From the NCBI GenBank assembly GCA_031969915.1, contig DALYJJ010000002.1:12209-76208 (forward strand): a stretch of DNA of 64,000 nucleotides. Reading direction: 5' to 3'. The notes under the pieces were generated by a model. That model did no database searches and was not told the origin of the DNA. It saw only the letters and a list, made by a program, of their open reading frames with translations. Source of the DNA: Bryobacteraceae bacterium (GTDB taxonomy: Bacteria; Acidobacteriota; Terriglobia; Bryobacterales; Bryobacteraceae). The position numbers were made by a program, and so were the translations under genes. Below, piece by piece: positions 1-64,000 of this stretch (within the stretch, counting starts at the first letter, position 1; each line of letters opens with the position of its first letter).

Positions 1-1034
1 AGGCCTTCGATGAAGTCATCGCCGGCGGCGGCAACCGCAAGGAGGGTGCGCTGTACTGGAAAGCCTATGCGCTCACTCGCCTTGGCCGCTCCGACGAAGC
101 GCTCGCTTCTCTGAAGGATATTCCCTCGGAGAGCCGCTGGGCCGGCGACGCCAAGGCCCTCGAAGTGGAAGCGCGCCAGGCCTCCGGCCGCCCGGTTTCT
201 CCGGAGAACCAGCAGGACGAAGAGTTGAAACTCTTCGCGTTGAACGCGCTGGTCAGCTCCGACCCCGATCGCGTAATGCCCATCCTCGACCGCCTTCTGA
301 AGTCCAGCAGTTCGCCCCGCATGAAGGAGCGCGCGCTGTTCGTACTCGCCCAGATGGAGAGCGCGAAGGCAAGAGACACGCTGCTCCAGGTGGCGCGCGG
401 CGGCGGCAATCCGGACCTGCAATTGAAGGCCGTCGAGTACCTGGGGATTCATTCGAACAGCACCGAGAGCCGCAACGCGCTGCAGCAGATCTACTCGTCG
501 AGCAACGACAACGCGATCAAGATGGCCGTGCTCCGGGCCTACCTGCAGGCCAACGACAGAGCGCGCGTCCTTGCGGTGGCCAAGGCGGATTCGAACGTGG
601 AGATGCGGCGGTACGCCCTGCAGATGCTCGCCGGTATGGACGCCGAGAACGAGATCTGGCAGATCTACCAATCGGACTCGAACCCGGAAATCCGCCAGAT
701 GGCGGTGCAGATGCTCGCCTCCACCGGCGGCGTCCAGAGGTTGCTGGAGGTTGCTCGCACGGAGAAAGACGCGGCCATCCGGTTGCGCGCCGTGCAGATG
801 CTTAGTGGGCAGCGCGGCCAGGAAGAAGCGCTCGCGGCGCTCTATTCCACTGAGCAGGACGCCAGGATCAGGCGGCAAGTGATCTACGCTCTGGGCGGCC
901 AGCAGGCCGTCAAGCAGATCATCGCGATCGCGAAGAAGGAAACCGATCCGGAACTGAAGCGCACCGCCGTGCAGATCCTGGCTGGGATCAAGTCGCCCGA
1001 AGCGTCCGAGTACCTGATGGAGTTGCTGAAGTGA
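1..1034 (+). CDS. HEAT-repeat protein (5' end outside the window)
   Basis: Frame 3 is open from base 3 (AFDEVIAGGGNRKEGALYWKAY...) into track ORF 165..1034, so the window edge truncates the gene. The protein consists of ~30-aa helical units with a recurring pattern (PRMKERALFVLAQ, NVEMRRYALQMLAG, NPEIRQMAVQMLAS, DAAIRLRAVQMLSG, DARIRRQVIYALGG, DPELKRTAVQILAG), which is typical of HEAT/PBS-lyase repeats. Confidence 0.7.
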   Translation, partial: AFDEVIAGGGNRKEGALYWKAYALTRLGRSDEALASLKDIPSESRWAGDAKALEVEARQASGRPVSPENQQDEELKLFALNALVSSDPDRVMPILDRLLKSSSSPRMKERALFVLAQMESAKARDTLLQVARGGGNPDLQLKAVEYLGIHSNSTESRNALQQIYSSSNDNAIKMAVLRAYLQANDRARVLAVAKADSNVEMRRYALQMLAGMDAENEIWQIYQSDSNPEIRQMAVQMLASTGGVQRLLEVARTEKDAAIRLRAVQMLSGQRGQEEALAALYSTEQDARIRRQVIYALGGQQAVKQIIAIAKKETDPELKRTAVQILAGIKSPEASEYLMELLK

Positions 1035-1852
1035 GGTTTCCCGCGCTGTTCGTGCTTGCCGGCTGCGCCGCGCTCGCGCAGCCCGTCCTTCAGAACGCAC
1101 GAGTTGAGAACCGCGCGACAGGCGGGTTTCGCGAGACCTACGGCGCCATCCTCGCCGCGCAGCGGGACCCCGCCTGGCTCGGATTCTCCATCGCCGCGCG
1201 GGACGGTCAGGGGACCTCCTGCTGCTGGAGCAACCAGTGCATGGGCTGCGGTCTCGAGGGCCGCGCGGAGTTCGGCCGGCAGGCGGCCCCCACGAGTCCC
1301 GTTCGCCTCGAAGGATCGCGCCGCCGCTACGTGCTGCTGCGCCTGGCCGAAGGGCGCGTCGACAAGATTCGCACGTTCAGCGAGGATTGCCCGCTTGACG
1401 CCGGTGGCCTCACGTTTTACTGGCTGGGCGATCCGAAGCCCGGCGAGATCCAGCCCCTGCTCGAGTCGCTGGTCCGAGACGGGCGCGACGAGGCCCTCTT
1501 CGTGCTGGCGCAGAACGAGGAGCCGGCCTCGCTCGACCTGCTCATTGAGACCGCGCGCAACGATCAGCGCCCGCGCATGCGCTCGAAGGCGCTGTTCTGG
1601 CTGGCGCAACGCGCGGGAGAAAAAGCCGTCGGGGTGATCCGGAATTCCCTGGAAAACGACCCCGATTCTCAGGTCAAACGCCAGGCCGTATTCGCCCTTT
1701 CGCGGCTTCCCAAGGAGCAGGCCGTGCCCCTTCTCATCGACGTAGCGAAAAAGAGTTCGCAAGCCGAGGTCCGGCGCCAGGCGATTTTCTGGCTCGGCCA
1801 GAGCAAGGACCTCCGTGCGCTCGACTTTCTGGAGGAGATCATTCGCCGGTAA
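1031..1852 (+). CDS. secreted HEAT-repeat protein
   Basis: The GTG start overlaps the upstream stop (GTGA at 1031..1034). The N-terminus looks like a signal peptide (MRFPALFVLAGCAALAQP). The C-terminal half carries HEAT-like units (PRMRSKALFWLAQ, DSQVKRQAVFALSRL, QAEVRRQAIFWLGQ). A Cys-rich patch CCWSNQCMGCG is also present. Confidence 0.65.
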   Translation: MRFPALFVLAGCAALAQPVLQNARVENRATGGFRETYGAILAAQRDPAWLGFSIAARDGQGTSCCWSNQCMGCGLEGRAEFGRQAAPTSPVRLEGSRRRYVLLRLAEGRVDKIRTFSEDCPLDAGGLTFYWLGDPKPGEIQPLLESLVRDGRDEALFVLAQNEEPASLDLLIETARNDQRPRMRSKALFWLAQRAGEKAVGVIRNSLENDPDSQVKRQAVFALSRLPKEQAVPLLIDVAKKSSQAEVRRQAIFWLGQSKDLRALDFLEEIIRR

Positions 1853-1885
1853 GCAGGTTACAATGGGGAACTCGCGGTTTCGCCT

Positions 1886-4285
1886 ATGCGGTTGGCCGAG
1901 GACCTCAAGCAATCTCTTCGTTCGCTGCGGCGCAGCCCGACCTTCTCCATCGCCGCACTTGCTCTTTTGGCCATAGGCATCGGCGGCAACGCCACGCTGT
2001 TCACTGTAGTGAAGGCCGTGTTGCTGCGGCCGCTTGCCGTCCAGGAGCCCGGCCGTTTGCTTCGGGTTTACTCGACCAACCCATCGAAAAGCGTTTCACG
2101 AATGAACGTTTCGGCGGGAAATTACCTGGCCTACGCCGCCGCCAACCGCAGCTTTGCGAGCATCGCCGCGTTTCGAGGAGCAAAGCCGGGGCTGGCCGGT
2201 CCGGCGGGTGGCGGGGTGCAGGTTGCGGGTCTGCGCGTTTCGGCGGGCTTCTGCGCGGCGCTCGGCGTGCAGCCTATTCTCGGACGTTGTTTCACGGAGG
2301 CGGAAGACCGCCAAGGCGCACCCCTGCTGGCGCTGATTTCCGAAGGGCTGTGGCGTACCCGATTCGGGGGCGTGCCGGAGGTTCTCGGTAAGGCCATTGA
2401 ACTCGACAAGCAGCCGCACACGATCGTCGGCGTGATGCCTTCCGGGATTGAATGGCCCGCGGGTACGGAGGTCTGGACGCCGCTCGCGCCTCATCCGCAG
2501 GAGGTCGCCGCCCGGGGCGCCCGCTACTTCACCGTGATCGCGCGGCTGCGGCGCGACGTTTCGCTCCAGCAGGCGGAAGCCGAGCTGAGATCGCTGGCTG
2601 CTGTCGAGGCCGAGCGTCATCCGCAATCCAACGACGGTTGGAGCGTGCGCCTGGAGCCGGTGCTTGATTCGATGATCGAGCCCGTGCGGCCCGCGCTGCT
2701 GACGCTGCTTTCCGCGGCCGGTCTTCTGCTCCTCATCGCGTGCGCGAACCTGGCCAATCTCTTACTCGTGCGCGCCGCGGCGCGCCAGCGCGACGTTGCC
2801 GTGCGCATCGCCCTCGGGGCCTCCTGGCTGCCGTTTGCCCGGCGGCCGCTGATTGAGAACGCCCTTCTGGCCGCCGCGGGTGCGGGCATCGGACTTCTGC
2901 TCGCGCAAGCGACGGTGCGAGCCATCGCCGCCACCCGCCCCGATCTGGTGCCCCGCCTGGCGGGCGCGGAAGTGGACTTCGGCGTGATTTTGTTCACCCT
3001 CCTGATCGCCGCGCTCACGGTGGCGGTTGTCGGAATCGTCCCGGCCGTGGGCATCCGCCGCACCGATGTCAATCTGACCTTGCGCGAGGGCGGACGGGGC
3101 GGCGGCGAAGGCCCCGGCCGGCGGCGTCTGCGGCAGGCCCTGGTGGTGGCCGAGGTGGCCCTCTCCGTGGTCCTGCTGGTCGGCGCAGGCCTGGTTCTCC
3201 GTACGCTCGCCAAGCTCTACAGCGTGGAGACCGGCTTCCGCGCAGAGAATCTGATCGCCCTTCAAATGACGCTCTCCGACAGCTTCGAGGAGCCCTACTA
3301 TTGGAATCTGTTGGAGCGGTCGCTCGCCTTGGCCCGCGGAGTGCCCGGCGTTGAAGCCGCCGGCGCCTCGGGCGTGCTGCCGCTGACGCCGGCCAATCTG
3401 CAGGTACAGTTCCAGCGCGAAAACGCCGCCGGCTCCTCGGTCAGCGAAAAACACCGCGCCCGTTACGACGCCGTCAGCACCGGCTACTTCGAAGCGATGG
3501 GTGTGCCCCTCAAGGACGGCCGCGCCATCGGTGATCGGGATGGCGCCAACGCGCCGCCCGTGGTGGTGGTCAGCGAAGCACTCGCGCGCCGCCATTTTCC
3601 GGGGGAGAGCGCGGTGGGCAAGCGCCTGATCGTGAACTACGGGAATCCCGCGCCGCGCGAGATCGTGGGCGTGGTTGGCGACATGAAGCACCTTTCGCTC
3701 GAGGAGACTCCGCTCGCCGCCATCTACGTTCCCTACCTGCAGGCGCCGCTTCCGATGCTTGCGATTGCCGTCCGCACGGCGCGGCCCGACGCCGGGGAGC
3801 AGGTCCGCCGGCAGATCCAGACGCTTGACCCGGCGCTCGCGCCCCCTCGCATCTCGTCCATGGAAGAGGTGGTGGCCGAGTCCACGTTCCAGCGGCGGTT
3901 GCTGGCCGGGCTACTGGGTGGCTTCGCGTTTCTAGCTCTGCTGCTGGCCTCCATCGGCGTGTATGGCGTGATGGCCTACGCCGTGGAGCAGCGGCGTGTG
4001 GAGTTCGGCGTCCGGCTCGCCTTGGGCGCGCAGCCCAAGGATCTGCGACGCCGCGTGCTGCGCCAGGCGCTCGCTCTCGCTCTGGCGGGAAGCACGCTCG
4101 GCTTCGCGGCGGCGATCCCATCCGCGCGCCTCCTGCGGTCCATGCTCTTTGGCGTCGAGCCCGCCGATCCGGTCACCCTCGCGGCGGTGGTCGCAGTTCT
4201 CATCGTGGTGGCCTTGGCGGCCAGTTACTTGCCCGCGGCACGGGCTACCCGTGTCGACCCCATCACCGCTTTGCGCAGCGAATAG
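1886..4285 (+). CDS. MacB-like/FtsX-family ABC transporter permease (acidobacterial duplicated orphan permease type)
   Basis: 799 aa. The N-terminus MRLAEDLKQSLRSLRRSPTFSIAALALLAIGIGGNATLFTVV is the usual MacB/ADOP start. There are two extracytoplasmic domains, each followed by FtsX-type TM bundles. The C-terminal tail AARATRVDPITALRSE is typical of the family. No ABC ATPase gene is adjacent. Confidence 0.8.
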   Translation: MRLAEDLKQSLRSLRRSPTFSIAALALLAIGIGGNATLFTVVKAVLLRPLAVQEPGRLLRVYSTNPSKSVSRMNVSAGNYLAYAAANRSFASIAAFRGAKPGLAGPAGGGVQVAGLRVSAGFCAALGVQPILGRCFTEAEDRQGAPLLALISEGLWRTRFGGVPEVLGKAIELDKQPHTIVGVMPSGIEWPAGTEVWTPLAPHPQEVAARGARYFTVIARLRRDVSLQQAEAELRSLAAVEAERHPQSNDGWSVRLEPVLDSMIEPVRPALLTLLSAAGLLLLIACANLANLLLVRAAARQRDVAVRIALGASWLPFARRPLIENALLAAAGAGIGLLLAQATVRAIAATRPDLVPRLAGAEVDFGVILFTLLIAALTVAVVGIVPAVGIRRTDVNLTLREGGRGGGEGPGRRRLRQALVVAEVALSVVLLVGAGLVLRTLAKLYSVETGFRAENLIALQMTLSDSFEEPYYWNLLERSLALARGVPGVEAAGASGVLPLTPANLQVQFQRENAAGSSVSEKHRARYDAVSTGYFEAMGVPLKDGRAIGDRDGANAPPVVVVSEALARRHFPGESAVGKRLIVNYGNPAPREIVGVVGDMKHLSLEETPLAAIYVPYLQAPLPMLAIAVRTARPDAGEQVRRQIQTLDPALAPPRISSMEEVVAESTFQRRLLAGLLGGFAFLALLLASIGVYGVMAYAVEQRRVEFGVRLALGAQPKDLRRRVLRQALALALAGSTLGFAAAIPSARLLRSMLFGVEPADPVTLAAVVAVLIVVALAASYLPAARATRVDPITALRSE

Positions 4286-4286
4286 C

Positions 4287-4478
4287 CTACACCGCCCGCA
4301 GCACACGCGCGGGCAACGTCACAATCGCCCACAGCAGATCGAGGACGCCGCCCACCGCGATGCCCACAATCCGGAACGGCAGCAGCAGCAGCCACACCAG
4401 CGGGTAGGCGATCAACGCCACCAGCGCCAGCGGCCAGCACAGGAACAGCAATATCAGCCAGAGCAGAAACTTCACCAT
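4287..4478 (-). CDS. small hydrophobic membrane protein (hypothetical)
   Basis: This is the ATG-initiated part (MVKFLLWLILLFLCWPLALVALIAYPLVWLLLLPFRIVGIAVGGVLDLLWAIVTL...) of track ORF 4287..4517. It has two clear TM helices. The longer version would start at a GTG at 4517. I see no family assignment. Confidence 0.45.
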   Translation of the reverse strand: MVKFLLWLILLFLCWPLALVALIAYPLVWLLLLPFRIVGIAVGGVLDLLWAIVTLPARVLRAV

Positions 4479-4562
4479 GTCAATTAACAATACGCGCACG
4501 CCGCCCCTGGAGTTCACGCAACAAAACGGCCGATCGCGCGTCTAAACCGCCATAGGCAATCC

Positions 4563-5369
4563 ATGCGTCTGGGATCTGGCGAATACTGTGGGGAAGTGGT
4601 CCGGCGGAAAGGCACACCCGGCCTGGTGCTCACTGAGACGCGTTACGCCGCAGGCAGCGCGGTGGCCCGCCACTCCCATGCGCGCCCCTATCTGTGCCTG
4701 GTGCGCACCGGCGGCTATACGGAGACTTATAGCGGAAGCACGCGCGACGTCGCACCGCTGACCGCCGCGTTTCATCCCGCCGGCGAGGAGCACGCCGAGA
4801 AGTTCCACGGCCGGGAGACTCGATCGTTCAACGTGGAGTTCCTGCCCGGCGGTGCGGCGGACCGCGTGGTGCTGCCCGGCGAAGCGGAGTTCCGCAGCGG
4901 TGGTGCAGTCGCGAACCTCCTTTTGCGCCTGTACGGCGAGTTCCGCCTGATGGACGACGTTTCGCCGCTGGCCATTGAGGGGCTGGTCCTGCAGATCCTG
5001 GCCGAGTTGGAGCGAGCCCGGCGCGAACCCTCGACGAGCCAGTCGCCGGAATGGCTCTCTGCCGCGCGCGAGCTGTTGTCCCTGCGCTTCGCCGAAACCC
5101 TCTCGCTCAGCGAGCTTGCCGCCGAGGTCAAAGTCCACCCCGTCCACTTCGCCTCCGCCTTCCGCAAGCACTTCGGTTGCACCGCCGGCGACTACGTGCG
5201 GCGGTTGCGAGTGGACTTTGCCTGCCGCCGCCTCAGCTCGTCCTCCGCCTCGCTCGCCGGCATTGCCTTCGAAGCCGGCTTCACGGATCAGAGCCACTTC
5301 ACGCGGACCTTCCGCCGCCACACAGGCGTGACTCCGGCCCAGTACCGCCAGTCCTTCCGAGCCCGCTAA
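4563..5369 (+). CDS. AraC-family transcriptional regulator
   Basis: The C-terminal double HTH is typical of AraC/XylS: LSELAAEVKVHPVHFASAFRKHFGCTAGDYVRRLRVDFACRRL ... IAFEAGFTDQSHFTRTFRRHTGVTPAQYR. The N-terminal half looks like a cupin. Confidence 0.85.
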   Translation: MRLGSGEYCGEVVRRKGTPGLVLTETRYAAGSAVARHSHARPYLCLVRTGGYTETYSGSTRDVAPLTAAFHPAGEEHAEKFHGRETRSFNVEFLPGGAADRVVLPGEAEFRSGGAVANLLLRLYGEFRLMDDVSPLAIEGLVLQILAELERARREPSTSQSPEWLSAARELLSLRFAETLSLSELAAEVKVHPVHFASAFRKHFGCTAGDYVRRLRVDFACRRLSSSSASLAGIAFEAGFTDQSHFTRTFRRHTGVTPAQYRQSFRAR

Positions 5370-5430
5370 TTGTGTACCAACGGCTTAGCTGTGTGCAAGA
5401 GACGCGAGCCGGCAAACGGTATCCTCGGTC

Positions 5431-6489
5431 ATGACGAGAAGATGGATGCTCTGTGCGGCCTGGGCCGTATCCATGGCCTGGGCCCAGCGCCCCGACCCCG
5501 ACGGCCCCATCGACGACGCCGTTCGCCGCCAGGTGGTCGACACGCTCGCCACTCGGCTCGAAGACCGCTACGTGTTTCCCGAAACCGCGAAGCAGATCGT
5601 GGAGCACCTTCGCCGCAAGCAGCGAGACGGTGCATACGCGCAGATCGAGACCGGCCGCGCCTTCGCCAAACAACTTACCGCGGACGTCCAGGAGATCTCC
5701 AAGGACAAGCACCTGCGCGTGAACTACGTGCCCGAAGGCGTGCCCGAGCTGCGCCGTCCTTCGCCCGAGGACATCCATCGTCAGCGAGCGTTCATGGCCC
5801 GCGTCAACTACGGCTTCGAAAAGCTGGAGCGCCTGGAGGGCAACGTCGGCTACCTGGATCTGCGGGGTTTCATGGACCCCGCGCTGGGCGGCGACACCGC
5901 GTTCGCGGCCATGCAATTCCTGGCCAACACTGACGCGCTGATCATCGATCTCCGCCGCAACGGCGGCGGCGCGCCGGGCATGGTTGCGTTGATCACATCG
6001 TGGCTGTTTGGCGACGATCGCGTGCATCTGAACGACCTGTACTTCCGCCCCGCCGGCAGCACGGAGCAATGGCACACCATGCCCTGGGTTCCGGGCAAAC
6101 GATACGCCGGCAAGGACGTCTACCTCCTTACGAGCAAGTTCACTTTCTCCGCCGCGGAGGAGTTCGCCTACAACCTGAAGAACCTCCAGCGGGCGACCAT
6201 CGTTGGTGAAACCACGGGCGGCGGCGCGCACCCCGGCGAGGGCGTGAAGTTGCACGAGAAGTTCAGCGCGTTCATCTCTACCGGGCGCGCGATCAATCCC
6301 TATTCCAAGACCAACTGGGAAGGGACGGGTGTGGCGCCCGACGTCGCCACGGACGCCGAAGTTGCCCTCAAGAAAGCGCACCTGATGGCGCTCGAAAAGG
6401 CGCTCTCGAAGGGCGGGTTGGAGCCTGCCCGGGTGAAGCAGGCGGTGGAGGACAAGATCGTTTCGCTAAAGAAGGAGCTAGGACAATGA
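5431..6489 (+). CDS. S41-family (tail-specific/IRBP-like) peptidase, secreted
   Basis: Signal peptide MTRRWMLCAAWAVSMAWAQ. S41 motifs are present: IIDLRRNGGGAPGMV, LLTSKFTFSAAEEFAYNL (Ser nucleophile context) and TIVGETTGGGAHPG. Confidence 0.8.
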   Translation: MTRRWMLCAAWAVSMAWAQRPDPDGPIDDAVRRQVVDTLATRLEDRYVFPETAKQIVEHLRRKQRDGAYAQIETGRAFAKQLTADVQEISKDKHLRVNYVPEGVPELRRPSPEDIHRQRAFMARVNYGFEKLERLEGNVGYLDLRGFMDPALGGDTAFAAMQFLANTDALIIDLRRNGGGAPGMVALITSWLFGDDRVHLNDLYFRPAGSTEQWHTMPWVPGKRYAGKDVYLLTSKFTFSAAEEFAYNLKNLQRATIVGETTGGGAHPGEGVKLHEKFSAFISTGRAINPYSKTNWEGTGVAPDVATDAEVALKKAHLMALEKALSKGGLEPARVKQAVEDKIVSLKKELGQ

Positions 6490-6884
6490 GGAGAATTCTG
6501 GGTATGGCCCTGCTGCTGTGCGGGGCCGCGTTCGCCGGCGAACTGAAGCTGCCGGATTCGCCCGTGGGTAAGCGGTTCGCGAAGTTCGTCGAGGTCTTCA
6601 ATGCCGGTGAGCGTGCCGGTTTCGTTGCTTTCCATAAGGAGACCGCCAGCGACGCCGAGGCGTCGCAGCGAGCCGATCAGGATGTGGGCGCCGCGAAGCA
6701 GACCGGCGGGCTGAAGTTGCACAGCGTCACCAAGTCCGATGAAACCTATATCAGCGTGCTGGCGCAGACCAAGAGTAGCGGCGAGTGGATTCAGTTTGAG
6801 TTTGAAGTGGCCAAGGAAGCGCCCCACGATGTGACCAACATCGGCGTGCGGCCGGCGTCCGCGCCGAAAGACGCGGCGAAGTAG
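6486..6884 (+). CDS. secreted hypothetical protein, translationally coupled to the S41 peptidase
   Basis: Its ATG overlaps the upstream stop (ATGA at 6486..6489). It has a signal peptide (MRRILGMALLLCGAAFAG). I recognise no catalytic motif. Confidence 0.55.
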   Translation: MRRILGMALLLCGAAFAGELKLPDSPVGKRFAKFVEVFNAGERAGFVAFHKETASDAEASQRADQDVGAAKQTGGLKLHSVTKSDETYISVLAQTKSSGEWIQFEFEVAKEAPHDVTNIGVRPASAPKDAAK

Positions 6885-6887
6885 GCC

Positions 6888-7751
<864 letters not shown>

Positions 7752-7754
7752 TGG

Positions 7755-9176
7755 TTACTTTGATTCTAGCGCGGCCAGTCCGGATTCCACCGATTCCCGG
7801 AAGTCGCCCGCGGGCAGGGAATTCAGGTTGATACGCACATTGGCGATCGCCCCCGTAAGCGCCGCCTCGGCGCATGCCTTCGCGGTCACCACATCGGAGG
7901 CCACCTTCGCCGGCGCCACCGTTTCCAGTCGCTCCAGTTGCCGCTGCACGTCGCGCACGGTCTCTGCCACTTCGAGAGGCACCGCGGTCGCCAAGCGCAT
8001 CGCCGCGTCCACAAACGGCCCGCGCTCCGCCTTCGGCCGCTTATAGGCGGCCACCACAGCCTGATAGGCTTGCGCGTCGCGCTCCACTGCCGCGGTCAGA
8101 AACCGGCGCGGCGTTTCGAAGTCGAAACCCGTGAGTTTCGCCAGGCCAGCGACCATGGAGCCCAAAGCCGCGGCCATCGCACCAGCCGCCGCCGATACGC
8201 TGCCCCCGCCCGGAGTCGCCGACGGAGCGGCTACTGAATCCAGGAACTCGCTCAGTCCGTCGCGCTCGCCCATCGCCTCCGCGATGCGGTTCTCGAGCAC
8301 CATGCCCGGATGGAAGTTCTCGATGCGCAGCGCGTAGTCCGCCGTCAGCTCCAGCGCCTTCTTGGGAATCAGCCCGACGATCTCGCTACCCACCACCGGC
8401 ACGCCGTATCGCTCGGCTTCCGCCCGAACCGTCTCAAAGACCCGATGGATCGGCGTCTGCTCGAAATCGGTCAGATTCATCGACACCTGCGCCAGGTGCC
8501 GGGAAGCCAGCGGAACCCCCATCGCCTTGACGTAGCGGAATCCGCCCGTGGAGTGGCGGATGCCCTTGGCGATTCGCTTCGCGATCCCGATATCCGGGGT
8601 GCCCAGGTTGATGTTGTAGGCGATCAGAAATTTCCTCGCGCCGACCACTGTCGCGCCGGCGGTGGGATGCAACTCCGGCCCGCCCACATCCGGCCTGCGG
8701 TCCGGATTCGACGGCGCCTCCTCTCGCAGACCTTCGAACTGGCCGCGCCGTATGTTCTCCAGGTTCACGCGATCCGGCCGTTTCGCCGCGGCTTCATAGA
8801 AGTACACAGGGATACGGAACCGCTTCCACAATTCAGCTCCCACGCGCTCGGCGATCGCCACGCAGTCCTCGAGCGTCACTCCCTCCACGGGCACAAACGG
8901 AATCACGTCCGTCGCCCCGATCCGCGGATGCACTCCCTCATGCTTCGTCAGGTCGATCAACTCCGCGGCCTTCCCCGCCGCGCGGACCGCCGCCTCCGCC
9001 ACCGCCTCGGGCTCTCCGGCGAAGGTCAGCACGCAACGGTTGTGATCGGCGTCCAGCTCGCGGTCGAGCAGCGCCACCCCGTGCTTGGACCGGATCGCCT
9101 CCACCAGCAGATCCACCCGCGCCGCATCGCGGCCCTCTGAGAAATTCGCCACGCATTCGATCAGTTTCCGGGGCAT
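7755..9176 (-). CDS. ftcD: bifunctional glutamate formimidoyltransferase / formimidoyltetrahydrofolate cyclodeaminase
   Basis: The real start is the ATG at 9176 ([17 protein letters not shown], the canonical formiminotransferase N-terminus). It is residue 221 of the over-extended track ORF 7755..9836. The C-terminal ~190 aa carry the cyclodeaminase motif PGGGSVSAAAGAMAAALGSMV. Confidence 0.85.
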   Translation of the reverse strand: MPRKLIECVANFSEGRDAARVDLLVEAIRSKHGVALLDRELDADHNRCVLTFAGEPEAVAEAAVRAAGKAAELIDLTKHEGVHPRIGATDVIPFVPVEGVTLEDCVAIAERVGAELWKRFRIPVYFYEAAAKRPDRVNLENIRRGQFEGLREEAPSNPDRRPDVGGPELHPTAGATVVGARKFLIAYNINLGTPDIGIAKRIAKGIRHSTGGFRYVKAMGVPLASRHLAQVSMNLTDFEQTPIHRVFETVRAEAERYGVPVVGSEIVGLIPKKALELTADYALRIENFHPGMVLENRIAEAMGERDGLSEFLDSVAAPSATPGGGSVSAAAGAMAAALGSMVAGLAKLTGFDFETPRRFLTAAVERDAQAYQAVVAAYKRPKAERGPFVDAAMRLATAVPLEVAETVRDVQRQLERLETVAPAKVASDVVTAKACAEAALTGAIANVRINLNSLPAGDFRESVESGLAALESK

Positions 9177-10431
9177 GTCGTCTTGTTCCTGCGGTAAAGT
9201 ATCGCGCCTTTCTTCATCGTCAGGTGGATCGCGTTTACGCCAAACTGGTAGGGGATCTCGCGGTAGTCGGCCACGTCCGCCATGATCAGGTCCGCCTGCT
9301 TTCCGAACTCCAGCGAGCCGACCCGATCCGCCATGCGCAGGGCCCACGCACCGTTGATGGTTGCCGCTGCGATCGCCTCGGCCGGCGTCATCCGCATCTG
9401 CGTGCAGGCCAGCGAGAGCATCATCGGCATGCTGTAGCTGGGGCTGGTGCCGGGGTTGTAGTCGGAGGCCAGGGCCACCGCCGCACCCGAGTCGATGAAT
9501 AGACGCGCCGGAGCGTACCGCTGCAAGCCGAGGTGAAACACGGAGCCGGGCAGGAGGGTGGCGATGGTCGTGGAACGGGCCAGCACTTCCGCGTCGGCCC
9601 GCTCCGCCTGCTCCAGATGATCGACGCTCACGGCGTCCAATTCCACGCCCAACTGGACGCCGCCGCTGCGGGCGAACTGCTCGGCATGCAGTTTCAGCCC
9701 CAACCCGTGCTCCCGCGCGCTCCTCAGGTAGGCGCGCGCCTGTTCGACGGAGAACGCCGTCGGCTCGCAGTATACGTCGGCGAACTGCGCCAGTCCGCGC
9801 CGCGCGACGGCCGGGATCATGGCCCTGCACATCCATTCGATGTAATGGTCGGGGCGCCCTTGGAACTCCGGCGGCACCACGTGCGCACCCAGGTAGGTCG
9901 CGGCAACGTCCAGCGGAACGCCGTTCAATTCCTCCAGGGTCTTCAGCGTCTTTGTCTCGCCGGCCTCGTCCAGCCCGTATCCGCTCTTCGCCTCCACCGT
10001 GGTGGTGCCGTGTCGCACCATCCCATCGATGGTCTTACGCGCGGCGGTTTCCAGAGTCCTTTTGGGTAACGACCGCACCGCGCGCACGCTCGAGAGGATG
10101 CCTCCCCCCTTCTTCGCGATCTCCTGGTAGGTCTTACCCTGCAGGCGCATCTCGTAATCGAGCAGCCGCGGCGGCCCGCAGACCAGGTGGGTGTGGCTAT
10201 CGACGAAACCCGGCAGCACCACCCGGCCGTCTGCGTCGATGGTCTCCGCGTGCCGCGCTTCCGCGAGGTTCTCAATGCGGCGCGATGGCCCGACTGCGAC
10301 GATCACGCCGTTCTCGATGAGCAGCGCACCGTTTTGGATCAGCCCCGGATCGTTCAACGCGTGTCCGCGGCGCGGGCCCGAAGGTCCATGCAGCGTCAAC
10401 AACTGACGCGCCCCGCGAACGAGTATCCGCT

Positions 10432-10435
<4 letters not shown>
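9161..10435 (-). CDS. hutI: imidazolonepropionase
   Basis: Amidohydrolase-fold motifs of HutI are present: [42 protein letters not shown]. 424 aa. It overlaps ftcD by 16 nt and hutU by 4 nt. Confidence 0.92.
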
Positions 10436-12090
<1,655 letters not shown>

Positions 12091-12280
12091 GGCACTCTTA
12101 CTCTATCACCGGCGCCGCGCCCTTTCTTTGGGAAAGAGCAACGAATTCCGTTCTATTTGTGGAGGGAATTTCCCTCTTCTTGGGCGCGCGCCCGGCCGCG
12201 GTGAGCGCCGCCGTCCGGAGGATTAACCTGGCGGGAACATCGCGCCCCTCTTTCACGTAGAGTGATTGATGGAGGATCCC

Positions 12281-13036
12281 ATGAGGTTGTTGCTGGCTGC
12301 GCTGCTCGCGCTCCCGCTGTGCGCGGCCCCCGCCGCCGTCGATTCCAAAGAGTTTACGAAGACCGTGAACTGGAAGGCCGACGTCCCGGTGGTGATCGAA
12401 GCCGAGAGGGGCACCCTCGAAGTCACCGGCTGGGATCAGCCCAAGGTTGAGGTCTACGCCAAGGTGGAGGCGGAAACCGGGATGTTCCGGCCCAAGCACG
12501 CAGTGGAAGACACGCAGATTCAAGTGGAAGAAGTGGCCGGAATCCGCATCCGCGTCGACTTCTCCAAGATTCAGCAGAGTAGCTGGCAGGTCTTCGGCGG
12601 AGGGCAGACGCGCCCCCGGGTGAACCTCAAGATCAAGGTCCCCAGGGCCGCCGCGCTGCGCGTGAAGTCCAGCGTTGCCGCTTCCACGCTCTCCGATCTC
12701 CGCGGCGAACTCGAGGTGGAAACCGTGCGCGGCTCCGTCGTGATGAAGGGCATCGATGGGGTGGTTCGCCTGAAGACCGTGGTGGGTGACGCCGAACTGC
12801 ACCTCGCCAAAGTCTCCGCGGGCACGCGAGTCGAAACCGTTCGCGGCAACATCCAGGTGTTCCTGCCCGCCAAGGGGAAGTTCGACATCGAGCCGGACGC
12901 TTTGCGCGGCGAGGTGCGCTCCGACTTCGGCAAAACGGCCGGCGAGTTAATCAAGGAGCGTACCAAGGTGAACGGCGGCGGGCCAGCGCTCCGCGTCGTC
13001 ACCATGCGCGGCACCGTGGAAATCAAGAAGGGCTGA
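12281..13036 (+). CDS. secreted DUF4097-like (putative adhesin beta-helix) protein
   Basis: I chose the ATG at 12281 because GGAGGA lies 4 nt upstream; the track ORF starts at a TTG at 12266. Signal peptide MRLLLAALLALPLCAAPA. Short beta units repeat (TVRGSVVMKGIDGVVRLKTVVGDAELH, TVRGNIQVFLP, MRGTVEIKK), as in DUF4097 proteins. Confidence 0.6.
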   Translation: MRLLLAALLALPLCAAPAAVDSKEFTKTVNWKADVPVVIEAERGTLEVTGWDQPKVEVYAKVEAETGMFRPKHAVEDTQIQVEEVAGIRIRVDFSKIQQSSWQVFGGGQTRPRVNLKIKVPRAAALRVKSSVAASTLSDLRGELEVETVRGSVVMKGIDGVVRLKTVVGDAELHLAKVSAGTRVETVRGNIQVFLPAKGKFDIEPDALRGEVRSDFGKTAGELIKERTKVNGGGPALRVVTMRGTVEIKKG

Positions 13037-13051
13037 TCGAACAAACACGAA

Positions 13052-13076
13052 GGGCGGGCCGTTTGCAGGCCCGCCC
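13052..13076. terminator. GC-rich hairpin between convergent genes (bidirectional terminator candidate)
   Basis: GGGCGGGCC-gtttgca-GGCCCGCCC: a perfect 9-bp stem with a 7-nt loop. It lies 16 nt after the stop at 13036 and 16 nt before the stop of the minus-strand metalloprotease at 13092. Neither side has a long U-tract. Confidence 0.6.
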
Positions 13077-13091
13077 TGATCACGCGTCTTG

Positions 13092-15659
<2,568 letters not shown>

Positions 15660-15674
15660 CCCTGATACTCCCGT

Positions 15675-17288
15675 TCATCCAACTTGAAATTCCGCCCGAA
15701 TCTCGGGGCTGTCCTTGTAGCCGAGGCGGCATGCCTTCGCCCGTAGAACCGAACTCCGCTCCACGGTCACCGGCCCCGCCGCGAGCAGCCAGCGCGCATT
15801 TTCTCCGCTTTCGAAAGTGTAAGCGATGGAGGCGCCCGGCGTGGCGCACTGGAGCCGCACCGGCGCACCCGCCGCCACCTTTCCTCCGTGAGGCGCAACC
15901 GACGGCGCCGCGGTTACCTGCCACACGCCGCCCGGCCGCATGCGCTCCTTGAGTTCGTCTTCCTTCAAGTGGCCCAGGTCCTTGGTCTCCGCCGTCCACT
16001 GCGCATGTGCCTTTCGCAGACGCTCCAACTCGGCCTTGTGTTCGGGCCGCGCCGCCAGGTTGTTCACCTCGTGCGGATCGGCTTGCGTGTCGTACAACTC
16101 CTCTTCCGGCTTCTCCGGCGCGAAGAACAACTTCTGAGGGCCGGCGAGTTTGCCTTCCTTGTTGAGCCGGCGCCACTCGCGCATGGTCGGCATCTGTTCC
16201 ATGTAGTCGATGTACTGCGCGTAGGGCTTGCACGCCTGGTAATTGCGGATGTACTTCCAGCGCGAATCGCGCACCGCGCGAATCAGGTCGTAGGTCTCGT
16301 CCATGCGGTCGCGCGCGGCGTAAACGTAGCGCCGCTCCGGCGCTTCGTGCGGGCCGAGGAACGCCTGCCCCTGCATGTATCCGGGCGCTTTCACGCCGGC
16401 GATCGACATCGCCGTCGGCCCCAGGTCCATCAGGCTCACCATCCGGTCCACCACCGTTCCCGGCTTGACCATCCCCGGCCACCGCACGATCAGCGGCACA
16501 TGAATTCCCGAATCGTACGGCCACCGTTTGGCCCGCGGGAGTCCGCGGCCGTGATCGCCCCAGAAGAAAACGGCGGTGTTTTCCGCGAGCCCCTGCTCTT
16601 CGAGTTCGCGCAGCAAGCCGCCCATCTGCAGGTCCATGGCGGTGACCAGGTCGTAGTAGTTCGCCCAGTCGCGCCGCACCACGGGCGTATCCGGATAGTA
16701 GGGAGGCAGCTTGGCATCTTCGGGCCGATGCCGGTCCTCGGGGCTCAGCCGTTTCGTTCGCTCTGCGAACTCCTCGGGTGTCAGGCGGATCTGGCTTTCG
16801 TGGGTTGTTGTCAGGTTGAAGACGGAGAAGAACGGCTGGTCGTTGCGGCGCCGGTTGCGGTAATGCGCGCGGTTGCTGTTCTCGTCCCAGGCCGTCACCG
16901 GCGCGTCGAAGTTGTAATCGGTCTTGACGTTGTTGGTGCAATAGTAGCCCGCCGCGCGCAGGTACTCCGTGAAGCACTTCACTTCCGGCGGCGGCACGCC
17001 TTGCGACCGCATGTGGTGCGTACCGATGGACGACGGGTACATCCCGGTGATGATCGACGACCGGCTGGGCGCGCACACGCCGTAGGTGGAAAACGCGCGC
17101 GTGAACCGCGCTCCCTCCCGCGCCAGCCGGTCGAGGTTCGGCGTGCGCGCCCACGCGTCCCCATAGCAGCCCAGGTCGGGCGAAGTGTCTTCACACGACA
17201 GCCAGAGAATGTTCCAGCGCTTCTGTTGGGCGAGCGCCATCGCGGGCAAACCCGCCCCCGCGGCGAGCAAGGATCTTCTGCTAAGCAT
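15675..17288 (-). CDS. Cys-type sulfatase (arylsulfatase family)
   Basis: Tat/Sec-like leader MLSRRSLLAAGAGLPAMALAQ. Sulfatase signature GVCAPSRSSIITGMYP (C-x-P-x-R), then WGDHG and the metal-ligand context WLSCEDTSPDLGCYGD. Confidence 0.9.
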   Translation of the reverse strand: MLSRRSLLAAGAGLPAMALAQQKRWNILWLSCEDTSPDLGCYGDAWARTPNLDRLAREGARFTRAFSTYGVCAPSRSSIITGMYPSSIGTHHMRSQGVPPPEVKCFTEYLRAAGYYCTNNVKTDYNFDAPVTAWDENSNRAHYRNRRRNDQPFFSVFNLTTTHESQIRLTPEEFAERTKRLSPEDRHRPEDAKLPPYYPDTPVVRRDWANYYDLVTAMDLQMGGLLRELEEQGLAENTAVFFWGDHGRGLPRAKRWPYDSGIHVPLIVRWPGMVKPGTVVDRMVSLMDLGPTAMSIAGVKAPGYMQGQAFLGPHEAPERRYVYAARDRMDETYDLIRAVRDSRWKYIRNYQACKPYAQYIDYMEQMPTMREWRRLNKEGKLAGPQKLFFAPEKPEEELYDTQADPHEVNNLAARPEHKAELERLRKAHAQWTAETKDLGHLKEDELKERMRPGGVWQVTAAPSVAPHGGKVAAGAPVRLQCATPGASIAYTFESGENARWLLAAGPVTVERSSVLRAKACRLGYKDSPEIRAEFQVG

Positions 17289-17334
17289 GGCAGGGGAATT
17301 GTATCGCCCCGGGCCATTCGCTAGATTGGTGGTT

Positions 17335-17424
17335 GGAGGATTGGCCGAGCGGTTGAAGGCGGCGGTCTTGAAAACCGCAGTAGGGGAAACTCTACCGGGG
17401 GTTCGAATCCCTCATCCTCCGCCA
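17335..17424 (+). tRNA. tRNA-Ser(UGA)
   Basis: GGAGGATTGGCCGAGCGGTTGAAGGCGGCGGTCTTGAAAACCGCAGTAGGGGAAACTCTACCGGGGGTTCGAATCCCTCATCCTCCGCCA. 7-bp acceptor GGAGGAT/ATCCTCC, anticodon stem GCGGT/ACCGC with loop CTTGAAA (anticodon TGA), long variable arm, GGTTCGAATCC T-loop, encoded CCA. Confidence 0.93.
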
Positions 17425-17457
17425 CCCTCTTCTCTTCATACAATCGGTAGGACGCCT

Positions 17458-18570
17458 ATGAGCCCGACACCGATTTCCCGCCGGACGCTGCTCTCCGCCA
17501 GCCTCCTCTTTCCTCTGCGCGCCCGCGCCGCCGCCGAAACCGTTTACTTCGGCACCTACGGAGGCGGCATCCTCAGCGCCACGTTCGATTCAGCCACCGG
17601 GGTCCTGGCCAAGCCTTCGCCGGCGGCAGCCACCGACAACCCTTCGTTCCTCGTGCTGCATCCCAACGGCAAACACCTCTATGCGGTCGGGGAAACCGGC
17701 GAAGGCTTCCTGGCGGCCTTCGAGAGATCCGGGGGCAAGCTGAAACCCCTGAACAAGGTCCCCGCCCGCGGCGGCGCGCCCTGCCACATCACGCTCGACC
17801 GCACCGCCCGCTACGCCCTCGCGGCCAACTATTCGGGCGGCAGCGTCATCGTGTACGCACTCGAAGCCAACGGCCTCCTGGGCCGCGAAACCGCCTTCGT
17901 CCAGCACCGTGGTTCCAGCATCAACCCGCAACGGCAGCGCGAACCGCACGCCCACTCCATCCGCGTGTCGCCCGACAATCGGTTCGTCCTCGCCGCCGAT
18001 CTCGGCCTCGACAAGCTCCTCGTCTACAAGTTCGACGCCGCCACGGGCAGTCTCACCCCGCACGAGCCGGCTTTCGCCAAACTGCGCCCCGGCGCCGGTC
18101 CGCGTCACTTCGCGTTTCATCCCGCGGGCCGTTTCGTCTACGTGATCAACGAACTCGACTCCACCGTCACCACCTTCGAGTTCAACGCCGCCAAGGCGGT
18201 GTGCAAGGAGGTCCTCACCGTCTCGACGCTCCCTCCCGGCGCGGCGCCCGGCGGCAACTCCACGGCCGAAGTCCAGGTGCATCCCACCGGGAAGTTCCTG
18301 TATGGCTCCAACCGCGGGCACGACTCCATCGCGGTCTTCGCTCTCGCCCCGGACCCGGGCCGCCCGCGTCTGGTCGAGAACGTCTCGACGGGCGGAGCGA
18401 CGCCGCGCAACTTCGGCATCCATCCTTCCGGACTCTGGCTGATCGCCTGCAATCAGAAGACGAATAACGTGCAGGTCTTCGCCATCGACCCGGCCTCCGG
18501 CCGCTTGAAAGCGAACGGTCCCCTGGTGGGCATGCCCTCGCCCGTCTGCGTACAGTTCGATGCCCGGTGA
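17458..18570 (+). CDS. 7-bladed beta-propeller lactonase (6-phosphogluconolactonase/YbhE-like), exported
   Basis: The real start is the ATG at 17458 (MSPTPISRRTLLSASLLFPLRARA). The track ORF 17185..18570 reads through the tRNA-Ser gene. Blade motifs repeat: PSFLVLHPNGKHLYAVGE, PCHITLDRTARYALAANYSGGSVIVY, AHSIRVSPDNRFVLAADLGLDKLLVY, PRHFAFHPAGRFVYVINELDSTVTTF, VQVHPTGKFLYGSNRGHDSIAVF, PRNFGIHPSGLWLIACNQKTNNVQVF. Confidence 0.8.
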   Translation: MSPTPISRRTLLSASLLFPLRARAAAETVYFGTYGGGILSATFDSATGVLAKPSPAAATDNPSFLVLHPNGKHLYAVGETGEGFLAAFERSGGKLKPLNKVPARGGAPCHITLDRTARYALAANYSGGSVIVYALEANGLLGRETAFVQHRGSSINPQRQREPHAHSIRVSPDNRFVLAADLGLDKLLVYKFDAATGSLTPHEPAFAKLRPGAGPRHFAFHPAGRFVYVINELDSTVTTFEFNAAKAVCKEVLTVSTLPPGAAPGGNSTAEVQVHPTGKFLYGSNRGHDSIAVFALAPDPGRPRLVENVSTGGATPRNFGIHPSGLWLIACNQKTNNVQVFAIDPASGRLKANGPLVGMPSPVCVQFDAR

Positions 18571-18576
18571 CGCCAC

Positions 18577-18996
18577 GTGGCCACGTTCCAGGAATCGATC
18601 CACCTGCCGACCAAGGGACACGCCGCCGTCATCGACATAACCGACCTCGTCCAGCAGATCGTTGCGCGGAGTGGCGTGGCCACGGGCATCGCGAACGTTT
18701 CGGGAGTGGGCTCCACGCTCGCCATCACGACCATCGAATACGAACCGGGCTGCGTGGCCGACCTCCAGCGGGCGCTCGAAGCGATCGCTCCCGCCAATGA
18801 CAACTACCGCCACAACGCGCGTTGGGGCGATCACAACGGCTACTCGCATGTCCGTAGCGCGCTCCTCGGCACGGCGCGCGGCTACCCGGTGCGCGCCGGC
18901 GCGCTCGCGCTGGGCACGTGGCAGCAGGTCGTCCTCATCGATCTCGACGACCGACCGCGCCGCCGCGAGGTGATCGTCACCGTGGTTGGGGAATAA
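18577..18996 (+). CDS. YjbQ/UPF0047-family protein (secondary thiamine-phosphate synthase-like)
   Basis: 139 aa. Family pattern: IDITDLV...GIANVSGVGSTLAITTIEYEPG...DL...L..IAP....YRHN....DHNGYSHVRSALLG......V..G.L.LGTWQQVVLIDLD.RPRRREV. GTG start. Confidence 0.8.
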   Translation: MATFQESIHLPTKGHAAVIDITDLVQQIVARSGVATGIANVSGVGSTLAITTIEYEPGCVADLQRALEAIAPANDNYRHNARWGDHNGYSHVRSALLGTARGYPVRAGALALGTWQQVVLIDLDDRPRRREVIVTVVGE

Positions 18997-19003
18997 TGGA
19001 AGT

Positions 19004-19576
19004 ATGCGCGGGCTGCTGGGAACCACGTTGGCCCTGGGCGTCGTCATCGCACTCGGTGCGAGCAACCTCACTCACTACCAGAAAGCGAAGCAGAAGATCG
19101 ATCTCATTGAGGGCGATCGCGCCCCGCGCGGCGCGCGCATCACGCTGAGCGAAGAAGAACTCGACGCCTACGTGCGCGGCGAGATCCCGACCGTGGCCGG
19201 CCAGGGCGCCGTGAAGAGCTCCAAAGTCAAACTCCGTGCGAACGGCGGACGCGTGGACGCGCAGGTGGACTTCATTCAGTTGCAGAAGAACACCGGCCGA
19301 AAGCCGGGTTGGCTGCTTTCGCGCCTTCTGCGCGGCGAGCACTCCGTTTCCGCCTCGGTCCGGATGCAGTCCGCCAAGGGACAGGCCACGGTGTGGGTGG
19401 ACGAAGTGACCCTCAACGGTGTCGCGCTGGGCGGTCCGCTGCTCGACTTCCTGATGGATGCGTTCATCACGCCCAAGTTCCCGGACGTGAAGATCGGCGA
19501 GCCCTTCCCGCTGAAGCACGACGTCGAGCGCGTCGACATCCGGCCGGATGCGGTTCACGTCCAGATCAGGCGTTGA
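19004..19576 (+). CDS. membrane-anchored/secreted hypothetical protein
   Basis: The ATG at 19004 gives MRGLLGTTLALGVVIALGASN (hydrophobic anchor). The track ORF starts at a TTG at 18986. No family is assigned with confidence. Its 3' end overlaps the convergent HD gene by 11 nt. Confidence 0.5.
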   Translation: MRGLLGTTLALGVVIALGASNLTHYQKAKQKIDLIEGDRAPRGARITLSEEELDAYVRGEIPTVAGQGAVKSSKVKLRANGGRVDAQVDFIQLQKNTGRKPGWLLSRLLRGEHSVSASVRMQSAKGQATVWVDEVTLNGVALGGPLLDFLMDAFITPKFPDVKIGEPFPLKHDVERVDIRPDAVHVQIRR

Positions 19577-20180
19577 CCGGAGGTCCCGCCGAGTCGCGCC
19601 GCGCCGCCTCCGCTTGCATCGCCCTCCACGTCTCTTCGAGCTCCGAAGCCAACCGCCCGCCCGAACGCCGGTACACATCGATCAGACTTCCGTAATACCA
19701 GAACTGTTCCGCGCGGCTCTTGGTCCGGAACCGCTGCCAGAGCGCTTCGCCCTGCTCGCGGTAATCGGTGAGCATCGAGCGCAGGTTGTGCAGCTTGTCG
19801 GCGCAGGAAACCAGGCGCACGGACGCGCTCGCTTCCGCCAGGTGATCGATGTAGGCCTGCTTCCGCTCCCGCCAGCGGTCCTTGCCGTGCTCCTCGTCGC
19901 TGGTGCAGCCCTCGACAATCGCGAGCACCGCCTCGCCGAACCGTTCGCGGATCTCCGCGCGGAGCCCGTCGCGCCCGCCCGGATACGAATCGCCCTGATC
20001 CTCCAGCGCGTCGTGCAGCAACGCCGCAATGCACTCGACTTCGCCGCCCCCGCCCTCGGCCGTCAGGCTCGCCACAGCCAGCAGATGCGCGACGTAAGGA
20101 ATCGCCGTGCTTTTCCTCTTCTGTTCGCGGTGCAGGGCACTCGCGAACACCAACGCCGCGTCGAATCGTTCGCTCAGCAT
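19566..20180 (-). CDS. HD-domain phosphohydrolase (RelA/SpoT-type HD fold)
   Basis: The real start is the ATG at 20180 (MLSERFDAALVFASALHREQKRK...). The rest of track ORF 19566..20891 reads through the tRNA-Sec gene. The motif pair ...YVAHLLAV... and AALLHDALED is the His...HD...D metal-binding set of SpoT-like hydrolase domains. Confidence 0.75.
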   Translation of the reverse strand: MLSERFDAALVFASALHREQKRKSTAIPYVAHLLAVASLTAEGGGGEVECIAALLHDALEDQGDSYPGGRDGLRAEIRERFGEAVLAIVEGCTSDEEHGKDRWRERKQAYIDHLAEASASVRLVSCADKLHNLRSMLTDYREQGEALWQRFRTKSRAEQFWYYGSLIDVYRRSGGRLASELEETWRAMQAEAARRDSAGPPVNA

Positions 20181-20217
20181 GAATGCGCCATGATACCCGG
20201 AATGCGGCGCGTGAGGT

Positions 20218-20311
20218 TGGCGGAAGCCAGTGGGGGTCGAACCCACCCGAGACGCAAGCGCCTCACACTGGTTTTGAAGACCAGGCCCGGCACCGGCCGG
20301 AATTGGCTTCC
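20218..20311 (-). tRNA. selC: tRNA-Sec(UCA), selenocysteine tRNA
   Basis: The reverse complement reads GGAAGCCAATTCCGGCCGGTGCCGGGCCTGGTCTTCAAAACCAGTGTGAGGCGCTTGCGTCTCGGGTGGGTTCGACCCCCACTGGCTTCCGCCA (94 nt). 8-bp acceptor GGAAGCCA/TGGCTTCC, 6-bp D-stem TCCGGC/GCCGGG with a 4-nt loop, anticodon loop CTTCAAA (UCA), long extra arm, 5-bp T-stem, discriminator G plus CCA. It closely parallels E. coli selC (GGAAG...CCGGUG...CUUCAAA...GGUUCGAC...CUUCCGCCA). Confidence 0.9.
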
Positions 20312-20320
20312 GTTTCGATT

Positions 20321-20920
20321 CTACTCGCTGGCGGCCGCGGCGCTCGTGCCGGTGCCCGCCAGTCCGAGTTCGCCGGCCCTCGCCCGCATCGCCTCGATGC
20401 AAAAGCCGATGTGCTCGTCCAGGTCCACGCCCAGCTCCGCCGCTCCGTTGACGATGTCCTCCCGGCTGACGCTGCGCGCGAAGGCTTTGTCCTTCATCTT
20501 CTTCCGCACGGACTTCACGTCCACCTCGTGAATGCTGCGGCTCGGCTTCACGTAGGAAATCGCGGTGAGAAAGCCCGCCAGTTCGTCGCAGGCGAACAAC
20601 GTCTTCTCGAGCGCGCTCTCGCGCGGCACGCCCGAGTAGTTGGCGTGCGACAGGATCGCTCTGCGGATCTCCTCCGGGACGCCGCGCGCGGCCAGCATCG
20701 GCTCGCCTTTCATCGGGTGATCCGGCGCCGCGGGATGGATCTCCCAATCGAAGTCGTGAAGCAGCGCCGTCACCGACCACTTCGCCTCGTCCTCGCCGTT
20801 CCTTCGCGCATAGGCGGCGACGCATGCCTCCACCGCCAAGGCGTGCTTGCGCAGCCCGTCGGACTGAATGAACTCGCAGACGATGGACCACGCCGCCGCG
20901 CGGTCAATGGCGGAACTCAT
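20321..20920 (-). CDS. HDIG/HD-domain metal-dependent phosphohydrolase
   Basis: 199 aa. The pattern LRKHALAVEACVAAYA ... TALLHDFDWE ... AILSHANY ... LFACDELAGF is typical of small HD/HDIG hydrolases. Its stop lies 9 nt upstream of the tRNA-Sec 5' end. Confidence 0.75.
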   Translation of the reverse strand: MSSAIDRAAAWSIVCEFIQSDGLRKHALAVEACVAAYARRNGEDEAKWSVTALLHDFDWEIHPAAPDHPMKGEPMLAARGVPEEIRRAILSHANYSGVPRESALEKTLFACDELAGFLTAISYVKPSRSIHEVDVKSVRKKMKDKAFARSVSREDIVNGAAELGVDLDEHIGFCIEAMRARAGELGLAGTGTSAAAASE

Positions 20921-20945
20921 ACGGACGAGGATACCCTAAGTCTCG

Positions 20946-21737
20946 ATGGACCTCGCCCACTACACCGCCCGCCGCGCCACCGCACCGATGATCATCGACG
21001 GACGCCTGGACGAAGCCGCCTGGCGCGCCGCCGCGCCCTCTTCGCCCTTCATCGACATCGTCACCGGCGAGCCCGCGTGGTTCGATACGCGCGTGCGCAT
21101 CCTGTGGGATGACGATCACCTCTACTTCGGCTTCACCGCCGAGGAGACTCACGTGTGGGCCACCCTTACCGAGCGCGATTCCAAGATCTGGCTCGATAAC
21201 GACCTGGAGATCTTCATCGCCGGCCAGGATGCCTACTATGAGTTCGAAATCAACGCCTATGGGACGATCTACGAGGTGTTCTGGGTCTGGCAGGACATGT
21301 ACCGCGAAGGCAGCCCCTACAACGTCCCCGAGTGGAATCCGGCGGGCCGCCCGCTGATGCTCATCGACGGTATCGGCGGCCACGTGCACCCGCGCGGCTG
21401 GCGCAACGGCTTCCTCGATTACGATCTCCCCGGCCTGCGCGCCGCCGTGCACATCGATGGCACGCTGAATGACCCATCGGACACCGACCGCGGCTGGTCC
21501 TGCGAAGTCGCGATACCGTGGGCCGGCCTGCATTGGCTTGCCGACGGCCGATCCCTGCCGCCTCGCGAGGGCGATGTGTGGCGCATCGACTGCTCGCGCT
21601 TCCAGCACATCGGCCCGCGCGGTGAACGCCTGGACCCCGCGGCCGGCTGGACGTGGAATCGCCACGGCCACTACGATTCACATATCCCGGAGACGTTCAC
21701 CTTCGTGCACTTCTCGCGCGATCCGGCGGCCGCCTGA
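20946..21737 (+). CDS. carbohydrate-binding family 9-like (DOMON-like) protein
   Basis: The N-terminal pattern IIDGRLDEAAW......F........P...TRVRILWDDDHLYFGF.AEE..VWA....RDS.IW.DNDLEIFI......YYEFEIN..GT is the CBM9-like signature. No signal peptide is visible. Confidence 0.55.
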   Translation: MDLAHYTARRATAPMIIDGRLDEAAWRAAAPSSPFIDIVTGEPAWFDTRVRILWDDDHLYFGFTAEETHVWATLTERDSKIWLDNDLEIFIAGQDAYYEFEINAYGTIYEVFWVWQDMYREGSPYNVPEWNPAGRPLMLIDGIGGHVHPRGWRNGFLDYDLPGLRAAVHIDGTLNDPSDTDRGWSCEVAIPWAGLHWLADGRSLPPREGDVWRIDCSRFQHIGPRGERLDPAAGWTWNRHGHYDSHIPETFTFVHFSRDPAAA

Positions 21738-21742
21738 CCGGA

Positions 21743-23464
21743 CTACCGGGGCCGCGAGTTCCGGATGTGATCGACGATGATCCCGGAGATTCGTTCCACG
21801 AACGGCCGCCCGCTGTTCAACAGGTTCTCGCGCGTCATGTAGTTCACGTCGATGTCCGGCCGCACGCCGATGTTCTCCAGGTACGGCGCGGATGGATAGT
21901 CGGCGGTGCTGATGTACCTGGGCCGCGTGACGAGGGTCAGCGTGTTGCCCGCCGTGGCCTCCGAATAGAAACCGGCGGACCAGCCCTCCGAGAGGCCGCC
22001 CATGCCCGCGGTTCTCATGCCGACGATCGGACCGCGGCGATTGTCCTGAATGATCGACGGAAAGATGTCCGCGGCCGAAACCGAAAACTCGTCCGTCAGG
22101 ACGATCAGCGGCTTGGTGTACACCACGGGCGCGGGATCCGATTCAAAGGAAGCTCCGATCAACGCTCCCGTCTGTGTGCACACCGGGATGGGCCCCGTGA
22201 GGCCGCCTTCGCGATACGCCGTCCGCATTTGTGCAACGTAGCTATCCACCAGGGCGATGATCCACTCGTCCGCCCGCTGCGCCCGCAGGGCCAGGGGAAG
22301 CGTGGCGAAGGAGTTCATGAAGTTTATGGTCGGCCGGATCTGCTGGGCGAAACCCGTGAAGCGGTACGGGATCAGCCGCGAAGCGGCATCGTGCAGGTAA
22401 CAGCCGCCTCCGGGGTTACGCATCACGTCGACGATCAGGCCGTCGGTGTTCTGCTCCAGGAAAGCGATCTCCCCGTCCAACTCCCGTAATGCGATCAGGA
22501 GGGGCGGCGAGAAGCTCGGAATTCTCAGGTAGCCGATGCGGAGGCCGCCCGCCGTGAACGTGCCGGAATAGTGAAAATCGATCGGATTGCGGCCCAGGCG
22601 CAATTGGAACGAGGGCGGCAGGCCCCCGGCGAACACAGGGTTGCGCGCGCCCCACCCCAACACGAACCGCCGCGGTTCCTCCGATCCCGTTTCCTCGTTC
22701 CAGGTTGTGCCCTGGAACAGAAGCGAGTCCGGCGCCTGGAAGGGGCGAATCTCCGCCGGTTCGCCGAAGGCGCTTCGCTCCACAGACGTCTTCACCGCAG
22801 GCACCGGCCCGGCCTGCAGAAACGGTACGCCCTGCTTCACCCAGCGCAGCGCGATAGTCTGCTCTTCCCCGGAGGCGCGGCGGATCACCACCTGCGCCGT
22901 GTCGCCGAGTTCCACGGCACGGGGCACTTGCGCCTGGGGCCGGAACGTAATCCGATCGGCGGCGTAGCGGCGCGTCGTCGCGGGATTCCCCAGGGCGATG
23001 CGTTTGGCGAAGTGCTGAATCCACTCCTCGGCGCTTCGCCCGTCCAGCGATACCAGCTCGTCCCCAACCTGGAACGGGAACTCCGCCGCGGGCAGAAATT
23101 GGCGGTTGATCTGATCGATCAGAACCTTGCCGTCGTAGATGTCCACGGAGAAGCCGAGGTTGGCGTTAAAGCCGAACGACGCCGCGCTGTATCCGCTATG
23201 GCCGTCGTCGAGGCTGGCCACGTACTCTTGACAGATCTCGTAGTATTCCAGGTCGGAGCTAGCGGCGCGGATGCGCGACAGCCACGGCGTGAGGTTCAGC
23301 AGATCGAATCCCAGCGCGTACTTCTTCCACTCCGCCGGCGCGTATCGCTTCGCGTAGAGGGCGGCGAGATTCTGAAAATCGTGAGCACGCTGATCCGGCG
23401 TCATCTGCGCCGCGGCAGTGCCGAGGGTCAGCGTGATCGCCAAGACAGAAAGCGCGATTCGCAT
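21743..23464 (-). CDS. S41-family peptidase, secreted
   Basis: I chose the ATG at 23464 (MRIALSVLAITLTLGTAAAQ, preceded by GGAAAGGGGAA); the track ORF extends to 23518. S41 motifs: IVDVMRNPGGG, VLTDEFSVSAADIFPSII, IVGMRTAGMGG. Confidence 0.8.
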   Translation of the reverse strand: MRIALSVLAITLTLGTAAAQMTPDQRAHDFQNLAALYAKRYAPAEWKKYALGFDLLNLTPWLSRIRAASSDLEYYEICQEYVASLDDGHSGYSAASFGFNANLGFSVDIYDGKVLIDQINRQFLPAAEFPFQVGDELVSLDGRSAEEWIQHFAKRIALGNPATTRRYAADRITFRPQAQVPRAVELGDTAQVVIRRASGEEQTIALRWVKQGVPFLQAGPVPAVKTSVERSAFGEPAEIRPFQAPDSLLFQGTTWNEETGSEEPRRFVLGWGARNPVFAGGLPPSFQLRLGRNPIDFHYSGTFTAGGLRIGYLRIPSFSPPLLIALRELDGEIAFLEQNTDGLIVDVMRNPGGGCYLHDAASRLIPYRFTGFAQQIRPTINFMNSFATLPLALRAQRADEWIIALVDSYVAQMRTAYREGGLTGPIPVCTQTGALIGASFESDPAPVVYTKPLIVLTDEFSVSAADIFPSIIQDNRRGPIVGMRTAGMGGLSEGWSAGFYSEATAGNTLTLVTRPRYISTADYPSAPYLENIGVRPDIDVNYMTRENLLNSGRPFVERISGIIVDHIRNSRPR

Positions 23465-23543
23465 AAAGTCGATTCCCCTTTCCAACGAAATCGGCTTTAT
23501 CTTAGCGCGCCGGATCATGCGCGCCGGCTGCCGGAAGAGTTCG

Positions 23544-24584
23544 TTACACTTTTCGCAGTTTCGTTACCCGCCCGACTTCCACCCACTCCACCACGAAGAT
23601 GTTGCCCCTGTGATCGAACGAGGCTCCGTGCGGGCAAATGAACTTCCCGGGGATGAACTTGTCGCGAGGCTGTTTGCGAAGCTGCCCCCAGGTGTTCGAC
23701 CCATCCTCGCCAAGGTGCGCGATCAGCTTGTCTTCCCGGTCGAGCAGCGTCACCCGGGCCGCCAGGTCGGGAATCACGTAGACCCCCTTGCGCTCGGAAA
23801 AATGGCACGGCAGATTCACCACGCCTTCCGCGAAGCGTACGTGCTTTCCGTCGAGCGTGAAGTATTGCAGACGCTTGTTGGTGCGGTCCGCCACCAGTAA
23901 CAGCGGTTCCTTGCCGCGCGTGTCCACCGTCAGGCCATGCGGGCAATTCAACTGCCCCGCGTCCTTGCCCACGCCGCCGAACGTCCTCACCCACTCACCC
24001 TTCGCGTTGTACTGATTGATGTAGCTCGATCCGTATCCGTCGCCCACATAGATGTCCCCGTTCGGAGCCACGGCGAGATTGGTCGGGCTGTACTTCTTCG
24101 GCTTCCCGTCCGCGCCCGGCGCGTACTGCGGCGATTCCTTCGGATAGCCGAGCGTGAACATTTCCCTGCCGTCGAGCGTCGTCTTCACCACCAGGTTCCG
24201 CTTGGTGTCGCACAGGTAGAGGAATTCCTCGCGCCCTTCCTTGCGAATGTGCAGCCCGTGTGCACCGCCCTTGAAGTCCTTTCCCCAACTCTTGACGAAC
24301 TTGCCCTTTTCGTCGAAAACCACCATCGTGTCGTGGCTTTCGCTCACGTCGTTCACCGTGTGGTGCACGTAGATGTGGCCCTTGGAGTCTTCCACCACCC
24401 CATGCGTGTTGCCGTAGGCAATGGTTTTCGGCAACTCACCCCAATCGTGGATCACTTCATACGTGTGGTCGCCCGCGCCCACCACGGGGCGCTTCGTACC
24501 GCTCTTGTCGGTGGAGCCCAGAATGGCGGGCGCCGCCACGAACGGCATGGCCCGGAGAACATCTCGACGGCTTGCAATCCCCAT
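23544..24584 (-). CDS. NHL-repeat 6-bladed beta-propeller protein (peptidylglycine alpha-hydroxyglycine lyase-like), Tat-type leader
   Basis: The start at 24584 gives MGIASRRDVLRAMPFVAAPAILG (twin-Arg-like). NHL-type blades repeat: HGVVEDSKGHIYVHH, HGLHIRKEGREEFLYLCD, PTNLAVAPNGDIYVGDGYGS, PHGLTVDTRGKEPLLLVADR, PHGASFDHRGNIFVVEW. Confidence 0.7.
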   Translation of the reverse strand: MGIASRRDVLRAMPFVAAPAILGSTDKSGTKRPVVGAGDHTYEVIHDWGELPKTIAYGNTHGVVEDSKGHIYVHHTVNDVSESHDTMVVFDEKGKFVKSWGKDFKGGAHGLHIRKEGREEFLYLCDTKRNLVVKTTLDGREMFTLGYPKESPQYAPGADGKPKKYSPTNLAVAPNGDIYVGDGYGSSYINQYNAKGEWVRTFGGVGKDAGQLNCPHGLTVDTRGKEPLLLVADRTNKRLQYFTLDGKHVRFAEGVVNLPCHFSERKGVYVIPDLAARVTLLDREDKLIAHLGEDGSNTWGQLRKQPRDKFIPGKFICPHGASFDHRGNIFVVEWVEVGRVTKLRKV

Positions 24585-24659
24585 ATGTCTCGCCGTTATA
24601 GCACGCCGCTGCGCACTTTTCCAATTCGGCGGCGCGGCGATGATACAGTAGGCCAAGGT

Positions 24660-27236
24660 ATGCGCCGCTCCTGTTCAGCGCCGGCAGTGGTGTGCGCCTG
24701 GCTGGCGGGAGCGCTTCTCAGCCAGGGCCAAACGCTGATCCTCACCGACTTCGAGGGCCCTTGGCGGCCCGTTTCGAACAACCCTCGGGGCGCGGGCGAA
24801 CTCCCGCAGGGATGGTCGGATAACTCGAATTGGGCGAATCTGAGTGTTCGCCACGAACGGTTGCTGGACGAGGGCTCGTCCTACCTGCGCACTACCGTTT
24901 CGAGTCTTGAGACCGGGTGGGGCCAGTTGCAGCACAGCCTTCCGCGGGTGAGCGAGCAGGCCTACTACCGGCTGCGGGTTCGCGTGCGGTCGGAAGACCT
25001 GCTGGGCGCCACGTTCGGCATTCGCCGCGGTGGGGCGCCGTACAACTATCTCTGGCAGGTTCGCACCGCGCCGGGTCCGAACTGGCGCTACTTCACGTTC
25101 TACGCGCGGTTGTCGCCCGCCGACTATGACGTTGCCTTCTATGTCGCTCTGAGCGGCGCCGGCTCCTACGACCTCTCGGCGTTTCATTTGGAAAAGCTGA
25201 GCGAGCAGGAGTTGCTCGATGAGTTTTCGCGCAACGCTGCGGGTCTTCCGAAGAACCTGTTCCGCAACACACGCTTCCCGTTAGGGCTGCCGGCGGGTTG
25301 GATGCTCGACCGCGATTCGTCGGACACGGACGCCGTGACGCTCGATGTCGAAGACAAGGCGTTGCGCATTCAAGGAGCAAAGCGCTGGCAGATCACGACC
25401 GAACCCTTCGCGGTGCCCAAGCCACGGACTCCGTACACGGCCAGCTTTCGCGCCCGCGGAACGGCCTCCGGGCGGCTGCAGGTGATCAGCGACGGCGCCG
25501 TGCTGGCAACCCGGAACTATCAAGGAACTCCGGACGGTGAGAGGCTTTCCATCACGTTCAACAGCCCGGTCCTGGTGCGGGCGCAAGCGTTGCGCCTGGA
25601 GGGTACGGGCGAGCTTGTCGTCGAGGACTTTCAGCTAGAAGAAGGAACGAGCGCGACCGAGTTCTCGCCGCCCGCCTGCGAACTCCACCTTTCCACGGCG
25701 TCGCCGCTGCGCCTGGGCTTCGACGATGAACCGCTCTCGGTGACCTATTCGACGCTCGGCGGCGAGGTGTGCGCTTCCGTGCGGCTGAAGGCCGAGACGC
25801 TGGCGGGCGATTCGATCGACCTTCCTGTGGAGTCGAGCAGCGGAGAGGCGGACTTGCCGGCCGCCTATGGCGCCTATCGCGTGGAGGGCTGGGTGGAGAA
25901 CGCCTCCGGCGAGCGCGTGAGCCCGTACCAGGAGATTACCGTTTACCGCCTCCGGCGGCCTCGCTATTGGATGGAGGACGCGCCCGCCTCGCCCTTCGGC
26001 ATTCACACCAACTCCACCACGCGGCACATCCTGATGGCGAAAGCGATCGGCCTGAACTGGACGCGCCTGCACGATGCGGGCCTCCAGTACATCGGCTGGT
26101 ATCATCTCGAACGCAAGCCCGGCGAGTGGACCTTCTACGACGACGACATCCGGCGCTACCGCCAATACGGAATGAAGGTGCTGGGCCTTCTGTCCACCGC
26201 GCCCGAATGGGCGAGCCACTTCGACCGCCCGCGCAACGGCTACTTCGACCGGTTCTACCAGCCGCGTGACCTCGGCCAGTTCGCCAACTATGTGCGCACC
26301 GTCACCGAACGGTATCGCGACCTGATCGATACCTGGGATGTCTGGAACGAGCCGTGGAATGCAGGCTGGTGGGCCGTCCGCTACGACGACGACGCCAAGC
26401 GCTACGTGACCAGCGAGCAGCCGCATTCCGACTTCGCGCGGCTGCACCGCGTGGCGTGGGACACGGCGAAAAGCGTGGCCCCCTCGTTGACCATCCTGGG
26501 AATCAATTCCACCACCGGCAGCACCGGCTCCGATTGGACGCGCGGGGTGGTTGCAGCCGGGGGCCTCGACACCTCCGACGTGCTCTGCTACCACCAGTAC
26601 ACGACCGAGCCGCTCGGCTTTGCGCGCGACGCCGCCGAGCGCGGTTGGCGCGACGCCGTGGAGCCAGCCATGACCGGAGGCGGCCTCGACCGGCCCGCCT
26701 GGATGACCGAGGGCTCGCCCGTCTATGGCCTGAGCGGCCCCGGCTTCTACCGCCGGCTGCTGCCCTTCACGGACACCGAGAATTACTCCTTCACCGGCGA
26801 CCGCATCGTGCGCCACGTGGTCTCCCTTCTGGCGCAAGGCGTGGGCAAGGTCTTCCTGTACTCGATGCACTCTCACGAATCCATCGCCGGCCCGGAAAAC
26901 GTCTGGCGCGTGATCCTCGGAGAGGACGGATATCTGCACCCCAGCGCCGCCGCTCATTCGACGATGGCCTGGTTTCTCGAAGATACCCGGTTCGTTTCGC
27001 GAATCGAGCCCGCGCCGGGCCTCACCGCTTTCATCTTCGAAGGCAGCGGCCGGTCCGTGGCGGTGCTCGCCCCGAAGCAAGGCAGCGGAGCGGATTGGAC
27101 GCCGCCCGGCGACACTCCGCGTTTCGACCTGTATGGAAACTCCGTCCAGCCCGGCGCCGCCGCCGGCCGCTACGTGTCGTACCTCGAGCACCCGGGCGAT
27201 GCGCCGTCGCTCGTGGCTCTGCTCAAGCCGGAGTAA
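24660..27236 (+). CDS. secreted glycoside hydrolase, clan GH-A TIM-barrel-like catalytic domain with N-terminal beta-sandwich (CBM-like) domains
   Basis: The real start is the ATG at 24660 (MRRSCSAPAVVCAWLAGALLSQGQ); the upstream part of track ORF 23937..27236 is antisense to the NHL gene. The central region FGIHTNS...GLNWTRLHD...WYHLERKPGEWTF...GMKVLGLL...IDTWDVWNEPWN has the clan GH-A acid/base NEP motif. I cannot assign the exact GH family. Confidence 0.6.
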   Translation: MRRSCSAPAVVCAWLAGALLSQGQTLILTDFEGPWRPVSNNPRGAGELPQGWSDNSNWANLSVRHERLLDEGSSYLRTTVSSLETGWGQLQHSLPRVSEQAYYRLRVRVRSEDLLGATFGIRRGGAPYNYLWQVRTAPGPNWRYFTFYARLSPADYDVAFYVALSGAGSYDLSAFHLEKLSEQELLDEFSRNAAGLPKNLFRNTRFPLGLPAGWMLDRDSSDTDAVTLDVEDKALRIQGAKRWQITTEPFAVPKPRTPYTASFRARGTASGRLQVISDGAVLATRNYQGTPDGERLSITFNSPVLVRAQALRLEGTGELVVEDFQLEEGTSATEFSPPACELHLSTASPLRLGFDDEPLSVTYSTLGGEVCASVRLKAETLAGDSIDLPVESSSGEADLPAAYGAYRVEGWVENASGERVSPYQEITVYRLRRPRYWMEDAPASPFGIHTNSTTRHILMAKAIGLNWTRLHDAGLQYIGWYHLERKPGEWTFYDDDIRRYRQYGMKVLGLLSTAPEWASHFDRPRNGYFDRFYQPRDLGQFANYVRTVTERYRDLIDTWDVWNEPWNAGWWAVRYDDDAKRYVTSEQPHSDFARLHRVAWDTAKSVAPSLTILGINSTTGSTGSDWTRGVVAAGGLDTSDVLCYHQYTTEPLGFARDAAERGWRDAVEPAMTGGGLDRPAWMTEGSPVYGLSGPGFYRRLLPFTDTENYSFTGDRIVRHVVSLLAQGVGKVFLYSMHSHESIAGPENVWRVILGEDGYLHPSAAAHSTMAWFLEDTRFVSRIEPAPGLTAFIFEGSGRSVAVLAPKQGSGADWTPPGDTPRFDLYGNSVQPGAAAGRYVSYLEHPGDAPSLVALLKPE

Positions 27237-27245
27237 CGCCGCTGG

Positions 27246-29363
27246 CTACAGCGGCCAGCCGCCTGCCTCGCTGGTGGAGATCTCGATCCAACCCTGGGGC
27301 GGAAGGGCGTCCATCGGCAGACCGTTCTGCCAAAGGGACAACTGAAACCGGACCGGCTCGCCCGCGCCGATCCCGAGGGGGGCGAGCGAAAGCTTGCCTT
27401 CCAGCACGCGGCGGTAAGCGAACTGATTGCCGTGACGGTTTGCCGCGGTGACGCCTTCCGCGACCGCGACGCACTCCTGGTACTCCCGGGCGCCGGCCAG
27501 CGACAGCCGCGCCTCCAGACCCGCGTGGCCGCTCACCGCACCCGCTTCGAAATCAAGGCGCACAAACAGGTGCTTGCCATCGCAGCCGTAGTGCAGTTCC
27601 CGGATCAGGAACCGTTGCCCGTGCATGGCGCCGGTGCGGCCGTCCACACGGTAGACTCCGGCCCCCATCCACTCGAAGTACGACGTGATGTCTCCGTCGA
27701 TGGTGGGCAGGATCGGGCCCGAGGGCGGCTCATGGTGCGCGCTCACGGCGACGCGCAGAATGGGGCGCGACAGTTCGTCCGGCGGAGCCTGGTCCAAAGA
27801 CCGGTAGACGTTCGCGAGATGGGCGCGATAGAGCTGATCGAACTCCGGCCGGTTGGCGGAATCGTGCTCCGGACCGTACCACCAGTTCCAGTCGCTTCCT
27901 TCGGCGATGAGAAGCTCCTCAAACGCCAACTGCTTCTGCGGCTCCGACAGGTGCGCACCTTCGGGGCCGCTCACCACGCGATCGTACGTTTGCCTTGCGC
28001 GCAGCAGGTGTTCCCACGCCTTGTTGTCTTCCTCGGCGCCGATCCACACGTCGAAATTGGCGTTGATCCAGGAGCCCGGGACCACGTGGTCGAGCGGCCG
28101 GGGCTCGATCTTGCGTAGCGCCTCGGTGACGGTGAGCGCTTCAATGCGCGGATCGGCCGTGATCTGGCGGTAGAGCTCGCGCAGGAAGGGACGGCCGTTC
28201 TGCTCGTAGTACTCCCAGGCGTTCTCGCCGTCGAGCACGATGGGCACCAGCGCGTCCTCGCCGCGGCGCAGGAAGCCGTCGCAGTTCTCGCGAATGCGGT
28301 CGAGGAAATGCGTCGCCGCCTGCGAGGAATCCATCCGCGAGTACACGAAGCCGATCAGGTCGCTCAGCAGGTGGTCGCGGAAGATGCAGTTGAGCGAACG
28401 GCCGTTCTGCTTCCACACGTAGGGTCGATACGTCTGGTCGACTCCCGCGGCGTGGCCGAGGGTTCGCGCCAGCACGCCGTTGTCGGTTGCGAACCACTTG
28501 AAACCCATCTCCGCGGCCAACCCCAGCGCCTCGTCCGACACCGAGCCTTCCGAGGGCCAGATGCCCGCGGGCGCCGCGCCGAACTGCGACTTCATGTAAA
28601 CGCGCGCTCGTTCGATCTGGATGCGCGCGTCTTCGGGGTACTGGAAGCGCGGAGGCAGGGGAACGTAGGGATGTGAGACTTCGGCGATCTGTGTGTCGCA
28701 CAGCAGCGGCAGGATGGGGTGGTAGAACGGGGTCATCGAGACCTCGATCTGGCGCCTGGCGGCGGATTCCCTGTACACCGGGAGCACGCGGCCCAGGATC
28801 TCGAGTTGCTTGGCTCCCATCAGCGCCTGGTGTTCCAGCGTGTAGCGGCTACCCTGCTCGAGGAGTTCGCGTACCTCGGCGTCGCCGGCCTGGAACTCCT
28901 CGTCGAACCACGCGAGTTGGGACAGTACCTGCAGGTCGCGAAGTTCCTGAGCGCCGAAGAAGCGCTTGGCCCGGCGCACATTGCGGTCGGCCGCGATCCA
29001 GGCGTCGAAGAGTTCGCCGTAGCGCGGATAGCGGTAGATCAGCCGCGAGGGGTTGGCCTGGAAGGAATACTGCAGGATGAAGCCCTGGTCTTCGTCACTC
29101 AGCGATTCGGCGGGCTGTAGCGCGCGCCGCAGGAACGGGTCGGACGCCTTGCCCGCCGCGTACTCCTCCACCTGCACCATCATGGAGGGCACAAGGTTGA
29201 AGGTCTGGCGAACCTCCGGGAACTCCTCGAGCAGCTTCACCATCCCGTAGTAGTCCTTGAGCGCATGCATGCGCGTCCAGGGGAGTTTGTACTCCTGCGA
29301 CACCAGGTCCTTGTAGAAGGGCTGGTGCATGTGCCACACGAAGCACAAGTAGATGCGTGACAT
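27246..29363 (-). CDS. glycoside hydrolase family 57 (alpha-glucan-active enzyme)
   Basis: The N-terminus MSRIYLCFVWHMHQPFYKD...WTRMHALKDYYGMV, followed by ...GIWPSEGSVSDE... and ...VLDGENAWEYY..., matches the conserved GH57 regions. Confidence 0.88.
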   Translation of the reverse strand: MSRIYLCFVWHMHQPFYKDLVSQEYKLPWTRMHALKDYYGMVKLLEEFPEVRQTFNLVPSMMVQVEEYAAGKASDPFLRRALQPAESLSDEDQGFILQYSFQANPSRLIYRYPRYGELFDAWIAADRNVRRAKRFFGAQELRDLQVLSQLAWFDEEFQAGDAEVRELLEQGSRYTLEHQALMGAKQLEILGRVLPVYRESAARRQIEVSMTPFYHPILPLLCDTQIAEVSHPYVPLPPRFQYPEDARIQIERARVYMKSQFGAAPAGIWPSEGSVSDEALGLAAEMGFKWFATDNGVLARTLGHAAGVDQTYRPYVWKQNGRSLNCIFRDHLLSDLIGFVYSRMDSSQAATHFLDRIRENCDGFLRRGEDALVPIVLDGENAWEYYEQNGRPFLRELYRQITADPRIEALTVTEALRKIEPRPLDHVVPGSWINANFDVWIGAEEDNKAWEHLLRARQTYDRVVSGPEGAHLSEPQKQLAFEELLIAEGSDWNWWYGPEHDSANRPEFDQLYRAHLANVYRSLDQAPPDELSRPILRVAVSAHHEPPSGPILPTIDGDITSYFEWMGAGVYRVDGRTGAMHGQRFLIRELHYGCDGKHLFVRLDFEAGAVSGHAGLEARLSLAGAREYQECVAVAEGVTAANRHGNQFAYRRVLEGKLSLAPLGIGAGEPVRFQLSLWQNGLPMDALPPQGWIEISTSEAGGWPL

Positions 29364-29366
29364 GGG

Positions 29367-31877
29367 CTACCTGGAGAAGAAACTGCGCACCGGGCGCGGA
29401 GGCTCGGTGCCCTTCACCGCGCGCCACAGAATGTCATTGAGTTCGTCGTCGTCGATGCGGTCCGCTTCCGAAAAGTCCATCGCGGCGGAGCGGGCCGCGG
29501 TGGGCGAGGAGTCCGGGTTGCGCTCGGTCAGCGACACCCGCGGGCGCTCCGCGGCATACGCGTCGAGGTTCGGCTTCGACGAGAAGGCTTGCCACATGGG
29601 ACGGGCGGCGGCGTCGAAATGCGTCATCGGGCGGAGGCCCAGAATCAACTCAATCGTCCGGAGCATGGACGTGGTGTTGTAGAGCGTGCTGTCGATGATG
29701 CCGCGGCGCGTGTACGGGGAGAGAACGTACGCCGGCGAGCGGTGCGAATCGACGTGGTCGGGGCCGTTCTGCGCATCGTCCTCCAGGACGAAGATCGCGG
29801 CCTTCGGCCAGAACTTGCTCTTCGATACGCCTTCGACGATCAGGCCGAGCGCGTAGTCGTTGTCGGCGACCTGAGCGGTGGGCGTGAGCTTTCCCGCCGC
29901 AGTGCCCGATGTGTGATCGTTGCCAAGCCGCAAGAAGATGAGTTGCGGCAGCCGCCCTTCGCTCTCGAACTTTTGCAGCTCCGTGAGGAAGGTCCTGGCG
30001 CGGTCGATGTCCAGGTAGTCGAGGTCGTAGGCGCGATAGTCGAGGTTCGTCACGGGGCGCAGGACCGGGTCGCGGACCTCCCGCACATGCGGTTGGCCGG
30101 CCGCGGGCTTCGGATCGTTCGTGCACCACCAGCCATAGTTGCGCATGGTCACGCCGGCGGCGGCCGCATTCGTCCACAAATAGCCGGCCGGTGGAAGCGC
30201 GGCAATCTCGCCCCCTTCGTAGTCGTAGTGACGGCGCCGGCCGCCGTAGCTATTGGGCCACATCTTCTGGACGTAATCGTTGGCGATGGCCGACGTTGAC
30301 CAGTTGTGCCCGTCGGCGCTCACGTCGGCGTTCACGTAGAAGTTGTCGAAGAGCACGAATTCGCGCGCCAGCTTGTGATGGTTGGGCGTGATCTGTTCGC
30401 CAAAGAGCGTGAGCGACGCGTCGCCGTTGCCTTTGCCGAGATCGCCCAGCACCTGGTCGTACGTGCGGTTCTCCTTGACGATGTAGATCACGTGCTCAAT
30501 GGGAGACTTCAGCGCGGGGTTCGCTGGGATCGGATTTCCCGCCGGGATCTTCGCGTCGTCGAGGAGTTCGTCCCGGTAGGGAGAGTTCGCCAGCACGGTC
30601 CTCGTGTACCCGGCCAGCGTTTCGTCGTCGAACGGATCGATCACCGACGCTGTGCCCTGCTGCAGGCGTCCGACATATTGCACAACCGGTGTGCCCTGGT
30701 GCGTGATGGCCGGCCGGCGCACCGGGTTGGGGCCCTGCGGATTCGCATAGGAGCGGCCGCCGCGGCCGTTGAAGACAATCAGACGCTTGTCCGCCAGCGA
30801 TCGCGCGGCGACTGGGTACCACCCCGTGGGAACGAAGCCGAGCAGGCGCGAGCGCCGGCTTCGCACGTCGGCCACAGCCACGGCGTTGGCGTCCGAGCAG
30901 ACGATGTAGAGCCGGTCCTGATCGGGACTCAACGCCAGCGCGCTCGGCGTCATGCCCACCGGCTGGCGCGGCGTCATCGCGACGTTGATCCTCTCGATCA
31001 CGTTCAGTTCGCGGGTCTCCGTCAGGCCCACAACAAACACGTTGTTGGTGTTCGCGGCGCTGACGAAGAGGCGCGCTTTGAATGGCGCCTGCTCCTTGCG
31101 CTCTTCCGCTTCCTCCTCCTCCTCGCCGGACACCAGAGGTTTGTCGCGCCAGACGATGTCGGTGGGATGCGCCCCCAGGCGAACCGCGCCCAGCGAGGAA
31201 CCGTTCATCGCGTCGTGATGGTGCAGCGTGCCGTCGGCCCAGCTGGTCACGAAGAACGATTTCCCGTCCGGATGAAACAGGACGCGGTAAGGGCGGCGCC
31301 CCGTCTTCCAGCGCTCAATGATCATCCCCGACTGGGGGTTGATCACCACGATTTCGTTGCGGTAGAGCGCGGCTGCGTAGATCAACCGGCCGTCCGGCGA
31401 CAGGGTCACGTCGCCGATGAAGTCCTGGTGTACCCGATCCTCCGGCCTGACCACTTCAAACGTGCGCGCGGCCTGGATCGCGCCGTCCGAAGGCGAGAAC
31501 GCGAACTCGAAGACGCTCGCGCGCGAGCCGCCGCCCACGTAGAGCAACGTACCGTTCGGTGCAAGCGTGAGCCCCAGCCAGCCGTCGGCCACCGGCACGC
31601 GGCTGACTTCGCGCATGGTTGCCGCTTCCAATACGACGACGCTGGGCGGCAGATAACCGCCGTGCAGAACGATGAGAAAACGGCCGTCTCTGGATAGCAC
31701 CGACGACATGGGCATGGTGCTCATCGGGACCTGCCGTCCGGCGGGGCGGAGCAGCCAGCCGCTATTCAGCAGGACGCTGCCGTCGGGGCGCGGGCCAACC
31801 ACCTCAGTGGGCGCCGTCTGCGAAACCAGCACGGCTGCGAGGACAACGAGAACCACTGCCGGCAAGGCAAGTTTCAT
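29367..31877 (-). CDS. beta-propeller (YncE/YVTN-like) domain fused to a phosphoesterase-family (PlcN/AcpA-type) domain, secreted
   Basis: The real start is the ATG at 31877 (MKLALPAVVLVVLAAVLVSQ); track ORF 29367..32351 is over-extended. The N-terminal half has propeller repeats (SPDGRLIYAAALYRNEIVVI, HPDGKSFFVTSWADGTLHHHD, SPDQDRLYIVCSDANAVAVAD). The C-terminal half has phosphoesterase motifs: IEHVIYIVKENRTYDQVLGDL, TPNHHKLAREFVLFDNFY...ADGHNWS, LEDDAQNGPDHVDSHRS. Confidence 0.78.
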   Translation of the reverse strand: MKLALPAVVLVVLAAVLVSQTAPTEVVGPRPDGSVLLNSGWLLRPAGRQVPMSTMPMSSVLSRDGRFLIVLHGGYLPPSVVVLEAATMREVSRVPVADGWLGLTLAPNGTLLYVGGGSRASVFEFAFSPSDGAIQAARTFEVVRPEDRVHQDFIGDVTLSPDGRLIYAAALYRNEIVVINPQSGMIIERWKTGRRPYRVLFHPDGKSFFVTSWADGTLHHHDAMNGSSLGAVRLGAHPTDIVWRDKPLVSGEEEEEAEERKEQAPFKARLFVSAANTNNVFVVGLTETRELNVIERINVAMTPRQPVGMTPSALALSPDQDRLYIVCSDANAVAVADVRSRRSRLLGFVPTGWYPVAARSLADKRLIVFNGRGGRSYANPQGPNPVRRPAITHQGTPVVQYVGRLQQGTASVIDPFDDETLAGYTRTVLANSPYRDELLDDAKIPAGNPIPANPALKSPIEHVIYIVKENRTYDQVLGDLGKGNGDASLTLFGEQITPNHHKLAREFVLFDNFYVNADVSADGHNWSTSAIANDYVQKMWPNSYGGRRRHYDYEGGEIAALPPAGYLWTNAAAAGVTMRNYGWWCTNDPKPAAGQPHVREVRDPVLRPVTNLDYRAYDLDYLDIDRARTFLTELQKFESEGRLPQLIFLRLGNDHTSGTAAGKLTPTAQVADNDYALGLIVEGVSKSKFWPKAAIFVLEDDAQNGPDHVDSHRSPAYVLSPYTRRGIIDSTLYNTTSMLRTIELILGLRPMTHFDAAARPMWQAFSSKPNLDAYAAERPRVSLTERNPDSSPTAARSAAMDFSEADRIDDDELNDILWRAVKGTEPPRPVRSFFSR

Positions 31878-31885
31878 TGGGGATT

Positions 31886-33523
31886 TCACTCCGAAAACCG
31901 TTGTGCGATCGGGAAGCGGCGTCCGATGCCGAACGCCTTGGTGGTCACCTTCAAGCCAGGGGCGGCCTGCTGGCGCTTGTATTCGTTGCGGTCCACTTTG
32001 TTGACGATTTCGCGAACCAGGTCGAGCGGCAGGTCTTCCCTCGCCGCGATCGCCGCCGGAGACAGGCACTCCTCGACGTAACGCCGGAGGATCCGGTCCA
32101 ATACGTCGTATGCGGGCAGCGAATCCTGATCGGTCTGATTGGGGCGGAGTTCGGCCGATGGCGGCTTCTCGAACACCCGCTCCGGAATGACGTTGCCGTG
32201 CCGCCGGTTCGCCACTCTGGAAATCTCGTAGACCAGGGTCTTCGGAACGTCGCTGATCACGGCCAGGCCGCCGCACATGTCGCCGTACAGCGTGCAGTAG
32301 CCCACCGCGAGCTCGCTCTTGTTGCCCGTGGTCAGCACCAGCGCCCCCCACTTGTTCGAAAGCGCCATCAGCGTCACGCCGCGAAGCCGGGCCTGCAGGT
32401 TCTCTTCGGTGACGTCGCGCGCCGCCCCCGCGAAGATCGGGTCCAGCGAAGCCAGCATCTGATCGTAGGCCGCTCCGATGGGAGCAACTTCGAACCGGAT
32501 GCCGAGATTCATCGCCAGCGCGCGGGCATCCTCGACGCTATGCGACGAAGAGTACGGGCCGGGCATCGCCACCCCGGTCACGTTGTCGCGGCCGACAGCG
32601 TCCACCGCGATCACGGCGGTGATGGAAGAATCGATGCCGCCGCTCAAGCCCAGCAACACCCGCTTGAATCCGCACTTGGCCAGGTAGTCGCGCGTGCCCA
32701 GCACCAATGCCTCATACACAGCTTCGCTTTCGTCGCTCAGGGCGGGACGCCGGTCGCCTTCGCGCGTCCCCAGATCCGCCACGATCAGCGCCTCCTCGAA
32801 CGAGGGCGCTTCGGCCAGTACCCGGCCTTCGGCGTCCAGGACGAAGCTCGATCCATCGAACACCAACTGGTCATTGCCGCCCACCTGGTTCACATAGACC
32901 ACCGGGAAGCCGTACTTGCGCGCGGTGGCGGCAAAAATCTCCCGCCGCAGCGCCCGCTTGTGCATGTGGTACGGCGAAGCGTTGATGCTTATCAGGACCC
33001 TGGCGCCCGCCCGCGCCAGTTCCTCCACCGGATCGTGGCGATACAGTTGCCGCTCCCAAAATTGCTTGTCGTTCCAGGCGTCTTCACAGATTGTCAGAGC
33101 GACGTCGCTCCACGGTTCCTGCGCCTTCGCCGGCTCAAAGTAGCGGGCCTCATCGAAGACGTCGTAGGTGGGCAGCAGCATCTTCGTCTGGCGGAACACT
33201 GTCCGGCCGCCCCTCAGAACCGCGGCGCTGTTGGTGGCGCGCTTGCCGGAGCCGTCCGAAGAACGCCCGACGTAGCCGGTGACGATCGCGATCGGGAGGC
33301 TCGCCGTTTCGCTCGCCAGCCGCGCCAGTTCGCTCTCCGTGCGGTCCAGGAACGCGGGCTTCTCCACCAGGTCGCGCGGCGGATAGCCGGTCAGCGACAA
33401 CTCCGGGAAGGCGACCAACTCCGCCCCGCGCGCGGCCGCCTCGCGGGCATAGCGCAGCATCAGATCGACGTTGCCCGCCAGATCGCCGACCGTGGTGTTG
33501 ATCTGTCCCAGGGCAATCTTCAT
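31886..33523 (-). CDS. nadE: glutamine-dependent NAD+ synthetase
   Basis: N-terminal CN-hydrolase domain (MKIALGQINTTVGDLAGN, VAFPELSLTGYPPRDL, LTICEDAW) and C-terminal NAD synthetase domain with the PP-loop VLLGLSGGIDSSITAV. 545 aa. Confidence 0.92.
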   Translation of the reverse strand: MKIALGQINTTVGDLAGNVDLMLRYAREAAARGAELVAFPELSLTGYPPRDLVEKPAFLDRTESELARLASETASLPIAIVTGYVGRSSDGSGKRATNSAAVLRGGRTVFRQTKMLLPTYDVFDEARYFEPAKAQEPWSDVALTICEDAWNDKQFWERQLYRHDPVEELARAGARVLISINASPYHMHKRALRREIFAATARKYGFPVVYVNQVGGNDQLVFDGSSFVLDAEGRVLAEAPSFEEALIVADLGTREGDRRPALSDESEAVYEALVLGTRDYLAKCGFKRVLLGLSGGIDSSITAVIAVDAVGRDNVTGVAMPGPYSSSHSVEDARALAMNLGIRFEVAPIGAAYDQMLASLDPIFAGAARDVTEENLQARLRGVTLMALSNKWGALVLTTGNKSELAVGYCTLYGDMCGGLAVISDVPKTLVYEISRVANRRHGNVIPERVFEKPPSAELRPNQTDQDSLPAYDVLDRILRRYVEECLSPAAIAAREDLPLDLVREIVNKVDRNEYKRQQAAPGLKVTTKAFGIGRRFPIAQRFSE

Positions 33524-33590
33524 CGCGAATCCCTCATTGTACAGGCGGCAGGTGAACGTCCGGTGAAGGCGCTGCTATACTCGCCGGAGC

Positions 33591-34139
33591 ATGACTGGTG
33601 AAGACCGGATGAGCTTGTTGGCGATGCTGGAGGCGAGCCGCGAAGATCTGGTGCGCGCCGTCGACGGGTTGGGTGAAGAAGAGGCGCTCGCGAAGCCGCC
33701 AAGCGGCTGGTCCGCCGTGGACTGCGTGGAGCACCTGGTCTTGACGGAGCGGGCCATTCGCGAGCGCATTCGAGCGCAGGCCGCGTTGGCAGCCGGCGTG
33801 CCCGAGGGGTTCGATTCCGCGAAAGCCGAATTCCTGCTGAAGGTGGTTCCCGCCCGCCGTGGGCGGGCTGTGGCGCCTCCCCACTTGGCGCCCTCCGGCC
33901 GGTTCGCTTCGCTCGCCGACGCGGCCGCCGCCTTTCAGTCCGAACGGCAAACCACGCTCGATTACATCCGCGACACGCCGGACGACTTGCACTTGTGCGG
34001 CACCGAGCACTTCGTGTTCAAGATGCTCGACGGCCATCAGTGGATGGTGCTGTTGGCGTCGCACACCACCCGGCATGCCAACCAGATCCTCGAACTACGC
34101 GACGGCTCTCACCAGAGTCCGCGAAATTCCACCTTGTGA
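33591..34139 (+). CDS. DinB-superfamily (DinB_2-like) four-helix-bundle protein
   Basis: The pattern L......DL...V.GL.EEEA..KP..GWSAVDCVEHLVLTE ... GHQWMVLLASHTTRHANQILELR carries the His triad spacing of DinB-like metal-binding proteins. Confidence 0.7.
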   Translation: MTGEDRMSLLAMLEASREDLVRAVDGLGEEEALAKPPSGWSAVDCVEHLVLTERAIRERIRAQAALAAGVPEGFDSAKAEFLLKVVPARRGRAVAPPHLAPSGRFASLADAAAAFQSERQTTLDYIRDTPDDLHLCGTEHFVFKMLDGHQWMVLLASHTTRHANQILELRDGSHQSPRNSTL

Positions 34140-35554
34140 TAGAAGGTACCGCGCTCCGCGCTCAGGTCCTGCCATCCGGTAATCCACCCGTTGAAGAAAT
34201 ACGGGCGAATGGATGAGTCCTCCGGCGGCTCCTTGAACGCGTAGTAGAGCGTCACGGGCCGGTCCCAGAGTTCGGAAGTGGTGAGATAGGCGACCAGCGC
34301 GTGCTCCATGGAGTGGTACGCGTTCTTCCACGGCCAGGCCTTGGGCATGTCGCCGAGGTTCTGGTTGTTGGACGCGCCCACGTTGGACCACACCTCGCCG
34401 TACTTCGGGTCCACGAAATAGCTCAGCCAGTAATCGTAGCTCCGGGCCAAAAAACGCGTCAGCCCGCGGTCGCTGAGGGCCATCGTGGCGGCGAACTGGT
34501 CCAGTTCGGCATACACCCACCAACTCTTGTTCTTATCCACGCCGCTCGGCGTCACACCCGTGGCCCAGGAGCCGGACTCTTCCAGAAACGCCCTTCGGAG
34601 CAGGCGCGGACCCGCCTCTTCCGCAAAGCGGATCAGCTCTTGGTTCCCCGCCAGGCGCCCCGTCCACCGGATCATCCAGAGCGACTTGATGCTGTGGCCG
34701 TAATCGACCGTGGCCTTGGTGAGGTCCCTGCCGTCCGGTGTGGTGGTGTTCAGAAAGAACAGATTGTCCGCGGGCGAGTAGAACTCCTCCATCAGCATGC
34801 GGGACAGGCGCACCAGGTCGGCAATCCACTCGCTGCGGTGCGGTTCGGGGAGCGTGGGCGCAAGCAGCGCCATGTAGGCGTTCATCTGGTCGAGCGTGGC
34901 GGTAATGCGCTTTTCGAGCGCCTTCGTGTTGCCGTCGTCGCGCTGGAGCCATTGCAGGGCGTTCAAGCTCTTGTTGTCGTAACGCTCGAAGATGTACTTC
35001 TTCACGGCCAGGATGTCGGGCAGCACATCGGAATCGCGCGTCAGGTAATAGTAGAAGCCCATTCCCAGAAGCGCGTAGGCGAGTTCCTGCGGATTGCGAT
35101 GTTCGTGCGAGGCCGGCATCCAGGCGCGCCGGTCGTTTTCATACCAGGCATGCACGCCGCCGTTGCGGCGATCGATCGCGTTGCGGCGAAGATGCTCGAT
35201 GCCCGCGCGCGCGTAATCGAGGAAGCGCGTCTGGCCGGTCAGGTGATAAGCCACGCCGTACCCATAGATCTGGCGCGAGAGGGCGACCACGTATTGGCGG
35301 TCCAGCATGAGCCAGGAGTTTTGCGCTACTTCGCGGCAAGGCGCGCGCCGGTCGATGAGAGTGCCGTCGTCGCAGCGCGTAGTGGGGAAGTTGCCCAGCG
35401 GCACGCCCAGGGCGGAAGGTTGATCCCAGAAGGGCAGCAACTCGCGCTCGAAGTGCTGGAGCCAGCGCTCGGGCGAGGGCAGGTCCGCCGTGCGGTCCTG
35501 CGCGGTGGCGAGGGAGAAGAGAACCAGGAGGAGAGCGAATGTTCGTACGGCCAT
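34109..35554 (-). CDS. AGE-family (N-acylglucosamine 2-epimerase-like) (alpha/alpha)6-barrel protein, secreted
   Basis: The start at 35554 gives MAVRTFALLLVLFSLATAQ. Aromatic-rich helical hairpins repeat (SRQIYGYGVAYHLTG, ELAYALLGMGFYYYLT, QMNAYMALLAP, YGHSIKSLWMIRW, SWWVYAELDQFAATMA, AYHSMEHALVAY), as in AGE/cellobiose-2-epimerase folds. The 3' end overlaps the convergent DinB gene by 31 nt. Confidence 0.6.
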   Translation of the reverse strand: MAVRTFALLLVLFSLATAQDRTADLPSPERWLQHFERELLPFWDQPSALGVPLGNFPTTRCDDGTLIDRRAPCREVAQNSWLMLDRQYVVALSRQIYGYGVAYHLTGQTRFLDYARAGIEHLRRNAIDRRNGGVHAWYENDRRAWMPASHEHRNPQELAYALLGMGFYYYLTRDSDVLPDILAVKKYIFERYDNKSLNALQWLQRDDGNTKALEKRITATLDQMNAYMALLAPTLPEPHRSEWIADLVRLSRMLMEEFYSPADNLFFLNTTTPDGRDLTKATVDYGHSIKSLWMIRWTGRLAGNQELIRFAEEAGPRLLRRAFLEESGSWATGVTPSGVDKNKSWWVYAELDQFAATMALSDRGLTRFLARSYDYWLSYFVDPKYGEVWSNVGASNNQNLGDMPKAWPWKNAYHSMEHALVAYLTTSELWDRPVTLYYAFKEPPEDSSIRPYFFNGWITGWQDLSAERGTFYHKVEFRGLW

Positions 35555-35605
35555 ACGGTGTTCGCTCTCCAGGTTATTCCGGCGCGGCGCCGGCGGCAAG
35601 CCCGG

Positions 35606-36118
35606 CTACCGGCCCTCGCTCGAAGGGGGCACGATGCCCTTGATGCGCATGTAGGTGGCCATGTTGCCGTAGTGCTCGTAGGTGTGGACCATGTTGAATC
35701 CGAGCACGCTGATCTTGGCCATTTCGCTCCCGAAGAACTTGATCCGCTCGAGGGCCTGGGCGTCGGTCATGCCCTCGTACACCGAGTCGCAGTACGCGTA
35801 GGCTTCCTTCAGACCGGCGACGAGATCCGCTTTGGTGGTCTTGCCTTTCTCAATGCCGCCCGCCTTCTTTTCCCCTTTGACCGCGGCGCAGAAGGCGATG
35901 TTGGCGTCAGCGACATGCCCAACCAACTGGCCAAACGTGCGCACGTCGTCGGAGGGCTTGAACGAGTAGTTCTCTTCAGGCATCTTCTCGGCGGCCTTCA
36001 GGACGTTACCGCGGAACCGCCCGTAGAGGGTCTTCGAGTCGGCGGTGAGCGGGTTCTGGGCGTTCGCCGCGCAGGCGGCCAGAACCAGGCCAAGCAGGGT
36101 GAGTGTTTTGAGTCGCAT
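35606..36118 (-). CDS. secreted DinB-family protein
   Basis: I chose the ATG at 36118 (MRLKTLTLLGLVLAACAANAQ); the track start at 36133 is a TTG. DinB-like pattern: N.LKAAEKMPEENYSFKP....RTFGQLVGHVAD ... VHTYEHYGNMATYMR. Confidence 0.7.
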   Translation of the reverse strand: MRLKTLTLLGLVLAACAANAQNPLTADSKTLYGRFRGNVLKAAEKMPEENYSFKPSDDVRTFGQLVGHVADANIAFCAAVKGEKKAGGIEKGKTTKADLVAGLKEAYAYCDSVYEGMTDAQALERIKFFGSEMAKISVLGFNMVHTYEHYGNMATYMRIKGIVPPSSEGR

Positions 36119-36173
36119 GAAGTGTTTATACAACGAACCGGATCGTTTCTTGCGTAAAATCGTGAGAACGACA

Positions 36174-38822
36174 ATGACTCACATCCGTTTGGGGGCGCTT
36201 TTCGTGGCCGCGGCGATGCTCGTTGCGGCGGAGAAATGGACGGTTGACGATGTGCTGTTCCAGGAGCGGTTGGCCGGTCTGGAGTGGTCGAAGGACGCGC
36301 GGTACGCGGTGTATGTGAAATCGAAGATGGACCGCGACAAGGGCGAGGCGGTCTCCAACCTCTGGCTGAAGAACGTAGCCGATGGCTTCGAGGTGGCGCT
36401 GACGCGAGGGAACGACAACCATGCGAGCCCGAAGTTCGCCCCGGATTCGAAACGCATTGCGTTTCTGAGCGGCCGGAAAGCGGCGGCGGTGCCCTCGGCC
36501 ACTGCCGGCAGTCCGGCGGCGGACGGCGGCGGCGGGATGCAGGTCTGGATGATCGACACGCGGGGCGGAGAGCCGTGGGCGGTCACGCGCCTGGAAAAGG
36601 GCGTTCGCGCGTTCGAGTGGCTGGACAACGATGCGCTCCTGCTGCTCGCCGCTGAAGACGCCACGCTGCACGAGCAGCAAACGAAGGAACGCAAGGACAC
36701 CTCAAACGTGGTTGACGACGAGGTGCACGCCGCGCCCGTGCGGCTCTATCGCTTCGACCTCAAGCAGCAGAAGGCCACCCGCCTGACCAATAATTCCGAC
36801 CGCATCACCAACATGACCGCATCGCCCGACGGGGCCTGGGCCGTCACCAGCCACAACCGCAGCCTGCGCGAGATCTACGACCAGAAGATCAAACCGGTGA
36901 CCTTTCTCTACAACCTGAAGACCGGGGAAGGGAAGCAGTTGTTCGCGGGCGAGAAACTGCAGCCGCGCGGCTTTGCCTGGAAGCCGGACAGCAAGGGGTT
37001 CTACTTCACGGCCCCGTACACCACACATCCGTATCTCTACAATGCGTCGATCAACCTGGCTTACGAGTACGACCTTGCCGCCGCCCGGCACTCGAAGATC
37101 GAACTCGATTGGGAGAACGGCCTGGCGTCGCCCCTGCGCGCCACGGCGGACGGTTTCGTCGCGCTGCTGGCGGCGGGAGCGCGCAACAAGGCCGCCCGGT
37201 ACACGCGCAACGGCGCGGCGTGGACCCGGACGCCGCTCGCCGGCGAACATGCCGGGAACCTCCACGGCCTGGAACTGAGCGACGACGGCAAGACCATCGC
37301 CTATCACTATTCGACCGCGTCGAGGCCCTCGGTGTGGATGATGGCGCGCCTTGACGGCGCCCAGCTCGCAGAGGCGAAACCGCTGGTGGAGTTGAACGGC
37401 GGCTTCAAGAAGAAGACGGTGGCGAAGACGGAACTCGTCTCGTGGAAGGGCGCGCTCGACGAACAGGTCGAGGGCATCCTCTACTACCCGCACCAATACG
37501 AAGCGGGCAGGAAGTACCCGTTGGTGGTGATGATCCACGGCGGGCCGCACGGCCACGACGCCGATGTGTTCAACGAATCGTGGGGCTACCCGCACCAGTT
37601 GATGGCGCAGCGAGGCGCGTTCGTGCTGAAGCCGAACTACCATGGATCCTCGAATTACGGGCTGAAGTGGAGCGAGTCCATTTCGAACGGCAAGTATAAC
37701 GACCTGGAGTGGATTGACGTCGAGAAGGGCGTGGACTCGTTGATCGCCCAGGGCCTGGTGGACGCCAACAAGCTCGGCGTGCTCGGCTGGTCGAACGGAT
37801 CGATCATCACCATCGAACTGACCACCCGCACCACGCGGTACAAGGCTGCCGGCGCGGGCGCCGGCGACGTCAACTGGATCAGCGATTGGGGGAATGCCGT
37901 CTTCGGCGACGCCTTCGAGATGTACTACCTGGGCAAAACGCCCATGCAGGATCCCGATCTCTACATCCGTAAGTCTCCGTTGTTCCGGATGGATAAGGTG
38001 CGTACGCCCACCATCATCTTCTTCGGCACCGAAGATAAGCAGGTGCCGACGGAACAAGGCTGGCAGCACTTTCGCGCCCTGCAGCACTACGGGAAGGCGG
38101 AGTCGAAGTTCATTCTCTTCCCCGGCGAGGCCCATGGTCCGCGCAAGCTCGTGCATCAGCGGCGGAAGCTGGAGGAGGAGCTGGCTTGGTTCGACAAGCA
38201 CCTGTTCGGGACGGCGAAGGACGTGAACGAGTCGCTGAAGCCATCTTCGCCGCTGGCCGCGGCGTTGAAGGTGCGCAACACGGGCGAGGTTCCGGACACC
38301 GCGGAACGCGGGCCCATCGCCATCGGCCGGTTCGAAGTGACACGCGCGCAGTACCGGGCGTTCGACGCCGCCTATTCGGTTGCCGCCGGAACCGAAAGCT
38401 ATCCGGCAAACGGCGTGACGTTCGAACGAGCCAAGGCCTACGCTGAGTGGCTTTCGAATAAGACCGGACAGAAATGGCGGCTGGGCAGCGAGGAGGAGTT
38501 GGGCTCGCTGCTGAAACCGGCGAAGGGCGAGAACACGCTCGATCTGTGGGCCGGTTACGCCGTGAACCCGGACGACGAAACGAAGCTCGCGTCCCTGGTT
38601 GAAGGCCTGGGCGCGGGCGCGCTGCTGAAGCCCGTGGGCAGTTTTCCGGGTAGCGGCGAGGATCCGCTCTTCGATCTCGGCGGCAACGTGGCGGAATGGG
38701 TTACCGCGAAGGACGGTACGGGGAAAGCGCTGGGCGGCAGCGCGGACCGGCCCTCGGATGCAAAATCGGAACGGCGAGCGCGGCCCGAATACATCGGATT
38801 CCGCGTGGTGAGGACACAGTAA
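36174..38822 (+). CDS. S9-family serine peptidase (prolyl oligopeptidase/acylaminoacyl-peptidase type) with a C-terminal FGE-sulfatase-fold domain
   Basis: The ATG at 36174 gives MTHIRLGALFVAAAMLVAAE. An N-terminal beta-propeller is followed by an alpha/beta hydrolase domain with GxSxG (LGVLGWSNGSII), Asp (FGTEDKQVP) and His (PGEAHG). The last ~172 aa (38304..38819) match the FGE/SUMF1 fold: RFEVTRAQYRAF, PANGVTFERAKAYAEWLS, WRLGSEEEL, LFDLGGNVAEWV, IGFRVVR. Confidence 0.8.
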   Translation: MTHIRLGALFVAAAMLVAAEKWTVDDVLFQERLAGLEWSKDARYAVYVKSKMDRDKGEAVSNLWLKNVADGFEVALTRGNDNHASPKFAPDSKRIAFLSGRKAAAVPSATAGSPAADGGGGMQVWMIDTRGGEPWAVTRLEKGVRAFEWLDNDALLLLAAEDATLHEQQTKERKDTSNVVDDEVHAAPVRLYRFDLKQQKATRLTNNSDRITNMTASPDGAWAVTSHNRSLREIYDQKIKPVTFLYNLKTGEGKQLFAGEKLQPRGFAWKPDSKGFYFTAPYTTHPYLYNASINLAYEYDLAAARHSKIELDWENGLASPLRATADGFVALLAAGARNKAARYTRNGAAWTRTPLAGEHAGNLHGLELSDDGKTIAYHYSTASRPSVWMMARLDGAQLAEAKPLVELNGGFKKKTVAKTELVSWKGALDEQVEGILYYPHQYEAGRKYPLVVMIHGGPHGHDADVFNESWGYPHQLMAQRGAFVLKPNYHGSSNYGLKWSESISNGKYNDLEWIDVEKGVDSLIAQGLVDANKLGVLGWSNGSIITIELTTRTTRYKAAGAGAGDVNWISDWGNAVFGDAFEMYYLGKTPMQDPDLYIRKSPLFRMDKVRTPTIIFFGTEDKQVPTEQGWQHFRALQHYGKAESKFILFPGEAHGPRKLVHQRRKLEEELAWFDKHLFGTAKDVNESLKPSSPLAAALKVRNTGEVPDTAERGPIAIGRFEVTRAQYRAFDAAYSVAAGTESYPANGVTFERAKAYAEWLSNKTGQKWRLGSEEELGSLLKPAKGENTLDLWAGYAVNPDDETKLASLVEGLGAGALLKPVGSFPGSGEDPLFDLGGNVAEWVTAKDGTGKALGGSADRPSDAKSERRARPEYIGFRVVRTQ

Positions 38823-39103
38823 TGCAAGTCCGTAGTTCCCAGATGGACCAGATGGGTGACGCGGAGCCCAACCGCTTAAACGTGCAGCCCTGCGAATCCA
38901 GCAAGCACTGGATCGAGTTCCAACTCGTGGACAAGCTGCATAACCCGATTCCGGGTGAACCGTACAAGGTGCGGCTGCCGGATGGTTCCTCCCACACCGG
39001 TACGCTCGACGGCGAGGGCAAGGTGCGCTTCGATCCCATCGTCGGCGGCCAAGCCACGATCAGCTTCCCGGGGCTCGACGCGAAAGAGTGGTTTTCGCTC
39101 TGA
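38822..39103 (+). CDS. small hypothetical protein with a beta-sandwich-like motif also seen in the neighbouring LysM and OmpA-like proteins
   Basis: The ATG at 38822 overlaps the S9-FGE stop (TAATG). 93 aa: ...HWIEFQLVDKLHNPIPGEPYKVRLPDGSSHTGTLDGEGKVRFDPIVGGQATISFPGLDAKEW. No signal peptide. The stop lies 12 nt from the stop of the convergent 773-aa gene. Confidence 0.5.
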   Translation: MQVRSSQMDQMGDAEPNRLNVQPCESSKHWIEFQLVDKLHNPIPGEPYKVRLPDGSSHTGTLDGEGKVRFDPIVGGQATISFPGLDAKEWFSL

Positions 39104-39115
39104 CGGCGCCCGTGA

Positions 39116-41437
39116 TCAAGACGGGATCTGGTTCCGGACCTGGATCAACATATCGAAAATGTAGTCGTCCGGCGCGGCCGTGTCCTCCACCAGGATGAAC
39201 TCCTCGCCGACAGCACGGGCGAACAATGCCTTCTGCCTGCGTGACGCGGTTTCCGGTTGCAGGTCCTTCATCGTGATCGGATTCGATACTTCAAGGATCA
39301 CGTCGGGTTTGGTGAAATCGGGATCGACAATGCCCAGCGGTGTGTTCTCGATGCCCAGGGCGAGCAGGTCGTTGCCCTTGTTGCCCACCAGCGTCTTCAG
39401 CGCGTACTGAAACACCAGATCGCGGCGCACCGTGCCCGTGGCGGTGACGAGTTCGTTCCACGTCACGGGCCGGTCGTTGCGCGTGAGCTGGCGCTTGGAG
39501 ACGGGTGCGAGCATCATGTCGCCGACGTTGTTGAACTCTACTCCGCTGGAGGAGAAAAACAGAAAGTCTTCCGGCCCCAGAAATACTTCGAACGTGGGCG
39601 GGTTCTTGATTGCCTGTGCGCCCTTGTCCATCTTGTCGAAGTAGCGCGAATTCCAGTGGCCGTTCACGCCCACGCGCATGAGCCACTCTTCGGTCTCCAC
39701 GCCTCCGGCGATGATCTTGCCGAGTTCCGTGAAGAACCCGTCGATGGCGGCGTCGACTGCTTTCTGGACCATGTCCTTCAGCATGCCGCCCAGGTCGATG
39801 GTGGGTCCGTTGGGGGGGATCTTCACGATCGGGATGTCGTTCAGCGACATACCCAGGATCTTGATGTTCGCCACGCGCTCGGCGATCTCCTTGCGCATGG
39901 CCTCCTCTTCCTTCTTGAAGAGATCGCGCACCTGCTTCACGCTGTTGTCCCGGATGCGGATCCGCCCCGTGATGCCGCTGAAGGCCACCTCGCAGATCTT
40001 CACCTTCTTCGCCTGCGTGTGATTCGGGTCGTGCCAGCCCAGGGAGAGCATCACGCCCGCGGCGTCCTTGCCGTCGAGGGACGCCTTGGTGATGGTGATC
40101 TTGGCCTGCTTCGGCGCCTCACCGGGCTTCTCGGGCGGCAGCAATTGCACCACCGGTTTGATCAAGTGCGCTCCCGCATGGGGCAGCGCCACCGTGGCCT
40201 GCAGCAGGCGCGGCCTCAGCACGATGGTGTTATGGAAAAACTCGGTGGTGGCGCCGATAGGAAACGGCGCGACCGGAACTTCAAGCGGCGGCAGATCGAC
40301 AATGAACTCGTAGTCCTTTTCTGCGAGCGAAGAGTAGTTCATGTACCCGCCGCGCTTCGACGCGAAGAACATGAACGTGATAGCCGGGACCTTGGTGGGC
40401 CCGGCCTTCGGGTCGCCCGGCAGATTCTCCCCGAACTGTACCGCTCCCCATGTGGCTGTCGCGATGGCGCGGGGTGGGTTCATCATCGCCATCGTCTTCG
40501 GATTCCTGGCGGCTTTCAGTTCCTTGGTCTTGCTGCAGTCGTACACCCAGCGTCCAGACGCCCACACGAACATCCCGGTCATGGGCCACAGCCATTCGCC
40601 ATCCGCCCACGGCCCATCGTGCTTGGGCATCTCTTCGGCTTTGAAGCCGCGTTCAAAGGGGTCGTCGAAGTCCTCCATCAGAGAGCCCGCATCCCACTGG
40701 ATCTCGAACGTTCCCGGCTTGGCGATCGGCCGCTCGCTGTCCAGTTTCTCGTCTGTGTTGGGTGGGTTTCCGGCGCTGGGCGCGATGGCGCTCGCGTATT
40801 TCGTTTCGGGCAGCACGTGGAGCGACCAGTTCATCCACTTGTGCCATTGCGCAAAGGGAACCTCAACCGGATTGCCGTAGCTGCGGGTGGCCGTTCCTTC
40901 GATCTCGATGATCTGATCGATGGGAATCGTTCCGGACGACGGGCCGCGATTCACCGGAGCCCATTGCGGGATGACGCGGAGAGCGCGCATGGCCAGGCGC
41001 GCGCCGATACGCACGATGAAGAACTTGAGGACATCGGTGATGATGCCCAGGACGGTGTCGAGAAACGAACTGATCGCGGCCAGAGCGGTCGCGAACCCAA
41101 GGATCGCTCCGATCACGGTCCCGATCGGCCCGCCCAGAGACCCCTGCGCCGCGGCCAGAGCAGCGGCCGCGGCCGCGGCAGCAGCGCGGGCGGCGTTGGC
41201 CGCGGTGCGTGCGATCAGGGTCACCGTTTCCAACACCTTCAGCAGCGGACCGAGCACCGGCAGGTTGTCCTCGATGAACTCCTTGAACTGCTGCTCCATG
41301 TCGCCGAACTCTTCCGGCGTGTGGCAGCCGCAGGAGACGCCGTCGCCGTCCGGCCCCGGCTTCTGAGGCACGAAGCCCTCGTTGTTGATCCGTTGAAACG
41401 GCTTTAGGCGGTTCAGAGGCTTGATGGGGTCGGCCAT
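39116..41437 (-). CDS. 773-aa protein of no recognisable family; N-terminal Ala-run and glycine-zipper hydrophobic segment; third gene of the LysM/OmpA-like operon
   Basis: Uninterrupted ORF with an ATG at 41437, 6 nt after the upstream stop. aa 78-97 AANAARAAAAAAAAALAAAQ; aa 102-150 GGPIGTVIGAILGFATALAAISSFLDTVLGIITDVLKFFIVRIGARLAM. Trp-rich stretches follow (QWHKWMNWSLHV, GPWADGEWLWPMTGMFVWASGRWVYDC). No signal peptide and no catalytic motif that I can name. Confidence 0.75.
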   Translation of the reverse strand: MADPIKPLNRLKPFQRINNEGFVPQKPGPDGDGVSCGCHTPEEFGDMEQQFKEFIEDNLPVLGPLLKVLETVTLIARTAANAARAAAAAAAAALAAAQGSLGGPIGTVIGAILGFATALAAISSFLDTVLGIITDVLKFFIVRIGARLAMRALRVIPQWAPVNRGPSSGTIPIDQIIEIEGTATRSYGNPVEVPFAQWHKWMNWSLHVLPETKYASAIAPSAGNPPNTDEKLDSERPIAKPGTFEIQWDAGSLMEDFDDPFERGFKAEEMPKHDGPWADGEWLWPMTGMFVWASGRWVYDCSKTKELKAARNPKTMAMMNPPRAIATATWGAVQFGENLPGDPKAGPTKVPAITFMFFASKRGGYMNYSSLAEKDYEFIVDLPPLEVPVAPFPIGATTEFFHNTIVLRPRLLQATVALPHAGAHLIKPVVQLLPPEKPGEAPKQAKITITKASLDGKDAAGVMLSLGWHDPNHTQAKKVKICEVAFSGITGRIRIRDNSVKQVRDLFKKEEEAMRKEIAERVANIKILGMSLNDIPIVKIPPNGPTIDLGGMLKDMVQKAVDAAIDGFFTELGKIIAGGVETEEWLMRVGVNGHWNSRYFDKMDKGAQAIKNPPTFEVFLGPEDFLFFSSSGVEFNNVGDMMLAPVSKRQLTRNDRPVTWNELVTATGTVRRDLVFQYALKTLVGNKGNDLLALGIENTPLGIVDPDFTKPDVILEVSNPITMKDLQPETASRRQKALFARAVGEEFILVEDTAAPDDYIFDMLIQVRNQIPS

Positions 41438-41443
41438 GGCGGA

Positions 41444-43138
41444 TCAGGGTTGCTCGGGCGCCGGTTCCTCACTGGGTGGCGGCGTGGCGCCCTTGATTTC
41501 GTGTTCGTCAAAGATGGCCGCGCGCACCGTGTTGTCGTCTTCGTTATCCAGGTTGTTGCGGTGGCGGAATTGCGTGAAGGCCTCGTCGAATTCCTCCTGG
41601 GTCCACTTCTCGGGAGCCTTCTCGCCGAAGCCCAGGTTGTAGAGCCGCTGCTTCACGGCCAGGTCATCGCCCACGTCGCGCGCCCGCAACGCACCGGCGT
41701 CGACCACAAGCGGCCAGAACGTCTCCTCACCCGCGAACTTGTCGGTGTCTCCGCCCGGGTCCGGCCCCTCGGGCGCGGGCATGTCCAGTCCCGTGGCGTC
41801 GATCCGGATGGTCATCTTCGTGCGCTCGTCGATCACGGGGATCCGCAACTCGCCCTTCGCGTCGGTGGTGCCGCGGATCAACGGCGCGAACTCCGCCTCT
41901 CCCGCCTTCACCACGTACCGCCGGTTCGCCAGCGGGATCTTCTTACCGCCCTGCCCGTCGATGCGCAACCGGACCACCCACTCGCGCAGCTTGCGCTCGC
42001 ACGGGGAGTGCTGGGCGAAACCGTGATAGAAGCGGCACGCCATCGTGTTGCCGGTCTCTTCCACCGGAACCGGAGTCACCGTGTTCGTCTCGTCCACCGC
42101 CAGGATGGTCATCCGGTCGCCGAACGTGCGGTCTTCCGGCCCTTCCGTGCGGCGCTTGTCCCCATCGGACCAGAACCGCTTCACGCACAGCGAGCCGTCC
42201 TGCTTCGCCGTCGGGCACGGCCATTTCTTCGGATCGATCCGCGTGCCATGTTTGAACACGAAAACCAGCGCGCGCCGGTCGACGACGTACAACTCATTGC
42301 GGACCTCGCGCAACACGGGGTCCTTCTTGGCCGCGTCGGTCTTGCTTTTTGAGAACAGAAAGATCGGATTGAACTCCCCGCACCCCTGCACGTCGCCTTT
42401 CAGCCCGTCTCCCTTGCCGCGAGCGATGAAGTCATCCGGAGTGAGCTCGAAGTTGTTGCCGTCCGGGTCCTTGCAGATGGCGTCCATGTACTCGCGGAAC
42501 AACTGCAGGCGCATCTTCTTGTCGAGCGTGAATCCTTTGCCGAAGCCTCGAGATTCGCGCCAGGCGGAGATCGCGTCGCGCGTCGCCTTTTGCGTTTGCG
42601 CGGTGAGCCCGCCGTCAATCGGACCCGTGTAGAACGGCCCCGCGTCGTCCTCCAACGTCTGGGAGAGTATCGTCTGGAACGACTTGGTGCCCCATTGGTC
42701 GCCGCCGAAGCCCGGAGAAAACAGCTCGTCCCAGATCTCGGCCTTGCGAATCAGCAGCCCGTACAGTGCCAGGGCGCGCCGTCCGCTGAGCGTCTTGTTG
42801 TAGTTGTCGTCGCCGGTAGGGTCGGCGTGCGCGAAGACGGAGCATGGCGGGAACGCCTTCGACTCATGCGAGTCGCGCAGCTTGATCATCAGTCTCGCAA
42901 AGCGCGTGAAGGCGTCGGCAGACTCCGGACTGATGAACGACGAATCGAACGCGAAGCCGGTATTCGGAAGCCGCATGCAGCCGATGGCGATCAGCTTCTC
43001 CCGGATGGCATTGAAGTTCTTGCCGGTCTGCTCGGCGGGGATCGGGGCCACCAGCACAGGCAGTTCGGCCCGCTGCGGATGGGTCGCCACGATCCCGTTC
43101 GGCGCGACATCGAGAATGAATACCGGTTCGCCAGCCAT
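41444..43138 (-). CDS. OmpA_C-like peptidoglycan-associating protein with inserted and C-terminal PG_binding_1-like modules
   Basis: The OmpA_C-like core is split. The first half is FAFDSSFISPESADAFTRFARLM...VFAHADPTGDDNYNKTLSGRRALALYGLL. The second half is GCGEFNP...VDRRALVFVF. An insert (FYTGPIDGGLTAQTQKATRDAISAWRESRGF) and the C-terminus (LAVKQRLYNLGFGEKAPEKWTQEEFDEAFTQFRHRNNL) resemble PG_binding_1. A beta-sandwich-like unit is also present (VVRLRIDGQGGKKIPLANRRYVVKAGE...GTTDAKGELRIPV). No signal peptide (MAGEPVFILDVAPNG). Confidence 0.7.
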   Translation of the reverse strand: MAGEPVFILDVAPNGIVATHPQRAELPVLVAPIPAEQTGKNFNAIREKLIAIGCMRLPNTGFAFDSSFISPESADAFTRFARLMIKLRDSHESKAFPPCSVFAHADPTGDDNYNKTLSGRRALALYGLLIRKAEIWDELFSPGFGGDQWGTKSFQTILSQTLEDDAGPFYTGPIDGGLTAQTQKATRDAISAWRESRGFGKGFTLDKKMRLQLFREYMDAICKDPDGNNFELTPDDFIARGKGDGLKGDVQGCGEFNPIFLFSKSKTDAAKKDPVLREVRNELYVVDRRALVFVFKHGTRIDPKKWPCPTAKQDGSLCVKRFWSDGDKRRTEGPEDRTFGDRMTILAVDETNTVTPVPVEETGNTMACRFYHGFAQHSPCERKLREWVVRLRIDGQGGKKIPLANRRYVVKAGEAEFAPLIRGTTDAKGELRIPVIDERTKMTIRIDATGLDMPAPEGPDPGGDTDKFAGEETFWPLVVDAGALRARDVGDDLAVKQRLYNLGFGEKAPEKWTQEEFDEAFTQFRHRNNLDNEDDNTVRAAIFDEHEIKGATPPPSEEPAPEQP

Positions 43139-43144
43139 GCGTAC

Positions 43145-43873
43145 TCACATGCCGTGGACGGCGAGCAGCTTCTTCACGATCTTGTCTTCCTGCACGCCTG
43201 TCTTGCCGGCGGTGTCGTTGGTGGCGGGGTCCTCTTCTCCGTCCGGGGGCGCGGCGACGATGGCCGGCCGCTTCGCGGGCTTGGCGATGTGATCGCACTC
43301 GAACTCCTCGGCCGCCCAGAGCAGTTGATCCAGGTCCTTCACGCTGTAGCCGGCAAAGTAGCCCAGGTTGTTGAGCCGCGCCTGCTGCCCGGAGATCTTG
43401 GTCTCCGGATTCAGGCTCCCGATCCGCAGATCATATTTCACGTCGTGAGGCTCCGGCTTCTCCGGATGCGCGATCAATTCGCCCTGCTTCACCACCCGGC
43501 CCATGCGCTTTTCCACAATCCCTTCCGTGTCGGTCGGGTCTGCGGCTTCCGCCGGCTTGCCGCTCTCCAGCGCGATGTCGCACGCCGTTTCGCTCATCTT
43601 GTTACCGTCGACGTCGATCAACTTGCACCGCAGAAACAGGGGCGGAACATCGGCTTGAAACACATGCGTCTGGTCGGTGGCCCGGCGCTCCTGTTTGTCC
43701 TCCCGGTCCGGAATGAAGATCTGATCGCCAGGAAACAGAACGTGGGGGTCGCGAAGCGCCTTGACGGCGGCGTTCTCAGGGTGGTCCCAGAGGACGTGGA
43801 AATCGCCGAAGCCCTCCTGGGCGGCGATGGCGGAAAGATGCTCCCCCTGCTGGACGATATGAGTCTTCGGCAT
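43145..43873 (-). CDS. LysM-domain protein with a PG_binding_1-like C-terminal module
   Basis: N-terminal LysM: THIVQQGEHLSAIAAQEGFGDFHVLWDHPENAAVKALRDPHVLFPGDQIFIP. Middle beta-sandwich-like unit: LFLRCKLIDVDGNKMSETACDIALESGK...TDTEGIV. C-terminal ISGQQARLNNLGYFAGYSVKDLDQLLWAAEEFECDH. No signal peptide. The stop lies 6 nt before the next start. Confidence 0.75.
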   Translation of the reverse strand: MPKTHIVQQGEHLSAIAAQEGFGDFHVLWDHPENAAVKALRDPHVLFPGDQIFIPDREDKQERRATDQTHVFQADVPPLFLRCKLIDVDGNKMSETACDIALESGKPAEAADPTDTEGIVEKRMGRVVKQGELIAHPEKPEPHDVKYDLRIGSLNPETKISGQQARLNNLGYFAGYSVKDLDQLLWAAEEFECDHIAKPAKRPAIVAAPPDGEEDPATNDTAGKTGVQEDKIVKKLLAVHGM

Positions 43874-43983
43874 GGCCCGAGCCAGTATGGTAGCCGAAAA
43901 CGGCGCCGGTTGGAACCGATTCCGCTATTTCTACCGTTATTGGTTACGCGGTTTGCTCGGAGAAGGCAGCTCACCGAGAGCCC

Positions 43984-44041
43984 AGAAAAAAACAGCCCGT
44001 GGGCCGCTCAACCGGCGCTTGTCGGCCGGCGGCCCACGGGC
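43984..44041 (-). terminator. rho-independent terminator of the TonB-dependent receptor gene
   Basis: On the minus strand, GCCCGTGGGCCGC (44041..44029) pairs with GCGGCCCACGGGC (44007..43995): a 13-bp perfect stem around a 21-nt loop. It is followed directly by TGTTTTTTTCT (plus-strand A-run 43986..43992). It lies 40 nt after the receptor stop at 44081. Confidence 0.85.
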
Positions 44042-44080
44042 AGAGTTCTTCCAGGACGTACAGCGCGTTCGCGCTGGCGC

Positions 44081-47000
44081 TTAGAAATTCAGCTTCAGCG
44101 CAAGCTGAATCAGCCGAGGATCGAAGGTGGACGTCACGCGACCGAAGTTGGCGGAAGTGAGGTCCACCACCGGGGCGCCGAAGTTGGTGCGGTTGAAGAA
44201 ATTGAAGAACTCGGCACGGAACGCCAGGCGCGAGGTCTCATTGATGAACGGTAGGGCGAACGACTTCGACATCGTGAAGTCCACCTGGTAGAGCGGGAAG
44301 CCGTAGACGACGTTGCGGCCGAGGTTGCCGAACGGAGCGATGGCGGCGGGGATGGCCAGGTTCGCCCGGTTGAAGTAGTTGGTGAAGGTGCGCGAGGCGT
44401 CCGGAGCCTTCGCTCCCTGGGACCCGTCGATCAGGTTGGGCCGCAGCGCCACGTTGCCCAGAAAGTCGGGTTGCCCGTCGCTCAGGCGCCCGTCGAAATC
44501 GGGGTAGCGGATGTTGAGGGGCTGGCCCCCGGTGAGCGTGATGATCGAGGAAGCCTCCCAGCCGCCCAGGAATGCGTCCACCGCGCCGGGCATGCCGCTT
44601 CCGAAGCGCTTGCCCTTGCCGAAGGGCAGCGAATAGGTGACGCTCGTCGTGTTGTTGAAGCGCTGGTCGAAGCTGGAGGGGCCGCGGTCATTGGCGACAT
44701 TGCGGATGTCCTGCGGGTTCGGCGATCCGCCGTTGGTGGTCTCCAGAACCTGTCCACCGTTGTCGATGGCCTTCGAGTAGGTGAAGGCGTTCAACAGCAG
44801 CAGGTCGCGGCCGCGGCGCTCGAACTTCACCTGGAGGGCGTTGTAGTTGGAGAAGCCGCCGGTCACCACCGCTGTGATGTTGCCGAAGCCCTGGTAGGGG
44901 CGGCGCGCCTGCAGCGTGCCCAGTGTGGTGAGGCCTCGCGAGACTTCCTCCTGGGTGATGGGGCGGGCCTGGTTGAAGTCGCCGAGCAGCGGCAGGTCCG
45001 TGCCGCGGTTGCCGACGTAGGCGACATCCAGCAGCGTGTCCTTGGTCAGGCTGTACTGCATGGTGAAGTGCCAGTTGTGAATCTGGCCCCACGGCAGGTC
45101 CGTCGGCGTGTAGAGAATCACGTTCGAGGGGGGGTTCACCGGGTATCCCATCTCACGCGTCCGGAAGCAGCCGTCGAAATTGTTCCCGGCGCAGGGAGTG
45201 TTCAGTAGCGCCGCTGAGTTCTGCCGCGAGAAGCGCGTGACGAACGGCGCGTTGGTGCCCAGGATCTCCGCCGACGCCATCCGGTTCCAGTAGTTGTAGC
45301 CGAGCCCGTAGCCGCCGCGAAGCACCAGTCTCTTGTTGAGCTGATAGGCCGCACCCACGCGCGGCGAGAACAGGCCATAGCGGATCTCCCGCTGGGCACG
45401 CTCCTCGATCGAGCCGTTGGTGGCCTGCACCAGGCGGTTGGTAGCCGGATCGAAGTTGGCCTGCCGGCCCTCGGCTTCGTAGAACGGCGTCGTCAATTCA
45501 TAGCGCAGACCCAGGTTGAGCGTCAGCTTGTCGGTCGCCTTCCAGTCATCCTGCAGGTAGAACCAGTGACCCTGCTGCCGAATCGGCACTGCCACCTGTG
45601 TCGCGAGCTGGTAGGAGCTGCGCGCGCCGAAATAGAAATCGGCGATGTTGTAGAAGTAGTTGTTCGCCGTGCCGCCGGTGGGCCGGCTGAACGTGCCGCC
45701 AAAGCCGTCGATGCCGTAGAGCGGGTTGGTGTCGTCGACAAGGATTCGCATGTACAGCCACTCATAGCCCATCTTCAGGTTGTGGCGGCCCGCGATCTTA
45801 CTCAGGTTCAGGCGCGAGTTGATGGTGGTGGGGAACTGCGCCTGCGGGTTCGTGGATTGGCGGCCGATACGGAAGCCGAGCCCGGTGATGTCCTGCGGCG
45901 TGATGCCGCCCCGCACGCGCTCACCCGTGGGAAGGCCCGTGATGCCGAACAGGTCCTGCATGCTGGGCGTGCCCACCAGGGCAGGAAGACGGTCCATTCC
46001 CAGGCGCGTAACGGCGAAGCGGTACTCCAGAACTTCGGTGGCGGATTTGGTCCAGGTAGCGCCAGCCGTGCCGTTCTGGTTGAAGACGTTCAGGTTGCCG
46101 ATCGAGTTGCCGCCCGAAAAGCCGGTGACAACGCCTGGCTGGAAGATATCCTGCCGCCGCTGCGTGTAGCGGAAGAAGGTGGCGACGCTCGGCTTCAACT
46201 GGTGATCGATCTTGACGGCTCCCTTGTCTTCGTTCAGTTGATTGCGGGCGTAGCCGGAATAGTTGTTCGCGATGCCGAGCGCGCCGCCGCCCGGGGAGTT
46301 CGGTTGCGGCAGTTCGTTCAGCACGCGGCGGGCGAAGCGCGTCATCGGAATCGGCTGCCCGGCGGGGATCACCGTGCCGGCGGCGATGGAGCGGCCCTGG
46401 TCATCCGTAAACGCGATGGGCACGCGGACATCGGTGGGCAGCACGCCGCGGCGATGGTCGAGCGACGGCAGATTCACGAACTGGAAGGGCGACTGGATCC
46501 ACCGCGACCCTTCGTAGTCGGCAAAGAAAAAGGTGCGGTCCTTGACGAGGGGGCCGCCGAAGGTGCCGCCGAACTGGTTGCGGTTTACCTGCGGCTTGGG
46601 GAGCACCTGGTTATTCACGGTGGGCTTGAAGAAACCGTAGGCGTTCAGACGCGTGTTCTGCAGGAAGTTCCAGAGCGAGCCGTGGAATTCGTTGCCGCCG
46701 GAACGGGAACTGACGTTCATCACCGCGCCGCCCGACCGCCCGTACTCCGCCGAGTAGGCGTTCACCACCATGCGGAACTCGGCCACCGAATCCGGCGACG
46801 GTTGGATCGCCTGGTTCGAGAAGCCCTGGTTCGTGGTGCCGTAGAAGTTGTTGTCGACGCCGTCCAGAAGGAAGTTGTTGAATACGCTCCGCAGCCCGTT
46901 GACGTTGTAAGAGCCTTCGCGGCGGAACGCGATGTCGCCCTGGTTGCCCACCTGCGATTGCCGTACGCCGGGAACCAGAAGCGCCAGGTTCGAATAGGAG

Positions 47001-47449
47001 CGGCCCAGGATCGGGAGGTTGACGATCTGCTTCTGCGTGATCACCTGGCCCTTGGAGGAGCTTTCGCTTTCGAGCAGCGGCGCTTCCGCCGTCACGTTGA
47101 CGACTTCGGTGACGGCGCCGACCTGGAGCATCAGATCGACGCGCTGCCGGGCGTTGACGGTGATGTTCACGCGCTCCACAATGGCGCGCGAAAACCCGGC
47201 CATCTCCGCCGTAACCGAATACGCACCGATGCGAACCGTCGGGAAAATGTAATCGCCCGCCGCATCCGTGGTGGCTTGAGCGACGATGCCCGTGTCGAGA
47301 TTCTTGAGCGTGACCGCGGCGCCCGAGATGGCGCCTCCCTTGGCGTCGCGTACCGACCCAAGAACGGCGGCAGAATCGAATTGGGCTCGGGCCGCGGAGG
47401 CTCCGAAGAGCAGGGCGGCGAACAGAGCGAGAGATCTTTGAAGATTCAT
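44081..47449 (-). CDS. TonB-dependent receptor with N-terminal carboxypeptidase-regulatory-like domain
   Basis: The ATG at 47449 gives MNLQRSLALFAALLFGASAARAQ; the track ORF extends to 47512. The acidobacterial-type N-terminus is GSVRDAKGGAISGAAVTLKNLDTGIVAQATTDAAGDYIFPTVRIGAYSVTAEMAGFS. A plug and a long beta-barrel follow. The protein ends ...LALKLNF with a terminal Phe. Confidence 0.88.
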   Translation of the reverse strand: MNLQRSLALFAALLFGASAARAQFDSAAVLGSVRDAKGGAISGAAVTLKNLDTGIVAQATTDAAGDYIFPTVRIGAYSVTAEMAGFSRAIVERVNITVNARQRVDLMLQVGAVTEVVNVTAEAPLLESESSSKGQVITQKQIVNLPILGRSYSNLALLVPGVRQSQVGNQGDIAFRREGSYNVNGLRSVFNNFLLDGVDNNFYGTTNQGFSNQAIQPSPDSVAEFRMVVNAYSAEYGRSGGAVMNVSSRSGGNEFHGSLWNFLQNTRLNAYGFFKPTVNNQVLPKPQVNRNQFGGTFGGPLVKDRTFFFADYEGSRWIQSPFQFVNLPSLDHRRGVLPTDVRVPIAFTDDQGRSIAAGTVIPAGQPIPMTRFARRVLNELPQPNSPGGGALGIANNYSGYARNQLNEDKGAVKIDHQLKPSVATFFRYTQRRQDIFQPGVVTGFSGGNSIGNLNVFNQNGTAGATWTKSATEVLEYRFAVTRLGMDRLPALVGTPSMQDLFGITGLPTGERVRGGITPQDITGLGFRIGRQSTNPQAQFPTTINSRLNLSKIAGRHNLKMGYEWLYMRILVDDTNPLYGIDGFGGTFSRPTGGTANNYFYNIADFYFGARSSYQLATQVAVPIRQQGHWFYLQDDWKATDKLTLNLGLRYELTTPFYEAEGRQANFDPATNRLVQATNGSIEERAQREIRYGLFSPRVGAAYQLNKRLVLRGGYGLGYNYWNRMASAEILGTNAPFVTRFSRQNSAALLNTPCAGNNFDGCFRTREMGYPVNPPSNVILYTPTDLPWGQIHNWHFTMQYSLTKDTLLDVAYVGNRGTDLPLLGDFNQARPITQEEVSRGLTTLGTLQARRPYQGFGNITAVVTGGFSNYNALQVKFERRGRDLLLLNAFTYSKAIDNGGQVLETTNGGSPNPQDIRNVANDRGPSSFDQRFNNTTSVTYSLPFGKGKRFGSGMPGAVDAFLGGWEASSIITLTGGQPLNIRYPDFDGRLSDGQPDFLGNVALRPNLIDGSQGAKAPDASRTFTNYFNRANLAIPAAIAPFGNLGRNVVYGFPLYQVDFTMSKSFALPFINETSRLAFRAEFFNFFNRTNFGAPVVDLTSANFGRVTSTFDPRLIQLALKLNF

Positions 47450-47651
47450 GGCATTTACGAGTGATGAAAGACTAACCGGCTGAGGGGAAAAACGCACCTC
47501 TCCCGAAGTCACGGGAGACCCTACATCCCTTTAGATTACCCGTGCCTCCGGCTGCGATGGCCAAAATGACATGAAAGTTTGCTGACAATTCGGTTGCGAT
47601 TGACGGTGTCGCAACCGAGGCGGCTCGGTGGTCTTAGGGGTGAGGAAAGCT

Positions 47652-48683
47652 ATGCGCTTCATGAGAGCAATGACGGTCCTGGCGGCGGCGGTGCTCTGGG
47701 CGGCGCCGTCCTTCGGTGCCGCGGTCTTTTTTCCCCTGCAGACGGGAAACGAATGGGTGTATCGGAACGCAAGGTGGGGCGACGGGTTCCACGTCCGCGT
47801 CGGATTGCCCGTGATGATCAACGGCCGCGTCTACCACGCCCTGGACGGATACACCGAGAAGCGGCTGCTGGTCCGCGTGGATGAGCGCGGCCAACTGTTG
47901 GCCGTGAATGAGGAGACCGGCCGCGAGGAACTAGTGACCTCCTTCGAGACTCCCGGCGGCGGATGGTGGCCGGCCAACGGACGCATATGCGGCGGCGAAG
48001 GAGAGACGCAGGAGCGCCGCGAAGAACACGATGGGCCGGCCGGGCCGTTCCGCGAGGTGCTGAGTATTCGTTACCGTGGCCTCTCCTGTGCGGACTACGG
48101 CGCCGAGAGCGAGCAGTTCGCGGAGAACATTGGCATGGTGCGGCGCGTCAACCAGACGTTGTTGGGCCCGCGCGTTCACGACTTGGTCTATGCGCGCGTC
48201 GGGCGAAGCGTGATCGAAGCACGGCCCCACGGACGGTTCACGCTTGTGGTGGAACCGGACGTCGAACAAGGCTTCCTGCGAGCGACGCTGCGCCTGCAAA
48301 CAGGCCCTGCCGGGCCGCTCCGCCTGGAGTTCCCTTCGTCGCAGGTCTACGAGGTGCTGGTCAAGGACGCCGCCGGCGCGGTCCTCTGGCGGTACTCCGA
48401 CGGCCTAGTGTTCCTGCCCGCGGTGCACCCGCGCGAATTCGCGGGCGAGTGGAGCGCCGAGGTGCGCATCCCGCAACCGTCCGCGGAGAGATTCACGGTG
48501 CAGGCCTGGATGACAACCAGCGAGCCGTCATTTGCGGCCATGGTGCCCGGGGTGGGACTTGAACCCACACGCCACTTGCGCGGCAAAGGAGTGCGAGTGA
48601 ACACAACTTCTCCCGGCTTCATCGAGGCGCCGATCCGTGGAGCCGACTACGTTATTGACGGCGGCACCATGCCAACCATCTGA
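47652..48683 (+). CDS. secreted protein with a BsuPI-like (intracellular proteinase inhibitor fold) C-terminal domain; the last ~47 codons are chimeric
   Basis: The ATG at 47652 is preceded by GGGGTGAGGAAAG and gives the signal peptide MRFMRAMTVLAAAVLWAAPSFG. The BsuPI-like pattern is LEFPSSQVYEVLVKDAAGAVLWRYSDGLVFLPAV...GEWSAEVRIP. From 48541 the frame runs through the antisense of a tRNA-Leu 3' fragment (VPGVGLEPTRHLRGKG) and unrelated sequence, so the native 3' end is uncertain. Confidence 0.55.
   Translation: MRFMRAMTVLAAAVLWAAPSFGAAVFFPLQTGNEWVYRNARWGDGFHVRVGLPVMINGRVYHALDGYTEKRLLVRVDERGQLLAVNEETGREELVTSFETPGGGWWPANGRICGGEGETQERREEHDGPAGPFREVLSIRYRGLSCADYGAESEQFAENIGMVRRVNQTLLGPRVHDLVYARVGRSVIEARPHGRFTLVVEPDVEQGFLRATLRLQTGPAGPLRLEFPSSQVYEVLVKDAAGAVLWRYSDGLVFLPAVHPREFAGEWSAEVRIPQPSAERFTVQAWMTTSEPSFAAMVPGVGLEPTRHLRGKGVRVNTTSPGFIEAPIRGADYVIDGGTMPTI
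48541..48588 (-). pseudogene. 3' fragment of a tRNA-Leu gene (variable arm, T-arm, acceptor 3' strand, CCA)
   Basis: The reverse complement reads ...GCCGCGCAAGTGGCGTGTGGGTTCAAGTCCCACCCCGGGCACCA: a class II variable hairpin, T-arm GTGGG-TTCAAGT-CCCAC and acceptor 3' strand CCCGGGC plus ACCA. I could not fold a matching 5' acceptor strand, D-arm or anticodon arm from the adjacent sequence. Confidence 0.6.
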
Positions 48684-48700
48684 GCGGTTCTTGAGCGAAC

Positions 48701-49022
48701 TGGTGCGGGCGGAGGGACTTGAACCCTCACGGACCTTGCGGTCCAACGGATTTTCTTGCCCTCTACGGCTTTCGCCGCCCTTGGCTTACTTGCCAGGGTT
48801 TGGGGTCTGGACTATCCCTTCACCATGCCCCGAATCAAGTTCCGGGATTAGGCGCTGCCCGTCTAGTCTCTACACCTTCCCGGCCGTTTCGGGCCGGGCT
48901 TGGCTCGGGATCGCCATGTTACAGGGTTCCCCGACTTTGGGCAGTTCTGCATCGCCGGTTTCCCGGCGAGCACTCAAGTTCTCTCTCAAGTCCGATGCGT
49001 CTGCCGATTCCGCCACGCCCGC
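48701..49022 (-). tRNA. tRNA-Leu(UAA) interrupted by a group I intron (exon 1 49022..48988, exon 2 48754..48701)
   Basis: Exon 1 is GCGGGCGTGGCGGAATCGGCAGACGCATCGGACTT. Exon 2 is AAAATCCGTTGGACCGCAAGGTCCGTGAGGGTTCAAGTCCCTCCGCCCGCACCA. Joined they give an 89-nt class II tRNA: acceptor GCGGGCG/CGCCCGC, anticodon stem TCGGA/TCCGT, loop CTTAAAA (anticodon UAA), variable hairpin GGACC-GCAA-GGTCC, T-loop GGTTCAAGTCC, encoded CCA. Confidence 0.88.
48755..48987 (-). ncRNA. group I intron (IC3-like), 233 nt, inserted between U34 and A35 of tRNA-Leu(UAA)
   Basis: The intron starts after exon U (GAGAGAGAACTTGAGTGC...) and ends in G (...GTAGAGGGCAAG). There are GAAA-tetraloop hairpins: TCGCCGG-GAAA-CCGGCGA and GGC-GAAA-GCC. 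The core strings CCCGAGCCAAGCCC and GGGAAGGTGTAGAGACTAGACGGGCAGCGCCTAA ... GGGATAGTCC match the conserved P3-P8 core of the Anabaena tRNA-Leu and Azoarcus tRNA-Ile introns as I recall them. P7 pairs GACTA with TAGTC. Confidence 0.85.
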
Positions 49023-49134
49023 ACGGTTTCAAGGTAGCATGCACTCGCCCAAAGGGGGGAGGGGGACGCGGAGAGAGTTGCAAGCTCGTTGGCAGATATG
49101 ACAACATGAAGGGATGGAGGCTGCACAATAGCCC

Positions 49135-49488
49135 GTGGCGGAAGCCCGCAAAACGCGGACTGTCTCATGGATGAAAGCCGCGCTGCATGACTTCGGGAAG
49201 TTCCCGGAAGGTGCAAGGACGATTTGCCTCACTGCGCTGACGATCGCGGCCGAGGGCGGCAAGGCCGATATCGCGAAGCCCTTGCACGGTCTGGGGTCGG
49301 GCGTGATGGAGATTGCACTGCCGTTTAGGGGCGACGCTTTCCGCGTCGTCTATGCCCTGCAGATTGGCGAAGACATCTGGGTGCTGCATGCTTTTCAGAA
49401 GAAATCGACGAAAAGCATTATGACGCCCAAACACGAGATGAACCTCATAAAGGACCGTCTGAAGAGACTGAAGGAGATGCTGAAATGA
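49135..49488 (+). CDS. type II toxin, RelE/ParE superfamily, Gp49-like (HigB-type)
   Basis: ...TVSWMKAALHDFGKFPEGAR......L..A.EGGKADIAKPLHGLGSGVMEIALPFRGDAFRVVYALQIGEDIWVLHAFQKKSTKSIMTPKHEMNLIKDRLKRLKE matches the Gp49/DUF891 toxin pattern. I kept the GTG start at 49135 because family members begin before the conserved Trp. An alternative ATG lies at 49171. Confidence 0.8.
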   Translation: MAEARKTRTVSWMKAALHDFGKFPEGARTICLTALTIAAEGGKADIAKPLHGLGSGVMEIALPFRGDAFRVVYALQIGEDIWVLHAFQKKSTKSIMTPKHEMNLIKDRLKRLKEMLK

Positions 49489-49811
49489 AACGCGAGGCAA
49501 AACTCGGTGTGGTGCGCGGTAGCGGCAACGTCTTCCGCGACGTTGGAGCGAAGAACGCAGACGCGGAGCAATTCAAGGCCATCCTCGCCGCCGAAATCAT
49601 CAAGGTGCTCGACCGCGAGAAACTGACCGTACGCGCGGCGCATGCAAGGACCGGCTTTGCCGCTGCCGACTTCTCCCGCATCCGCAACGCGGACCTCGGC
49701 CGATTCACCGTCGATCGGTTGATGGCGATCATCAACCGGCTTGGCTCGCGCGTCGAGGTGAGAATTCGCGTGCGTCGCGCCGAAGACGTCATGCATGAGG
49801 TGACGGCGTGA
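49485..49811 (+). CDS. XRE-family HTH antitoxin (HigA-type)
   Basis: The ATG overlaps the toxin stop (ATGA). 108 aa: VVRGSGNVFRDVG..NADAEQFKA.LAAEIIKVLDREKLTVRAAHARTGFAAADFSRIRNADLGRFTVDRLMAIINRLG is the usual partner of Gp49-like toxins. Toxin-first order matches HigBA. Confidence 0.8.
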   Translation: MKREAKLGVVRGSGNVFRDVGAKNADAEQFKAILAAEIIKVLDREKLTVRAAHARTGFAAADFSRIRNADLGRFTVDRLMAIINRLGSRVEVRIRVRRAEDVMHEVTA

Positions 49812-50023
49812 ATCGGATCATTGAGCGATTTCACCACCCGGGCGGCGCGCTGACTCTGCTCCGACACTCCAAGTCTACCAGCCGCGAAACGGAACGGCCT
49901 CCGCAGGCTCGGCGCGCATCTTTACCTTGATATACAGTGTTGTAGACCTGTTAGTACTATTCTGCCGAAACTTCTTCTATCTTGCCTTGAAGCGGGGCCG
50001 TCCCAGGTGATCCAATCGCCGGT

Positions 50024-50737
50024 ATGGCTTCCCGCCCATTGCGCCGAGTTTCTTCGCTAATACTGTATCTTGCTTTGTCCGCCGCAATTGCCAGCGCCGA
50101 TTACGACACAAGTTCCATACACCACTCCGCTGTCGTCCCGTTCGGCTTCTGGGAGTTCGACGAGCTCGGAGTGCGGGACTTAGTCTTTCCCTCGTTTGAC
50201 TCCTCCCTCGGCGAGCTTAGAAGAGCCCACATCTACGTCTCCGCCTTATCGCACGGAGACTTCCTTGTGTGTAATAACAGCAACGCGATAGGAAGCTGGT
50301 CAATCGAAATGGGCCGGAGTTACAGTGTTCGGCGGGCTGCACAAACGCCACTCGCGACCGCCTCGACGGTAACATATAACCACGCGAACTGGATTGCTCC
50401 TGGACAATGTGAATGGGTAGCTAATCAACCCTATCGGTCGATTCAGAGCAACGTCCGTCTCACCGGACCCGAGTTGGCGTACTTCCAGACAGCGAACGTG
50501 ATTCGCTTAGCACTGTCGCAGGAATTCAATTACAATCGTGCCTGGTGGCATACTTGGCCGGTGATTGTCGATTACAGCGGCGCCAGTTTTAGTGTGCTTG
50601 TCAACGTTAGTTACGAGTACGTCGAGCACTCCCCGGCTGAAGTGCCTGAACCGGAAGCTTACTCCGCTATCGTGGCGCTCGGCGTCGTTGCGATGGTTGC
50701 GATTCGCAGCCGTTTCCGTCCCAGACGGCTCCGTTAG
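50024..50737 (+). CDS. PEP-CTERM sorting-domain protein (exosortase substrate)
   Basis: Signal peptide MASRPLRRVSSLILYLALSAAIASA. The C-terminus VPEPEAYSAIVALGVVAMVAIRSRFRPRRLR is PEP plus a TM helix plus a basic tail. The gene and its upstream region are visibly more AT-rich than the rest of the window. Confidence 0.75.
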   Translation: MASRPLRRVSSLILYLALSAAIASADYDTSSIHHSAVVPFGFWEFDELGVRDLVFPSFDSSLGELRRAHIYVSALSHGDFLVCNNSNAIGSWSIEMGRSYSVRRAAQTPLATASTVTYNHANWIAPGQCEWVANQPYRSIQSNVRLTGPELAYFQTANVIRLALSQEFNYNRAWWHTWPVIVDYSGASFSVLVNVSYEYVEHSPAEVPEPEAYSAIVALGVVAMVAIRSRFRPRRLR

Positions 50738-51588
50738 TGCAGGCCCGCGAGGAACGCGCGGGCGACTTCGGGCACGGGCCGCCGGTCCTGATCGACGGCA
50801 CGGTTCATGTTCCGCATCGCCTGCTCAGAGATCCGCCCGGACAGCCCGGAAAGCGCGGCGTGCAGTCCGGGAAAGCGGCTCAGAGCTTCATCGCGGACGA
50901 TGATCGCGCACTGATACGGCGGGAAGTAGGAGCGGTCGTCTTCGAGCATCCGGAACCGCGGGTTGGCCAGCATGCCGTCCGTGGAACTGGCCGCGCCCAT
51001 TTCGATTCGGCCGGCCTCGATCGCCGGATAGAGCAACCCCAGGTCCATGGTCACCGGTGCGCCGTCCAGGCGCAGCCCATACGCCGCGGTCAGACCGCGG
51101 AGCCCGTCGGGCCGGCTCACAAACTCGTAGCCGACGCCGATCCGCCACGGTCTGGCACGGCGCGCGGCCTCCGTCAAAGTCCGCTCCGGGCTCGCACTGG
51201 TAATGACCATCGCAAACGTGTTGTTGAAACCCAGGGGATCAAGCCAGGTCAGGCCCGCCGCGCGATAGCCGGCGCGCACGGTGGAGAGCGCTGCCTTCGG
51301 ATCGGTAGTCGCCGGTTGCTTCAGGATCGCGGTGAGCGCGGTGCCGGTGTACTCGGGATAGAGATCGATGCCGCCGCTCTTGAGCGCCTCATGCGCCAGC
51401 AAGGTGCCGCCCAGGTTCAAGCGGCGGTCCACCGGGAGGTTGAGCTTGGCCTCGATCTGCTGCGCCAGGATCTCGCCGAGAATCACTTGTTCGGTGAAGT
51501 TCTTCGAGCCGACGACCACTCGGGGCGTGCCGGAGCAGCCGGTCGCTGCCAACGCCGCCACTACCAGGCAAATCGACGTTCGATCCAT
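50734..51588 (-). CDS. osmoprotectant (glycine betaine/choline-type) ABC transporter substrate-binding lipoprotein
   Basis: The real start is the ATG at 51588 (MDRTSICLVVAALAATGCSG, a lipobox). VVVGSKNFTEQVILGEILAQ...GGIDLYPEYTGTAL is the OpuBC/OsmX-family pattern. Track ORF 50734..52278 is over-extended. Confidence 0.82.
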   Translation of the reverse strand: MDRTSICLVVAALAATGCSGTPRVVVGSKNFTEQVILGEILAQQIEAKLNLPVDRRLNLGGTLLAHEALKSGGIDLYPEYTGTALTAILKQPATTDPKAALSTVRAGYRAAGLTWLDPLGFNNTFAMVITSASPERTLTEAARRARPWRIGVGYEFVSRPDGLRGLTAAYGLRLDGAPVTMDLGLLYPAIEAGRIEMGAASSTDGMLANPRFRMLEDDRSYFPPYQCAIIVRDEALSRFPGLHAALSGLSGRISEQAMRNMNRAVDQDRRPVPEVARAFLAGLH

Positions 51589-52163
51589 CCGAGCACCTCG
51601 TCGGCCGCGATGGCCATTAGCGCGGCGGGAATGGCGCCGGCCAGAATTGTGGACGGGTCCGCCATGGCGATCCCGCGAAAAACGAACGTTCCCAGGCCGC
51701 CGCCCCCGATCGCCGCGGCGATGGTGGCGGTGCCGATGGTGGCCACCGTGGCAATGCGAACGCCTGCCAGGATGGTGGGAAAGGCGAGCGGCAGTTCGAC
51801 GCGCCACAACAACTCGCCGGAGGTCATGCCCATGGCCACGGCGGATTCGCGAACCGCGCGGTCGACTCCGAGAATCCCCACCGTGAAATTGCGCAGGATC
51901 GGGAGCAGGGCGTACAGGACGAGGGCGAGAATCGCCGTTCGCCTGCCGATGCCGCCGATCAAGGGAACGGGCAGCAGGAAGCCGAAGAGGGCAAGACTGG
52001 GGATGGTCTGCAGCACTCCGACCACCGCCATCGCCGCCCGGCGGACGCGCGCCCGGCGCGCCAGGAACACACCGAGCGGCCCGCCGGCGGCAAGGGCCGC
52101 GATGAGAGAAATGAACACCAGCCAAAAATGCTCGAGCGTCGCGGCCAGCACTTCGGCGGTCAT
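51561..52163 (-). CDS. osmoprotectant ABC transporter permease
   Basis: The real start is the ATG at 52163 (MTAEVLAATLEHFWLVFISL...). 200 aa and about 5 TM helices. The BPD-transporter EAA-like loop is RESAVAMGMTSGELLWRVELPLAFP. The stop region overlaps the substrate-binding gene start by 28 nt. Confidence 0.85.
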   Translation of the reverse strand: MTAEVLAATLEHFWLVFISLIAALAAGGPLGVFLARRARVRRAAMAVVGVLQTIPSLALFGFLLPVPLIGGIGRRTAILALVLYALLPILRNFTVGILGVDRAVRESAVAMGMTSGELLWRVELPLAFPTILAGVRIATVATIGTATIAAAIGGGGLGTFVFRGIAMADPSTILAGAIPAALMAIAADEVLGWIERRFAW

Positions 52164-52891
52164 GCGGAAAGCGTCTCCAGAAACCGTCTCGCTTCCGGCG
52201 CGCCGCTGGCGGCAAACGCGCTCGGCTCGGCCACCAGGTCGAGGCGGCCCTCCCGCAGCAGGGCGATGCGGGAACCAAGCATCAGCGCCTCGCGCACGTC
52301 GTGGGTAACGAAAACGGAGGTCGTGCCCAGGCCGCGCCGCAATTCGAGAAAAAGCCGCTGCATGGCGAAGCGCGTGATCGGGTCGAGCGCGGCGAACGGC
52401 TCGTCGAACAGCAGCAGCGGCGGGGCGGCGGCCAGAGCGCGCGCGATACCCACCCGCTGCTTCTCGCCCCCGGAGAGTTGCCGCGGGTAGCGCGAGGCGT
52501 ACACGGCGGGCTCCAGGTGCATCGCTTCCAGCAGTTCGCCGACGCGCCGGCGCGTGCGCTCCGCGGGCCATCCTTCCAGTTTCGGTACCAGGGCCACGTT
52601 CTCGGCGACCGTCATGTGCGGGAACAGACCACCCTCCTGAATGACGTAACCGATGCGACGGCGGAGGGCCGTTGCTTCGCGGCTCCGCGTGTCTTCGCCT
52701 TCGAACCACACGGCGCCGCGCGTGGTCTCGATCAGGCGGTTTACGGTCTTGAGCAAGGTGGTCTTTCCGGAGCCGCTGCGGCCCAGCAAGACCAGCGTCT
52801 CGCCCTCTTCCACGAACAAGTCGATCCCGCGCAGCACCGGCCGTCCGTCGATCTCACACCACACTTCGCGAAACTCAACCAGCGCCGCCAT
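52160..52891 (-). CDS. ABC transporter ATP-binding protein (osmoprotectant uptake)
   Basis: Walker A GRSGSGKTT, Q-loop, signature LSGGEKQRVGIARAL, Walker B LLLFDEPF, H-loop VTHD. 243 aa, so it lacks the CBS tandem found in OpuA/OpuC ATPases. The stop overlaps the permease start (ATGA). Confidence 0.9.
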   Translation of the reverse strand: MAALVEFREVWCEIDGRPVLRGIDLFVEEGETLVLLGRSGSGKTTLLKTVNRLIETTRGAVWFEGEDTRSREATALRRRIGYVIQEGGLFPHMTVAENVALVPKLEGWPAERTRRRVGELLEAMHLEPAVYASRYPRQLSGGEKQRVGIARALAAAPPLLLFDEPFAALDPITRFAMQRLFLELRRGLGTTSVFVTHDVREALMLGSRIALLREGRLDLVAEPSAFAASGAPEARRFLETLSA

Positions 52892-52990
52892 GCCCGTCTA
52901 TCTTAACCGGAGGACGCCCCGGAGCCGCGATGTGACCGATGTAACGCTACCGCAAGCGCGCCGATTGGACGATAGCTTTCGTGGACGCCC

Positions 52991-54247
52991 ATGGAACAGA
53001 TACCTTGCCCCGACGGTTATCTTTTGGACGCGCGATCGCCCCTCGCCGAAGGTCACCATGCCCTGAACCACTACCTGGTGCGCGTCGAGGAGGCCGGCTG
53101 GCGCAAGGCCCTGCAGGAAGTGAACGGTATTCGCGACAAGCGCAGAAAGCTGTTGGTCTGGAAGGCTCTGCTCCAGCGGTTCGCCTGGCTTCGGGATCAC
53201 GCGCCCGAGAGCGCCGTCCTGAGTCCGCTGCGGGGCCTCGGAGAGCGGATCGAGAAATGGACACTCGCCCCGCCGGAGCAGGATCTCATTGAGATTCTGG
53301 AGGCGACGGCGGCGGTTTCGGATTTCGCCGGACCCTACGCGCCGCTGCCGCACGTTCTTGCGTATCTCGACGAATCGGCGCATACGGCGACGCTGGCGGC
53401 CGCCATTCGCGTCTTCCGGGAACGCACCTGGGATCACCGCTACGTCGTGAACCAGGTAAGTCTGCAACTGTTCCGGTCGCGGCTGGACATGCTGGCCTGG
53501 CGCGACGAATGGACTCCCATTGACCGCCCGCGCTGTTGGAGCGAGCAGGTGCGTGCGGACTTCCGCGAGATGGAAGGAGCGCGGCGTGGGCCGTGGCGCT
53601 CGCTGCTCTACAGCATCCGCGGCGATGAAACCGGCCGTCCCGCGCCGCGCTGGATTCCCGCTTCTCAGGCCGTGGTGACGGCGATCGGCTCGAATCAGTT
53701 CCGCCAAACGCTGCTCCGGTGGCTGGGCCCGCTCACGCCCGGCGCCACCGTGCGGCTCTCGCGCGAAGGCAGCTACCTGCTGCGGTCGCTCCTGTGGCTT
53801 GGGGCATCGCTCGGCGATGCGGACGTGCTGGCGGCGATCGCCCACATCCGCGGCGTGGAGTTCAAGCCGAAGGCAAACGGCGAGAAGGTTCTGCGTGCCG
53901 CGGCGGAGGCGTTGGGACAACCGGATCCGACCGTCAGACCGCCCGCCGCTACGCCGAGCTTCGCCGAACTGGTGGGCCGTGGGCTTTCCGTGGCGATGAG
54001 TTCGATGAACGTCGCACCCGGCAGAATCGGCGTCGAAAGGGACGTGATTCACGTGCGCGGAAGGCGAGACAGCTACGAAGTGCACATCGCCAGCCGCATG
54101 GCATACCGTACCAGCGACGGGCGCGCGATGCGGATCGATGCAGGCCCTCCTGCGGCGGCGCCCGGCGGGTTGCCGGATGTGGCCGGGATCAGTGCGTTGC
54201 TCCAAGCCGTGCAGGCGCTCGCGAACGACGAATTCGATCCGGCGTAG
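52991..54247 (+). CDS. hypothetical protein (418 aa, helical, no signal peptide)
   Basis: Long uninterrupted ORF with an ATG start and codon usage like its neighbours. I recognise no family motif. Confidence 0.5.
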   Translation: MEQIPCPDGYLLDARSPLAEGHHALNHYLVRVEEAGWRKALQEVNGIRDKRRKLLVWKALLQRFAWLRDHAPESAVLSPLRGLGERIEKWTLAPPEQDLIEILEATAAVSDFAGPYAPLPHVLAYLDESAHTATLAAAIRVFRERTWDHRYVVNQVSLQLFRSRLDMLAWRDEWTPIDRPRCWSEQVRADFREMEGARRGPWRSLLYSIRGDETGRPAPRWIPASQAVVTAIGSNQFRQTLLRWLGPLTPGATVRLSREGSYLLRSLLWLGASLGDADVLAAIAHIRGVEFKPKANGEKVLRAAAEALGQPDPTVRPPAATPSFAELVGRGLSVAMSSMNVAPGRIGVERDVIHVRGRRDSYEVHIASRMAYRTSDGRAMRIDAGPPAAAPGGLPDVAGISALLQAVQALANDEFDPA

Positions 54248-54291
54248 GGCCGGCGGAGCGCGCGGTTGAACGCGCGGGCCGGTAAACTGAT

Positions 54292-54321
54292 GCCGAGATG
54301 CAACACGCCGAGATGCAACAC
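54292..54321 (+). repeat. perfect 15-bp tandem duplication spanning the sulfatase start codon
   Basis: GCCGAGATGCAACAC occurs twice back to back (54292..54306 and 54307..54321). This creates the duplicated N-terminus MQHAE-MQH ahead of the Tat-like MTRRRLLQAG. Confidence 0.9.
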
Positions 54322-55794
54322 ACGATGACGCGCCGCCGTCTGCTGCAGGCCGGTCTCTCGCTGCCCGCGTTGCTGCGCGGCTCGCGGACCCCAGGCTACA
54401 ACGTCCTGTTCATCGCCGTGGACGACCTGAAGCCGGTGACCCGGTGCTATGGGAACTCGCTGGCGGCGACGCCGAACATCGACCGGCTCGCCTCCGAGGG
54501 GCTGATGTTCACACGCGCCTACTGCCAGCAGGCCGTGTGCAGTCCCAGCCGGACGTCGCTGCTGACGGGAAGGCGGCCGGACACAACGCGCGTCTACGAC
54601 TTGCAGACCCACTTCCGCACCAACCTGCCGGACGTGGTTACGTTACCGCAGCACTTCCGCAACCACGGTTACGAGACCAGCGGGTTCAGCAAGATCTACC
54701 ATGGCGGCCTGGACGACATCCACTCCTGGAGCATTCCGTCGTGGCTGCCAGGCCCGGGACTTGCCTGGAACACGCCGGAGAACGCCCGGCGGGCGGAGCG
54801 CGCGCACGCCACCCTGGAGAGGCGTGGAATGCGTGCCGAGCCCACGCCACCGCGTTCCGAGGAGGACCGGGCGCGCCGGGGACCATCCTGGGAATCGCGC
54901 GACGTCGCCGACAACGAGCTGCCCGACGGCAAGACCGCCGATGCGGTAGCGAGCGCGCTGCGGGCCCTGAAGGACAAGCCGTTCTTTCTCGCCGCCGGCT
55001 TCCTGAAGCCGCACCTTCCCTTCACGGCGCCCAAGCGATACTTCGACCTGTATCGCAACGCAGAATTCCACATGCCGCCCAATCCGCTCCCGCCGGAAGG
55101 CGCGCCGGCCATGGCGCTTCACCAATCCGGCGAACTGCGCTCCTATCTCGACATTCCCCCTGAGGGCCCGATTCCCGACGGCAAGGGATTGGAGTTGATC
55201 CGGGCCTATCACGCGGCGATGAGCTACACGGACGCCCAAGTGGGGCGGCTTCTGAATACTCTCGACGAGCTCGACTTGCGAAGAAAGACAGTGGTCATCC
55301 TCTGGGGCGACCACGGCTGGCACCTGGGCGATCACGGGCTCTGGAACAAACACACCAATTTCGAGCAGGCCACGCGAGCGCCGTTGATCGTCAGCGTCCC
55401 CGGGCAAAAGACCGCGGGCCGGAGCACCGCCTCGCTCACGGAGTTTGTCGACATCTACCCGTCGTTGGCAGAGATCTGTGGCCTCCCCTCGCCGCAGGGT
55501 GTGGAAGGCCTGAGCTTCGCGCCGCTGCTGCGCGACCCCGGCCGCAGGATCAAGCGGGTGGCGTTTAGCCAATACCCGCGTGGCGGTGCCATGGGGTACT
55601 CGGTTCGCAACGAGCGCTATCGATACACGGAATGGGTTGTGCGCGGGGAGGGCGTCAGGGGCATCGAGTTGTACGACTACGAAACCGATCCACTGGAACG
55701 GCGCAGCATTGCGGCGAAGTGGGAGATGGTCACCGTGATCCGTGAGGCACGGACGCAACTGGAGAAGCAGTTCCGATACCAAAGCCGCCGGTAG
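54298..55794 (+). CDS. Cys-type sulfatase (iduronate-2-sulfatase-like)
   Basis: Tat-like leader MTRRRLLQAGLSLPALLRG. Signature AVCSPSRTSLLTGRRPDTTRVYD, and WGDHGWHLGDHGLWNKHTNFE. Three in-frame ATGs (54298, 54313, 54325) could serve as the start. Confidence 0.9.
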   Translation: MQHAEMQHTMTRRRLLQAGLSLPALLRGSRTPGYNVLFIAVDDLKPVTRCYGNSLAATPNIDRLASEGLMFTRAYCQQAVCSPSRTSLLTGRRPDTTRVYDLQTHFRTNLPDVVTLPQHFRNHGYETSGFSKIYHGGLDDIHSWSIPSWLPGPGLAWNTPENARRAERAHATLERRGMRAEPTPPRSEEDRARRGPSWESRDVADNELPDGKTADAVASALRALKDKPFFLAAGFLKPHLPFTAPKRYFDLYRNAEFHMPPNPLPPEGAPAMALHQSGELRSYLDIPPEGPIPDGKGLELIRAYHAAMSYTDAQVGRLLNTLDELDLRRKTVVILWGDHGWHLGDHGLWNKHTNFEQATRAPLIVSVPGQKTAGRSTASLTEFVDIYPSLAEICGLPSPQGVEGLSFAPLLRDPGRRIKRVAFSQYPRGGAMGYSVRNERYRYTEWVVRGEGVRGIELYDYETDPLERRSIAAKWEMVTVIREARTQLEKQFRYQSRR

Positions 55795-55816
55795 GCCGGC
55801 GCGCGCCGGCGGTCCC

Positions 55817-58800
55817 TCAGAAGTTGAACTTCAGACCAAGCTGGATGTTCCGCGGCGGGCCTGCGGTCGTAATGGTGCCGAAGTTATTGTCCGGCGTGAT
55901 GAGCGAGCCCCAACTGGCGCCGGGGTTCCGGTAGTTGGCACGGTTGAACATGTTGAAGAAGTCGGCTTGGAAACGAAGGCGCCAGCCGCGTTCCTTGTCG
56001 ACCACGGTTTCCTTACGCAGGGAGAAGTCCCAGAGATAGAGGCCGGGTCCGCGCACGTTGCCGGCGCCGCTGGTTCCTTCCTGGTCCTCTTCGGCCGGCG
56101 CGAAGACGTCGCGGTTCAGGTACATGTTGGGGTCACGGGTGTTGTTAATAGGATTTCCCCCGAGGTAGTTAGCGCGGCGCCCGCCGGTGTAGAGTGTGCT
56201 CGCGGATATCGTCAGCGGACCTCCGGTCTGCCCTCGCACGATGCCGCTCACCTCCCAACCGCCCAGCGCCGCGCGGCCGAATGCTTTCTTGCGGACCGCC
56301 CTGAGCGTCGGAAACCGGTACGAGTAAGTGGTCACGAAGACATGCGAACGGTCGAAACTGGCCGGACCGTAGGAGTAGTTTCTGTCCCGCCAGAAAATCC
56401 CGCTGTCCGGGTTGTCGCCGTTCCCCGAGGCGCCTGCCAGCACTTTTGACCAGGTATAACTTAGCGTGAAGTTCATTCTGCCCTTGCGCTTGGTGACGTA
56501 CGTCTGAAGTGCGTGGTAATTCGAGGTGGAGTCGGACAGGCGCTGCCGGATGGAGGAATAGCCTCTGTACGGGCGAACCGAGTTCAGGGAGGGCCGCTGC
56601 GCCGTCGGGATCTCATTGATGGCGCGCAACTCAGGGAGCGTCAGATAGTTGATATCCGGCTGCCGCAGCAAGTGGCGTCCGAACGTCCCCACGTAAGTGA
56701 CCTCCAGGAACGTGCCGAACGGCAATTCGTGCTGGATGCCGAAATTCCCGGTCATAGTGTACGGGATCTCGAGGCTCGGGTCGATGGCATCGATGTTTGC
56801 AAACGGTGTCAGCGCGGAGGCGCGCCCGCTGCGGGGATCGCTGAGGTTGGCGTTCTCGAGGCTCACGCTTTGGAGCCAAGGCGTGTAGTTCACCATCGGG
56901 AAGATAATGTTGCCCTCAGGTTTGTCGTGGAAAATGCCGAAACCAGCGCGGATGGCGGTCCGGTTGTGCCGAAACGGCGCATACGCCAGGCTGATGCGCG
57001 GCGCAAAGAGAGTGGTCACGTCATAGAGGCCCCGGGGCGCGCCCGCCGGTATGAGAGCCAGAGCCGCTTTGTCCAAACTGAGCAGGCGCCCGAGTTCCTC
57101 GTCGGGAACGCCCGAGCCGCCCCGGACCAATCCGTTATAGACGTTGCCGGAGCCGGCGACGATTGTGCCGTTGGGCAATACGGTCACGGCCTGCGCGGGG
57201 TTGTACAAGGCCGGTACGAAGTTCGTGATGTTATTCGCCTGAGTGTAAGTCGGATCGTTGCGCTGCCAGCGAACGCCGATCTCCAGGCTGAGCTTCCGGT
57301 TCACCCTCCAGGCGTCGGAGAGATACCCTTCGTAGGAACTGAACCGGAAGAAGCCGGTGGGGTCGCCGGAAGCTTCGGTGTATGTCCGGAAGTTACCCAT
57401 CAGAGCATCCGCAAAGGCGTTTGCTGTGGTTAGATTGTTGCCTGAGGTGTTGAACGCTACACTCCCCCGGAATTGGGACCGTCCGTTCTGGTCCTTGCGG
57501 TTCCGGATCACCGTGAAGCCGGCCTTCAATGTGTGGGCCCGCATAATGAACGTGAAACTCTCCATGAACTGGATATCTGTGGTTGGCGACATGAGCGCCT
57601 GGCGGGGACCGTTGATATTGGCGAAGTTCGAGATGGTGATATCTGGCATGCCGTCCGAGCCGGCGCCCGTCCAACTGTTGGCGTTGTACACCAGCGGATA
57701 TTCAAGCCCGTAGGTGGAGCGCTTCCAGGCGTCGCCCACCATCGGAATCCGCTGCCCGTTCCAGGAAGAGTTGAGCTTCAGTTCGTTGACCACGCTGGGG
57801 GAGGGAAGCCACGTGTGCGCGATCTGGTAGTTCCAGCCGGGCCGGTTCCGCTCCGTCGGCGTCATCGGCATCTGTGAGCCGAAGAACACGCCGAACGGGT
57901 CAACCAGATCGTAGTGGTCGTGCATGTAACGGAAGTAGAAGCTGTGCTTGTCGCTCTGCCGGTAATCGAGCCGGGCGATGTCCTGCCGCCAGTTGAAGGG
58001 ACTCGCAATCTGGAAGACGGTGTTGTTGCTTGTCGTCGTATCGGAATACGAGGCGGCGAGCAACTCCATTGCATCGTAGACCTTCGCAATGGCGCGGCCC
58101 TGCGGCGTGATCCTGGACGCTATGTTCCGGCCCACAATCGCGGTGGTGGTGCCCGGTTCCCGAAGGTTGCCGCTGCGCAGGGTGAAATCCCCGGCGCGTT
58201 CCGCCCTGGTGGGGAGGCTGCGCCGCGTTGGTGTCGTGTACTGCCGTATGCGCTTAAACTCCTGTCCCCCGAAGAAGAAGAGCTTCCCGCGAACGATTGG
58301 TCCTCCCAAATCCCATCCGAAGTTGTTGAAGCGGAGGGGCGGGCGTGCCGGTGAGAAGGTATTGCGCGCGTCCAGCTTGTTGTTCCGGAAGAATTCCCGG
58401 ATGCCGCCGTGGTAGCGGTCGCCTCCACCGCGTGTAACGACGTTGATCGACGACCCCGAATTCCGTCCGAACTCGGCGGAAAAAGCAGATGACTTGATGT
58501 TGACTTCGCGAATGAAGTCCACGCCCACGTTGTTGATCTGGCTCCCATTGGATCCGGAGTCCATGTTCGAGCCGCCGTCAAGCGCCAGGTAGTTCGTGTT
58601 GCCCCGGGTTCCGTTGATCGATTGCGCCGTGATGGACAGGTTGGTGGTGAGCGCCAGTTGGTCTTCGTCCAGTAACACCGCACCGGGGATGAGCGAGGTG
58701 AGCTGCATATAGTTGCGGCCGTTCAGGGCCAGGTCCTGCACCTGCGCTGTGTCGATGACGCGGCCGACTTCACCGGAGACCGTGTTGACAGCCTCGCCGG

Positions 58801-59158
58801 CGGCGGCGGTTACCTCGATGGTTGACTCGACGCCCGCCACTTGGAGACGGAAGTCGACGGGCAGCCGGCCGTCCGCGATCAGGTTATTTCCTGTGCGCTC
58901 GCTCTTCTTGAAGCCCGTCAGCTCGGCGGTCACCGTGTAGTTGCCGACCGGGAGCGGTGTTACGACATAGTAGCCATCGGCATCGGTCGTCGCAAGACGT
59001 ACTAACTTGGTGGCTTCGTTAGTAATCGTGATCTTCACGCCGGGGATGACGGATCCGGTGGCATCGGTGACCGTGCCGGAGATGCGGCCCGTAATGCTTT
59101 GGGCAGTGAGAGGAATCGCGATCAGGAACGCTAGCAGGAAAGGCGCGGCGCGGCGCAT
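55817..59158 (-). CDS. TonB-dependent receptor with N-terminal carboxypeptidase-regulatory-like domain
   Basis: MRRAAPFLLAFLIAIPLTAQSITGRISGTVTDATGSVIPGVKITITNEATKLVRLATTDADGYYVVTPLPVGNYTVTAELTGFK, followed by a plug and barrel. The protein ends ...IQLGLKFNF. It is a paralogue of 44081..47449. Confidence 0.88.
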   Translation of the reverse strand: MRRAAPFLLAFLIAIPLTAQSITGRISGTVTDATGSVIPGVKITITNEATKLVRLATTDADGYYVVTPLPVGNYTVTAELTGFKKSERTGNNLIADGRLPVDFRLQVAGVESTIEVTAAAGEAVNTVSGEVGRVIDTAQVQDLALNGRNYMQLTSLIPGAVLLDEDQLALTTNLSITAQSINGTRGNTNYLALDGGSNMDSGSNGSQINNVGVDFIREVNIKSSAFSAEFGRNSGSSINVVTRGGGDRYHGGIREFFRNNKLDARNTFSPARPPLRFNNFGWDLGGPIVRGKLFFFGGQEFKRIRQYTTPTRRSLPTRAERAGDFTLRSGNLREPGTTTAIVGRNIASRITPQGRAIAKVYDAMELLAASYSDTTTSNNTVFQIASPFNWRQDIARLDYRQSDKHSFYFRYMHDHYDLVDPFGVFFGSQMPMTPTERNRPGWNYQIAHTWLPSPSVVNELKLNSSWNGQRIPMVGDAWKRSTYGLEYPLVYNANSWTGAGSDGMPDITISNFANINGPRQALMSPTTDIQFMESFTFIMRAHTLKAGFTVIRNRKDQNGRSQFRGSVAFNTSGNNLTTANAFADALMGNFRTYTEASGDPTGFFRFSSYEGYLSDAWRVNRKLSLEIGVRWQRNDPTYTQANNITNFVPALYNPAQAVTVLPNGTIVAGSGNVYNGLVRGGSGVPDEELGRLLSLDKAALALIPAGAPRGLYDVTTLFAPRISLAYAPFRHNRTAIRAGFGIFHDKPEGNIIFPMVNYTPWLQSVSLENANLSDPRSGRASALTPFANIDAIDPSLEIPYTMTGNFGIQHELPFGTFLEVTYVGTFGRHLLRQPDINYLTLPELRAINEIPTAQRPSLNSVRPYRGYSSIRQRLSDSTSNYHALQTYVTKRKGRMNFTLSYTWSKVLAGASGNGDNPDSGIFWRDRNYSYGPASFDRSHVFVTTYSYRFPTLRAVRKKAFGRAALGGWEVSGIVRGQTGGPLTISASTLYTGGRRANYLGGNPINNTRDPNMYLNRDVFAPAEEDQEGTSGAGNVRGPGLYLWDFSLRKETVVDKERGWRLRFQADFFNMFNRANYRNPGASWGSLITPDNNFGTITTAGPPRNIQLGLKFNF

Positions 59159-59298
59159 TCAATACCTCCGGATACGGATGGACGAAATAGTCCAGGCGAT
59201 CCTACCACCAGGGTCCGGTAACGTCAAACGGCATCCCTTGCAGTACAGTTTTCGACGCTGGCGGAGGCGCGCCGTGTAGGCACGGTTGGCTCCCGGCG

Positions 59299-60156
59299 TT
59301 GTATGGTAGTCGAGGAATGACCTGGGATGACATCCGGACCCTTGCGCGTGACGGCTCGCCGGCGGAGGCCGTCGATGCCGCGAACGCCTTCGCCCGCGAG
59401 CACGGCCATGCGGTGACATTCGGCTATCGAGATGGAATGTGGGTTCGTTCGGCCGACGACATGGAGACACCGGCGCCGGATCTCTTCGACGGGCCCGCCC
59501 TGTGGGATGTTTGGCAGGCGCAGCGGCAAAAGTACCTTCGCGATGCGGACGACTATTGGTTTCACGTCTACCGGCCGCGGGAAGGCGACGTCATCGTGGA
59601 CATCGGAGCCGGCCGTGGCGAGGACGCGTATGCGTTCTCCCGCGCGGCCGGCGCGGCGGGCGGGGAGTGGGCGGTTGAGCCGCACCCGGTGACCTTCGGC
59701 GCGCTACGGCGGCTCTGCGAATGGAACGGGCTTACCAACGTGCGGTGTTCGCAGGTGGCGTGCACCGAAGTGGCGGAGGATCTCCAGATCGAGACGCTGC
59801 CGCTGTGGGAATCCAACTACGTGCGCAGTGGTCCGGCGAGCGAAACGAGCTTCGCCGTGCAGTGCCGCCCGTTTGACGAGATCGCCGGCGAAGCGGGAAT
59901 CGGGCGCATTGACTTCCTGAAGATGAACATCGAAGGAGCGGAGCGGATGGCCTTGCCAGGGTGCCGGCGGGCCCTGGAGCGTGCGCGGTACGCGTGTATC
60001 TCCGCCCATGATTTCCGGGCAGACCGGGGCGAAGGCGAGGCATTCCGCACGCTGGCCTTCGTTCGGGCGTTCCTGGAGAACGCCGGGTTCCGCATCCTCA
60101 CGCGCGACGATCCGCGCTACTACGTTCCCTATCACGTGCACGCGTGGCGCGACTAG
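59299..60156 (+). CDS. FkbM-family SAM-dependent methyltransferase
   Basis: VIVDIGAGRGEDAYAFS (SAM-binding GxGxG-like), ...IDFLKMNIEGAE... and the family length fit. The track start is a TTG at 59299; an alternative ATG lies at 59317. Confidence 0.7.
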   Translation: MYGSRGMTWDDIRTLARDGSPAEAVDAANAFAREHGHAVTFGYRDGMWVRSADDMETPAPDLFDGPALWDVWQAQRQKYLRDADDYWFHVYRPREGDVIVDIGAGRGEDAYAFSRAAGAAGGEWAVEPHPVTFGALRRLCEWNGLTNVRCSQVACTEVAEDLQIETLPLWESNYVRSGPASETSFAVQCRPFDEIAGEAGIGRIDFLKMNIEGAERMALPGCRRALERARYACISAHDFRADRGEGEAFRTLAFVRAFLENAGFRILTRDDPRYYVPYHVHAWRD

Positions 60157-60171
60157 GCGGCCGGCGCTTGG

Positions 60172-61158
60172 CTATCCTTCCTTGCCGGACGCGTAGTAAC
60201 CCTTGCGCGCCTGCACCTTCAGGTCCTTGTTCTTGGTCTTGATCTCAACCTTGCGGAAACTGCCGTCCTTGGCCGGATTGGTGGGCGTGTAGCCGATCGA
60301 ATACTGGCTGCGCATTTCCTGCTGGATGTCGCTGAAGATCGATTCGAGCGGGTTGCCGCGGCTCACGCGGAACAGCCGGCCCCCGGTCTCTTCGGAGAGA
60401 CGCTTCAAGTCGCCGCCCCCGCCGCCGTAGCCGAAGCCGGTGTAGCGCGGGTCGGAGAACTCAATGCTGTAGATGATTGAATCGGCCTTCTGCGCGGCTT
60501 CCAGCGCTTCGCCGATCTTGGTTCGGCTACCCACATCGACGCCGTCCGTGATCAGGATCATCGCCTTGCGGCCCACCTGGCCGCGGAGCATATCGTTGGC
60601 CGCCAGGTACACGGCCTCGAACATCACCGTGCCGCGTTGGCCCGAGGTCGGAATCGGTCCCGGATTGATGCCCGGGAGGGTGGTTCCGCCGCGCACCTGC
60701 AGTTTGTCGAGTCCGGCACGCAGAAGTTTCGAGGAGTTGGTGTAATCCTGGAGGAGCTCGGTTTCCACTCCGAAGCTGATCAGGAACGCCATGTCTTTCT
60801 GCCGCAGTACCTGCGAGAAGAATTGCAGCGCGGCCCGGCGCTCGGTCTCGATCAGATTCTCCTGGCTCCGGCTGACGTCCACCAGCAGACCGATGGTGAG
60901 CGGCAGATCCGTTTCGCGAGTGAAGTACTTGATGGTCTGGGGGGCGCTGTTTTCGATCACGCTGAAGTCTTCCTGGGTCAGATTGCCCACCAGGCCGTTG
61001 CGCTTGTCGCGTACGGAGAAGAGCAGGTTGACGAGTTCAACGTCCACGCTGATGATGGGCCCGATATCTTCCGGAGGCTGCGCGGCGGGCTTCTGCTGGC
61101 CCCACGCGCGGGCGGCAACGGCAATCGGGAAGGCTCCCAGGAAGTGTCGGCGGTTCAT
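60172..61158 (-). CDS. VWA-domain protein (VWFA-related acidobacterial type), exported
   Basis: The ATG at 61158 gives MNRRHFLGAFPIAVAARAWGQ. The MIDAS-like motif is TIGLLVDVSRSQ. ...MILITDGVDVGS... and the C-terminal YSIGYTP....DGSFRKVEIK......VQARKGYY are typical of the acidobacterial VWFA family. Confidence 0.78.
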   Translation of the reverse strand: MNRRHFLGAFPIAVAARAWGQQKPAAQPPEDIGPIISVDVELVNLLFSVRDKRNGLVGNLTQEDFSVIENSAPQTIKYFTRETDLPLTIGLLVDVSRSQENLIETERRAALQFFSQVLRQKDMAFLISFGVETELLQDYTNSSKLLRAGLDKLQVRGGTTLPGINPGPIPTSGQRGTVMFEAVYLAANDMLRGQVGRKAMILITDGVDVGSRTKIGEALEAAQKADSIIYSIEFSDPRYTGFGYGGGGGDLKRLSEETGGRLFRVSRGNPLESIFSDIQQEMRSQYSIGYTPTNPAKDGSFRKVEIKTKNKDLKVQARKGYYASGKEG

Positions 61159-61228
61159 GATGTGACTACACCAGTGTAGATGCGCCGCCGCGCAGCCCGG
61201 TTCCCTCCACCGGTACACTGGACAGGAT

Positions 61229-61840
61229 ATGCGGCGGGCGGTGGCTCACCTGAAGCGCGCGGACGCGACGCTGCGCGGGATCATTGACGCGGTTGGACCG
61301 TGCCGCATCAGCTATCGCGAGCCGGAGTTCGAAACGTTGGTGCGGTCCATCGTCTACCAGCAGTTGAACGGCACGGCGGCGAGCGCCATCTTCGGACGGC
61401 TGCACGGCGCGGTGTGCCGCAACGGCGAGGCGATGACGCCCCGGGCCGTGTTGAAGCTGACGCCCGCGCGGATGCGCTCCCTGGGGCTCTCCTCGCAGAA
61501 GAGCGTCTACATTCGCGATCTGGCGCAAAGAGCGGTTTCCGGCGAAGTCGTTTTCGAAACCCTGCCGGACCGGTCCGACGAAGAAGTCATCGCGCACCTG
61601 ACACAGGTGAAGGGCGTCGGCGTCTGGACCGCGCACATGTTCCTCATCTTCGCTCTGCGCCGTCCGGACATCCTGCCCACCGGCGATCTCGGCGTGCGTG
61701 CGGCCATCAAGAAGGCCTGGGGCAAGGAAACGCTGCCCGCTCCCGCGGAGATGGAGGAACTAGCCCGCCCCTGGCGTCCGTACCGCAGCGTCGCAAGCTG
61801 GTATCTGTGGCGCAGCCTGGAGGGCGGCGCAGCGCTGTGA
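61229..61840 (+). CDS. HhH-GPD DNA glycosylase (DNA-3-methyladenine glycosylase II/AlkA-like)
   Basis: L.RSIVYQQLNGTAASAIFGRL ... LTQVKGVGVWTAHMFLIFALRRPDILPTGDLGVRAAI is the helix-hairpin-helix plus catalytic Asp region. Confidence 0.82.
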   Translation: MRRAVAHLKRADATLRGIIDAVGPCRISYREPEFETLVRSIVYQQLNGTAASAIFGRLHGAVCRNGEAMTPRAVLKLTPARMRSLGLSSQKSVYIRDLAQRAVSGEVVFETLPDRSDEEVIAHLTQVKGVGVWTAHMFLIFALRRPDILPTGDLGVRAAIKKAWGKETLPAPAEMEELARPWRPYRSVASWYLWRSLEGGAAL

Positions 61841-63720
61841 TTCGGCCCATTCTGCTGCTGGCTGGCGCCCTCGCGTTTTTTCGCGCCGTCCTGTTTGTGC
61901 CCGCCTACACCGTGCCCTGGGACTTCCGCGGCCACCATCTGCCCCTCGCTACCGCATACGCCGACGCGCTTTCCGAGGGCGTGATGCCGCTGTGGGACCC
62001 CTACACATACTGCGGCCGTCCGCTGCTCGCGAACCCGCAGACGGCGGTGTTTTATCCGGGCATGCTGCTCGCCGCCGCGCCTGGCCGCACCGGGTTGGCG
62101 GAACGGCTGGAGTGGCTGCTGGTGCTCCATGTCTTCCTGGCGGGGCTGTTCGCTTACCGGCTGGGGCGCAGGCTGGGTCTTTCCGCGGACGCGGCCCTGT
62201 TCTGCGGGTTCGCGTTTGAGATGGGGGCGTTCCTTGCTTCCCAAACCCAACACCTCAGTTCCGTTCTGGGGGCGCCGTGGCTGGTGCTGTCCTGGGAAGC
62301 CGTGCTGCTCACCGCGTCCTGGCGTGTGCCGGTGCTCGCGCTCAGCTTCACGCTGCACTTCTTCTGCGGCTTCACGGGGTACACGTTGGCATCGGCCGCG
62401 TCCACCGCGCTGTTCGCGGGGCTGGCCGTCGCCGCGCGCCGGGCGCCCGTGCGCGTGCTCGGCGAGATCGCCGCCGCGGCCGTGCTTTCCCTGGCGTTGG
62501 CCGCGGTGCAACTCTGGCCCGCGCTCGAACTGGTGGAACAGAGCGTAGGCAAGTACCGCACGGACTGGCTGAAGGGCGGAGGCGGCATCCCGCCGGCCGC
62601 GGTGCTGTCGCTGATCGTGCCCGACTACCACGGCGTGTTCGATCTGAAGACATTCCGCGGCGGTTATGAACTCACGTTCTTGTACCTGTTCAGCGGTTGG
62701 ACGACGCTCACGCTCGCCGTGTTGGCGTTGATCCGGGGAACGCGGCTCGCTCGCGTTACGGCCGGCGCAGCGGTCCTCTTTCTGGTGCTCATGCTGGGCG
62801 AGTACACGCCGGTGGGCGGTACCCTCTTCGCACTCGCGCCGGGGTTCTTGAAGAACACCCTCTACTGGTACGTCTTCCTCGCGCCGTTTTCGCTCGCTCT
62901 CGCGCTGGCCGCCGGCTTCGGCCTGGATGCCCTGGCCCTGCCGTCCCGATGGCGGTTCGCGCTGGCGTGCGCGGTGGCGGCGGAACTGCTGGCGGTGAGT
63001 TCCGGCCGCCCCATGAACACCGCGCGAATCGCCGACGATCCCGGCGATCCGCCTGAGACCGTGGCGCGCCTGGCCGCGCTCGCCGGCGACGGCAGGATCG
63101 ACACCATCGACGATTCGCTCCAGCTCATGACCACCGCGCCGGTCACGCGTCTGCGCGCGGCCGGCGGCTATGATCCGCTTGCGTTGGAACGGTTGATGCA
63201 GGTCCGGTTGCAAGCCGCCAAGGGGGAACGCTGGGGCGCCTTCTACCAGATCGAGCGCGTGGACTCTCCGGCCATCGACGCGATGGCCATCCGGGTTCTG
63301 ACGGCGCGCGGCGAACGCCCCCCGCTGCCCGGTTGGACATCCTCCGCCCTGCCTGGCCGGACGGTCTACGCGAAGGAAACACCGGCAGCGCGGTATCGCC
63401 TCGAAAACGGAACGGTGCGGGTGGCCGGCGAGTGGCGGCAGCGCGTGCTGCTGGAAACCGACGCGCGCGTCGCGTCGCGCCTGGTCACCTCCGAGGTTCA
63501 CTACCCCGGATGGATCGCGCGCGTGGATGGCCGCGAACAGCCGGTGGAGTACGTGAACACGGCGTTTCGCGGGCTCAGCGTACCGGCCGGCCGCCACCGC
63601 GTGGAGTTCACCTTCACCGCGCCGCGCCTGCTCCAGGCGATGCCGGTGAGCCTCGCCGCCATCCTGGTGTGGCTCGTGTTGATACGCCGCGCGGCGCGAT
63701 CAACCGAGGCGGTCGCGTAA
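61837..63720 (+). CDS. YfhO-like polytopic membrane protein
   Basis: The GTG at 61837 overlaps the upstream stop (GTGA). Upstream of that, track ORF 61300..63720 overlaps the glycosylase gene in another frame. VIRPILLLAGALAFFRAVLF...WDPYTYCGRPLLANPQTAVFYPG is followed by more than 10 TM helices and a C-terminal extracytoplasmic domain (HYPGWIARVDG...VNTAFRGLSVPAGRHRVEF), as in YfhO-family proteins. Confidence 0.65.
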   Translation: MIRPILLLAGALAFFRAVLFVPAYTVPWDFRGHHLPLATAYADALSEGVMPLWDPYTYCGRPLLANPQTAVFYPGMLLAAAPGRTGLAERLEWLLVLHVFLAGLFAYRLGRRLGLSADAALFCGFAFEMGAFLASQTQHLSSVLGAPWLVLSWEAVLLTASWRVPVLALSFTLHFFCGFTGYTLASAASTALFAGLAVAARRAPVRVLGEIAAAAVLSLALAAVQLWPALELVEQSVGKYRTDWLKGGGGIPPAAVLSLIVPDYHGVFDLKTFRGGYELTFLYLFSGWTTLTLAVLALIRGTRLARVTAGAAVLFLVLMLGEYTPVGGTLFALAPGFLKNTLYWYVFLAPFSLALALAAGFGLDALALPSRWRFALACAVAAELLAVSSGRPMNTARIADDPGDPPETVARLAALAGDGRIDTIDDSLQLMTTAPVTRLRAAGGYDPLALERLMQVRLQAAKGERWGAFYQIERVDSPAIDAMAIRVLTARGERPPLPGWTSSALPGRTVYAKETPAARYRLENGTVRVAGEWRQRVLLETDARVASRLVTSEVHYPGWIARVDGREQPVEYVNTAFRGLSVPAGRHRVEFTFTAPRLLQAMPVSLAAILVWLVLIRRAARSTEAVA

Positions 63721-64000
63721 CATCTCGCGCGCCGCGTTATAGCCGGGCGCGCCCATCACGCCCCCGCCCGGATGTGCGCCGGAGCCGCACAAATAGAGGC
63801 CGCGAATCGGGGTCCGGTAGCGGGCGAACCCCGCCACGGGCCTCAGTACGAACATCTGGTCAAGGCTCATCTCGCCGTGGAAAATGTTCCCGCCGGTAAT
63901 GCCGAAGCGGCGCTCCAGATCGAACGGCGTCAGCACCTGCTTGTCGATGATGATCGAACGGATGTTAGGCGCGTACTCTTCGATGAGTTCGATCACACGC
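63700..64000 (-). CDS. phytoene-desaturase-family FAD-dependent oxidoreductase (3' part only; 5' end outside the window)
   Basis: The C-terminal sequence ...RRFGITGGNIFHGEMSLDQMFVLRP......YRTPIRGLYLCGSGAHPGGGVMGAPGYNAAREML is the conserved CrtI/amine-oxidase-family tail. The ORF stays open to the window edge. Confidence 0.75.
   Translation of the reverse strand, partial: RVIELIEEYAPNIRSIIIDKQVLTPFDLERRFGITGGNIFHGEMSLDQMFVLRPVAGFARYRTPIRGLYLCGSGAHPGGGVMGAPGYNAAREMLRDRLG

Follow-up and report, generated by a model that had tools for sequence, protein, structure and literature searches.

A conserved four-gene set with LysM-, OmpA- and transthyretin-like modules is a probable orphan T6SS cargo island

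What purpose is served by a compact group of genes in which two products carry peptidoglycan-binding modules and the third and largest belongs to no known family? We addressed this question for a locus lying within a 64-kb window, by which we mean the whole stretch of DNA that was analysed (64,000 nucleotides). Coordinates and sequences agreed with a sequence-only reading of the locus in placing three minus-strand ORFs, here named A, B and C (Table 1), with spacers of 6 nt between A and B (TGA-gtacgc-ATG) and between B and C (TGA-tccgcc-ATG). The strong terminator proposed upstream was borne out as well, its hairpin having a dG of -44.6 kcal/mol (z -4.4) that was equalled by none of 200 shuffles. 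The weak sigma70-like pair ahead of A does lie where it had been reported, but as a promoter it is no better than chance: a scan of positions 38500..44300 returned no promoter-like site against 0.8 expected by chance, and the pair is missing at an orthologous locus that is 89% identical (L009). Compared with 13 flanking genes, A-B-C are richer in Lys (6.3 vs 2.9%), Ile (5.8 vs 3.8%), Phe (5.2 vs 4.4%) and Asp (7.3 vs 5.3%), as had been judged by eye, but Asn is rarer (3.5 vs 4.4%), and the supposed preference for A/T-ending codons vanished on counting (AT3 of 15.5%, vs 17.3% in the flanks). Pfam analysis of approximately 35 ORFs spanning most of the window turned up no T6SS, phage or integrase gene, and a six-frame local search with the flank proteins of T6SS-linked loci revealed no T6SS gene, in agreement with the earlier description of the flanks.

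Table 1. Positions of the genes, protein regions and signals at the locus, counted from the first nucleotide of the window
Feature	Position	Strand	Remarks
Gene A	43873..43145	-	242 aa ORF
A, LysM-like	43706..43873	-	Residues 1-56
A, TTR-like beta-sandwich	43424..43666	-	Residues ~70-150
A, PG_binding_1-like	43148..43420	-	Residues ~152-242
Gene B	43138..41444	-	564 aa ORF; multi-domain; AF2 model pLDDT 84.6
B, OmpA_C-like domain	42239..42991	-	Residues ~50-300; split by ~115 aa helical insert
B, TTR-like beta-sandwich	41798..41992	-	Residues ~383-447; homologous to D
B, PG_binding_1/2-type helical domain	41495..41716	-	Residues ~475-548; Pfam PG_binding_2
Gene C	41437..39116	-	773 aa ORF; putative effector; AF2 pLDDT 87, pTM 0.87
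C, N-terminal motif MADPxKPLxRxxPFxRINN...GCH	41264..41437	-	Residues 1-58; conserved
C, helical hairpin	40970..41263	-	Residues 59-156; helices 59-100 and 106-155; DSSP on AF2 model
C, beta-rich conserved core and C-terminal domain	39119..40969	-	Residues 157-773; AF2 model
Gene D	38822..39103	+	93 aa; convergent to C; predicted TTR-like domain protein
Intrinsic terminator of TonB-dependent receptor gene	43984..44041	-	Hairpin + U7; 5' limit of A-B-C
TTCCAA-N17-TACCAT pair	43887..43915	-	7/12 consensus positions

B, the best conserved of the four proteins, has an OmpA_C-like fold with the Asp/Arg (D106 and R121) peptidoglycan-binding motif. The score of B against OmpA_C (PF00691) was 19.5 bits, under the cut-off of 27.2, and its NCBIfam match was weak too; PF00691 is present in many B homologs, the B family profile matched OprF at 2.9e-11, and Foldseek on the OmpA-like domain returned PorE, OprF, PA0833 and YfiB with probabilities of 0.92-0.96. 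The motif residues H104, D106, Y113, N114, L117 and R121 are invariant, and the domain closes with a strand of the form RRxxVxV (288-295). B has seven conserved cysteine residues, with a Cys-rich part following the OmpA-like domain. Further on, the TTR-like domain matched transthyretin in Foldseek (probability 0.96-0.98, E 0.03-0.1, TM(target) 0.39-0.46), and the C-terminal domain scored 21.3 bits against Pfam PG_binding_2 (cut-off 21.1), with PF01471 found in many homologs.

For A, the score against LysM (PF01476) was 15.1 bits, under the cut-off of 20.9 (NCBIfam LysM E 0.016), and the N-terminal 55 residues form a conserved LysM-like block across 24 aligned homologs; we thus regard this domain of A as LysM-like but divergent. 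The C-terminal domains of A and B were aligned with each other by hhalign at 97% (E 1e-10), and the same method joined D to the TTR-like domains of both B (92%, E 5e-7) and A (93%, E 3e-7). In Pfam, D gave weak matches to CarboxypepD_reg and SpaA, and its TTR assignment comes through hhalign to B. The LysM, split OmpA_C-like and PG_binding_1-like domains named in the sequence-only reading were therefore right in kind, several of their Pfam scores being sub-threshold. A heuristic hydropathy scan, in which the TonB-dependent receptor and the S9 peptidase of the window served as controls (2.2-2.6), detected no signal-like N-terminus or TM segment in 24 A, 51 B and one D sequences. A, B and D appear to carry no Sec/Tat signal, although their domain types act outside the cytoplasm.

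The neighbourhoods of relatives were compared in 38 non-redundant loci sampled across at least nine phyla (Acidobacteriota, Planctomycetota, Gemmatimonadota, Myxococcota, Verrucomicrobiota and others), all from uncultured organisms represented by MAGs or metagenome contigs; the carriers live in soil and water. A, B and C adjoin one another in most of these loci, a D homolog of ~94 aa lies beside them in most, and the pairwise-identity matrices of the proteins correlate (Spearman 0.50-0.83, Mantel p 0.001), the trio being strongly conserved together. On these comparisons D is a fourth conserved member of the module. The distance of 12 nt between the convergent ends of D and C had been given correctly, but D is not the mere boundary that it had been taken for. 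In the window, the D ATG shares 1 nt with the TAA of an upstream S9-peptidase/FGE-domain gene (TAATG), with GAGGA 7 nt upstream of the ATG. The NCBI start for the identical MAG protein of D is an internal Met, at 38843.

The relatives connect the module with VgrG in two ways. In L024 and L030, a full VgrG (Phage_GPD, Phage_base_V and Gp5_trimer_C) ends in the D domain, which makes up its final 70 residues (i-E 5.5e-33 and 2.7e-31 respectively with the D-domain HMM), and this fusion lies directly upstream of C-A-B in L024 and of A-B-C in L030. In L037, L039 and L040, it is the PG_binding_1-like domain of A and B that forms the VgrG C-terminus, directly upstream of C. Judged from these proteins, the adaptor domains alternate between stand-alone and VgrG C-terminal forms, as those of VgrG-linked cargo would. 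T6SS core genes (VgrG, ClpV, TssF, TssG, sheath-protein or PAAR) occur within 10 kb in 10 of the 38 loci, and three further loci have a DUF2169, DUF4123 or DUF2169-related pentapeptide-repeat gene. The arrangements include TssF-TssG-ClpV-VgrG in L024, ClpV-VgrG-PAAR-A-B-C in L025 and L026, ClpV with a sheath-protein (VipA/VipB-domain) gene and VgrG in L030, ClpV, TssF and TssG in L038, VgrG in L014, and a full cluster (TagH, PppA, ClpV, VgrG, DUF2169 and a PAAR toxin) in L003. An eCIS or phage-tail (gpX-type LysM) identity was rejected, as the contractile-system neighbours of the relatives are those of a T6SS (ClpV, TssF, TssG and sheath); the accompanying check gave no BFVD match, and in PHROG a compositional match only, to tape-measure TM segments. 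Several diverged sets, 33-48% identical, occur per genome or locus, and additional A-B or D-A pairs have unrelated proteins behind them, none with a Pfam match, a diversification like that of effectors.

C was as hard to place as the sequence-only reading had found it: searches of Pfam, NCBIfam, PADLOC and PDB sequences returned nothing, and Foldseek gave nothing at E<=1e-3, although its family comprises 71 close homologs and 401 cluster representatives. No similarity to any known toxin was detectable in Pfam, NCBIfam, PDB or Foldseek, and a colicin-type, VasX, Tme or Tse5 toxin was discarded on the same searches. The N-terminal motif, in which K6, F14, G33, G37 and C38 are invariant, is shared by the long clade of C, to which the window belongs, and a short clade; its sub-HMM matches 38 C ORFs, some of them hairpin-less. 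This segment is a candidate for docking on to a TTR-like domain. The hairpin that follows has at its tip a 42-residue Ala/Gly-rich stretch without charge, with a glycine zipper (G103/G107/G111/G115/A119) forming a GxxxG ladder. Hydropathy over 19 aa peaks at 2.14, at residue 108, and reaches at least 1.6 in 44 of 50 homologs; the longest uncharged stretch in the homologs has a median of 26 aa and is at least 30 in about half of them. The hairpin is predicted to insert into a membrane. It is restricted to the long clade and, being absent from the short-C clade, does not represent the conserved core function of C; at the five VgrG-fusion loci, too, C does not match the long-clade hairpin model. 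The core itself showed a weak Foldseek likeness to C2 lipid-binding beta-sandwiches (dysferlin, otoferlin, PLC-delta and cPLA2 C2; probability up to 0.87) that is not significant, with a best E of 0.012.

Since the set adjoins or is fused to VgrG in relatives, it is most likely a toxin with its loading partners, and we consider the four genes a probable T6SS cargo island of the orphan (auxiliary) type. C is best read as an effector that targets membranes and founds a new family, its toxicity being presumed. D would be a detached copy of the TTR-like adaptor domain that is borne elsewhere on the VgrG C-terminus, whereas A (LysM, TTR-like and PG_binding_1) and B (OmpA-like, TTR-like and PG_binding_1), without export signals, would be made in the cytoplasm. 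All three would join C in a complex on the VgrG spike, possibly through beta-sandwich and edge-strand contacts. The assembled set might then be fired into a neighbouring cell, in whose periplasm the OmpA-type site of B, together with the LysM and PG_binding modules, may anchor the complex on peptidoglycan, and the glycine-zipper hairpin of C could enter the membrane and either depolarize it or carry the conserved core of C across. Counting against the cargo reading are the lack of any T6SS core gene across the 64 kb of the window, the rarity of such genes within 10 kb in the long-C clade (L003 and L014 only), the occurrence of the direct VgrG fusions at loci whose C does not match the long-clade hairpin model, and the failure of C to resemble a known toxin. 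An immunity gene is missing as well: no candidate is conserved with the long-C clade in the loci examined, and in the short-C clade HEAT-repeat, 110-aa and GDT1-like neighbours recur. An antibacterial T6SS toxin without an immunity gene is unusual. A bolder version of the proposal, to which we give only a small chance, would make the set multi-protein T6SS cargo of a new class: D, the LysM protein, the signal-less OmpA-like protein and the hairpin protein would be preassembled and injected whole to make, in the prey envelope, an ectopic staple or pore between peptidoglycan and membrane, with no dedicated immunity protein; in genomes lacking a T6SS, the same four might use another release route.

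Could the set instead be a non-toxic accessory or structural part of the T6SS, through which the spike or membrane complex engages peptidoglycan in the manner of TagL, TagN and TagP-type OmpA anchors, or the spike crosses or grips the prey wall? The recognizable domains of A and B are all binding modules rather than enzymes, the OmpA motif of B is intact, no immunity gene was found, and in L003 the module lies among T6SS regulatory and OmpA genes. However, anchors on the peptidoglycan of the producer need a signal peptide or a TM segment, and A and B have neither. Moreover, the module occurs as multiple diverged paralogous sets per genome or locus downstream of VgrG/PAAR, many copies are orphan islands distant from T6SS genes, and behind extra A-B pairs the third gene is an unrelated one, all of which speaks for cargo rather than core accessories. 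An accessory role is unlikely.

The sequence-only reading had favoured an orphan, self-contained module directed at the cell wall: a toxin or pore with wall-binding partners, released by lysis, or an envelope-stress or abortive-infection device, whose target would be the wall of its producer or, after lysis, nearby cells. The findings named beforehand as refuting that reading, a known family for C or a trio not kept together, did not arise. The toxin with wall-binding partners is near to the cargo reading, and the peptidoglycan-binding modules, the lack of T6SS genes in the window and the likewise orphan state of most long-clade loci agree with a module that has no secretion system. Yet the self-contained character does not hold in view of the fourth gene, the domain shared with VgrG, the T6SS gene sets in or beside which a third of the related loci lie, and the documented loading modules: the five loci with VgrG fusions and the ten with T6SS core genes are far above chance adjacency, no export signal would bring the peptidoglycan-binding domains into the periplasm of the producer, and for a defence device PADLOC offered only ZorB/MotB on the OmpA-like segment of B (E 0.046), which is not a meaningful match. 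We regard a module of this kind as improbable. Equally poor are the prospects of anti-eukaryotic or anti-fungal T6SS cargo, with LysM acting on chitin and a C2-like beta-sandwich on eukaryotic membranes, which would account for the missing immunity gene and suit carriers that meet protists and fungi in soil and water, but for which the C2 likeness falls short of significance while the invariant Asp/Arg site of B and the PG_binding_1 domains indicate bacterial peptidoglycan.

To our knowledge, T6SS effector repertoires are known almost solely from cultured Proteobacteria and Bacteroidota. The module described here is a widespread and wholly unannotated set of predicted cargo, the C family alone having some 400 representative clusters. 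If the cargo reading is right, a new effector fold would be gained, the TTR, LysM and PG_binding_1 loading modules would be in use far beyond the taxa of their first description, and the D domain with the A/B pair would provide a sequence marker by which metagenomes could be searched for orphan T6SS cargo. Two oddities lend themselves to testing: the lack of an immunity gene, and an OmpA-type peptidoglycan-binding site that is intact yet carried by a protein without a signal.

How does the module compare with known systems? B shares the OmpA_C fold and the invariant Asp/Arg peptidoglycan-binding motif with the OmpA/Pal/TagL anchors, but it differs from them in having no signal peptide, lipobox or TM segment, and in its insert and the Cys-rich, TTR-like and PG_binding_1 domains that follow. 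VasX, Tme and Tse5-type effectors are membrane-targeting T6SS pore formers. In Tde1, an N-terminal glycine zipper is required for membrane translocation of this T6SS effector (PMC10240207). C resembles all of these in its long uncharged hairpin with a GxxxG ladder, a likeness that is physico-chemical only, as C shares neither sequence nor fold with them.

The earlier statement that the locus matches no characterized system has been overtaken, as LysM, PG_binding_1 and TTR are documented effector-loading modules (PMC10673891, PMC10435454 and PMC11796386). [quoted passage not shown] 2023, PMC10435454). D likewise alternates between free and VgrG-fused forms; unlike RIX-TTR, it has just a 25-residue N-terminal tail in place of a RIX domain, it is usually convergent to the operon, and TTR-like domains are also found within A and B. 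In Acinetobacter baumannii Tae17, an N-terminal Ig-like and LysM region binds the TTR domain of VgrG17 through edge-to-edge strands (PMC11796386). A similarly combines LysM with a beta-sandwich, although Tae17 has its own lytic transglycosylase and amidase whereas A is non-enzymatic and separate from the putative effector.

A further parallel comes from vgrG loci at which stand-alone LysM and PG_binding_1 proteins mediate effector-VgrG binding (Wang et al. 2023, PMC10673891). In Ketobacter alkanivorans, the order is VgrG, LysM protein, toxin Kalk_10455 and immunity gene, and the LysM protein is non-toxic and needed for toxin-VgrG binding (PMC10673891). In contrast with that locus, no immunity gene follows in the present module, and no vgrG is near in the window. 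[quoted passage not shown] The present loci resemble these in that A and B bear LysM and PG_binding_1 and that VgrG bears a PG_binding_1-like domain in L037, L039 and L040. They differ in keeping two multi-domain partners with the putative effector, A having three domains and B four, including the OmpA-like one, and in coming from at least nine phyla outside that gammaproteobacterial range.

Genes A, B and C were found on the minus strand exactly where the sequence-only reading had placed them, with the 6 nt that it had described between stop and start at both junctions (TGA-gtacgc-ATG and TGA-tccgcc-ATG). The two boundaries that it had drawn were recovered as well: the upstream neighbour, a TonB-dependent receptor gene (Pfam OMP_b-brl_4, CarboxypepD_reg and Plug), closes with a long GC hairpin and a U7 run (dG -44.6 kcal/mol, z -4.4; 0 of 200 shuffles equally stable), and a plus-strand ORF, gene D, stops 12 nt from the C stop codon. 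However, D is more than a boundary, as its close homologs adjoin the A-B-C trio in other loci, and we treat the four genes as one module. On the strand of the trio, D is found upstream in three loci (L001, L008 and L014) and downstream in a Burkholderiaceae locus (L003), where it makes up the C-terminal part of a 194-aa protein; in L007, L009, L015, L017, L018, L022, L023 and L045 it lies tail-to-tail to the trio, as in the window. In nine loci, a tail-to-tail D is separated from the last operon gene by -4 to +25 nt, which leaves no room for a terminator, so that the two transcripts must overlap; the recurrence of this arrangement is a hint of control by antisense transcripts or transcriptional interference. 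The upstream S9-peptidase/FGE-domain gene ends in a TAA that shares one base with the ATG of D (TAATG), and D is preceded by a GAGGA box. That gene also precedes D in L009; other loci do not keep it with the module, to which it is unrelated.

Coordinates of the module genes, the segments of protein C and other features in the window and in related loci (L numbers)
Feature	Position	Strand	Description
Gene A	43873..43145	minus	ORF, 242 aa
Gene B	43138..41444	minus	ORF, 564 aa
Gene C	41437..39116	minus	ORF, 773 aa
Gene D	38822..39103	plus	93 aa, read from ATG at 38822
C, N-terminal motif	residues 1-58		conserved, in nearly all family members
C, hairpin	residues 59-156		two very long helices
C, remainder	after residue 156		beta-rich core and C-terminal domain
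S9-peptidase/FGE gene	36045..38824		925 aa; PD40/S9 prolyl-oligopeptidase with C-terminal FGE-sulfatase (SUMF1-like) domain
HEAT-repeat genes	165..1852		two, adjacent, at window start, 37 kb from module
Lactonase ORF	17185..18570		
tRNA-Ser(TGA)	17335..17424		
tRNA-Sec(TCA)	20218..20311		
NHL-repeat gene	23544..24656	minus	
Long ORF	23937..27236	plus	1099 aa; gene-like GC3, no Pfam match
Toxin-antitoxin pair	49135..49811		Gp49-like (HigB-type) toxin gene overlapping HTH_37 (HigA-type) antitoxin gene
L003, genes before module	3126..7326		two OmpA-domain proteins and a Peptidase_C14 (caspase-like)/MORN protein, between TagH-FHA and A
L016, second module copy	5944..8645		same Acidobacteriota MAG as L012; C as three ORFs (207, 471 and 220 aa)
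L024, genes of short-C clade	12203-12793		110-aa protein and GDT1/UPF0016 cation-transporter-like membrane protein
L025, gene of short-C clade	11596-12897		HEAT-repeat protein, ~430 aa
L043, lone D homolog	10001..10288		among housekeeping genes, other contig of the MAG carrying L010

The promoter pair proposed for the operon is positioned as described, but just 7 of its 12 bases match the consensus. A consensus scan of 38500..44300 returned 0 promoter-like sites against 0.8 expected by chance, and in the closest orthologous locus (L009, from a Bryobacteraceae MAG, with a C of 89% identity) the sequence upstream of the operon bears no relation to that of the window and is much shorter, with ~25 nt from the terminator T-run to the ATG of A; thus the A-B-C promoter was not located. 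No Rfam family was detected in 38000..44500. The claimed enrichment of A/T-ending codons did not hold (15.5% in the module versus 17.3% in 13 flanking genes), GC3 being 0.83-0.86 in both, and a foreign-DNA origin was rejected because GC, GC3 and AT3 are the same as in the flanks. The claimed amino acid bias stood for Lys (6.3 versus 2.9%), Ile (5.8 versus 3.8%), Phe (5.2 versus 4.4%) and Asp (7.3 versus 5.3%) and failed for Asn, which is lower than in the same flanking genes. Deposits from a Solibacterales MAG include D and a partial B, both identical to those of the window, which is therefore acidobacterial.

Elsewhere in the window, GC falls to 0.58-0.59 across 48.5-51 kb, at the toxin-antitoxin pair, which is probably a small mobile insertion. 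The lactonase ORF contains the tRNA-Ser gene in its 5' part, so the true lactonase start must be further downstream, and the long ORF overlaps the NHL-repeat gene on the opposite strand; probably one of these two calls, or the start of the long ORF, is wrong.

The domain content of A, B and D points to a common construction. Protein A begins at once with a LysM-like block, which is conserved in 24 homologs although its Pfam score (15.1 bits) falls short of the cut-off, and which is followed in the same alignment by a beta-rich middle domain and a C-terminal PG_binding_1 signature. Protein B (structure model pLDDT 84.6) carries an OmpA_C-like domain that was matched to OprF by the B family profile (2.9e-11) and to PorE, OprF, PA0833 and YfiB by Foldseek (prob 0.92-0.96). 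As first noticed from the sequence, this domain is split by a helical insert, with a beta-alpha-beta-alpha part at residues 51-131 and closing strands at 250-295 that hold an RRxxVxV motif; its OmpA-type PG-binding residues (H104, D106, Y113, N114, L117 and R121) and several Cys are invariant in 51 sequences. It is followed by a Cys-rich segment, a transthyretin-like (TTR-like) beta-sandwich (Foldseek match to transthyretin, prob 0.96-0.98) and a PG_binding domain found by Pfam, PF01471 being precomputed on many B homologs. An enzymatic domain in B was rejected, as PDB profile search and Foldseek gave just the OmpA-like, TTR-like and PG-binding parts, and neither assigned the Cys-rich region 300-385. 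Profile-profile comparison of the hhalign type linked D to the TTR-like domain of B (92%, E 5e-7) and to the middle domain of A (93%, E 3e-7), and the C-terminus of A to that of B (97%, E 1e-10), showing that the four proteins are built from a small common domain set. No signal-peptide-like or TM segment was found in A, B or D; the neighbouring receptor and S9 peptidase have them.

Protein C gave zero matches to Pfam, NCBIfam, PADLOC and PDB sequences. Its structure model is confident (pLDDT 87, pTM 0.87), and Foldseek against PDB and BFVD returned nothing at E<=1e-3; the best PDB matches, C2 domains, were non-significant, and C was not taken as a C2 protein. The earlier statement that C matches no characterised family therefore withstood both structure and sequence searches. 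A word-indexed database held 71 homologs, all unnamed or merely 'hypothetical protein', and a profile search gave 401 matches at E<=1e-3 among 1.84 billion representatives. The tip of the hairpin is an uncharged 42-residue Ala/Gly stretch with a G103/G107/G111/G115/A119 ladder, and 44 of 50 homologs show TM-like hydropathy there; this hydrophobic hairpin is limited to a long clade, which includes the window, versus a short clade without it. PHROG tape-measure matches span residues 47-141 only, the Ala/Gly-rich hairpin, and are hence compositional, so a phage reading was dropped. On the model and these searches, C may represent a new effector family.

With one genome per species, 34 loci were obtained, all from MAGs, in Acidobacteriota, Planctomycetota, Burkholderiales, Verrucomicrobiota (Haloferula), Gemmatimonadota, Myxococcota, Rokubacteria, Methylomirabilis, Eisenbacteria and Armatimonadota. 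An ORF and HMM map showed A-B-C to be adjacent in most loci across phyla, bearing out the operon as a conserved unit, with C-A-B or C with divergent B-A in some, and with D close by in most when all loci were mapped. Matrices of pairwise identity correlate among the four proteins (Spearman 0.50-0.83, Mantel p 0.001), indicating that the module travels as a unit, and identity among loci is independent of phylum, which suggests horizontal spread. Several diverged sets often occur per genome, at 33-48% identity inside one genome or locus, and a single 5.9-Mb contig (CAVRGO010000004.1) holds two copies of the module; the broken C of the second copy in L016 points to decay of a paralog or to a frameshift in the assembly. 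The lone D homolog of L043, together with L010, which has A-B-C without D, shows that D can be encoded far from its partners. A D query of the word-indexed protein database gave only 14 close stand-alone homologs, a number uninformative on the frequency of VgrG-fused forms.

[quoted passage not shown] The final 70 residues of a complete VgrG spike protein (Phage_GPD 2e-92 and 1e-99, Phage_base_V and Gp5_trimer_C), encoded directly upstream of the module, are the D domain in L024 (Terriglobia) and L030 (Methylomirabilis), and in three Polyangiales/Polyangiaceae loci a VgrG directly upstream of C ends in the PG_binding_1-like domain of A/B. Pfam confirmed TssF-TssG-ClpV-VgrG in L024, PAAR after VgrG in L025 and a VipA/VipB-domain sheath gene in L030, and clustering with these Pfam-confirmed genes added ClpV in L025, L026, L030 and L038 and TssF/TssG in L025 and L038. 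In L003 the module sits inside a full cluster (TagH-FHA, PP2C, ClpV, VgrG, DUF2169 and PAAR toxin), and in L014 VgrG is followed by D-A pairs. T6SS core genes lie within 10 kb in 10 of 38 non-redundant loci, and three further loci hold T6SS-linked accessory genes only: DUF2169 in L005, DUF4123 in L007 and, in L020, pentapeptide-repeat proteins clustering with the L003 DUF2169 protein. We consider an association of the module with T6SS highly likely.

No T6SS gene was found in the window itself, either by Pfam or by search with the flank proteins of T6SS-linked loci; its other genes encode hydrolases, transporters, sulfatases, the toxin-antitoxin pair and similar functions, and most long-clade loci are likewise orphan islands. 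The original observation is largely real. Its interpretation as an orphan, self-contained and unmatched unit gives way to that of a T6SS cargo island, here an orphan one, whose effector family is new and whose multi-partner layout is unusual, a reading that we regard as probable. With D, A and B as loading partners, C would be mounted on the VgrG spike, the loaded set would be injected into prey, the PG-binding modules would act in the prey periplasm, and C could attack or cross the membrane via its hairpin. This full chain of loading, injection, wall binding and membrane attack is put forward tentatively, and we somewhat doubt that every step holds.

Extra A-B or D-A pairs precede mutually unrelated proteins without Pfam matches, and such variable third genes are what a platform that loads polymorphic cargo would be expected to show. 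With the long-C clade no immunity gene is conserved, which, like the lack of T6SS genes in the window and the orphan setting of most long-clade loci, weighs against the cargo reading. A non-toxic T6SS accessory set is an unlikely alternative to cargo. In the short-C clade, a HEAT-repeat protein follows in seven loci (L025, L029, L036, L038, L039, L040 and L041), and the 110-aa and GDT1-like proteins occur in three to four (L024, L025, L026 and L041); these genes, which the clade of the window lacks, may have immunity or accessory functions. The two HEAT-repeat genes at the window start are probably unrelated to the HEAT-repeat genes of the short-C clade. The envelope module working without secretion that was first proposed fits the orphan setting of the window and sits poorly with the VgrG fusions of its relatives, and we judge it improbable; equally improbable is an anti-eukaryotic or anti-fungal T6SS cargo, which shares the secretion link and differs in the target. 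A defence-system reading fell away, as PADLOC yielded nothing usable, and so did an eCIS reading, the BFVD Foldseek search being empty and the relatives' neighbours being T6SS rather than eCIS genes.

The domain roles have precedents, and no description of the module or of the C family was found in the literature searched. LysM and PG_binding_1 domains occur in vgrG loci as stand-alone proteins or as VgrG C-terminal or toxin N-terminal fusions, and a stand-alone LysM protein is required for toxin-VgrG binding (Wang et al., PMC10673891). A stand-alone secreted adaptor containing TTR occurs in alternation with TTR domains fused to VgrG or PAAR, and the effector docks onto it by its N-terminus (Kanarek et al., PMC10435454); the N-terminal beta-sandwich and LysM region of Tae17 binds a VgrG TTR domain edge-to-edge (PMC11796386), and membrane translocation of one T6SS effector requires a glycine zipper (Ali et al., PMC10240207). 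Unlike these precedents, the module has an effector family that appears new and no conserved immunity gene, an OmpA-type PG-binding domain without an export signal, a D that is free and usually convergent, and two large multi-domain partners co-conserved with the putative effector. It brings together at once the parts described in all four of these studies.

Follow-up and report, generated by a model that had tools for sequence, protein, structure and literature searches.

A split gene for tRNA-Leu(UAA) is located on the minus strand at 49022-48701 of the window, that is, the whole 64,000-nucleotide stretch of DNA that was analysed, and is made up of two exons, of 35 and 54 nt, separated by a 233-nt insert. 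Exon 1 (49022-48988, minus strand), which has the 3' end ...GGACUU and is identical in sequence to exon 1 of a Bryobacterales MAG (L022), encodes the acceptor 5' strand GCGGGCG, the D arm, the 5' strand of the anticodon stem, and the loop bases CUU, the last of which is U-1 (48988). The insert (48987-48755, minus strand) begins with GAGAGA, finishes with CAAG, places its terminal G (omega-G) at 48755, and has no ORF, in agreement with the initial annotation of this DNA. Exon 2 (48754-48701, minus strand) starts with AAAAUCC, ends with CCA, and supplies the loop bases AAAA, the 3' strand of the anticodon stem, a long variable arm, the T arm, the acceptor 3' strand CGCCCGC, and an encoded ACCA. 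When the exons were joined, ARAGORN called an 89-nt tRNA-Leu(taa) with the anticodon loop CUUAAAA, which is a class II tRNA with a perfect cloverleaf. All splice-site offsets were rescanned with U-1 and a terminal G required, and this was the sole combination tested that gave both a tRNA-Leu(UAA) call by ARAGORN and a splice at loop position 3. The coordinates, exon lengths, strand, tRNA class, and loop given in the initial annotation are exact, as is its placement of the insert between U34 and A35, after an exon U (part of a U.G wobble in P1) and with G as the last base. Default ARAGORN made no call at the split gene. With its intron option, ARAGORN sets the intron of split genes in the wrong place and reports Phe or Ser as the isotype; here this check, which had been proposed at the outset, detected the gene but set the intron 2 bases off and labelled it tRNA-Phe.

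The insert was identified as a group I intron, as had been claimed, from a full-length match to the Rfam model RF00028, covariation in P1-P9, and the z-score of its MFE fold (-4.2). With at least 102 homologous genes split alike as well, the identification goes far past what chance would give. In a local search, the RF00028 match ran over the model end to end (1-253) with 33.2 bits and E = 1.8e-6. The gathering score of this model is 50 bits, and because the insert scores below it, nothing was reported at the locus by the whole-window Rfam scan at gathering threshold. Two homologs, L172 (45.0 bits) and L171 (36.8 bits), likewise lie below the threshold. An Rfam match to 'LOOT' over P8-P9 (26.8 vs 46.4 bits) was discarded as chance similarity of GNRA hairpins. 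The strings CCCGAGCCAAGCCC, GGGAAGGUGUAGAGACUAGACGGG, and GGGAUAGUCC, together with the GAAA-capped hairpins to which attention had been drawn, were all found in the insert.

A P1-P9 model with a P3/P7 pseudoknot, which had also been proposed, was drawn by hand and tested on 41 homologs among the matches listed. The P3/P7 pairings fold, and the 69 pairs of the model are 90.6% paired over the 41 homologs, as against 27-48% in slid controls; 30 pairs are changed on both sides, and 0 of 500 shuffles equalled the observed values, which gives comparative support to this architecture. Homologs were collected as 8-kb loci by exact match to a 22-nt core that covers the stretch from the P7 5' strand to the P3 3' strand, and the counts given here refer to the matches listed, which are not the full total. 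The invariance of the P7 5' strand, J7/3, and the P3 3' strand among the homologs is fixed by this search pattern, and P3, P4, P6, and P7, being invariant, provide no covariation evidence.

P1 (48972..48991, minus strand) pairs exon ACUU and intron GAG with CUUGAGU and includes the U-1.G wobble of 48988 with 48975, which is UG in 41/41 sequences; the terminal G before the 3' splice site (alignment G243) is invariant. P2 (48952..48969, minus strand) has 7 bp and a GAAA tetraloop (L2), with 6 of its 7 pairs compensatory and 95.5% paired. The P3 5' strand (48944-48939, minus strand) is followed by J3/4 AAA and then by the P4-P5-P6-P6a domain, the whole extending over 48874..48944; P3, P4, and P6 are 100% paired and almost invariant, and 6/7 pairs of P6a covary. 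The region of the P7 5' strand (48855..48870, minus strand) contains G48870, a bulged A, GACU (48868-48865), J7/3, and the P3 3' strand (48860-48855), and in the model these P7 and P3 strands are the predicted pseudoknot core with the guanosine-binding G-C pair. The P8/P8a hairpin, which bears a tetraloop-receptor-like motif (CCUAA...AUGG), is followed by J8/7 (AAGGGAU) and by AGUCC, the 3' strand of P7 (48813-48809); these parts extend over 48809..48854 (minus strand). P8 is 99.4% paired with two covarying pairs, and all 41 sequences have the same P7 3' strand, although this stretch lies outside the search pattern. P9, P9a, and P9b (48759..48805, minus strand) complete the fold, with P9b capped by a GAAA tetraloop and covarying pairs in P9a (6/7) and P9b (3/5). 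Splicing activity is predicted from the intron family: the precursor would adopt the P1-P9 fold, bind free guanosine at the P7 G-C pair, and be cut after the P1 U.G wobble, after which the terminal G would be exchanged into the guanosine site and the exons ligated to give the mature tRNA.

The intron is IC3-like and of a known kind, being a further member of the Leu.3Ug class (the compact bacterial tRNA type IC3), in view of its location at loop position 3 of tRNA-Leu(UAA) and its alignment to curated seeds, among which Ncf2.Leu.3Ug is 81% identical. The core strings cited in the initial annotation are genuine, since in the alignment curated by Williams the Azoarcus tRNA-Ile seed has an identical J6/7-P7-J7/3 (GGUGUAGAGACUAGACGG), and the insertion site is, as had been asserted, that of the cyanobacterial/plastid trnL(UAA) intron. 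A particular closeness to the cyanobacterial intron sharing this site was not borne out: by a distance method, identity is 59.1% to the one cyanobacterial seed compared (Sel1.Leu.3Ug) versus 71.5% to Thr.3Ug, 69.0% to Arg.3Ug, and 66.1% to Arg.5Ug, so that introns from tRNA-Thr and tRNA-Arg are nearer to it than this cyanobacterial trnL seed is. The acidobacterial host that had been proposed agrees with the mature tRNA, which matches the one in a Bryobacterales MAG at 100% identity, and with the six nearest introns among the matches listed (81-86% identity), all of which come from Terriglobia or Bryobacterales.

The core scan yielded at least 120 loci, of which at least 35 belong to Acidobacteriota by their MAG titles, and at least 102 independent tRNA-Leu genes with the same intron split, including at least 29 from Acidobacteriota. 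Intron-split trnL(UAA) genes are common in Acidobacteria, and the rarity expected for this lineage does not hold. A gamma-proteobacterial trnL intron was reportedly the subject of a paper in 2002. A survey of 5,292 split bacterial tRNA genes (Williams 2020, bioRxiv 10.1101/2020.01.27.920355) lists Leu.3Ug as a classical type, regards extra 'ghost' exons as ARAGORN artefacts, and leaves a link to integrases unmentioned. No direct precedent was found in the literature for an acidobacterial report or for a link between intron and integrase. Cultured strains among the integrase-bearing relatives listed include Bradyrhizobium lablabi CCBAU 23086, Sphingobium cupriresistens, and Asticcacaulis sp. 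201. Copies of the intron-bearing gene are also present on conjugative plasmids and therefore travel; more than 1,000 clinical resistance plasmids carry an unannotated copy, and the plasmid copy adjoins aac(3)-IId. Because such genes are missed by default tRNA finders and by the Rfam threshold, the genomes that hold them seem to be without tRNA-Leu(UAA).

The split gene is flanked on both sides, on the same strand, by orphan pieces of another tRNA gene. The orphan 5' piece (49843-49826, minus strand; GCCCGGGUGGUGAAAUCG) contains the acceptor 5' strand GCCCGGG, UG, and the start of the D arm, and has an internal deletion after the D loop; its 16-nt signature occurs once in 64 kb versus 0.02 expected, and loci L116, L018, L002, and L092 have complete orphan 5' halves that agree with it. 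The orphan 3' half (48590-48541, minus strand; ...CCCGGGCACCA) includes the 3' strand of the anticodon stem, a variable arm, the T arm, the acceptor 3' strand CCCGGGC, which is the exact complement of the acceptor strand of the 5' piece, and ACCA. It was matched by an exon-2 HMM (nhmmer, E = 8.8e-5), and over its final 28 nt, which hold the T arm, the acceptor 3' strand, and ACCA, it is identical to the orphan 3' half of L116; a tRNA search found no intact tRNA there. The two orphan acceptors pair with each other and not with the real gene, and both pieces belong to a second, disrupted and intron-less gene of class II tRNA-Leu type; nothing else in the window resembles trnL(UAA). The target tRNA gene is split in the window with its displaced fragments at the ends, neither half is a tRNA, and a complete trnL(UAA) lies between them. 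Intact intron-less trnL genes exist for both acceptor types. For the downstream tRNA-like 3' end, two other origins were considered, namely another split tRNA and a duplicate of the real gene's attachment site; these readings were ruled out because its T stem and acceptor differ from exon 2 and it is only 110 nt from the gene.

Directly 5' of the real gene is a conserved 22-nt leader (49023..49044, minus strand; GTGCATGCTACCTTGAAACCGT), which is common to L092, L116, L018, and L002 and forms a piece of the putatively imported segment. It may contain a promoter; no sigma-70 consensus was matched in the leader, and a promoter/terminator scan at the locus returned nothing. Between this leader and the orphan 5' piece lies a toxin-antitoxin pair on the plus strand (49135..49811), made up of a Gp49/HigB-like toxin (49135-49488; Pfam PF05973, 60 bits) and an HTH_37 antitoxin (49485-49811; PF13744, 74 bits). 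The pair is absent at the equal position in the same four loci, where a full orphan 5' half with an uninterrupted CTTAAAA loop precedes the real gene by a spacer of about 48 nt. L116 also has an orphan 3' half and a 12-nt direct repeat (AAAGGACTTAAA) at both junctions; this repeat is kept in L116, and the attachment core is absent (deleted) from both scars of the window. Orphan 5' halves occur in at least about 30 loci, none of them part of an intact tRNA. Their reading as intact neighbouring tRNA-Leu genes was ruled out, as only one of about 31 overlaps an ARAGORN call. A right-hand scar is present in only 4 loci among the matches listed, and orphan 3' halves with the matching CCCGGGC strand lie downstream of the gene in the window, L116, and L057. 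Beyond the gene itself, no synteny with relatives was found at the DNA level; the flanking genes in the window are at 47628-48683 and 50024-50737, and exact-protein look-ups with three window proteins gave no match.

In at least 31 loci, the DNA 30-240 nt upstream of the real gene encodes, on the same strand, a protein of about 400 aa or a remnant of it. Its identity as an integrase rests on PHROGs and Pfam, with 13 of 13 copies matching the PHROG_1 integrase (best E = 1e-33) and 9 of 13 matching PF00589, while the integrase profile found no match among PDB sequences or in NCBIfam. Integrase and bracketing orphans recur together in three phyla among the matches listed. The window itself was searched by tblastn and contains no integrase. 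No phage genes were seen in the interior of L116, and no full-length match was obtained among phage genomes.

The position of a whole gene inside a disrupted native trnL(UAA) suggests that it arrived on an integrase-driven mobile element. Given the orphan brackets and the integrase of the relatives, the likely history is that a working intron-split gene was imported by an integrative element into the native trnL(UAA) and was inherited vertically thereafter; the gene at 49022-48701, with its intron between U34 and A35, would probably be a working tRNA-Leu(UAA) gene, though not the original trnL(UAA) of the lineage. The choice initially offered between an ancient and a mobile intron is answered by this context, which points to import first and vertical descent within the clade later. 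Since the window has no integrase and neither of its scars retains the core, we infer the integration event here from relatives; the direction of transfer is likewise inferred. Anticodon-loop integration is widespread among tyrosine integrases (2,083 of 3,919 islands; Islander), and certain phages break a host tRNA gene and make up for its loss with one that they carry (Guerrero-Bustamante and Hatfull 2024, PMC10865867). In an ancestor of the Terriglobia/Bryobacterales clade, a tyrosine integrase element would have recombined at the anticodon loop of the native gene, at the core GGACTTAAAA, leaving that gene unrebuilt and bringing a complete intron-bearing trnL(UAA) of its own. From then on the cell would have depended on the imported gene, which would explain why the ribozyme is so tightly conserved. 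The arrangement would then have been inherited vertically, and in this genome the integrase would have been lost, the scars partly deleted, and the toxin-antitoxin pair inserted.

It is unlikely that the intron is instead an ancient, vertically inherited one residing in the lineage's own trnL(UAA), with the orphans representing an unrelated tandem duplicate or a decayed island nearby. Such a history would suit the neighbour-joining tree (raw identity, without support values), in which 25 of the 29 acidobacterial introns among the matches listed fall into one clade where exons and introns diverge together. It would also suit the 49 metagenome junction matches, among which there was no intron-less allele of the real gene and only tRNAs of other lineages, a result that favours the imported-gene history too, and the approximately 60% of listed loci with at least 2 kb upstream that have neither scar nor integrase. 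However, the orphans bracket the gene on the same strand and break at the anticodon loop, with the 12-nt repeat in L116, and bracket and integrase recur in three phyla. The acceptor of the real gene is moreover constant across phyla (GCGGGCG in 22 of 27 among the matches listed), whereas orphan acceptors vary by locus.

Cutting by a homing endonuclease followed by faulty repair, in which a diverged donor and its flank were copied and a ghost 5' exon was left behind, is quite improbable as the origin of the arrangement. Ghost 5' halves do stop at the anticodon loop or immediately past it, and they greatly outnumber ghost 3' halves; in Synechocystis, a tRNA-fMet intron is known that carries an endonuclease. 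None of the listed introns (200-280 nt) contains an endonuclease ORF, however; a tyrosine integrase adjoins the ghost, both halves are found in the window and in L116, and the direct repeat of L116 is typical of site-specific recombination. Still less probable is an island that restored only the 5' half of the gene, with integrase, exon 1, and intron imported by a crossover at AAAATCC and exon 2 native. A 5' tDNA fragment is left by 159 of 3,919 islands (Islander), no right-hand scar was found within up to 5.7 kb downstream in the 14 integrase-bearing loci listed, and in many Alphaproteobacteria among the matches listed the orphan acceptor pairs at 6-7/7 positions with the real 3' end, so that import of the 5' half and intron alone is possible there. 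Against it, the orphan 5' acceptor pairs at only 2-5/7 positions with exon 2 in the window and in all the Acidobacteriota and Binatia loci listed, and a separate CCCGGGC orphan 3' half lies downstream in the window, L116, and L057. A dead gene, whether a pseudogene or one whose intron no longer splices, with tRNA-Leu(UAA) supplied from elsewhere, would fit the RF00028 score and the lack of a promoter consensus but is scarcely credible, because all core elements are intact, the helices are kept by compensatory change in 41 copies, the cloverleaf is perfect, and the window offers no other trnL(UAA)-like sequence but the gene whose two halves lie apart.

What is new about the probably imported intron-bearing gene is its context, namely a broken native gene around it and an integrase in its relatives. 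Since the 1990s there has been debate, mostly from patchy phylogenies, over whether the group I introns of bacterial tRNAs are ancient heirlooms or mobile, and the DNA described here is a physical record. We tentatively propose, as a possibility that we hold to be rather doubtful, that the intron is more than a passenger: it divides the attachment core between GGACTT and AAAATCC, and integrase elements might be the main route by which the trnL(UAA) intron spread outside cyanobacteria. If this were true, an element could carry a full trnL(UAA) without that gene turning into a second target, and because the target would be only the near-universal anticodon arm, hosts with differing tRNA-Leu bodies could be invaded. 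Spread would then be by integrase elements and not by homing, including onto resistance plasmids. This suggests a function for the intron in mobile-element biology, and it would extend the disrupt-and-replace tRNA strategy, so far that of actinobacteriophages, to other phyla and to non-phage elements.

Among known introns, the Leu.3Ug class (seed Ncf2.Leu.3Ug) has in common with the window intron the host tRNA, the split after CUU with a final g before AAAA, and the P1-P9 layout with P9a/P9b, and nothing essential differs. The Azoarcus pre-tRNA-Ile IC3 ribozyme (seed Aol6.Ile2.5Ug) has the same compact core, with GAGCCAAG and GGUGUAGAGACUAGACGG identical in both, GAAA loops on P2 and P9, and CCUAA...AUGG receptor-like motifs; it occupies another tRNA and another loop position, overall identity is 58.5%, and, unlike in Azoarcus, P5 of the window intron is short and its P9 is extended in three parts. 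The cyanobacterial/plastid trnL(UAA) intron agrees in insertion site and subgroup, but its seed Sel1 is no nearer than introns of other tRNAs, and it descends in a plain vertical manner whereas the window gene is tied to integrase scars. Among mobile elements, the tRNA-dependent lysogeny of actinobacteriophages (PMC10865867) likewise involves a tyrosine integrase whose target, reached by way of a short core, is a tRNA gene that it leaves unrebuilt. The window system differs in that no phage genes were seen, its hosts are Acidobacteriota, Alphaproteobacteria, and Binatia, and the replacement tRNA gene carries a group I intron precisely inside the attachment core. Canonical tRNA islands (Islander) also show anticodon-loop integration, an integrase next to the junction, and displaced tDNA fragments at the ends; they rebuild their target from a partial copy, whereas here neither junction works and a complete, separate gene is carried.

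The intron-bearing trnL(UAA) gene lay on the minus strand and consisted of a 35-nt exon 1 (49022-48988), a 233-nt intron (48987-48755), and a 54-nt exon 2 (48754-48701). These coordinates had been given exactly in the initial annotation, whose observation and reading of a group I intron in a tRNA-Leu(UAA) gene were correct overall. When joined, the exons were recognized by ARAGORN as an 89-nt class II tRNA-Leu(taa) with the loop CUUAAAA and an encoded CCA. Standard annotation is blind to the split gene: default ARAGORN and an Rfam search of the whole window at the gathering threshold both returned only a tRNA-Ser(UGA) (17335-17424, plus strand) and a tRNA-Sec (20218-20311, minus strand; Rfam 76 bits), and from the tRNA-Sec the organism probably uses selenocysteine. 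The group I intron model RF00028 was matched over its full length (1-253; E = 1.8e-6) in a local scan with permissive filters, at 33.2 bits, which is below the curated 50 bits, and ARAGORN in intron mode detected the split gene, with the intron 2 bases off and the isotype named tRNA-Phe. A weak match to the Rfam LOOT RNA over intron P8-P9 (48764-48854, minus strand; 26.8 bits vs 46.4) is probably a chance similarity of GNRA-capped hairpins. Two ORFs of ~150 aa (48637-49101 and 48719-49174, plus strand) run antisense to the tRNA and intron, and a 351-aa BsuPI-domain ORF (47628-48683, plus strand; tail ...GVGLEPT...) continues in antisense through an orphan tRNA half; miscalling of such stretches as protein-coding is likely.

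A P1-P9 model was drawn by hand on the window sequence and comprised P1 with the U-1.G wobble inside, P2 with a GAAA loop, P3 and P7 as a pseudoknot with a bulged A beside a G-C pair (guanosine-binding in this intron family), P4, a short P5, P6/P6a, P8/P8a with a CCUAA...AUGG receptor-like motif, and a three-part P9 with a second GAAA loop on P9b. The model was projected onto 41 homologs aligned with MAFFT without fitting to any structure. Pairing was found in 90.6% of cells, vs 27-48% when partners were slid by 1-3 columns, both sides had changed in 30 of 69 pairs, and these values were matched by 0 of 500 shuffles. Covariation was seen in P2, P6a, P8, P9a, and P9b, while P3, P4, P6, and P7 were invariant, the P7 5' strand and P3 3' strand by construction because the homologs had been searched for with these two strands. 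All 41 sequences had U.G as the wobble pair, most helices were recovered by an unconstrained MFE fold (z = -4.2), and the layout agreed with the consensus structure that Williams gives for a curated set of aligned bacterial tRNA introns.

Species-representative genomes were scanned with a 22-nt J6/7-P7-P3' string, which gave at least 120 loci. By record title, the 120 loci listed included 35 Acidobacteriota (Acidobacteriaceae, Terriglobales, Bryobacterales, Acidiferrales, and Sulfotelmatobacter), 64 Alphaproteobacteria, a few Gammaproteobacteria, 3 Binatia, 1 Limnocylindria, and others. With all splice offsets tested, a tRNA-Leu(UAA) split as CUU/...G/AAAA was found in 102 of these 120; the remainder were mostly cut by the locus edge or had C at position -1. 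Introns preceded by C instead of U (ACTC/AGACC...) occurred in trnL(UAA) of three MAG loci (L077, L101, and L112) from Acidobacteriota, Binatia, and Limnocylindria; these are of the Leu.3Cg type, for which Williams had reported proteobacterial cases only (bioRxiv 10.1101/2020.01.27.920355). A Bryobacterales MAG (L022) encoded the same mature tRNA as the window, the six closest introns among the matches listed (81-86% identity) were all from Terriglobia or Bryobacterales, and a contig of MAG GCA_003513885.1 matched the window at 100% identity for 4.7 kb; the assignment to a likely acidobacterial genome therefore stands.

The initial annotation had named cyanobacteria and a few proteobacteria as the classical sources of bacterial tRNA group I introns. 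Reviews draw the same boundary. A different picture is given by the at least 35 acidobacterial loci and by the 5,292 split tRNA genes catalogued in ~80,000 genomes in 2020, with Leu.3Ug as one of four classical types (Williams 2020, bioRxiv 10.1101/2020.01.27.920355). Since that class is catalogued and the window intron is 81% identical to its seed Ncf2.Leu.3Ug, the intron itself belongs to a known class, common in Acidobacteriota, and is unremarkable within it. It was further from the cyanobacterial Leu.3Ug seed (59% identity) than from Arg.3Ug and Thr.3Ug introns (69-72%), and was 58.5% identical to the Azoarcus Ile seed. The phylogeny called for in the initial annotation was built from the loci listed as a neighbour-joining tree on raw identity, without support values and from a sample chosen by one core string, and it placed the window intron in a Bryobacterales/Terriglobia subclade. 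Of 29 acidobacterial introns in this tree, 25 fell into one clade, which also enclosed those of Binatia and a single alphaproteobacterial copy; the other four grouped among alphaproteobacterial ones.

The interest lies in the setting, in which an imported gene appears to sit within a broken native gene, with the same architecture and integrase recurring across phyla. An orphan 3' half of 50 nt (48590-48541, minus strand) lay 110 nt downstream of the gene. Its T arm was intact, and it also had the 3' strand of an anticodon stem, a long variable arm, an acceptor strand of CCCGGGC, and ACCA. It matched exon 2 at 38 of 50 positions, with differences in the T stem and acceptor strand, and was not called as a tRNA by Rfam or normal ARAGORN settings. 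Upstream, an orphan 5' piece (49843-49826, minus strand; GCCCGGGUGGUGAAAUCG) held an acceptor 5' strand exactly complementary to the acceptor of the orphan 3' half, and then the beginning of a class II D arm; its 16-nt signature occurred once in the window vs 0.02 expected by chance. Between the two lay a toxin-antitoxin pair on the opposite strand (Gp49/HigB-like toxin and HTH_37 antitoxin, 49135-49811, plus strand, 4-nt overlap), a 22-nt leader, and the intact intron-bearing gene. Contig DOSZ01000061.1 of MAG GCA_003513885.1, 100% identical to window 54891-50160, ends, judging from its length, ~100 nt before the orphan 5' piece (around 49950), and an independent assembly therefore breaks at the edge of the element.

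Four homologous loci (L116, L018, L002, and L092) retained a complete orphan 5' half of the GCCCGGG type (TGCCGGG in L092), with an uninterrupted anticodon loop (GGACTTAAAA) followed by divergence (GTCCGA...), and the real gene ~48 nt further on, behind a leader shared with the window. In L116 the matching orphan 3' half lay 4.9 kb downstream, and AAAGGACTTAAA was repeated at both junctions. Compared with this better-kept scar, the window appears to be a decayed version, in which the orphan 5' half was internally deleted, neither scar kept the core, and the toxin-antitoxin pair was inserted into a spacer that is only ~48 nt long in the closest relatives. The interval between real gene and orphan 3' half in L116 (1406-5878) carried a LuxR-type response regulator, a PAS histidine kinase, and a CarboxypepD_reg/Plug receptor gene, with no integrase; these genes may be cargo or later insertions.

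Exon-1 and exon-2 HMMs were searched in 103 loci, and ~30 of these (Acidobacteriota, Alphaproteobacteria, and Binatia) had an orphan 5' half upstream of the real gene and in its orientation, with only 1 match lying within an intact tRNA. Most orphan halves continued through CTTAAAA(TC) and then stopped, so that the break falls within the anticodon loop of a gene with no intron. Spacers between orphan half and real gene clustered at ~50 nt and ~1.4 kb, the latter encoding a conserved ~400-aa protein on the tRNA strand with invariant GLRPDE, SLRH, and terminal Y motifs. Its full-length copies matched PHROG_1 'integrase' (13 of 13; best E 1e-33), Pfam Phage_integrase (9 of 13), and the integrase SAM-like N-terminal domain (10 of 13), and the protein was identified from these matches and motifs as a tyrosine integrase. 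Its gene, whole or as a C-terminal remnant, preceded the intron-bearing gene by 30-240 nt in 31 loci; none was present in the window. An orphan half and/or integrase accompanied 29 of the 73 loci whose upstream sequence reached 2 kb or more (11/23 Acidobacteriota and 16/41 Alphaproteobacteria), and most of these loci had no scar. The right-hand scar was visible in only four loci; in 14 integrase-bearing loci the downstream sequence, up to 5.7 kb, showed none.

In every acidobacterial and Binatia locus, the orphan acceptor (GCCCGGG, GCCCGGA, GCCGGGA, or similar) could pair with the real CGCCCGC at only 2-5 of 7 positions, and the GCGGGCG acceptor was shared by 22 of 27 real genes compared, across phyla; exon 1, intron, and exon 2 therefore belong together, as a unit separate from the broken gene. 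Identity between the orphan and the real exon 1 was 82-100% in many Alphaproteobacteria, which would be compatible with an alphaproteobacterial origin of the carried tRNA; in that class the import may have comprised only the 5' half and intron. Intact intron-less genes were found for both types, the GCCCGGG/CCCGGGC type on a metagenome contig (L138) and the GCGGGCG type in the alphaproteobacterium Pacificispira spongiicola (L017), where it lay ~0.8 kb from an intron core string with no split tRNA resolvable around it (plus strand, 5972-6057 and 5153-5174). A spliced-junction probe for the exact window tRNA matched 49 metagenome contigs, all of them carrying tRNAs from other lineages with identities no higher than 75/89, and an intron-less allele of the imported gene was thus not seen among them.

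End-to-end matches to the whole 322-nt gene, at ~70% identity, came from 1,264 plasmid records, most of them for conjugative plasmids of Escherichia, Klebsiella, Salmonella, and Acinetobacter; a full-length copy was not found in phage genomes. Plasmid pCTX-M3 (NC_004464.2; locus L171, 6001-6299) carried a complete, unannotated CTT/...G/AAAA split trnL(UAA) adjoining aac(3)-IId and an AAA-ATPase gene, with an intron scoring 36.8 bits against RF00028. The ~1,260 other plasmid records likewise represent conjugative resistance plasmids, from the four genera above and others. An apparent chromosomal copy of this subtype was seen on the opposite strand of another locus (L007), from its first ~65 nt. 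On a 317-kb conjugative plasmid of Bradyrhizobium sp. ISRA443 (L172, 6001-6290), a split trnL(UAA) 75.5% identical to the window gene lay 0.7 kb from the trb transfer operon.

The intron-bearing gene is best read as an import lodged, through a presumed integration, in the wreck of the native gene. An integrating element normally rebuilds its target tRNA gene. Here the element would integrate via the anticodon loop of the native trnL(UAA), leaving a working tRNA at neither junction, and would carry a complete gene of the same isotype in place of a rebuilt target. At the DNA level the intron lies exactly inside the would-be attachment core (GGACTT/AAAATCC), which suggests that it may keep the replacement gene from becoming a second integrase target.

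Tyrosine integrases often use the anticodon loop of tRNA genes, and the attP is anticodon-centred in 2,083 of 3,919 Islander islands. No description of a disrupt-and-supply logic combined with a group I intron was found in the literature searched. In canonical tRNA-gene islands the target is rebuilt, whereas here neither junction forms a working tRNA and a separate complete gene would be carried. The logic is that of the 'tRNA-dependent lysogeny' demonstrated for mycobacteriophages in 2024 (PMC10865867), in which the host tRNA gene is disrupted and complemented by the phage's own.
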